From contig JACPUC010000010.1 of the NCBI GenBank assembly GCA_016192455.1, positions 62,001 through 90,855 on the forward strand: a stretch of DNA of 28,855 nt, read 5' to 3'. Shown here in pieces: positions 1-28,855 of this stretch. Both the position numbers and the translations under genes were made by a program. Each line of letters starts with the position of its first letter. The stretch's first letter is position 1. The notes under the pieces were generated by a model. The model was not told the origin of the DNA. It saw nothing but the letters and a program-made list of their open reading frames with translations, and ran no database searches. Origin of the DNA: Candidatus Tectimicrobiota bacterium (lineage in GTDB: Bacteria; JACPUC01).

Positions 1-786
1 AGCGTCTCCGCCGTGGTGTCGGTAACGGTGCGCTCCGGCGTCGAGAACGGCACCCGTCCCGTCATCACCATGGCTGGATTCGGCACCACCGCTGATGCCT
101 TCTCCTCGACGCAGGGCGGCACCATCAAGATGATGGCCCAGGTGGTCGACAACGGCGGTCCCGGCAATCTCACCGTGGAGGTCTTCCTTGGGACGGCGAG
201 CGAGATCGGCACGCGCGTGCAGACGAAATTCTTCGACATGACGGATGCCGACGGCGACGGCATCTTCGAGTTCAGCCAGGCCTTTCCCGGTCTCGGCATC
301 AGCGGCGACATTCCGTTGCCGGGCCTGACGATCCGCGCCACCGATGCCGACGGCAACGTCACCTCCTGGCCGAACCTCGACGTGCGCGGGGTTGCCGCCC
401 CGACCTTCCCCCAGGCCCCCGTTCCCAGCCTGCCCAGCGTCTCGGTCGATACGCCGGTGATCCTCATGGCCGGCTTCGGCACCACGCCCTACACCTACGG
501 CGGCACCAACGGCGGCAGCGGGCGCATCCAGGCGCTGGTGACGGGCGGCGCCGCCCCGGTGCGCGTGGAGGTCTTCATCGAGGTGCGGGACCCGATTAAC
601 ATGACGACGACGCGCGCCCCCATCGTGCCGCTTGCCGACCCGGACGGCGACGGCCTCTACAGCGCGGAGTTCCCGCTCGGCGCCGGCGCATTCTCGCTCG
701 GCGAGCAGGATTTCGGGCTCATCATCGTGGCGACGGGGGCGAATGGACGCTCGGTCACCTGGCCGCACCTCAACATCGTCCGCTGA
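1..786 (+). CDS. 3' part of a probable secreted/cell-surface protein ending in two tandem beta-rich domains with DxDGDG loops (5' end outside the window)
   Basis: Frame is open from base 1 to TGA at 784-786 with coding-like codon use. Two copies of PVIxMAGFGTT...VEVF...D(A/P)DGDG(I/L)(F/Y)...I.AT.A.G...WP.L, separated by a Pro-rich linker. Confidence 0.75.
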   Translation, partial: SVSAVVSVTVRSGVENGTRPVITMAGFGTTADAFSSTQGGTIKMMAQVVDNGGPGNLTVEVFLGTASEIGTRVQTKFFDMTDADGDGIFEFSQAFPGLGISGDIPLPGLTIRATDADGNVTSWPNLDVRGVAAPTFPQAPVPSLPSVSVDTPVILMAGFGTTPYTYGGTNGGSGRIQALVTGGAAPVRVEVFIEVRDPINMTTTRAPIVPLADPDGDGLYSAEFPLGAGAFSLGEQDFGLIIVATGANGRSVTWPHLNIVR

Positions 787-806
787 GGCGGAGCAGCGCC
801 GATGAA

Positions 807-838
807 CAGGGCCGGACCTCCCGGGAGGTCCGGCCCTG
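807..838. terminator. Perfect 32-bp palindrome between convergent genes; probable bidirectional terminator hairpin
   Basis: cagggccggacctccc|gggaggtccggccctg starts 20 nt after the stop at 786. U-tracts are weak (ccgtttct on +, ttcatc on -). Confidence 0.6.
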
Positions 839-953
839 CCGTTTCTGGACACGCTGCCGCCCCAACCCCTCCGTCTGGCCGGAAGCGAGCGTTCCGCACC
901 CCTTTCGGTGCGTCGACGATCAACACGGCGCACCGACCGTCCGCGGAGCAGCC

Positions 954-1817
954 CTAGCGGCGCCGTTTCTCGAGGATTTCCACGAAGCGATGCAGTCGGC
1001 TGGCGCGCTGCTCCTCGCCGCCGTTGGCATAGATTTGCGCCAAGTTGCGCAGCATGCGGATGAGGATCTCGGCGTCACTTGAAGCCTGCAGGTACTCCTC
1101 GCGGAAGGAGAACCCGAAGCTGGCGAGGAGTTGGGCGCAATCGTGCCGAGCGAGGAGGCGGCCGCCGTTGAAGGCGTCGATGTAGACCTGGTAGTCCTCT
1201 GAGTCGTAGCGCAGGAGGAAGTGCGCCGGCATGCCGATGCCCACCACCGGCAAGCCGAGACGGCGGCAGATGAAGAGGTAGAGGGCGGAGAGGCTGATGG
1301 GGATGCCCAGCTTGCGTTCCAGGACGCGGTTCATGAAGCTGTTGTCGGGGTCGTAGTAGTTCTCGCGGTTGCCCCGGAAGCCGAGAACCTCGAAGAGCTG
1401 GAAGTTCACCGCCTCGATCTGCTCGTCCGGCTCGCGCGCCCGGCGCAGACGCTTGCGGATATCCTCGGCCATCTCGTCGAGGCCGCGGCGATGGGGCTGG
1501 CTGTCATAGTCGGGATAGGCGAAACGAGGCAGCAGAAAGACCCCCTCCTCGAGACTCGAGGCGCCGCCGGGGGTTTCGGCCAGCGCCTGAAACTGCCGCT
1601 CGAGCACCTTGGAGTTGATCTCTTCGAGGACGGCGCGGGCGCGCGCGCTGATGAGGGGGTTGGTGTCGTCCGCGGCCCGCAGGAGCGCGGCGGCGGCCCC
1701 CTCGCCGAGCTCCACCAGCTTGCGGCGCACCGACTTCCAGATGCCCGCGTCTTCCTCTTCCATGAGCTGCAGGAGCGCCTGCAGCTCCGCACCGTGACCA
1801 TGGGCGGGCTTACTCAT
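954..1817 (-). CDS. SirB1/YchA-like transglutaminase-core protein with N-terminal helical extension
   Basis: GFRGNRENYYDPDNSFMNRVLERKLGIPISLS, GIGMPAHFLLRY, YIDAFNGG and ILIRMLRNL are typical SirB1-family motifs. The start overlaps the upstream stop (ATGA). Confidence 0.88.
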   Translation of the reverse strand: MSKPAHGHGAELQALLQLMEEEDAGIWKSVRRKLVELGEGAAAALLRAADDTNPLISARARAVLEEINSKVLERQFQALAETPGGASSLEEGVFLLPRFAYPDYDSQPHRRGLDEMAEDIRKRLRRAREPDEQIEAVNFQLFEVLGFRGNRENYYDPDNSFMNRVLERKLGIPISLSALYLFICRRLGLPVVGIGMPAHFLLRYDSEDYQVYIDAFNGGRLLARHDCAQLLASFGFSFREEYLQASSDAEILIRMLRNLAQIYANGGEEQRASRLHRFVEILEKRRR

Positions 1818-3199
1818 CTATACAGCTCCAAACGCTCCTCCTTGGGGCGATGGTCGAAGATGCGTTTGCTCTTCAGCTCGTAGCGCGGCAGGGTCTGCGG
1901 CGGCACCACCTCGGTCTCCAGGCGCACGCCGATGGCGTCGCGGTAGACCGCTTCGGCCTGCGCGGCCACGGTGGCATAGTCTGTCGCCGGCACGCTGGGG
2001 TCGACCTCGATCTTCACCAGCATGCGGTCCATCCCCTCCGCCCGCGAGATGTGCAGCTCATAGTGCGGCGAGGCGCCAGGGACCTTGGCCAGGAGGTTCT
2101 CGATGGCGGTGGGATAGATGTTGACGCCGCGGATCGTCACCATGAAGTCGGAGCGCCCCAGGACGCTGCCGTCGAGCCAGCTCCAGGTCCAGCCGCAGCC
2201 GTGCTCGTGGCGGGCGGACCGGCGCACCAGGTCGTGGGTGCGGTACTTGATGAAGACCTGGCCGGTGTGCGCGAAGGTGGAGACGATGTTCTCCCCCACC
2301 TCGCCGTCGGGGACACGCTCCCCGGTGGCCGGATCAGCGCTGAACGAGTGGTAGGCCGACTCGACGGCATGCACGCCGCCGGCGTGCGCCCGGCACTCAA
2401 TGAAGCCGAGGTTCACTTCGCCGATGCCGTAGAAATCGCACACCGTGGCGCCCCAACCCTGTTCCAGGTAGCGGCGCGTGGTGGGGATGTTGAAGCCCGC
2501 CTCGCCGCCGCCGCTGACGAACTTCACGCTGCTGCGGCTCAGGTCGATGCCCTGCTTGCGCGCCAGATCGAGGAGGTGCACGAGGTAGGTCGGTGTCCCC
2601 ACCACGACGGTCGGCTGCAGGTCGAGAATCTGCTGGATGCGCTGCTCGCTGGTCATGCCGCCGCCGGAGTAGACCGTGGCGCCGATGGCGCGCACCCCCC
2701 AGTAGGCGCTCCAGAGGCCGATCCAGAGCCCCCAGTTGAAGCAGAAGTAGAAGCGGTCGCTGGGGCGGATGCCGCAGTCCCAGAACATGATGGCCCACTC
2801 ATCGCCGCAGCGCAGGCTGTCGTAATGGGTGAAGGCTTCGCGCAGGGGCGCCCCCGTGGTTCCGGAGGTCTGGAAGTAGTAGAGGTGGTAGTCCTCGGGC
2901 AGCGCCATGGAGGGGAAGAGGGACGTCTCCTGCTCCTTCAGGAAGTCGGGCTTATCGGTGAACGGCACCTTGGTGTAGAAGTCCTCCCAGGTATGGACAT
3001 CCTCCGGCGTGATCCCGGCCTTGTCGTAGAGGCGGCGATAGAGCGGCGAGTTCCGGTAGGCGTAAGCGAGGAGCAGCTTGATGCGGCGCCAGTGCAGCTC
3101 ATCGAGCTGCTCGCGCGGCAGCGTCATGAGGTACTCGTTCCAGAAACTGTTCCGCGCCGCCCGCGGGCCGAAGATTGGGCGAACGTCGCCTTGGCTCAC
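1814..3199 (-). CDS. Phenylacetate-CoA ligase family (PaaK-like) aryl/acyl-CoA ligase
   Basis: QTSGTTGAP P-loop, DFYGIGE, YRTHD, GRSDFMVTIRGVNIYP and the C-terminal LPRYELKSKRIFD. TAAGGAG RBS upstream of the GTG start. Substrate is not assignable. Confidence 0.88.
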   Translation of the reverse strand: MSQGDVRPIFGPRAARNSFWNEYLMTLPREQLDELHWRRIKLLLAYAYRNSPLYRRLYDKAGITPEDVHTWEDFYTKVPFTDKPDFLKEQETSLFPSMALPEDYHLYYFQTSGTTGAPLREAFTHYDSLRCGDEWAIMFWDCGIRPSDRFYFCFNWGLWIGLWSAYWGVRAIGATVYSGGGMTSEQRIQQILDLQPTVVVGTPTYLVHLLDLARKQGIDLSRSSVKFVSGGGEAGFNIPTTRRYLEQGWGATVCDFYGIGEVNLGFIECRAHAGGVHAVESAYHSFSADPATGERVPDGEVGENIVSTFAHTGQVFIKYRTHDLVRRSARHEHGCGWTWSWLDGSVLGRSDFMVTIRGVNIYPTAIENLLAKVPGASPHYELHISRAEGMDRMLVKIEVDPSVPATDYATVAAQAEAVYRDAIGVRLETEVVPPQTLPRYELKSKRIFDHRPKEERLELYR

Positions 3200-3370
3200 G
3201 AGACCATCTCCTTATAGACAAAGGCATGGCTCGCATGGAGCGGCGCACTCGGCTCGCCCCAAACCAGCGCGCGACTAAGCTCCAGTCCAGTCTAGCACGA
3301 TCCACGTGCTCCTGCCATGAGAGGTGCGGCCCACCGAAATGGTGCAAATCACCATCGCTGTCAGTATAAG

Positions 3371-3401
3371 CATGGCGCGGGCTAAGTCGTTCTCATATAA
3401 T
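3371..3401 (+). promoter_or_regulatory. Candidate promoter of the 2-oxoacid oxidoreductase operon
   Basis: Perfect TATAAT at 3396-3401 in an AT-richer patch. The hexamer 17 nt upstream (TGGCGC) is a poor -35. Confidence 0.45.
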
Positions 3402-3535
3402 ACATTCGTCCCACAGGGACAGGCTGAGGGGTCAACGGCCTGGGTCTTTAACCGGCATGACGCGAGCCGGCGGGTTCCTGGCGGCAGGCGGCGCCGCGCC
3501 GCGGGTGATGCCGACATGGCGCGGGGTAGGGTGCG

Positions 3536-4096
3536 ATGAAGAAAATCCTGATTCATGGTCGCGGCGGCCAGGGCGCCAAGCTGGCCGGCGAACTCATCAT
3601 CGCCACGCTCTTCAAGCAGGGGCGCATGGTCCAGGGCATGCCGCTGTACACCGGCGCCAAGATGGGGCAGCCCCTGGTCTACTCGATCAAGATCGACCCC
3701 AGCGGCGACCGGGCCCTGCCGACCACCGGCATCGACGGCATCGTCGTGCTGCACCCCAACATGCTGACGCCCAACCTGACCAAGAACGCCAACCCCGGCT
3801 GCTACGTCCTCATCAACTGCCCGGAGGGGCCGGAAGCTTACGAGGGGCTGGCCGACATCGTCGCCTGCGTGGACGGCAATCGCATCGCCCGCGAGCACGG
3901 CCTGGTGAAGGCCAACGTGCCCACGGTCAGCACCACCATGGCCGGCGCCTTCACGCGCGTCAGCGAACTCTTTCCCTTCGAGGCCATGACGCAAGCCATT
4001 CGCGAGTATTTCCCCCGCCATGCCGAGGTGAACATCGAGGTTGCCAGGCGCGGCTTCAGTGAAGTTCAGCTCCTTGAGAGAATCCGACATGCGTGA
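3536..4096 (+). CDS. 2-oxoacid:acceptor oxidoreductase gamma subunit (PFOR/VOR/PadE type)
   Basis: N-terminal IHGRGGQGA, VLINCP and VDGNRIA motifs; 186 aa; in an operon with alpha and beta subunits. Confidence 0.88.
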   Translation: MKKILIHGRGGQGAKLAGELIIATLFKQGRMVQGMPLYTGAKMGQPLVYSIKIDPSGDRALPTTGIDGIVVLHPNMLTPNLTKNANPGCYVLINCPEGPEAYEGLADIVACVDGNRIAREHGLVKANVPTVSTTMAGAFTRVSELFPFEAMTQAIREYFPRHAEVNIEVARRGFSEVQLLERIRHA

Positions 4097-5810
4097 CGTC
4101 CGCTTTCATTCCGAAGGGGTGTCGCTCGACCTTGACATCAGCTCGCAGCGCACCCTGATTCCAATCTATGATTTCCACGAGAAGACCAGCCCCTGCCGCG
4201 TCGGCTGCCCCGCCGGGCACAACATCGCCTGGGCCCTGAATCAGGTGCGCAACGGCGACTTCAGCGCCGCCCTCGAGCTGTTCCGCGAGGAAAGCCCGTT
4301 CCCGTCCATCACCGGTCGCGTTTGCTACCACCCCTGCGAGCCGGTCTGCAACCGCGGCGCGCACGACGAGCCCCTGGCGATCAACATGCTCGAGCGCGCC
4401 ATGGCGGATCATGGGAAAGCAGCGCTGCCCGAGCCGTTGGCGCGTCATCCCGAGCAGATCGCCGTGATCGGCAGCGGGCCGGCGGGGCTCACCGCCGCCT
4501 ACCACCTGAGGTGGCTCGGCTACCGGGTGACGGTCTACGAGAAGCAGCAAGAGGCCGGCGGCGTGCTGCGCTACGGCATCCCCGACTATCGCCTGCCGAA
4601 GACCATCGTGCGCCGCGAAGTGGCACACCTGGCGCGCATGGGGATCGCGTTCCGCACCGGCGTGGCGGTCGGCTCCGACCTGCCCTTCGAGGAGCTCCTC
4701 GACGATCATGACGCCCTCTTCCTGGGAATCGGGCTGTCGGCGGGGCGCAAGCTGCCGCTGGAGGGGATTGATGCGCTCTCCTCGATGGCCGGCCTCGATT
4801 TCCTCTGGCGCGCCAAGGAGGGGTTGATCACCGAGCTGCGCGGCCGCGTCCTGGTGATCGGCGGCGGCGACGTGGCCATCGACGTGGCGCGTTCGGCGCG
4901 CCGTCTCGGCGCCGCATCGGTGGCTCTCTACTGCCTCGAGGATCGCCAGCACATGCCGGCCCACCCCGAGGAGGTCCACGAGGCCGGGCAGGAGAAGGTG
5001 GCGATCACCCCCGGCTGGGCGCCGGTCGCGCTCGCCTCGCGGCCCGACGGCGTCGTCGTGGAAATGCGCGGGGTGGACCGTCTGGAGAGCGGCCGCCCGG
5101 TCTTCAACGAGGCGCGCACCGAGGTTGCCTGCGACCACATCCTTTACGCCATCGGCCAGCAGGCGGAGGCGGCCTTCTTGCCGGCGGACTGGCTGACGGA
5201 CGGCCGGCTGCGCGTCAACGCCGTGGGCCAGACGGCGCACCCGAAGGTCTTCGCGGGCGGCGACATCGCCGGCAGCTACAACGTCGTGCAGGCCATCGGC
5301 GCCGCCAAGCTGGCCGTCCTTGGCATCGACTGCGCATTGCGCGGCCGCGACTGGCGCGCCTGGCTGCCGCGGATCAAGCTCGGCAACGGCCAGGCCATCT
5401 CGCTGCGCGCCTATCGGCAGCTCATCGTCGGTCAGCAGGCGCCGCAGGCGCGCTCCGTGGTGCCGTACGAAGCGATCAACGCCGACTACTTCCCGCGCCG
5501 CGAGCGCCTCGCCCGGCCGCACCTGGCCGTGGCGGAGCCCCGGAGCTTCGCGGAGGTGAACACCGAGGTCCCGAAGGACATCGCCATCCGCGAGGCGTCG
5601 CGCTGCTTCCACTGCGGCGAGTGCACGGTCTGCGGCAACTGCTTCATCTACTGCCCCGACTCGGCCGTGGTGCAGCGCCAGGACGGTTTCTTCGCCATCA
5701 ACGAGCTGCAGTGCAAGGGCTGCGGCCAGTGCGTGCAGGAGTGCCCGCGCGACGCCATGAGCATGGTGCTGGACCTGAAGCCGGAGAGCCAGGCGGCGGC
5801 GGTCGCCTGA
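4089..5810 (+). CDS. DsrL/GltD-like FAD-dependent NAD(P) oxidoreductase fused to a C-terminal 2x[4Fe-4S] (delta-like) domain, copy 1
   Basis: SPCRVGCPAG, GRVCYHPCEPVCNR, IGSGPAGL (FAD), GGVLRYGIPDYRLP, IGGGDVAID, VFAGGD, EASRCFHCG, CTVCGNCFIYCP and CKGCGQCVQECP. ATG at 4089 overlaps the gamma stop (ATGCGTGA). Confidence 0.9.
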   Translation: MRDVRFHSEGVSLDLDISSQRTLIPIYDFHEKTSPCRVGCPAGHNIAWALNQVRNGDFSAALELFREESPFPSITGRVCYHPCEPVCNRGAHDEPLAINMLERAMADHGKAALPEPLARHPEQIAVIGSGPAGLTAAYHLRWLGYRVTVYEKQQEAGGVLRYGIPDYRLPKTIVRREVAHLARMGIAFRTGVAVGSDLPFEELLDDHDALFLGIGLSAGRKLPLEGIDALSSMAGLDFLWRAKEGLITELRGRVLVIGGGDVAIDVARSARRLGAASVALYCLEDRQHMPAHPEEVHEAGQEKVAITPGWAPVALASRPDGVVVEMRGVDRLESGRPVFNEARTEVACDHILYAIGQQAEAAFLPADWLTDGRLRVNAVGQTAHPKVFAGGDIAGSYNVVQAIGAAKLAVLGIDCALRGRDWRAWLPRIKLGNGQAISLRAYRQLIVGQQAPQARSVVPYEAINADYFPRRERLARPHLAVAEPRSFAEVNTEVPKDIAIREASRCFHCGECTVCGNCFIYCPDSAVVQRQDGFFAINELQCKGCGQCVQECPRDAMSMVLDLKPESQAAAVA

Positions 5811-5821
5811 GCGCCGCGCGT

Positions 5822-5852
5822 CATGGCGCCAGGCAGAAGTGGGGCGTATATT
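5822..5852 (+). promoter_or_regulatory. Candidate internal promoter upstream of flavoprotein copy 2
   Basis: CATGGCGC-N17-TATATT, the same layout as CATGGCGC-N17-TATAAT at 3371-3401, within a 193-bp spacer. Confidence 0.35.
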
Positions 5853-6003
5853 GCTGAACTGGTCCGGAGGCGTCGCCCTCCTCGCCCGGCCGGGAGCCGG
5901 CGCGTCACGGCGAAGCAGACGCCTCGCGGCATCGCCCCGCAACGCCGAGCCACCGTCGCCGGCCGCGCTGTCCACGAAGTTCGCCCCCGGGAGTGAGTTC
6001 AGT

Positions 6004-7725
6004 ATGGGTGACCTGCGCTTCACCTCGAAAGGCTTGTCGTACGAGGTCGACATCAGCTCCCAGCGCACCATGGTGCCCGTCTACGACTTTCCCCAGAAGA
6101 CCAGTCCCTGCCGCGTCGGCTGTCCGGCGGGGCATGACATTGCCTGGGCGCTCTACCTGGTCCGCCAGGGCGAGTTCGGCGCCGCCCTGGCGCTGTTCCG
6201 CGAGGAGAGTCCCTTCCCATCCATCACCGGGCGCGTCTGCTACTACCCCTGCGAGGCAGTCTGCAACCGCGGCGAGCACGACGAGGCGCTGGCCATCAAC
6301 ATGCTCGAACGGGCTCTGGCGGATCACGGCACCATCCCAGCCCCCCGGCCCCTCGCCAGCCATGCCGAGCACATCGCCGTCGTCGGCAGCGGCCCCGCCG
6401 GCTTGACCGCCGCCTACCACCTGGCGTGGCTGGGCTATCGCGTCACGGTCTACGAGAAGGAGCAAGAGATCGGCGGGGTGCTGCGCTACGGCATCCCGGA
6501 CTACCGCCTGCCGCGGCAGGTGGTGCGCGACGTCGAGGCGATGCTGCGCGGCATGGGGGTGGCGTTCCGCACCGGCGCGGCCGTGGGGCCCGAGCTTCCC
6601 TTCAAGACCCTCCTGGCCGAGCATGACGCCCTCTTCCTCGGCGTCGGCCTGTCGGAGGCGCGCGCCCTGACGCTGAAGGGGATCGAGGCGGTCTCCTCGA
6701 TGCCAGGCATCGAGTTCCTCTACCGCGCCAAGGAGGGCCGCGTGCGGAGCATCGAGGGACACGTGCTGGTCATCGGGGCAGGCGACGTGGCCCTCGACGT
6801 AGCGCGCTCGGCCAAGCGCCTGGGCGCCGACAAGGTGAGCATCTACTACCGCGTCCACCTGCGGGCGCATCCGGAGGAGCTGCGCGAGGCGGCGCGGGAG
6901 CGCATCAGCATCGACGGCGGCTGGGAGCCGGTGCGCCTGGCGCCCCAGAAGGATGGCGGCGTCGTGGTGCGCATGCAGGGGGTCGATCACCTCGTGGAGG
7001 GTCGCGCCGTCCACAACGAGCGGCAGACCGAGGTGCGCTGCGACCACATCATCTACGCCGTCGGCCAGCGCGCCAACGCCTCCTTCCTGCCGCCCGAACT
7101 GCTCAGCAACGGCGGCCTGGCCGTCAATGCCCTGGGCCAGACGGCGCACCCCAAGGTGTTCGCCGGCGGCGACATCACCGGATCGTACAACGTCGTTGAG
7201 GCGATCGGCGGAGCGAAGCGCGCCGTCATCGGCATCGACAGCCTGCTGCGGGGACGGGACGGCGCGGCGCTGCTGGCGCGCGTCAGCCTCGGCGAGTCTC
7301 GGCCCGGGGAATCTCCGCCCGTCTCGCTGCGCTCCTATCGCCAGCTCCTGGGCGGCGAGGCGGCGCCCCTGGTGCGGCAGAGCGTGCCATACGCCGCCAT
7401 CAACGCCGACTACTTCCCGCCGCAAGAGCGCGTCGGCCGGCCCCACCTGGGCCTCGACGAGCGCCGCGGCCTATGTGACGAGGTGAACCTCGAGGTGCCG
7501 CGGGAGGTAGCGATCCGCGAGGCGTCGCGCTGCTTCCACTGCGGCGAGTGCACGGTCTGCGGCAACTGCTTCATCTACTGCCCAGACTCGGCCGTGCTGC
7601 AGGGGGAGGATGGCTTCTTCAGCATCAACGGCATGCAGTGCAAGGGCTGCGGCCAGTGCGTGGCGGAGTGCCCGCGCAGCGCCATGAGCATGGTGCCCGA
7701 AGGCGACGCCGTGGCGGTCGCCTAA
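6004..7725 (+). CDS. DsrL/GltD-like FAD-dependent NAD(P) oxidoreductase-ferredoxin fusion, copy 2 (tandem paralogue)
   Basis: Same motif series as copy 1. The start is placed at ATG 6004 because MGDLRFTSKGLS aligns with MRDVRFHSEGVS. Nucleotide-binding region reads IGAGDVALD...SIYYRVH. Confidence 0.9.
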   Translation: MGDLRFTSKGLSYEVDISSQRTMVPVYDFPQKTSPCRVGCPAGHDIAWALYLVRQGEFGAALALFREESPFPSITGRVCYYPCEAVCNRGEHDEALAINMLERALADHGTIPAPRPLASHAEHIAVVGSGPAGLTAAYHLAWLGYRVTVYEKEQEIGGVLRYGIPDYRLPRQVVRDVEAMLRGMGVAFRTGAAVGPELPFKTLLAEHDALFLGVGLSEARALTLKGIEAVSSMPGIEFLYRAKEGRVRSIEGHVLVIGAGDVALDVARSAKRLGADKVSIYYRVHLRAHPEELREAARERISIDGGWEPVRLAPQKDGGVVVRMQGVDHLVEGRAVHNERQTEVRCDHIIYAVGQRANASFLPPELLSNGGLAVNALGQTAHPKVFAGGDITGSYNVVEAIGGAKRAVIGIDSLLRGRDGAALLARVSLGESRPGESPPVSLRSYRQLLGGEAAPLVRQSVPYAAINADYFPPQERVGRPHLGLDERRGLCDEVNLEVPREVAIREASRCFHCGECTVCGNCFIYCPDSAVLQGEDGFFSINGMQCKGCGQCVAECPRSAMSMVPEGDAVAVA

Positions 7726-7862
7726 GCCGCTGGCCGGCGCCCCGCGCCTGGCCCGGCGCCACGCCATTAGGGTAGGCGAGCGTGCCGGCCGCCGCGTGCC
7801 GGTGGGGGGGCCGGCCTCCACAACGTGGCATCCGTGCGTGTCAGTGTCATGAGAGGCGGTCA

Positions 7863-9005
7863 ATGCGTACAATGATGAATGGCGCCGAGGCGATGGCCGA
7901 AGCGGCAAAGCTGTCCGGCGTGAAGGTGACGGCGGTCTTCCCCATCACGCCGCAGACGGAGGTTGCGGAGCTCCTCTGCAACACACCCGGCATCACCACC
8001 TTGCGCGGCAACTCCGAGTACAACGTCATGGCCCTCACCCAGGGGGCGGCGTGGGGTGGGGCGCGCGTCTTCACGGTGACGGCCGGCCAGGGCCTTGTCT
8101 TGATGAGCGAGCTGATGTGGGAGGTGGCGGGGAACCGCCTGCCCATCGTCATGGGGGTCTTCAGCCGCTCCCTGAAGGGTCCCACCTGGAGCCTCGGCTC
8201 ACAGCAGAACGACGCCCTGATGATGCGCGACACCGGCTGGCTGCAGTTCTACTGCGAGTCGGCGCAGGAGATCCTCGACTACATCCTCATCGCCTACAAG
8301 CTCTGCGAGCAGGTGAGCATGCCGGCGATGGTGGTGGGGGACGGCTTCTACCTCAGCCATACGACGGAACCCATCGACCTGCCCGAGCCCGAGCAGGTGG
8401 CGCGCTTCCTGCTTCCGGAGCCGCCGCAGAAGGTCCTGCCGATCGGCCTCGGCGCCACCGATTTCGCCAGCAAACGTCCACCCGTGGACTACTACCACTT
8501 CTACGAAGAGCTGAACGACGAAGTCCGCAATCTCCCCGAGGGTCCCCTGCCGCACGTTTTCGAAGAGTTCGCCCGCCTCTTCGGGCGCGAGCGGGGGCTT
8601 GTGGAGACCCACAACTGCGACCGCGCCAGGACGGTCTTCGTCACCTCCGGCATCACCAGCGGCACGGTGCGGGCCTACATCAACGAACACCCGGAGAGCT
8701 GCGCGGCGGTCGGTCTCATCAAGCTGCTGGGGCTGCGGCCCTTCCCGGAGCGCGAGCTGCTGGCGGCCATCGGCCCGCAGGTGGAGAACCTGGTAGTGAT
8801 CGACCGCAACGTCTCGGTCGGCCGCGGCGGCATCTGGGCGCAGGAGATCGCCGCCACCCTCTTCAACCGACCGGGGCCGCGGCCGACGCTCTTCAACTAC
8901 ATCGTCGGGATCGGCGGCGAGAACGTCGACCAGCAGGTGATCGAGCGCATCCACAAGGACATCATCAGCGGCAACGCGGAGACTGTGCCGCGCTTCATCC
9001 ACTAA
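7863..9005 (+). CDS. 2-oxoacid:acceptor oxidoreductase alpha subunit
   Basis: MMNGAEAMA, FPITPQTE, GARVFTVTAGQGLVLMSE, RDTGWLQFY, DGFYLSHT, LRPFP and VIDRN. GAGAGG upstream of ATG 7863. Confidence 0.9.
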   Translation: MRTMMNGAEAMAEAAKLSGVKVTAVFPITPQTEVAELLCNTPGITTLRGNSEYNVMALTQGAAWGGARVFTVTAGQGLVLMSELMWEVAGNRLPIVMGVFSRSLKGPTWSLGSQQNDALMMRDTGWLQFYCESAQEILDYILIAYKLCEQVSMPAMVVGDGFYLSHTTEPIDLPEPEQVARFLLPEPPQKVLPIGLGATDFASKRPPVDYYHFYEELNDEVRNLPEGPLPHVFEEFARLFGRERGLVETHNCDRARTVFVTSGITSGTVRAYINEHPESCAAVGLIKLLGLRPFPERELLAAIGPQVENLVVIDRNVSVGRGGIWAQEIAATLFNRPGPRPTLFNYIVGIGGENVDQQVIERIHKDIISGNAETVPRFIH

Positions 9006-9115
9006 CAGCCCGACACGGTTGGCAGGCGGCCGCCGCGGCGCTGCTTTCGAGCCCGGCGGCAACCTCCTCAGCCGGCAGCATAGAGCCTCGACCAGCGAGG
9101 CGGGACGAGCAGCGT

Positions 9116-10042
9116 ATGCTTACCTTCCCTCAGTTCAAAGAGCAGATCATGTACGGCGGGCACAGCGCCTGCCCCGGCTGCGGCTCCACGGTGGCGCTGC
9201 GCATGGTGCTGGACGCCATGGGGCCGAACACCACGATGTTCGTGCCGGCGAGCTGCGCCAGCACCTACGTGGGCTTCATGCGCTCGAGCACCGAGGTGCA
9301 CGCCGTGCACTGCCTCTACCCCAGCGCCTTCGGGCAGGCGGCCGGTTTCGTCACGGCGCGGCGCCTGGCCGGCGATGACGTCGAGGTGATGATCTGGGGC
9401 GGCGACGGGGCGTTCTACGACATCGGCATGGACGGCCTGTCGCACGTGGCGGCGCAAGGGTTCGACATCGTGGCGGTGTGCAACGACAACCAGGGCTACA
9501 TGAACACCGGCCACCACAGCTCCAGCTCGACCATCCTGGACACCGATACCAAGCTCACGCCGGGCGGCATGCGGACGGGCCACAAGGAGATCATGGACAT
9601 CATGGTGGCCCACAACATCACCTACGCCGCCACCATCTCCGCCGCCTACCCGGAAGACCTGAAGGCCAAGGTCGCCAAGGCGAAGGGCCTGCCGGGGTTC
9701 AAGTTCCTGCACCTGCTGGCAAGCTGCGTGAACTGGGGCTACGAGGTGGAGATCGGCGTCAAGCTGGCCCGCCTGGTGGTGACCACCCGCATCCACCCCC
9801 TCTACGAAGTGGAGCGCGGCGAGTACCGTTTCACCTGCCTGCCGCCGCAGGCGCCGGTGCAGGAGTACCTGAAGCTGCAGGCGCGCTTCCGCGGCACCAA
9901 CGTGGAGGCGTTCCAGAAGGCCATCGACGACCGCTTCGCGATAATCTGGGAGAAGGCCGCCGGGCGCGTCGCGCCGCTCGTCGATGACCCCGCGGGCACG
10001 CGCATGTTCCTGCAGCAGCAGCCCGTGGCGGCGGGTGCTTGA
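9116..10042 (+). CDS. 2-oxoacid:acceptor oxidoreductase beta (TPP-binding) subunit
   Basis: GHSACPGCG, ASCAST, the TPP motif GGDGAFYDIG...NDNQGYMNTG, and EYLKLQARF. This is the 3' part of track ORF 8051..10042. Confidence 0.9.
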   Translation: MLTFPQFKEQIMYGGHSACPGCGSTVALRMVLDAMGPNTTMFVPASCASTYVGFMRSSTEVHAVHCLYPSAFGQAAGFVTARRLAGDDVEVMIWGGDGAFYDIGMDGLSHVAAQGFDIVAVCNDNQGYMNTGHHSSSSTILDTDTKLTPGGMRTGHKEIMDIMVAHNITYAATISAAYPEDLKAKVAKAKGLPGFKFLHLLASCVNWGYEVEIGVKLARLVVTTRIHPLYEVERGEYRFTCLPPQAPVQEYLKLQARFRGTNVEAFQKAIDDRFAIIWEKAAGRVAPLVDDPAGTRMFLQQQPVAAGA

Positions 10043-10578
10043 TTGCTTGCGATCTCGCCTCCTCTCCGCCGGGGCTGGAGGTGAAGAGCGCGGACAGCCC
10101 AAGGAAATCCCCAGGCGCGGGAGCGGCGCCGCAGGCCGCCCGCCGCGGCGTTGACGTGGCGATGGTACGGCCAGTCGGACGACTGCCCCGGCCCGCCGCC
10201 GTCGCGCACGTAGACGCCTGGCTGCTCCAGGGGATGCGGCAGGCTGTGCCGCTCCCGCAGCCCGGCAAGTCGCCAGGCGCGCAGGCGCTCATCGAGCCGC
10301 GGATCGGCGTTCAGGTACGGCAGCGGCCGAAGCCAGGCGAGGTCGGTCGTGGCGATGCGGCACCCATGCGGCCGCAGGGCCTTGTGGATCTCCCGCGCCA
10401 CGAACCCGCGCCCCGCCCCCACCTCGAGGAGGCGGCGCGGCGGCGGCGCCATCCCCTGAATCGCCGCGACCACGTATCCCACCCGCGTCTCCATGCCGGG
10501 CAGGAGGTAGTTCGGCTGACCCCACTGGTGCGGCTCCCACTCCTGCGTCCAGGCCTGGCGGTCAAGCCCGTCCCGCAT
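10043..10578 (-). pseudogene. Probable degraded class I SAM-dependent methyltransferase remnant
   Basis: LLEVGAGRG motif I followed by IATTD. Coding-like third-position GC persists to about 10115 and then decays. No stop until 9802, which is 240 bp inside the beta gene on the opposite strand. Confidence 0.4.
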
Positions 10579-10601
10579 GAGAACGCGCAGCCCCGCACTC
10601 C

Positions 10602-11045
10602 CTACGGCAGGGGGCGATCTTTCGTGGCGCGCCAGAAGAAGGCCGCCAGGTCCTCGGCATGCATGCGCTTGATGGCGCGGGGGAAATGGGCTTTCCCGTC
10701 AAGGGGAGGTGGCAGCCGCAGCCACTGGAGAATCTTTCGTGGGGTCTGCTGCCGAGCCCAGGTCGTCAGATCGACGGCCTCGGCAAGACGCAGCGCCTCC
10801 AGCGCCTCGAGCCGCTCCGCGCGCTGCTGATCGGAGGGCGCGGAAGCCGGTCCACCGTATCTCACCTCATGGATGACGACGGTGTGACAGGCGGCGCACC
10901 GCGTCTCGAAGACCCGCAGGCCGCGCTTCGGGCTGCCGGCCATCGCCGCCGGCGGGCTTCCCAGCATTGCGGCGCCGCCGGCAAGAAGTCCGAGGAGACC
11001 TCCCCAGAGCAGAACCCGCGCCAAGGAGCCATCCGCCCTACGCAT
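10602..11045 (-). CDS. Exported monoheme c-type cytochrome (147 aa)
   Basis: GGAG RBS before ATG 11045, hydrophobic signal segment, GSPKRGLRVFETR-CAACH (CxxCH at 10884-10898), and a C-terminal helix AEDLAAFF. Confidence 0.72.
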   Translation of the reverse strand: MRRADGSLARVLLWGGLLGLLAGGAAMLGSPPAAMAGSPKRGLRVFETRCAACHTVVIHEVRYGGPASAPSDQQRAERLEALEALRLAEAVDLTTWARQQTPRKILQWLRLPPPLDGKAHFPRAIKRMHAEDLAAFFWRATKDRPLP

Positions 11046-11113
11046 TCTACTTCTCCAGCGGCCACGGGCCGACCGCCAGGCCGCGCGAAGGGAGAGGCGC
11101 CGCTCCGCCACCC

Positions 11114-12211
11114 CTACGAGCGCAGATCGAGCACCGTCTTCGAGGGGTAGAGGCCGGAGACCTTGCCCGCCACGGTCTCGACAGCCTGTTGCGCCTCTTC
11201 GAGGCCGTAGCGCTGATCGACGATGTCCTCGATGGGGTACTTGCGCGAGCGCACCAGGTTCGCCGCCAGCGTATGCGCTTCGGTGCCGCTCGACAGCACG
11301 CCGAGCAGGCGCAGCTCCTTGAACTGCAGCTTCTGGAGGAAGAGCGGCGTCACCGTCTCGGTGCCGGAGAGGCCGGCGGCCACGATCGTGCCCAGCGGCG
11401 CGGCGAGGTCGGCGGCGATGCTGACGGCGCGCGGGTCGCCGGTGACCTCGACGACGACGTTCGCCAAGTCGCCGCCGGTGATGTCGCGCACCGTCTGCGC
11501 CAGGTCTTCCTTCTCGATGTCGATGCAGTAGTCGGCGCCGAACCGCCGCGCCAGCTCGAAGCGCCGCGCGTCGCGCGTCAGCCCTGTCACGATCACCGTG
11601 CGGGCGCCGCACTCGCGCGCCACAATGGTGGCGCACAGCCCCTGCTGCCCCACCCCCTCGATGACCACGATGTCCCCCGACTGCACGCGCCCCATGAGGT
11701 GCACCCATTCATAGGCGTTGGCGAGCACGGAGGGCGTCAGCGCGCAGGCTTCGGCGGGCAGGTCGTCGGGCATCTTGTGGAGGACGCTGTTGGGCGCGAG
11801 GTACATGTGCTCCCCGTAGCCGCCCCAGAGGTGCGGGGGCGCGACCGCGTTCGTCAGCGTGCCGTAGCCGATGAGGTGCAGGCAGTGCTTGAAGTGCCCC
11901 AGTCGGCACTGCTTGCAGAAGCCGCAGGGGACGAAGTTCTCGACGATGACGCGGTCCCCCGGCTGCACCCCCCAGCGCTGCGCCGCCAGGTCGCCCGCCG
12001 CCGCCACCCGACCCAAAATCTCATGGCCCAGGATCACCGGGTAGCCGCCGGCCTGCACCTTGCCGTAGAAGATCGACGGGTCGGTGCGGCAGATGCCCAC
12101 CATCTCCACCTTCAGCAAGCCGTCGTCGGCATGCAGCTCCGGCACGGGATACTCCCGCAAGCGCATTTCACCGATCTTCTCCACCACCGCCGAGGTTGTC
12201 TTTTTCGCCAT
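11114..12211 (-). CDS. Zinc-dependent medium-chain alcohol/polyol dehydrogenase
   Basis: GICRTD, ILGHE, structural Zn site CGFCKQCRLGHFKHC and Rossmann segment VIEGVGQQG. Start placed at MAKKTTS (12211). Confidence 0.9.
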   Translation of the reverse strand: MAKKTTSAVVEKIGEMRLREYPVPELHADDGLLKVEMVGICRTDPSIFYGKVQAGGYPVILGHEILGRVAAAGDLAAQRWGVQPGDRVIVENFVPCGFCKQCRLGHFKHCLHLIGYGTLTNAVAPPHLWGGYGEHMYLAPNSVLHKMPDDLPAEACALTPSVLANAYEWVHLMGRVQSGDIVVIEGVGQQGLCATIVARECGARTVIVTGLTRDARRFELARRFGADYCIDIEKEDLAQTVRDITGGDLANVVVEVTGDPRAVSIAADLAAPLGTIVAAGLSGTETVTPLFLQKLQFKELRLLGVLSSGTEAHTLAANLVRSRKYPIEDIVDQRYGLEEAQQAVETVAGKVSGLYPSKTVLDLRS

Positions 12212-12291
12212 GGGTCGTCTTCCTACGCCATCGAGTGAGGTCGCCTGCGCCGCGCCAGCAAGCTCCCGCCCGCCCGACTCTGTTGCCTTAC

Positions 12292-12319
12292 AGTATGCCG
12301 CCTGCCTGCGCGTTGTCCA
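12292..12319 (-). promoter_or_regulatory. Candidate sigma70 promoter for the dehydrogenase gene
   Basis: TGGACA-N16-CATACT on the minus strand, about 80 nt upstream of the start. Confidence 0.4.
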
Positions 12320-12380
12320 CGGGAATTCCCCGCAGACCCTCCGCATCACCGCCCCAGCCGCGCGACCCCGGGAATTCCCC
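12320..12380. repeat. Two copies of CGGGAATTCCCC (palindromic core GGGAATTCCC), 49 bp apart; candidate operators
   Basis: Copies at 12320-12331 and 12369-12380 in the divergent intergenic region. Confidence 0.55.
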
Positions 12381-12436
12381 TCGCGGCAGGCCATGGCAAT
12401 GACTATGCTGTAGCGCACCATGAGTCAGGAGGGCAC

Positions 12437-14038
12437 ATGACCGGGGAACCAACTCGACCGATTGCCGGCCGCGCCAGCGCTGCGGCCACGGCTGCCTTCG
12501 CCCGCCGGCAGGGGGCGGCGCGGCCGCGCCTGGAGCCGACGGCCTTCCGCGAGCTGAGCGGCACGGGCCTCACCGTCTCCAAGGTGGGCTACGGCACCTA
12601 CCGCGTGCACGTCGACGTACCGGAGCACCATGAGACGCTCGCCGAGGCGATCCGCCGCGGCTGCAACTGCATCGACACCTCGAGCAACTATACGGACGGC
12701 GGCAGCGAACGCCTCATCGGCGCGGTGCTGGGCGACCTCATCGGGGCCGGCGAGGCGCGGCGCGAGGAAATCGTGCTGGTCTCGAAGGTGGGCTACCTGC
12801 AAGGGCAGAACCTTGACCTGGCGGTGCAGCGCCAGGCGCGGGGGAACCCCTGGCCGGAGATTGTCCATTACCAAGAGGGTTGCTGGCACTGCATCCACCC
12901 CGATTTCCTCGTGGACCAGCTCGAACGCAGCCTGGCCCGCCTGCGGTGCAGCGCCCTCGATGTCTACCTCCTCCACAACCCGGAGTACTTCTTCGCACAC
13001 GCCCTGCATGACTCCGGCTCCCAGGACCTGCCGGCCCTGCGCGACGAGTTCTATCGCCGCGTGGAGCGCGCCTTCGCGCAGTTCGAGCGCTTCATCCAGG
13101 AGGGGCGGCTGTCATTCTACGGCATCTCCTCGAACACCTTCCCCAATCCGCGGCAGGACGGCGAGACGGTCAGCCTCGACCGCGTCCTGGCGGCGGCCCG
13201 CCGGGCCGCGGCGGAGGTGCTCGGCGACCCTGAACGGCACCACTGCAAGGTCGTGCAGCTCCCCTACAACCTCTTTGAGAGCGGCGCTCTGACGGAGCGC
13301 AACACGCCGCTCAACGGCGCCTCGGCAACCCTCCTCGAGGCCGCGGCCGCCTGGGGCGTCGGCGTCCTCGTCAACCGCCCCCTCAACGCCATCCGCGGCA
13401 ATTCCATGCACCGCCTGGCGCGGCCGGCGCCGCCGCCGGGGAGCGACTATGCCGGCGAGCTCGAGACGACGCTGCGCGCCCTGCAAACAACGGAAGCAGC
13501 GCTGCGCCAGGAGATGGAGGGGTGGCCCCAGCCCCCGCGCGCCTCGGACCTCGGCCCGCAGCAGCAGTTCTTCTTCGACGTCGGCGAGGTGCTGGCCGCC
13601 AACCTCGCGCGCCTGCCGGCGGGCGAGCAGTGGGAGATGATCGTCGGCCGGATCCTCGCCCCGAACATCCAGAAGGCCCTCGAGGAGGCCCTGCGCCGCT
13701 GCCCGATTGAGCGCCGCGAGGCCTGGAAGGGGCGGCAGCCGGCCTACGTTGAGCAGCTCAACGCTCTCCTCGCCGGCATCCGGCGCTACCACGAGTGGCG
13801 CGCCGCCGAGCAGATGGCGCCGCTCGACGACCGCCTGGCGGCCTGCCTGCCGCCCGGCACTCCCCAGGCGACGCTCTCCCAGAAGGCCCTCCAGTTCGTC
13901 GCCTCGTCTCCCGGCGTCGCCGTCGTCCTTAACGGCATGAAGCGCTCCCCGTACGTGGAAGATGCCCTCGCCATCATGGAGATGCCGTCGTATGCTGACG
14001 TGATGGGGCTGGCAGCCGCGGCCTACGAAACCTCCTGA
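12437..14038 (+). CDS. Long aldo/keto reductase family protein
   Basis: VGYGTYR, IDTSSNYTDGGSERLIG, VSKVGY, LERSLARL, YLLHNPE, YGISSN, VQLPYN and VLNGMK. AGGAGG RBS. Helical insert in the C-terminal half. Confidence 0.9.
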   Translation: MTGEPTRPIAGRASAAATAAFARRQGAARPRLEPTAFRELSGTGLTVSKVGYGTYRVHVDVPEHHETLAEAIRRGCNCIDTSSNYTDGGSERLIGAVLGDLIGAGEARREEIVLVSKVGYLQGQNLDLAVQRQARGNPWPEIVHYQEGCWHCIHPDFLVDQLERSLARLRCSALDVYLLHNPEYFFAHALHDSGSQDLPALRDEFYRRVERAFAQFERFIQEGRLSFYGISSNTFPNPRQDGETVSLDRVLAAARRAAAEVLGDPERHHCKVVQLPYNLFESGALTERNTPLNGASATLLEAAAAWGVGVLVNRPLNAIRGNSMHRLARPAPPPGSDYAGELETTLRALQTTEAALRQEMEGWPQPPRASDLGPQQQFFFDVGEVLAANLARLPAGEQWEMIVGRILAPNIQKALEEALRRCPIERREAWKGRQPAYVEQLNALLAGIRRYHEWRAAEQMAPLDDRLAACLPPGTPQATLSQKALQFVASSPGVAVVLNGMKRSPYVEDALAIMEMPSYADVMGLAAAAYETS

Positions 14039-14088
14039 GGGGGAGAAGGTTCCTCCACGCGATCTCATCTTGCGAAAGGGTGGCGGCA

Positions 14089-14607
14089 ATGGCTCTTACG
14101 GTACGCGTCGGTGATCGTTTCCCCGATTTCGAGCTGCCCTCGTCAAGCGGCGAGGTGGCGAGGCTCTCCGAGCTGCTCAAGAAGAAGCCGAGCATCGTCG
14201 CCTTCTATCGCGGCTACTGGTGACCGAAGTGACAGGTCCAACTGCGGGAATTGGTCCAATTCCATGACACGATCGCCCACAGCTACTGCGATGTCGTCGC
14301 GGTGAGCACCGACAGCGTCTCGGAGTGCGCCGCCTTCCGCGCCGGCCTGAACGCGCGCTTCACCTTCCTCAGCGACGCCGAGCGCCAGGCCGTCGAGCGC
14401 CTCGGCATCGTTGATGACTCCGACCCCCGGCGCCCGCGCATCGCCGCGCCCTTCACCTTCGCCCTGCTGCCGGACCTCACCGTGCACCGCATCTACAACG
14501 GCTGGTGGTTCGTCGGCCGGCCGACGCCGCATGAGCTGCGCCTGGATATTCGTGAGATGAGCCGCCGCTGCCGGGAGAACTACGAGGGGCCCTGCGCACC
14601 CGCGTAG
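14089..14607 (+). CDS. Peroxiredoxin-like (AhpC/TSA/redoxin fold) candidate selenoprotein with UxxU motif, 172 aa
   Basis: Reading from ATG 14089 gives MALTVRVGDRFPDFELPSSSGEVARLSELLKKKPSIVAFYRGYW-TGA-P-K-TGA-QVQLRELVQFH...VVAVSTD...FTFLSD...YNGWWFVGRP in a single frame. TGA codons at 14221 and 14230 occupy the CxxC positions. Confidence 0.82.
14247..14263 (+). promoter_or_regulatory. Candidate bacterial SECIS hairpin
   Basis: GGAATTG-GTC-CAATTCC. The loop begins with G, about 21 nt after the second TGA and about 30 nt after the first. Confidence 0.55.
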
Positions 14608-14691
14608 CCTTGTCGGAGCGCGGGCGTCCCGCCCGCACCTGCAAGGCTCCAAGTCTCGGCCGCCGCCCCTTTCGCGGCCACCCCCCGTCAC

Positions 14692-15693
14692 TCAAGCCTG
14701 CGCAATGGCATAGCCGCCGGGGCCCTCGGTCTTCAGGTGGTGGACGAGAAAGCCGTTCGCCTCCAGCAGCCGGCGCAGGCTCAACGGGGTGTGGAAGGTC
14801 CGGCCGGTGAAGCCGTACACCATGGCCTCGAAGAGCAGCGCCCCCATGTTGCCTCGGCGCCCCTCGTCCGGCAGGAACTCCACCACCACGAGGTGGCCGC
14901 CGGGGCGCAGGGCGGTTCGGCAGGCGCCGAGGAGCTGCTGCTGCTCCGTCTCGCTGAGGGTATGGAGGAGTTGGCTCATGAAGACGGCGTCGTACGGCCC
15001 CCCAAGAGGCTCGCGGCGGCAGTCGCCGGGCCGCTCCTGGAGGCGCCCCGCCACGCCGAGCCGCTCGCCGAAGCGGCGCGCCACGGCGGTGAGGTGCGGG
15101 TGATCGAGCAGCGTCAGCTTCGCCCGCGTCAGCCGCAGGAGAGCAGTCAAGCCGAAGGCCCCGGCGCTGCGCCCCAGGTCGAGCAGCCCCCACGCCTCGT
15201 CATGCTCCCCTTTCCAGCCCAGATCGTCGCAGACCTTCTCGGCGATGGGCCGATTGATGCCGAAGAGCCCGGTCGCCAGGCTGGCGGCGTACTCCTTGTC
15301 GTCGACCCACACATCGAGATCGAGCGCCCTGCCCTGCGCGATGACGTGCTCGTAGTGCTCGAAGACGCGGAAATGGTAGGCCGAGCCGCAGCCCGCGGTG
15401 ATGAGATCGCCAAGGTAGCTTGGGCTGTCTTCGACGAGGTAGGTTTCCGCCAGGGGACGCAGGCGGTAGGACTCCCCCTCCTTGCGCAGCAAGCCCAGGG
15501 CGGTGAGGGCGTTGAGGGTGACGCGGATGCCGCCGGCGTCTCCCGCAACGGCGGCGGCGAGCTGCGCTACCGTCGCGTTGCCGCGGGCGATGTGGCTGAA
15601 GAGCCCGGTCGCCACGGCGCCCCGCAGGAGGCCGGCGGTCCAGTGGCCGGTGGCGAGCAGCAGGATGGCATCGGGTCGCAGGCGGGCCGCCAT
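14692..15693 (-). CDS. O-methyltransferase-type SAM methyltransferase (N-terminal dimerisation domain plus catalytic domain)
   Basis: GAVATGLFSHI, LNALTALGLL, AETYLV, LLDLGRSAG, YDAVFMSQLLH and ALRPGGHLVVVEF. GGAG RBS. Confidence 0.85.
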   Translation of the reverse strand: MAARLRPDAILLLATGHWTAGLLRGAVATGLFSHIARGNATVAQLAAAVAGDAGGIRVTLNALTALGLLRKEGESYRLRPLAETYLVEDSPSYLGDLITAGCGSAYHFRVFEHYEHVIAQGRALDLDVWVDDKEYAASLATGLFGINRPIAEKVCDDLGWKGEHDEAWGLLDLGRSAGAFGLTALLRLTRAKLTLLDHPHLTAVARRFGERLGVAGRLQERPGDCRREPLGGPYDAVFMSQLLHTLSETEQQQLLGACRTALRPGGHLVVVEFLPDEGRRGNMGALLFEAMVYGFTGRTFHTPLSLRRLLEANGFLVHHLKTEGPGGYAIAQA

Positions 15694-15787
15694 CGTCTCC
15701 CCCTGGAGCGAGCATCCTTTTCAGCAGGCCGGCACTCCCATCGCCGCCGGCGCCTGCCCCCCGCGCCAGCGCCCCCGGCGCGCGCCA

Positions 15788-15816
15788 TTGACGACGCCAC
15801 GACGCGCTGCTATCGT
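15788..15816 (+). promoter_or_regulatory. Candidate sigma70 promoter for solute-binding protein 1
   Basis: TTGACG-N17-TATCGT with an extended TGn. Confidence 0.55.
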
Positions 15817-15993
15817 CCCAGCATACCACAGCTCATGAGCGCGACGGCAGGGCGGCCCCCACACTGCCGCGGCAGGACCTGGCAGAGCCCCCGAGGTGTT
15901 GAACTGCCAGTGCGAACGGCGGGGGGTAGCGGCGGGATATTCCGCCACGGAAGTGCGGACGTCTTCAACGAAGCCACGAGAAGGAGGAGAACG

Positions 15994-17040
15994 ATGACGA
16001 CCTTTTCCTTGCTTGCGAGAAGAAGCGTTCGTTTCGTTGGAGTGTTCGTCGCGGTTGCGGTGATGGCGGTCAGCCTGCATGGAGTGCCGACGGCCACGGC
16101 GGAGCCCGTGAAGGTGCGCATCGGCGCCTCGAGCATCCTGCCGACGGTCATCTTCCCAATGTTCTACAAAAAGCCTGAGCTGCTGAAGCACTACGGCAAG
16201 TCGTACACCGTTGATCTGCCGGTGATCAATTCGACTTCCATCCAGTTGCAGGCGCTGGCCGCCAAGGAGATCGACCTGGGATTCCTGGCGGCCTTGAGCC
16301 TGGGGAACGCCATCCAGAACGCCAAGCTTGACCTCCGGGTGGTGAGCGACCTGGTGCAGGAGGGCATCGAGGGCCGCTCCATCAACCGCTGGCTGGCCTT
16401 GGACTCCTCGGGCATCACCAAGCCGGAGCACCTGAAGGGGAAGAACATCGGGGTTTTGGCCTACGGCACGGCGGTGGACCTCATCCTGCGCACCTACCTG
16501 AAGCAGCACGGCCTGGACCCGAACCGCGATGTGAACATCGTCGAGGCGGCCTTTCCCAATCAGGGTCCGATGATGCGCGCCGGCAAGCTCGATGTGGCGG
16601 GTCTCGTCATCCCCTTCACCGTCATCGAACAGGCCAAGGGGGGAGTCCATACGGTGTTCGGCGGACCGGACGCCATGGGCCGTCATCAGGCGCTCATCAC
16701 GGTGGCGCGCACCGAGTTCCTGCAACAGAACCGGCAGGTCATGAACGATTTCTTCGAGGACTGGTTGAACGCCTGGCGCTGGTTCATTGATCCGAAGAAC
16801 AAGCAAGAGGTGCTGCAGATCGCCTCGAGCATGAGCAAAATTCCGGTGGACAAGCTGCAATGGTACGGCACCACCGATGACTACTACCGCGACCCCGCCG
16901 CCATGCCGCACCTGCCGTCGCTGCAGCGCAACGTCGATACGGCCTTCGAGATGGGCTTCATCAAGGAGCGCCTAGATGTGGCGAAGATCACCGACCTCTC
17001 CTTCCTCGAGGAGGCGAAGCGGCGGCTGGGGGTCAAGTAA
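15994..17040 (+). CDS. ABC transporter substrate-binding protein, SsuA/NMT1/THI5-like
   Basis: AAGGAGG RBS, Sec signal ending ATA-E, SGITKPEHLKGKNIGV, GLDPNRDVNIVE and C-terminal DLSFL. This is the 3' part of track ORF 14737..17040. Confidence 0.88.
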   Translation: MTTFSLLARRSVRFVGVFVAVAVMAVSLHGVPTATAEPVKVRIGASSILPTVIFPMFYKKPELLKHYGKSYTVDLPVINSTSIQLQALAAKEIDLGFLAALSLGNAIQNAKLDLRVVSDLVQEGIEGRSINRWLALDSSGITKPEHLKGKNIGVLAYGTAVDLILRTYLKQHGLDPNRDVNIVEAAFPNQGPMMRAGKLDVAGLVIPFTVIEQAKGGVHTVFGGPDAMGRHQALITVARTEFLQQNRQVMNDFFEDWLNAWRWFIDPKNKQEVLQIASSMSKIPVDKLQWYGTTDDYYRDPAAMPHLPSLQRNVDTAFEMGFIKERLDVAKITDLSFLEEAKRRLGVK

Positions 17041-17179
17041 GCCGGCCGCTCAGGTTGGCTGACGTCAGGCTGAGGAGGACGTGGCGCTCCGCCCGGCTGC
17101 CACGGCTGCGGCCCGCGGCTGAAGCGAGGTGTCGAGACCCTGGATGGCAAGCAGAGCGCGCTGCGGTGGCCGGCGCGGG

Positions 17180-17650
17180 TCACCGCAGCGCGCTCTCGAT
17201 GATGCGCGCAAAGATCGCGTCAAGCTCCTTCGCCATCGTATCCAGCGCCGCATTCTGATACGGCGCGAACACCTCGGAGGGCGTCCGGTACGAAACGGTG
17301 GCGGTGCCGTCGGGATTTTCGGTCACGTAGAGGCGCAGCGGTGCTTCGATGCCCGCCCGCGCGTCGGCCCGCAGCATACGGACCGCGAAGTCGGGACGGA
17401 AGACCATGAACACCTGGTTGCCGGGGATGGTGACCCCGATCGAGCGGGCGCCGTTCTGGGCGTTCGCCAGGCAGACGAGCCCCATTTTGTGGGCGGAGAT
17501 GGCGCGCTCCAGATCAGCCGTGAAGGCGGCGAAGGGTTTGGTGCCGCGGTGGGTTTCCCGCGCCCTCGCCTTGGCCGGGAACAGCCCCGTCACCACGCAC
17601 GTCGCAGCAAGAAGCAGCAGGCCGATGATCCGGCAACTGCGAACCCTCAT
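17180..17650 (-). CDS. DUF302 domain protein with signal peptide
   Basis: VFRPDFAVRML, AGIEAPLRLYVTENPDG and VSYRTPS. GGAGG RBS. Confidence 0.8.
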   Translation of the reverse strand: MRVRSCRIIGLLLLAATCVVTGLFPAKARARETHRGTKPFAAFTADLERAISAHKMGLVCLANAQNGARSIGVTIPGNQVFMVFRPDFAVRMLRADARAGIEAPLRLYVTENPDGTATVSYRTPSEVFAPYQNAALDTMAKELDAIFARIIESALR

Positions 17651-17963
17651 GAAGCCTCCCTTCTTTCCCTTGCATCATTCCTGTTGTACGACGCGCGCTC
17701 TGGGTGACGCTTCGGTCCCGCGCTAAGGGTCCCCCCGGACCCGGCAGGCAGCCGATGCCCTCAAGCGCCTCAGCATATTCCTAGCACGCCGTGGTTCCGG
17801 GTGTCGACCGTTCCGCCCCGACGTGCTCTCAGGATGCCCGGCGGAGGGACGCCGTTGCGCAGCCCGACGTCGGTCGGTATCATGGCTGCCAGCGGGGAAA
17901 CATCCCTGAAGCAAGGGAGGCGCCGAACTTTGGAGGCAAGAGACCTCCGAGAAGGGAGGAACC

Positions 17964-18257
17964 ATGCCAACGTACATCACGCTCTTCCGTTACACCCAGC
18001 AGGGGATCGAGAAGATCAAGGAGAGTCCAGCACGGCTTGACCGGGCCAAGCAGATGGTAAAAGCCGCCGGTGGTGAGATCAAAGCCTTCTATCTCACCCT
18101 GGGGACCTACGACATCGTCACGATCAGTGAAGCGCCGAACGATGCAGCATATGCCAAGATCATGCTGACCCTCGCCGCGGCCGGAGCCGTCCGCTCGGAG
18201 ACGCTGCATGCCTTCTCGGAAGCGGAGTACCGGAAGCTCATCGGAGAGCTACCCTAG
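17964..18257 (+). CDS. GYD domain protein
   Basis: MPTYITLFRYTQQG, FYLTLGTYDIV and GAVRSETLHAF. GGAGG RBS; 97 aa. Confidence 0.88.
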   Translation: MPTYITLFRYTQQGIEKIKESPARLDRAKQMVKAAGGEIKAFYLTLGTYDIVTISEAPNDAAYAKIMLTLAAAGAVRSETLHAFSEAEYRKLIGELP

Positions 18258-18527
18258 GTTGTGAACCAGAGAGGATGAGCCAGGCGGCAGGCGCGGGAAC
18301 CACGGCGTCTCCCTCAGCCGTTCTTCGAGACCGCATCACCACGCGGCATGGAAACCTCCATGCTGCTTGGCACCCCGGCGCGAAACGCCGCGGCGAAGCT
18401 TTCGGCGGCGGCCGGGTGGGGTAGCTCGGCGCCTGCATGCGGGCGGTGCGCGCGGCGATCGTCGAGCGTCTCCCCCGCAACGTTCAACGTTCCCCGTCGC
18501 GCCTTTAGGGATGAAAGGGAACCGGAC

Positions 18528-19886
18528 ATGGAATACGATCTGCGCGCGGCGCTCAGGCAATATCAGCAGGTGGGCGAGCTCGTCAGCATCGGCAAAGAGA
18601 TCGACCCCAGGTATGAACTCTCGGCGGTGCTCTGGAAGCTACGCCAGGGCCCGGCCGTCTGCTTCGAGAAGGTGAAAGGCTCGCCCTTCCGCGTCGTGGG
18701 GAACGTCATCAACACCCGGCGCAAGCTCGCCATTGCCCTGGGGATCGACGAGAGCGAGGTCCTGACGCATGGCGTGGAAGCCTTGGAGAACCCGCTGCCG
18801 TGCGAGACCCTGGGCGACGCCCCCTGCAAGGAGGTGAAGATCACCCCGGTTCCCGACCTGAGCAGAATCCTGCCCATCCCGAACGTCTCGGAGCATGACG
18901 GCGGCCCCTACATCACCGCCGGCATCGCCGTTGCCCGGCATCCGGAGACCGGCCAGCGCAACTACTCCATCCACCGCATGCAGTTCCACGGCGGCAACGT
19001 CTGCGGCATCAGCCTGGCGCCGACGCATCTGAGCAAGATCGCCCAGAGCTGCCGGGCCTTAAAAAAGCCCCTCGAGCTGGCGATCTCGATCGGCAATCAC
19101 CCGGTGATCTGCTTCGCCGCATGCATGTACGTGCCGTCGGGCCATGACGAGCTGGAGGTGGCGGGCGGCATGCTGGGCAAGCCGGTGCAGCTCGTGAAAT
19201 GCGAGACGGTGGACCTCGAGGTGCCGGCGGCTTCGGAGATCGTGCTGGAGGGCGAGCTCTGCTACGACGATGTGCGCGACGAAGGCCCCTTCGGCGAGTT
19301 CCACGGCGCCTATGCCGCCCAGGGTCGCAAGCCGACGTTCCACGTCAAGGCCGTCACGCACCGCAAGGATGCGCTCTACCAGACCATCGTCGGCAGCATC
19401 CACCCCGAGCACCTCTTCCTCACCGGCATGCCGCGAGCCATGACCCTCTACCGCGCTCTCAAGGTAGCCAACCCGCGCATTCAGGATATCGCCATGACTA
19501 ACGGCGGTTGCGGCCTCTTCCACGCCGCTATCTCGGTGAAGAACCCCTCCGAGGGGGAGGGCAAGCGCGTCATTTTCAATGCCTTCGGGGTGAATGACCT
19601 GCTGAAGAAGGTGACCGTGGTCGATGACGACATCGACGTGCACGACCCCGTGCAGGTGGAGTGGGCGACGGCCACGCGCATGCACGCCGACCGCGACGTC
19701 TTCATCGTCCCGCACGTGAAGGCCAGCCCCGCCGATCCCCTCAATGAGAACCTCCTCATCTCAAAGATGGGGATTGACGCCACGAAACCACGCACCGATA
19801 ACCCGGAGCGCTTCAAGTTCGCCTTCGTCCCGAAGAGCGTCTACGCCGAGGTGGAGAAGAACTGGGAGAGCTACGTGAAGGGATGA
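18528..19886 (+). CDS. UbiD family prFMN-dependent (de)carboxylase
   Basis: DGGPYIT, SIHRMQ, VPAASEIVLEG, EGPFGEFHG, VVDDDIDV, VEWATATR and SKMGIDAT. Start MEYDLR after AAAGGGA. Confidence 0.92.
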   Translation: MEYDLRAALRQYQQVGELVSIGKEIDPRYELSAVLWKLRQGPAVCFEKVKGSPFRVVGNVINTRRKLAIALGIDESEVLTHGVEALENPLPCETLGDAPCKEVKITPVPDLSRILPIPNVSEHDGGPYITAGIAVARHPETGQRNYSIHRMQFHGGNVCGISLAPTHLSKIAQSCRALKKPLELAISIGNHPVICFAACMYVPSGHDELEVAGGMLGKPVQLVKCETVDLEVPAASEIVLEGELCYDDVRDEGPFGEFHGAYAAQGRKPTFHVKAVTHRKDALYQTIVGSIHPEHLFLTGMPRAMTLYRALKVANPRIQDIAMTNGGCGLFHAAISVKNPSEGEGKRVIFNAFGVNDLLKKVTVVDDDIDVHDPVQVEWATATRMHADRDVFIVPHVKASPADPLNENLLISKMGIDATKPRTDNPERFKFAFVPKSVYAEVEKNWESYVKG

Positions 19887-20018
19887 GGTGGGGCGGCGGC
19901 GCCGGACACTCGGCCGCACCGTCTCGTCGTCTCACGCCATATTCCGGCTGCCGCTTGCAATCGCAGCGATCGGGCGGGGGGACCATCTTCCCTCGCCCGC
20001 CGGCGCTCCGCCCCCTGC

Positions 20019-20047
20019 TTGACACGGTGCGACGCCGATCGCATACT
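20019..20047 (+). promoter_or_regulatory. Sigma70 promoter of the first hydantoinase-like pair
   Basis: TTGACA-N17-CATACT, 66 nt upstream of ATG 20114. Confidence 0.7.
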
Positions 20048-20113
20048 CGCCGCACATTCCGGAGAGCATCCTCCTGTCGCGTCGCCGTACCACCCACCTG
20101 AAAGCGCGCCTCC

Positions 20114-22234
20114 ATGGGGTACGCAGTCGGAATTGACATCGGCGGCACGTTCACCGACCTCGTCATGTACGGCGACACAAACCGCCTGCTGATCACCGGC
20201 AAGGTGCTGACGACGCCGGAGAACCCGGCCCTGGGCGCCCTGGAGGGCTTGCGGCGGCTGATGGAGCGCGCCGGCATCGGCGGCCGGGAGATCGAGGTCG
20301 TGGTGCACGGCACCACGCTGGTGGCGAACGCCATCGTCGAACGCAAGGGGGCCACGACCGGCCTCCTTACCACGAACGGCTTCCGCGATATCATCGAGAC
20401 CCGCCGCGAGAAGCGCTACGACCTCTACGACCTCTCCGCTCAGTTCCCCGAGCCCCTGGTCCCGCGCTCGCGGCGCCTCGGGGTTCCCGAGCGCATCGCC
20501 GCCGATGGCGCCATCCTGCAACCCCTCGACAGCCAAGCCGCCGGCGCCGCCGTCGACACGCTGCTGGCGCGCGGCGTCGAGTCCGTGGCCATCTGTCTGC
20601 TCCACGCCTACCGCAATCCCACCCACGAACAGGCCCTGCGCGACCTCCTGGCGGCGCGCGCGGCTCATCTCACGGTCTCGCTCTCCTCGGAGGTGGACCC
20701 CGAGCTCCGCGAGTACGAGCGCTTCTCCACCACCGTCTGCAACGCCTACACGCAACCCGTCATGGCTCGCTACCTGCGCGAGCTGCAGGAGGGCCTGTGG
20801 GCCGCCGGGGTCAGGGCGCCCCTGCACATCATGCTCTCCAGCGGCGGCATCACCACCCCCGCCGTGGCGGCGCGCTTTCCGGTGCGCATCCTCGAGTCGG
20901 GACCGGTGGGCGGCGTACTGGCGGCGGCCCACGTCGGGCGCTCCGCCGGCTCGTCGTCCCTGCTCTCCTTCGACATGGGCGGCACGACCGCCAAGCTCTC
21001 CTTCATCGAAGGCTCGACCCCCACCCTGCTGACGGAGTTCGAGGTTGACCGGGCCTACCGCTTTAAGAAGGGGAGCGGCCTGGTGGTGCGCGTGCCGGTG
21101 GTGGACATCGTCGAGATCGGCGCCGGAGGGGGGAGTATCGCCCAGGTCGGCGGCATGGGACTGCTGAAGGTGGGGCCGGAGAGCGCCGGGTCACGTCCGG
21201 GGCCCGCCTGCTATGGCTTCGGCGGGGTGCTGCCGACGGTCACCGATGCCGATCTCCTCCTGGGCTACATCAACCCGGAGCGCTTCCTGGGAGGCAGGAT
21301 GCCGTTGAACCGCGCCGCCGCCCACCAGGCCATCGAGACGCGCCTCGGCAAACCCCTGGGGATGGAGGCGATCGAGGCGGCCTGGGGCATCCACCGGGTG
21401 GTCAACGAGAACATGGTGAACGCGGCGCGCATCTACATGGCCGAGAAGGGGCGCGACCCGAAGCGCTACGACCTGATCGCCTTCGGCGGCGCGGGTCCCA
21501 TCCATGCCGCCTGGCTGGCGCGCAAGCTGGGAATTGCGCGGGTCACCGTGCCGCCGCGCGCCGGCGTCGCTTCGGCGCTGGGCTTCCTCGTCACCCCCCT
21601 GTCGTTCGACTTCGTGCGCACCTACGTGACCGGGATCGCCGGCGTCGACTGGAGCCACCTGAACCAGCTCTACGCCACGATGGAGGCGGAAGCCCGCGGC
21701 ATGCTCGGCGCCGCCGGCATCGCCGAGCGTGACATCACGCTGCGGCGATACGCGGAGATGCGCTACGTCGGGCAAGGACGGGAGATCTTCGTGCCGCTGC
21801 CTGCCGGCCCCTATGGGCCCGCTGCGCAGCCAGCCCTGACGCAGGCGTTCGATGCGGCCTATGCCGGCATTTACACGCAGACGAATCCGGGGCAAGCCAT
21901 CGAAGCGATCAACTGGCGGCTGCTGGCCAGCGGCCCCACGCCGCGGCGCGCCTTGATCTCCCCCCTGCTCCCCGCCGACGCCGCCAGGAAACCGGGCGCG
22001 GCGCGCCCCGTCGACTACCGCAAGGTGTACCTCGGCGAGGGGATGGGAGGCGAAGGGGTGGGGTTCTGCGAGTGCGCCGTCTATGATCGCGCCACCCTCC
22101 CCGCGGGGGCGCGGATCAGCGGACCGGCCCTGGTGGAAGAGGAGGATACGGTCACCCTCCTGGGGCCGGAGACGAAGGCGGAGATCGACGCCTTCTCCAA
22201 CATCGTCATCACCATCCACACTCACGCGAGGTAA
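20114..22234 (+). CDS. Hydantoinase A/oxoprolinase family ATP-binding subunit (A1)
   Basis: IDIGGTFTD, HGTTLVANA, REYERFSTT, LESGP, DMGGTT, IGAGGGSIA, PGPACYG and FGGAGP. Confidence 0.93.
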   Translation: MGYAVGIDIGGTFTDLVMYGDTNRLLITGKVLTTPENPALGALEGLRRLMERAGIGGREIEVVVHGTTLVANAIVERKGATTGLLTTNGFRDIIETRREKRYDLYDLSAQFPEPLVPRSRRLGVPERIAADGAILQPLDSQAAGAAVDTLLARGVESVAICLLHAYRNPTHEQALRDLLAARAAHLTVSLSSEVDPELREYERFSTTVCNAYTQPVMARYLRELQEGLWAAGVRAPLHIMLSSGGITTPAVAARFPVRILESGPVGGVLAAAHVGRSAGSSSLLSFDMGGTTAKLSFIEGSTPTLLTEFEVDRAYRFKKGSGLVVRVPVVDIVEIGAGGGSIAQVGGMGLLKVGPESAGSRPGPACYGFGGVLPTVTDADLLLGYINPERFLGGRMPLNRAAAHQAIETRLGKPLGMEAIEAAWGIHRVVNENMVNAARIYMAEKGRDPKRYDLIAFGGAGPIHAAWLARKLGIARVTVPPRAGVASALGFLVTPLSFDFVRTYVTGIAGVDWSHLNQLYATMEAEARGMLGAAGIAERDITLRRYAEMRYVGQGREIFVPLPAGPYGPAAQPALTQAFDAAYAGIYTQTNPGQAIEAINWRLLASGPTPRRALISPLLPADAARKPGAARPVDYRKVYLGEGMGGEGVGFCECAVYDRATLPAGARISGPALVEEEDTVTLLGPETKAEIDAFSNIVITIHTHAR

Positions 22235-22239
22235 GGCGC

Positions 22240-23937
22240 GTGTACGATGCCGTGACCTTGGAGGTGCTCTGGAACCGCGTCATCGCCATCTGCGAGGAGC
22301 AGGCGCGCTCGCTCTTCAACGCCTCCTTCTCGACCATCGTGGGCGAGAGCGAGGACTTCGCCAGCGCCCTCTACGACGCCCGCGGCAACCTCCTGGCCCA
22401 GGCGGCGAGCAGCGGCACCGTCGGTATGATGATGGGGATGACGAAAGGCATCAAGGCGTTCCTGCGCAAGATTCCGGCGGCGGCGCTGCAGCCCGGCGAC
22501 GCCCTCATTGCGAACGATCCCTGGCTGCTGTCGGGACACAAGTACGACGTCACCATCGCCTCGCCGGTGTTCCGAAGCGGCGTTCTCATCGGCTTCACGG
22601 CCACCACGCTGCACGCCACCGACATCGGCGGCATCGGCTTCTCCGCCGCCTCGCGGCAGGTCTTCGACGAGGGGCTCACCATCCCGATCATGAAGATCGT
22701 CAAGGCCGGGAGGCCGAACGAGGAGCTCCTCGAGATCATCCGCGAAAACGTCCGCGAGCCCGACCAGGTGATCGCCGACTTCTTCGCGCAGCTTGCCGCG
22801 AACACGCTCGGCAGCCAGAAGCTCCTCGACTTCATGAGCGACTATGATCTCCCCACCCTCGAGCCGCTCGCCGCGGCGATCGTGGACCGCACCGAGCAGG
22901 CCATGCGCGCGGCCATCGCGGCGCTGCCCGATGGCGTCTTCACCTCCACGGTGGATTTCGACGGCTATGAAGCGCCGCTGCGCATCGTCGCCACGGTGCG
23001 CATCAGCGGCGACGAGATGACGGTTGATTTCGCCGGCACCTCGCCGCAGGTGCCGCGTGGCATCAACAGCGTCCTGAACGTCACCGAAGCCTACACAGTG
23101 CACGCCATCAAGTGCGCCCTGGCGCCGGACATCCCCAACACCGAGGGGACCTTCCGCCCCATCCGCGTCCTGGCGCCGGAGGGCTGCCTGCTGAACGCCC
23201 GGCGGCCCGCCGCGGTGATGGCCCGGCACGTCCTCGTGCTCTTCATCTCGGCGGCGGTCTTCGGCGCCCTGGCGCACGCCGTACCGGAGAAGGTCATCGC
23301 CGAAAGCGGCCACCGCATGATCCATGCCCTGAGCGGCATGGCTCCTTCCGGCGAGCCGTTCATCTACTGGTTCCTCGTCAGTTGCGGCGTGGGAGCCACG
23401 GCCGCGCACGACGGCCTCTCCGGCACCAACTTCCCGGCCGCCGTCGGCACGGTTCCAGTCGAGATGATCGAGACGGTATCGCCGGTCTTCATCGAGAGGA
23501 AGGAGCTGCTCCTCGACTCCGGCGGGCCGGGCACGTTCCGCGGCGGCTGCGATCAGGAGGTGGTCTTCCGCATCCACTCGCGGGAGGCCGCGACGCTCTC
23601 GGCGATGTACGACCGCCTCCTCTTCCCGGCGCGGGGCTACGCCGGGGGCGGGGCGGGAAGGCCGGGCCGCTTCAGGATTCGGGGCGCCGCCGGAGAGCGC
23701 GCTCCAGGAGGGAAGGAGCGCTGCTCCATCGCGCCGGGGGAGACGGCGGCGGTTTGCGGGGGTGGCGGCGGCGGCTATGGGCCAGCCGAGCGGCGGGACC
23801 CCGAGCGGGTGCGCCGCGACGTCGAGGATGGCCTGGTGTCGCCGGAAGCCGCCCGCGCCGTCTACCGCGTCGTTCTCGATCCCGAATCCCTGGCGATCAA
23901 CTGGCAAGCCACCACGATGCTTCGCGCGCAGGGGTGA
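22240..23937 (+). CDS. Hydantoinase B/oxoprolinase family subunit (B1)
   Basis: TLEVLWNR, NDPWLLSGHKYD, HATDIGG, EGLTIP, VDFAGTSPQ, DSGGPGTFRGG and GGGGGYG. GTG start 5 nt after the A1 stop. Confidence 0.92.
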   Translation: MYDAVTLEVLWNRVIAICEEQARSLFNASFSTIVGESEDFASALYDARGNLLAQAASSGTVGMMMGMTKGIKAFLRKIPAAALQPGDALIANDPWLLSGHKYDVTIASPVFRSGVLIGFTATTLHATDIGGIGFSAASRQVFDEGLTIPIMKIVKAGRPNEELLEIIRENVREPDQVIADFFAQLAANTLGSQKLLDFMSDYDLPTLEPLAAAIVDRTEQAMRAAIAALPDGVFTSTVDFDGYEAPLRIVATVRISGDEMTVDFAGTSPQVPRGINSVLNVTEAYTVHAIKCALAPDIPNTEGTFRPIRVLAPEGCLLNARRPAAVMARHVLVLFISAAVFGALAHAVPEKVIAESGHRMIHALSGMAPSGEPFIYWFLVSCGVGATAAHDGLSGTNFPAAVGTVPVEMIETVSPVFIERKELLLDSGGPGTFRGGCDQEVVFRIHSREAATLSAMYDRLLFPARGYAGGGAGRPGRFRIRGAAGERAPGGKERCSIAPGETAAVCGGGGGGYGPAERRDPERVRRDVEDGLVSPEAARAVYRVVLDPESLAINWQATTMLRAQG

Positions 23938-24028
23938 GGGGCGCGCCATGGCGCACCGCGCCCCCGCTGCCCGCCGTTTCGTCACTCGCCTACGTCCAGA
24001 AGCAGCGCCGTCTGGAGGAGGGTCAGTC

Positions 24029-25030
24029 ATGCAGCACAGGTCGCTCGGGAGGGTGCGGAGGATCAGCGGCGCTGGGCTGGCGCTGCTGGCGTTCGTCCTT
24101 GCCGTCGTGGCGAGCGTCGCGGCCGTGGAGGAGGTGAAGGTCGGCCACCAGCCGACGATCACCACCGCGCCGGTCTACATCGCCGTGGAGAACCGCTACT
24201 TCGCGGAGGAGGGGCTGAATGTTCAGGTGACCGCCTTTGCGTCCAGCGGCAAGCAGATGCCGGCTCTCGCCACGGGGCTGCTCGACGTCGGCACCGGCGC
24301 TCCGGGAGCGGCGCTCTTCAATGCCATCGCGCAAGGGATGGACTTCAAGGTCGTCGCCGATAAGGGGCAGATCCGACCCGGCATGTCGGCCGGCGGCCTG
24401 ATGGTGCGCCAGGACCTCTGGGACTCCGGGGAGGTCCGCTCCCCCAAGGATATGGTCGGCCGCCGCATCCTCTCCTATGCGCCCGGAATTCAGATCGACA
24501 TCCTGATCATCGAGACCCTGAAGAAGTACGGCGCCCAGTGGAAGCCGGAGAACCGCATCTACATGCCGCCGCCGAAGATCATCAGCGCCTTCCAAACCAA
24601 AGTCGTGGACATCGCCACCGCCGTCGAGCCCTGGATCACCCGCACCCAACGCGCCGGGTTGGGGAAAATTTTGATCTCCTACGAAGACCTCGAGCTGACG
24701 CGGGACGCCCAGATCGGCGTGACGATTTACTCCGGCGCCTTCTCCAGGACGCGCAAGGAGGCGGCGAAGAAGTTCATGAAGGCGTACGTCAAAGGGGTGC
24801 GCTTCTACACGGAGCACGGCTTGAAGAACCCCGAGGTGACGAAAATCCTCACCAAGCACACCAAGGTGCCGGTGGAGGACATCGCCGCGACGATCCCGTT
24901 CTACCTCGACAAGGATGGGCGGCCGAACGTTTCGAGCATCATGCGCTTCCAGGACTGGTTCTTTGATAACGGCTACACGAAGAAGAAAGTGCCGCAGGAG
25001 CAGATCATCGACCTGAGCTTCCTGAACTGA
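24029..25030 (+). CDS. ABC transporter substrate-binding protein, SsuA/NMT1/THI5-like
   Basis: GGAGG RBS, signal peptide, APVYIAVENRYFAEEGL, FNAIAQG, AVEPW and C-terminal IDLSFL. Confidence 0.88.
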   Translation: MQHRSLGRVRRISGAGLALLAFVLAVVASVAAVEEVKVGHQPTITTAPVYIAVENRYFAEEGLNVQVTAFASSGKQMPALATGLLDVGTGAPGAALFNAIAQGMDFKVVADKGQIRPGMSAGGLMVRQDLWDSGEVRSPKDMVGRRILSYAPGIQIDILIIETLKKYGAQWKPENRIYMPPPKIISAFQTKVVDIATAVEPWITRTQRAGLGKILISYEDLELTRDAQIGVTIYSGAFSRTRKEAAKKFMKAYVKGVRFYTEHGLKNPEVTKILTKHTKVPVEDIAATIPFYLDKDGRPNVSSIMRFQDWFFDNGYTKKKVPQEQIIDLSFLN

Positions 25031-25192
25031 GCGATCACGGTGGGGCGCGGCCGGCGGGGCGGCGCCTTCGCTCCGCCGCGGCCCGCGCGCCGCGCGAGTT
25101 TCTGAACACCCTCGCTGCTCGGTGCGCCTGCCGGCGCTCCCCGCTGGCGCGACCGCACCGGTGGGGGAGCCGCGTCGTCTGTGGTGCCGCCC

Positions 25193-27259
25193 ATGAGCTT
25201 GCGGATCAGCGTTGATACGGGCGGGACGTTCACCGATTTCGTCTGCCTCGACGACAGCGGCGAGGCTCAGGTGACGAAGATCCTGAGCCTCCCCGAGAAC
25301 CCCGCCGCAGCTGTGTTCGCCGGCTTGCGCCAGATTGCCGCGGCACGCGGTCTGCCCCTGTCGGAGCTGCTGGCCTCGACGACGAACCTGTTTTTCGGCA
25401 CGACCCTCGGCACGAACGCCGTCCTCACCGGCACGGGCGCGCGGCTGGGCCTGCTGACCACGAAGGGGTTCCGCGACCTCCTGGAGATGCGGCGGGGGAC
25501 GCGGGACCACCTCTACGACAACAAGACGCCTCCCCCGTCTCCCCTCGTTCCCCGCTACCTGCGCCTCCCCATCACCGAGCGCGTTGACGCCGCCGGCGAG
25601 GTGATCATCCCCTTGCGCGCGGAGGATGTCGCGCAGGCCTGCGCCACGCTGCGGCGCGAGGAGGCCGAGGCCGTCGCCGTCGCCTTCCTGCACGCCTACT
25701 GCAACCCGAAGCACGAGCGCGAGGCGGCGGCGCTCCTCGCCCGGCTCTGGCCGCAGGCGTTCCTCAGCCTCTCCAGCGAGGTCGCCCCGGCCATCGGCAT
25801 CTACGAGCGCACCTCCACCACCGTCTTAAACGCTTACTGCGGGCCGCTCATGCAGCGCTTCGTCGGCCGCCTCCAGGAGGAGCTGCGCGGCGCCGGTTTC
25901 GGCGGCTCCGCCCTGGTCATGCAATCGAACGGCGGTATGATCTCGCCCGCCGACGCCGGCCGGTTCGCCGCGCGCACGATCCTCTCGGGTCCTGCGGCGG
26001 GGGCCATGGCGGGCCGCGCCTTGGCGCGGCAGACCGGCATCGACACCTGCATCACCCTGGATATGGGGGGGACGAGCACCGACGTCTGCCTCATCGAAGC
26101 GGGCGAGCCGATCGTCACCACCGAGGCGCGCCTCGGGGCGGGACGCTATCGGCTGAACCTGCCGACGCTCGACATCCATACCATCGGCGCCGGCGGCGGC
26201 AGCATCGCCTGGCTCGACCGCGGCGGCCTCCTGCACGTCGGCCCGCAGAGCGCCGGGGCGCAGCCCGGCCCGGCCTGCTACGGCCGCGGCGGCAGGCGGC
26301 CGACGGTCACGGACGCTAATGTCCTGCTCGGCTGCATCGCCCCCGAGCGCTTCTTCGGGGGGAGGATGCAGCTCGATTCGCAGGCCGCCCGGCGCGCCAT
26401 CGAGGAGGAGGTGGCCGGAGCGCTCGGTCTCGATGCGGCGGCGGCGGCGTTCGGGATCATCACCGTCGTGAATACCAACATGGCCGCCGCCGTGCGCGAG
26501 GTGTCGCTCGACCGCGGCTACGATCCGCGCGACTTCGCGCTCGTCGTCGGCGGCGGCGCGGGGCCGCTGCACGCCTGCGCGGTGGCGCGGGAGATCGGCA
26601 TTCCCCGCATCGTCGTGCCGCGCGACGCCTCGGCGTTCAGCGCCCACGGCATGCTGGCCACCGACCTCCGGCACGATTTCGTGGCGACGTTCACCGGGCC
26701 CCTCGACGGCAGCTCCGCCAAGGCGCTGCCGCAGACCTTCGCGGAGCTGCGGCGACAGGCCCACGCGCAACTCGAAGCCGACGGCGTGCCGGAGTCAGGC
26801 CGGCAGCTCGTGCCGTCGCTGGACCTGCGCTACAAGGGCCAGTACCACGAGCTCACCGTGCCGCTGGCTGCCGGCGATGCCGAGAGCGGCGCGTTCCCCG
26901 CCACCGCGGGCGCCTTCCACAGCCGCCACGAGCAGCGCTACGGCTACGCGGTGAAAGAGGATGCCATCGAGATCGTCAACCTGCGGCTCCTCGCCATCGG
27001 CTGCCTGCCGAAGACCGCCGCGCCGGCGAAGGCCGCCCGCGCGCCGTCCACCTTGGCTTCTCCCAGCGGCATGAGAGCGGTCTACCTGGACCGGCGCGGC
27101 GGCTTCCGCGAGGTGCCCCTCTACGATGGCGCGCTGCTTCACCCCGGTTTCACGGCCAACGGCCCGGCCCTCATCGCGCAGCCCTTCACCACCATTCTCG
27201 TCGCCGTCGACTACACGGTGCAGGTCGATCCCTACGGCAACTACCTCCTGTGGCGTTGA
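25193..27259 (+). CDS. Hydantoinase A/oxoprolinase family ATP-binding subunit (A2)
   Basis: VDTGGTFTD, GTTLGTNA, YERTSTT, MQSNGG, LSGPAAG, DMGGTSTD, IGAGGGSIA and DLRYKGQYHEL. Confidence 0.93.
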   Translation: MSLRISVDTGGTFTDFVCLDDSGEAQVTKILSLPENPAAAVFAGLRQIAAARGLPLSELLASTTNLFFGTTLGTNAVLTGTGARLGLLTTKGFRDLLEMRRGTRDHLYDNKTPPPSPLVPRYLRLPITERVDAAGEVIIPLRAEDVAQACATLRREEAEAVAVAFLHAYCNPKHEREAAALLARLWPQAFLSLSSEVAPAIGIYERTSTTVLNAYCGPLMQRFVGRLQEELRGAGFGGSALVMQSNGGMISPADAGRFAARTILSGPAAGAMAGRALARQTGIDTCITLDMGGTSTDVCLIEAGEPIVTTEARLGAGRYRLNLPTLDIHTIGAGGGSIAWLDRGGLLHVGPQSAGAQPGPACYGRGGRRPTVTDANVLLGCIAPERFFGGRMQLDSQAARRAIEEEVAGALGLDAAAAAFGIITVVNTNMAAAVREVSLDRGYDPRDFALVVGGGAGPLHACAVAREIGIPRIVVPRDASAFSAHGMLATDLRHDFVATFTGPLDGSSAKALPQTFAELRRQAHAQLEADGVPESGRQLVPSLDLRYKGQYHELTVPLAAGDAESGAFPATAGAFHSRHEQRYGYAVKEDAIEIVNLRLLAIGCLPKTAAPAKAARAPSTLASPSGMRAVYLDRRGGFREVPLYDGALLHPGFTANGPALIAQPFTTILVAVDYTVQVDPYGNYLLWR

Positions 27260-27317
27260 AGAAGCGCGTCGGGCCCTTCTCGGCGGAAGGCCCGCCGCGC
27301 ATGGAGCGGCTATCCCC

Positions 27318-28855
27318 ATGAGCGCACCCGCGACCACGGCAGACGCGTCGGTTGATCCCATCCTCGTGTCGGTGATCGGCAAGCACCTCGAGAACATCAC
27401 CCACGAGATGGGCATCGCCATGACGCGCTCGACCAGCAGTCCCTTCTTTCAGGTGAAGGACATGTGCACGGCGATCCTGGACGAGCGGGCCCGCCTGCTG
27501 TGCCAGAAAGAGTACCTGCCGCTCATGGCCTACACCTTCCCGACCATGCTCGAGGCGCTCCTGAAGTTCTTCGGGGACGATGTGGGCCCGGGCGACGTCT
27601 TCATCACCAACGACGTCTTCTACGGCGGCAACCAGGCCCAGGACCTGGCTTTCTTCCGGCCCCTCTTCTGGGAAGGGGCGCTGCGCTACTGGACGGCGAC
27701 AAAAGGCCATCAGGTGGACCTGGGCGGTCCCATCCTGGGCGGCTACAACCCGCGCGCCCGCGAGGTGTGGCAGGAGACCGTGCGCATTCCGCCGCTGAAG
27801 GTCTACGAAGGGGGGAAGCTGCGGCGCGACGTCTGGAACCTGCTGATGGAAAACACCCGCCTGCCGCGGCTGGTGGGGCGCGACTTCCAGGCCATGATCG
27901 GCGGCTGCACGGTGGGCGAGCGCCGCCTCCAGGCGCTCCTGCAGCGCTATGGTCACCCGAGCGTGCACGCGCACATCGACGCCCTCCTCGACTCCTCCGA
28001 GGCGATGATGCGCCTGGAGATCGAGCGCCTGCCGGACGGCGCCTACCAGGCCGAGGCCAGCACGCAGGACGACGGACAGGACAAGGAGGCGGTCTACACG
28101 GCCCGCCTCGCCGTCACCATCGCGGGCAGCTCCATCACCTTCGACTTCAGCGGCAGCGACCCGCAGGCCCCCGGCTGGATCAACGGCGTCTACGCCACCG
28201 CCTTCTCAGCCGCGGTGTGCAGCCTCTTCATGTGCGTCGATCCGCTCATTCCGCGCAACGACGGCGCCATGCGCCCCATCCGCGTGCTGCTGCCCGAGGG
28301 GAGCTTTTTGAACGCACGCTACCCGGCGGCCTCCGTGCGCGGCAACTTCACCTGCAACGACGTCATCGGCGACAGCATCATGAAGGCGCTGGCGCAGGTG
28401 ATGCCGGAGCGCGTCACGGCGGGATGGGCGCGCTCGCTCACCGGCTCGATCGCCGGCATCGACCCGCGGACGGGTGAGAAGTACTACGACGTGATGTTCA
28501 TCTCGAACCGGGGGGGATCAGGGGGGACGCAGGGCACCGACGGCTGGAGCTACATCGGCATCCTGACGCTGGGCGGCGGCATCACGGTGCAGGACCTGGA
28601 AATCCACGAGCGCACCAAGCCGCATTTCTTCCATGAGCTGGAGTTCGCGCCCGATGCGGGAGGGGCTGGGCGGTGGCGGGGCGGTCTCGGCGCCCACAGC
28701 CGCTTCACCGTTTTCGCCCGGGATACCGAGATCGTCATGCGCGGCGACAACTCGAACGCGCCGTTCGGGCTCTTCGGCGGGCGGCCAGGGAGGCGGGGCG
28801 AGTGTCGGCTGGAGCAGGCGAACGGCGAGATCGTCGAAGTGCAGGCCAATGAGCT
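27318..28855 (+). CDS. Hydantoinase B/oxoprolinase family subunit (B2), 3' end outside the window
   Basis: Not in the ORF track because it has no stop. Manual translation from ATG 27318 gives VDPILVSVI, PGDVFITND, KGHQVDLGG, RIPPLK, FDFSGSDPQ and DAGGAGRWRGG. Confidence 0.9.
   Translation, partial: MSAPATTADASVDPILVSVIGKHLENITHEMGIAMTRSTSSPFFQVKDMCTAILDERARLLCQKEYLPLMAYTFPTMLEALLKFFGDDVGPGDVFITNDVFYGGNQAQDLAFFRPLFWEGALRYWTATKGHQVDLGGPILGGYNPRAREVWQETVRIPPLKVYEGGKLRRDVWNLLMENTRLPRLVGRDFQAMIGGCTVGERRLQALLQRYGHPSVHAHIDALLDSSEAMMRLEIERLPDGAYQAEASTQDDGQDKEAVYTARLAVTIAGSSITFDFSGSDPQAPGWINGVYATAFSAAVCSLFMCVDPLIPRNDGAMRPIRVLLPEGSFLNARYPAASVRGNFTCNDVIGDSIMKALAQVMPERVTAGWARSLTGSIAGIDPRTGEKYYDVMFISNRGGSGGTQGTDGWSYIGILTLGGGITVQDLEIHERTKPHFFHELEFAPDAGGAGRWRGGLGAHSRFTVFARDTEIVMRGDNSNAPFGLFGGRPGRRGECRLEQANGEIVEVQANE

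Follow-up and report, generated by a model that had tools for sequence, protein, structure and literature searches.

We identified, in the window (the whole stretch of DNA analysed, 28,855 nucleotides of a Candidatus Tectimicrobiota bacterium contig), a five-gene operon predicted to encode a Por/Vor-type, four-subunit-type 2-oxoacid oxidoreductase, with the genes in the order gamma, delta-flavoprotein 1, delta-flavoprotein 2, alpha and beta. On sequence grounds, each delta-flavoprotein (copy 1 and copy 2) is assigned as a GltD/NfnB/DsrL-type Fe-S flavoprotein joined to a C-terminal PorD-like ferredoxin domain, and this fused subunit takes the place of the small delta ferredoxin. The reading that we prefer, with a probability of about one half, is that a single oxidoreductase core would be served by two fused delta-flavoproteins, copy 1 using NAD(H) and copy 2 accepting NADP(H), either replacing NAD(H) or in addition to it.

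The gamma, alpha and beta genes named in the preliminary description were recovered by Pfam and NCBIfam matches (Table 1). The two fusions do occupy the delta ferredoxin slot between gamma and alpha, the usual PFOR gene order being porC-porD-porA-porB, as outlined in part of a review (PMC13768988). The 3' end of the gamma gene and the start of copy 1 overlap by 8 nt. The top NCBIfam models were PorA_Arch for alpha (279 bits) and the VorB-type PRK11864 for beta (241.8 bits), each score lying under the cut-off of its model, and four cysteine residues of beta were invariant across 29 homologues. Only the last 30 nt of the spacer between the two copies resembled the sequence upstream of copy 1 (17/30 bases identical by manual count). 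As no promoter, terminator or structured RNA was found in these 193 nt, nor any Rfam match (RNA fold z = 0.62), copy 1 and copy 2 are probably co-transcribed. The word "swappable" in the preliminary description would imply regulated or alternative assembly, for which the spacer thus gave no signal.

Table 1 Features of the window discussed in the text, with positions counted from its first nucleotide.
Feature	Position	Strand	Basis
PaaK-like aryl/acyl-CoA ligase, divergent context gene	1814..3199	-	Pfam AMP-binding and AMP-binding_C_2
OFOR gamma subunit	3536..4096	+	PF01558 1.5e-27; TIGR02175 PorC_KorC 91.1 bits, above cut-off 81.1
Copy 1, predicted Fe-S flavoprotein-ferredoxin fusion, 573 aa	4089..5810	+	Pfam, NCBIfam, AF2 model
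Copy 1 GGGDVA, G258-A263, GxGxxA of NAD(P) fold	4860..4877	+	sequence
Copy 1 Y281-C282-L283-E284	4929..4940	+	TAC TGC CTC GAG; HMMER alignment to NfnB; AF2
Copy 1 C506-C552	5604..5744	+	invariant Cys list; PorD/PorD_KorD matches
Spacer between copy 1 and copy 2, 193 nt	5811..6003	+	no significant local similarity
Copy 2, paralogue of copy 1 with same architecture, 573 aa, rebuilt nucleotide loop	6004..7725	+	Pfam, NCBIfam, AF2
Copy 2 GAGDVA, G258-A263	6775..6792	+	sequence; G259A versus clade-conserved column
Copy 2 Y281-Y282-R283-V284-H285-L286-R287, loop after beta-2	6844..6864	+	codon alignment; AF2
Copy 2 C510-C556, ten Cys, set identical to copy 1	7531..7671	+	invariant alignment columns
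OFOR alpha subunit	7863..9005	+	POR_N 4.8e-49; PFOR_II 4.3e-19
OFOR beta subunit, TPP-binding	9116..10042	+	TPP_enzyme_C

Both reading frames, described earlier as coding for about 573 residues, have exactly that length (stops are included in the coordinates), the start codon of each being the ATG that matches the homologue N-termini. The two proteins are 67% identical (391/580 columns, E = 0), and both matched Fer4_20, Pyr_redox_2 and a C-terminal 2x[4Fe-4S] domain, the last of which also matches PorD models. Fifteen cysteine residues and one glutamate were invariant in 28 family members, copies 1 and 2 among them, and these ligands would suffice for four [4Fe-4S] clusters: two predicted in the PorD-like C-terminal domain and two further ones in the GltD/NfnB/DsrL-type body, together with FAD and a pyridine-nucleotide site. 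This common ligand set bears out the near identity of the Fe-S motifs noticed at the outset. In copy 1, C506 and C509 complete the GltD-type clusters and are followed by two CxxCxxCxxxCP motifs, the delta-ferredoxin domain; residues 486-513 align to the NfnB N-terminus in an alignment made with copy 2. The AlphaFold2 models had a pLDDT of 91.3 for copy 1 and 91.6 for copy 2, with a pTM of 0.91 for both. The nearest solved relatives, in sequence and in fold, were the large subunits of the NfnB/NfnI-L/StnC/NfnABC group (4ylf, 5jca, 8oh5, 9bov and 9n5u; E 1e-57 to 1e-74, TM 0.61-0.74 normalised to the query). They have GltD-type clusters, FAD and the nucleotide fold in common with the window copies; unlike these, they bind NADPH (YRR) and bifurcate electrons with NfnA-type partners and free ferredoxin, and none is a TPP-enzyme subunit.

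The flavoprotein-ferredoxin fused subunit is a widespread family. One full-length fused gene was present in 80/80 genome loci; it adjoined alpha and/or beta genes in 75 and stood alone in the remaining 5, the gene order being gamma-F-alpha-beta in 52 loci (incomplete loci counted in) and gamma-alpha-beta-F in 23, where F is the fused gene. The paired arrangement, for which the preliminary description had proposed a genome survey, did not recur, two full-length copies in tandem being found in 0/80 loci, and selection for the tandem arrangement is evident in a single genome only. Extra GltD-like genes lie close to the operon in loci L047 and L070.

In the parts of PMC7596348 that treat these enzymes, the phosphate is held by Y310-R311-R312 in T. 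maritima NfnB, DsrL-2, with YRR, uses NADP(H) only, and DsrL-1, without it, uses NAD(H); the YRR motif is thus in print as an NADP(H) determinant for NfnB and DsrL-2, as had been claimed. Within the fused-subunit family the matching site was two-state, either Y-R-R (NADP type) or x-x-Glu, with 53 Arg-type and 65 Glu-type sequences among 118 database matches, and 56 Arg-type, 23 Glu-type and 1 other among the 80 locus proteins. The Asp261 position is Asn in 108/109 Arg-type and Asp in 67/88 Glu-type members, and a FastTree phylogeny of 194 members contained at least four switches between the two types. Natural variants include YHR and YQR.

HMMER alignment placed C282-L283-E284 of copy 1 and Y282-R283-V284 of copy 2 on the NfnB triplet Y310-R311-R312; in copy 1 this site, with its Glu, closes strand beta-2. 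The C-L-E of copy 1 is that of the whole clade, and copy 2 arose from a Glu-type ancestor. In the codon alignment, a 9-nt in-frame deletion (CTC GAG GAT) took out Leu-Glu-Asp of copy 2 and placed Arg286 beside the strand; with C282Y (TGC>TAC) and P290R (CCG>CGG) the loop reads Y-R-V-H-L-R, with two Arg and no acidic residues. The motif readings of the preliminary description (GGGDVA against GAGDVA, YCLE, YYR at 6844-6852 encoded by TAC TAC CGC, a copy 2 loop three residues shorter) are exact, and so is its caveat that copy 2 has YRV without the full YRR. In the AlphaFold2 models, strand beta-2 spans residues 277-282 in copy 1 and 277-281 in copy 2, and the mean pLDDT of the loop is 80 in copy 2 (residues 281-290) compared to 91 in copy 1. 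The copy 2 loop also lacks the Met-Pro that is near-universal in Arg- and Glu-type members (Pro290 is 98% conserved), and this loss together with the pLDDT dip makes a weakened nucleotide binding possible. Since copy 2, like copy 1, has Asp261, the hallmark of Glu-type members, and the second Arg is absent, we do not take it as a full switch to NADP; its site resembles a hybrid and may serve both cofactors. The rebuilt pocket probably alters the choice between NAD and NADP. The earlier suggestion that the choice of paralogue decides between NAD and NADP stands as to the difference in loop type and the published rule, and is weakened by the presence of only Y-R and the kept Asp261.

Instead, one nucleotide could serve both copies, or copy 2 could simply be less selective, the loop shifting affinity and not cofactor identity, which we consider rather unlikely. 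The duplication would then split labour by dosage, kinetics, redox tuning or reaction direction (oxidative decarboxylation versus reductive carboxylation). This would fit the Glu-type Asp261-Val262 retained by copy 2, its missing second Arg, the tolerance of YHR and YQR in natural family members, and an H81Y change inside the CYHPCE cluster-ligand motif that could move a cluster potential. However, the deleted Glu284 is the sole residue invariant in all 60 Glu-type relatives, and the appearance of Tyr and Arg at two of the NfnB phosphate-holding positions would be a striking coincidence if cofactor identity were not involved.

Of the 169 columns with a conservation of 90% or more among the 60 Glu-type relatives, copy 2 retains 164, and it has 16/16 cluster ligands, which argues that it is not decaying. 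It deviates at five columns (H81Y, G259A, loss of E284, P290R and F487L), and copy 1 at none; the NAD(P) beta-alpha-beta unit accounts for three of the five. The copy 2 frame of 573 codons is intact, and its GC3 (0.92) matches that of copy 1. Against the L001 orthologue, dN/dS was 0.27 for copy 2 and 0.21 for copy 1; between the copies it was 0.41, above both. In the protein tree the duplication is older than the separation from seven further lineages (supports 99/96, AU p = 0.0145), so that copy 2 would have been long retained. Copy 2 is predicted to be functional but altered. It is very improbable that copy 2 is instead redundant and heading for loss, its nucleotide binding harmed by the loop deletion and its gene silent or its product inactive. 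The intact frame, the conserved columns and ligands, the dN/dS of 0.27 and the age of the duplication all speak against such decay, even though copy 2 is a singleton (no orthologue, and no second protein with its loop, was found among 5.8 billion protein clusters), the Met-Pro and some loop confidence are lost, and dN/dS between the copies is raised.

In the preferred reading of one core with two nucleotide specificities, the PorD-like domain would dock on alpha/beta as delta does, and electrons from the TPP site would reach FAD, and then NAD(P)+, by way of the cluster chain, which would make the complex a ferredoxin-independent 2-oxoacid:NAD(P)+ oxidoreductase. Since the operon encodes a single alpha/beta/gamma set, copy 1 and copy 2 would most likely be rivals for one delta site, giving NAD-linked plus NADP-linked complexes, or mixed dimers in which both are present once. 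It is improbable that only one copy is the delta subunit here and that the other docks on a second oxidoreductase encoded at a different place in the genome, or functions unbound as an NAD(P)H:ferredoxin-type oxidoreductase. DsrL, in the account given in part of PMC7596348, does serve a partner other than a 2-oxoacid oxidoreductase (DsrAB) with the same architecture, the window is 28.9 kb long whereas the contig measures about 159 kb, and two surveyed loci have the additional GltD-like genes mentioned above. But both genes lie within the operon, with gamma on one side and alpha on the other, no stretch is better conserved between the two proteins than the C-terminal ferredoxin core (90% identity, alignment columns 511-540), and the single fused gene of other loci is mostly next to alpha and/or beta.

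OFORs with an added flavoprotein subunit that reduces NAD+ or NADP+ are already known, in the 2-oxoglutarate:NADP+ oxidoreductase (KGOR) of Azoarcus evansii, which likewise reduces the pyridine nucleotide directly, and in the phenylglyoxylate:NAD+ oxidoreductase PadEFGHI of Azoarcus/Thauera/Aromatoleum, a five-subunit NAD+-reducing enzyme of the same class. KGOR (Ebenau-Jehle, Boll & Fuchs 2003) reportedly has one flavoprotein subunit, NADP+ specificity and a two-subunit KorAB-type core, whereas in the window the core is of the four-subunit type and there are two flavoprotein paralogues. The KGOR alpha subunit groups among GltD/NfnB/DsrL homologues in a published phylogeny (PMC10134865, in part). 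DsrL (types 1 and 2), the NAD(P)H:acceptor oxidoreductase of dissimilatory sulfite reductase, shares the domain order of the window copies, with N-terminal 2x[4Fe-4S], FAD, NAD(P) site, linker and C-terminal 2x[4Fe-4S] ferredoxin domain, and the identical YRR versus non-YRR split sets NADP versus NAD (both from the portion of PMC7596348 on DsrL). Its partner is DsrAB, whereas the C-terminal domain of the window copies matches PorD models and their genes stand where an OFOR operon has its delta gene; no dsr genes were seen in the window.

The top curated model for both copies, NCBIfam NF009410 (PRK12771, "NAD(P)-binding protein", 566 aa), spans nearly their full length, so the fused architecture was already catalogued; its scores, 463.6 and 433.2, are below the cut-off of 516. 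No functional name is attached to this model. In the Pad system, as presented in part of a preprint (bioRxiv 10.64898/2026.01.30.702948), delta (PadF, about 100 aa) and the flavoprotein each have a gene of their own, whereas they are fused in the window, and the Pad operon contains a phenylacetate-CoA ligase gene. The window gamma, alpha and beta were all far under the PadE/G/I cut-offs (51 vs 300, 182 vs 700 and 131 vs 700), and no Pad flavoprotein model was among the best 25 NCBIfam matches for either copy. A ligase gene likewise adjoins the window operon; its top NCBIfam model was phenylacetate-CoA ligase PaaK, with 227.6 bits against a cut-off of 646.3.

Within this G+C-rich window (~65-73%), five genes of the plus strand lie within 3536-10042 in the order gamma, F1, F2, alpha, beta, where F denotes a fused delta-flavoprotein gene. 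Pfam and NCBIfam matches identified gamma, alpha and beta as subunits of a Por/Vor-type 2-oxoacid oxidoreductase (OFOR). The substrate-specific models all stayed under their equivalog cut-offs, with alpha and beta matching Por, Vor, Pad and oxalate models. The features of a four-subunit PorABCD/VorABCD-type enzyme are present, namely POR_N and PFOR_II in alpha, the TPP domain in beta, a gamma subunit and the gamma-delta-alpha-beta order; excerpts of PMC13768988 give the usual gene order. In beta, C19, C22, C47 and C204 are invariant among 29 sequences and would be the ligands of the proximal cluster. A free-standing delta ferredoxin (~80-130 aa), which would pass electrons to soluble ferredoxin, was not found in the operon; the delta motif is confined to the C-terminal domains of two 573-aa proteins, called here copy 1 and copy 2, that scored 49.8 and 48.4 bits with TIGR02179 (cut-off 60.05). 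A complex prediction of alpha and beta with residues 478-573 of copy 2 gave a score of 0.51, compared to 0.44 for a control with alpha swapped out, a difference that counts neither for nor against a complex.

Coordinates of the OFOR genes and of the pre-ferredoxin segments in the two fused subunits
Feature	Position	Strand	Description
gamma	3536-4096	+	PF01558; TIGR02175 above cut-off
copy 1	4089-5810	+	573 aa; Fer4_20, Pyr_redox_2, PorD-matching C-terminal domain
copy 2	6004-7725	+	573 aa; Fer4_20, Pyr_redox_2, PorD-matching C-terminal domain
alpha	7863-9005	+	POR_N PF01855 4.8e-49; PFOR_II PF17147 4.3e-19
beta	9116-10042	+	TPP_enzyme_C PF02775 5.2e-14
pre-ferredoxin segment, copy 1	5529-5618		F-x-E-V-N ... 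E-A-x-R-C-x-x-C; residues 481-510
pre-ferredoxin segment, copy 2	7459-7542		F-x-E-V-N ... E-A-x-R-C-x-x-C; residues 486-513

The two fused proteins are 67% identical and combine an N-terminal Fer4_20 domain (PF14691), a Pyr_redox_2 body (PF07992) and a C-terminal two-cluster ferredoxin domain matching PorD models. The top curated model for both was NF009410/PRK12771, where copy 1 scored 463.6 bits and copy 2 reached 433.2 bits, under the cut-off of 516. The FAD motif GSGPAG is present and the second fold carries GGGDVA in copy 1 or GAGDVA in copy 2; every motif and coordinate quoted in the preliminary description proved exact. An alignment of 28 family members that comprised both copies showed 15 invariant cysteines and one invariant glutamate (in copy 1 numbering C36, C40, C79, C83, E84, C87, C506, C509, C512, C515, C518, C522, C542, C545, C548 and C552), enough for four [4Fe-4S] clusters. 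HMMER aligned residues 486-513 of copy 2, which end in RCFHC, with residues 15-42 at the N-terminus of T. maritima NfnB, and the matching pre-ferredoxin stretch of both copies with the segment that follows the flavoprotein in StnC and NfnABC. Judged by these alignments, two of the GltD-type cluster ligands appear to lie after the flavoprotein body and not at the N-terminus, an arrangement that seems permuted relative to NfnB and GltD. AlphaFold2 models of copy 1 and copy 2 reached a pLDDT of 91.3 and 91.6, respectively, with a pTM of 0.91 each, and by PDB fold comparison the copy 2 model resembles NfnABC, StnC, NfnI, NfnB, GltD and DPD.

The domain order and the YRR logic of the fused subunits are the same as in DsrL, as described in excerpts of PMC7596348. 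Despite the similar architecture, assignment of both copies to DsrL was rejected since their neighbours are OFOR subunits and a scan of proteins from the window revealed no dsr gene. Membership in PadEFGHI was rejected because the equivalog scores fell under the cut-offs for PadE (51.2 vs 300), PadG (181.7 vs 700) and PadI (130.5 vs 700). Reduction of NAD+ or NADP+ by OFOR-class enzymes through an added flavoprotein is already described: the phenylglyoxylate:NAD+ oxidoreductase of Hirsch et al. in 1998 reportedly reduces NAD+ in this way, and the 2-oxoglutarate:NADP+ oxidoreductase (KGOR) of A. evansii is said to be an enzyme of the same class that is specific for NADP+ and reduces it via a GltD-family flavoprotein added to a KorAB core. 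In a published tree, seen in excerpts of PMC10134865, the KGOR alpha subunit groups among GltD/NfnB/DsrL homologues. No description of a tandem pair or of a flavoprotein-fused delta subunit was found in the literature searched, the fused delta being unmentioned in the excerpts of the GltD-module review PMC8097209 and of the 2026 PFOR review PMC13768988. A Rhodoferax genome paper labels a four-gene cluster 'phenylglyoxylate:acceptor oxidoreductase' (PMC2755013), which might be of this family.

By HMMER alignment, C282-L283-E284 of copy 1 and Y282-R283-V284 of copy 2 fall on Y310-R311-R312 of NfnB, so that the YRR feature is absent in copy 1 (C-L-E) and represented by two of its three residues in copy 2 (Y-R-V). 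In the models this triplet comes after strand beta-2, formed by residues 277-282 in copy 1 and 277-281 in copy 2. The end of beta-2 is the classical site of cofactor choice, with an acidic residue there selecting NAD and basic ones selecting NADP. According to the excerpts of Loeffler et al. (PMC7596348), NfnB Y310-R311-R312 hold the NADP phosphate, the YRR-bearing DsrL-2 is restricted to NADP(H), and DsrL-1, which is devoid of YRR, uses NAD(H). We found that the loop site is two-state across the fused-subunit family, with either a Y-R-R-like loop (Arg-type) or an x-x-Glu loop (Glu-type) at the same triplet. Among 118 database matches, YRR (42), YHR (9) and YQR (2) stood against 65 x-x-E loops (CLE 26, AVE 22, CPE 7 and others), and 80 proteins from 78 genomic loci comprised 56 YRR, 23 x-x-E (14 of them ALE) and one YPG. 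Position 261 co-varies with the loop, being Asn in 108 of 109 Arg-type members and Asp (67), Ser (15), Asn (5) or Leu (1) in 88 Glu-type members. A FastTree phylogeny built from 194 members of full length (105 of Arg-type, 87 of Glu-type and 2 others), with the three loop columns left in, needs at least four changes of loop state.

The codon alignment showed that copy 2 lacks CTC GAG GAT (L283-E284-D285), carries the substitutions TGC>TAC (C282Y) and CCG>CGG (P290R), and retains CGC (R286, now R283) and CAC, which results in the loop Y-Y-R-V-H-L-R-A. Its ORF is intact. Of the 169 columns with >=90% conservation across 60 Glu-type relatives, copy 1 matches all and copy 2 matches 164. The exceptions are H81Y, G259A, the loss of E284 (100% conserved), P290R and F487L, three of the five lying within the nucleotide-binding beta-alpha-beta unit. 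The identity between the copies was lowest in columns 271-330, which cover the nucleotide-binding region and the next domain (50%), and in the linker columns 421-450 (43%), and was highest in the Fe-S segments of columns 61-90 and 511-540 (90%). In a whole-protein search the best match of copy 2 was copy 1, at 67%, with no nearer protein, and a word search with residues 258-300 among 93 candidates found no second example of the copy 2 loop, copy 2 itself being the sole match. The preliminary description had raised the possibility of one NAD and one NADP paralogue, and this interpretation is partly supported. A clean switch from NAD to NADP would go further than the loop does, since copy 2 carries Y-R-V and not Y-R-R, without the second Arg, retains Asp261 and has lost the nearly universal Met-Pro from the loop, which is also modelled at lower confidence. 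We read copy 2 as a lineage-specific second output subunit with a nucleotide pocket remodelled toward NADP, seen in one genome only.

An IQ-TREE phylogeny of 28 proteins placed copy 2 outside a clade of copy 1 and seven database proteins (UFboot/SH-aLRT 99/96), and an AU test, run after the free tree was seen, rejected a clade of copy 1 and copy 2 (p = 0.0145). The protein tree and the AU test favour a duplication that would predate the split from the database relatives P0002-P0008. Synonymous sites either contradict this dating or are saturated: dS was 0.56 between the copies, 1.07 between copy 1 and L001, the closest relative with genomic context, and 0.92 between copy 2 and L001, with dN/dS of 0.41, 0.21 and 0.27, respectively. 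Identical four-fold sites numbered 143 of 232 between the copies (permutation mean 122.1, sd 6.3; z = 3.3), 97 of 218 between copy 1 and L001 (mean 91.3, sd 6.1; z = 0.9) and 101 of 212 between copy 2 and L001 (mean 85.3, sd 5.9; z = 2.7). Such a pattern could stem from gene conversion or from an extreme codon bias that the genes share (GC3 0.92). By manual count, 17 of 30 bases, including a purine-rich ribosome-binding stretch, are common to the 30 nt upstream of both starts (4059-4088 and 5974-6003); the remainder of the 193-nt spacer has no detectable similarity to the sequence upstream of copy 1, and the duplicated segment seems to begin just some tens of bases upstream of the start codon. 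Local alignment of the spacer with the 3' part of gamma and with the copy 2-alpha spacer scored 20, compared to a shuffle mean of 19.3, and an origin as a gamma relic or a repeated spacer was rejected. No promoter-like or terminator-like site and no Rfam match were found in the 193-nt spacer, whose RNA folding z was 0.62. The two subunits had been suggested to be swappable modules; as the spacer bears no sign of separate regulation, co-expression of the copies is more likely than swapping.

The search with copy 1 gave 7311 proteins at E <= 0.001 among 8000 candidates scored. The best 120 matches to copy 1 are nearly all of 520-630 aa, and several are named OFOR delta subunit by one source. We surveyed the best 80 of 333 confirmed loci, taking one genome per species. 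The gene order, complete or truncated, was gamma-F-alpha-beta in 52 loci and gamma-alpha-beta-F in 23, and F stood alone in five. The preliminary description had called for a survey of genomes for the same paired arrangement; two full-length fused genes occurred in none of these best 80 of 333 loci, several of which end at contig ends; from this survey, the fused delta-flavoprotein is common and normally single. In L001, a Binatia MAG with a single F, gamma, F, alpha and beta are 73, 70, 76 and 85% identical to their counterparts, and the neighbours (histidine kinase, sulfatase, DUF1302) are unrelated to those of the window. No counterpart of any flanking window gene was found in the 80 loci at >=35% identity over >=120 aa. 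All 23 gamma-alpha-beta-F loci, mostly of Burkholderiales and Rhodocyclales, are YRR-type, and a Burkholderiales group with the gamma-F-alpha-beta order has an A-L-E loop together with GGGSAA. In Rubrivivax and Rhodoferax either loop type occurs within one genus, by genome record. Two loci have an extra GltD-like gene of ~420 aa near the operon (L047:7045-8301 and L070:14353-15564), which is YRR type and without the ferredoxin domain.

In the mechanism that we propose, the C-terminal domain would dock on the core like a delta subunit, and electrons would pass from TPP to the beta cluster, the two delta clusters, the two GltD-type clusters, FAD and NAD(P)+. Copy 1 would use NAD and copy 2 would accept NADP, both presumably competing for one site on the core. 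If the paralogues differ in cofactor, one TPP/Fe-S core could supply the NADH pool of catabolism as well as the NADPH pool of anabolism, needing no ferredoxin, Nfn or transhydrogenase, and redox partitioning would hinge on which subunit is made or assembled. The pair would also be a natural experiment on NAD/NADP choice in GltD/NfnB/DsrL modules. A 9-nt deletion and two single-base changes convert a Glu-type loop to an Arg-bearing one, a short mutation list relevant to Nfn, DsrL or glutamate synthase. As the fused family is common and no characterised member was found in the open-access literature searched, its biochemistry would name many genes. OFOR-class enzymes are described as dimers of (alpha-beta-gamma-delta) units and have thus two delta sites per holoenzyme. 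A mixed holoenzyme with the NAD-type copy 1 on one arm and the NADP-type copy 2 on the other might serve as an Nfn-like coupling device, since both arms carry the NfnB-type flavin that bifurcates in Nfn; we consider this very improbable. Such a complex would link the 2-oxoacid/acyl-CoA couple, of very low potential, with NADH and NADPH in a single cluster network, and might power transhydrogenation by 2-oxoacid oxidation or, alternatively, fund reductive carboxylation, the NADPH electrons being split between the TPP site and NAD+. Coupling of this kind would exceed two alternative outputs.

Upstream of the operon lies a divergently transcribed gene for a PaaK-like ligase; in Thauera, padE-I and paaK form a single operon, as stated in excerpts of a preprint (bioRxiv 10.64898/2026.01.30.702948). 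The downstream genes code for a Zn-dependent dehydrogenase, an aldo-keto-reductase-like ORF, an O-methyltransferase, a UbiD-family decarboxylase and two hydantoinase A/B pairs, a neighbourhood that fits aromatic or aryl-acid metabolism. Between the beta gene and the Zn-dehydrogenase gene, a 1-kb stretch with no other assignment holds a 147-aa ORF on the minus strand (10602-11045; GC3 0.78). Its N-terminus resembles a signal peptide and it has a single CxxCH haem-binding motif (CAACH), so that it may encode a periplasmic c-type cytochrome. The surrounding longer ORF 10605-11708 had no Pfam match. The 533-aa ORF at 12437-14038 (+) matched aldo/keto reductase only at residues 50-234 (profile 2-142 of 291), had no NCBIfam match, and could represent a truncated reductase, a fused one or an over-extended ORF. 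In 18348-28853, the UbiD-family decarboxylase (VdcC-like, 286 bits, under cut-off) is followed by the two consecutive hydantoinase A/B pairs, whose top models were caprolactamase CapA/CapB and acetophenone carboxylase subunits, all under cut-off. A gene for an SsuA/NMT1-like binding protein stands between the pairs, and a second one is located upstream at ~15800-17040.
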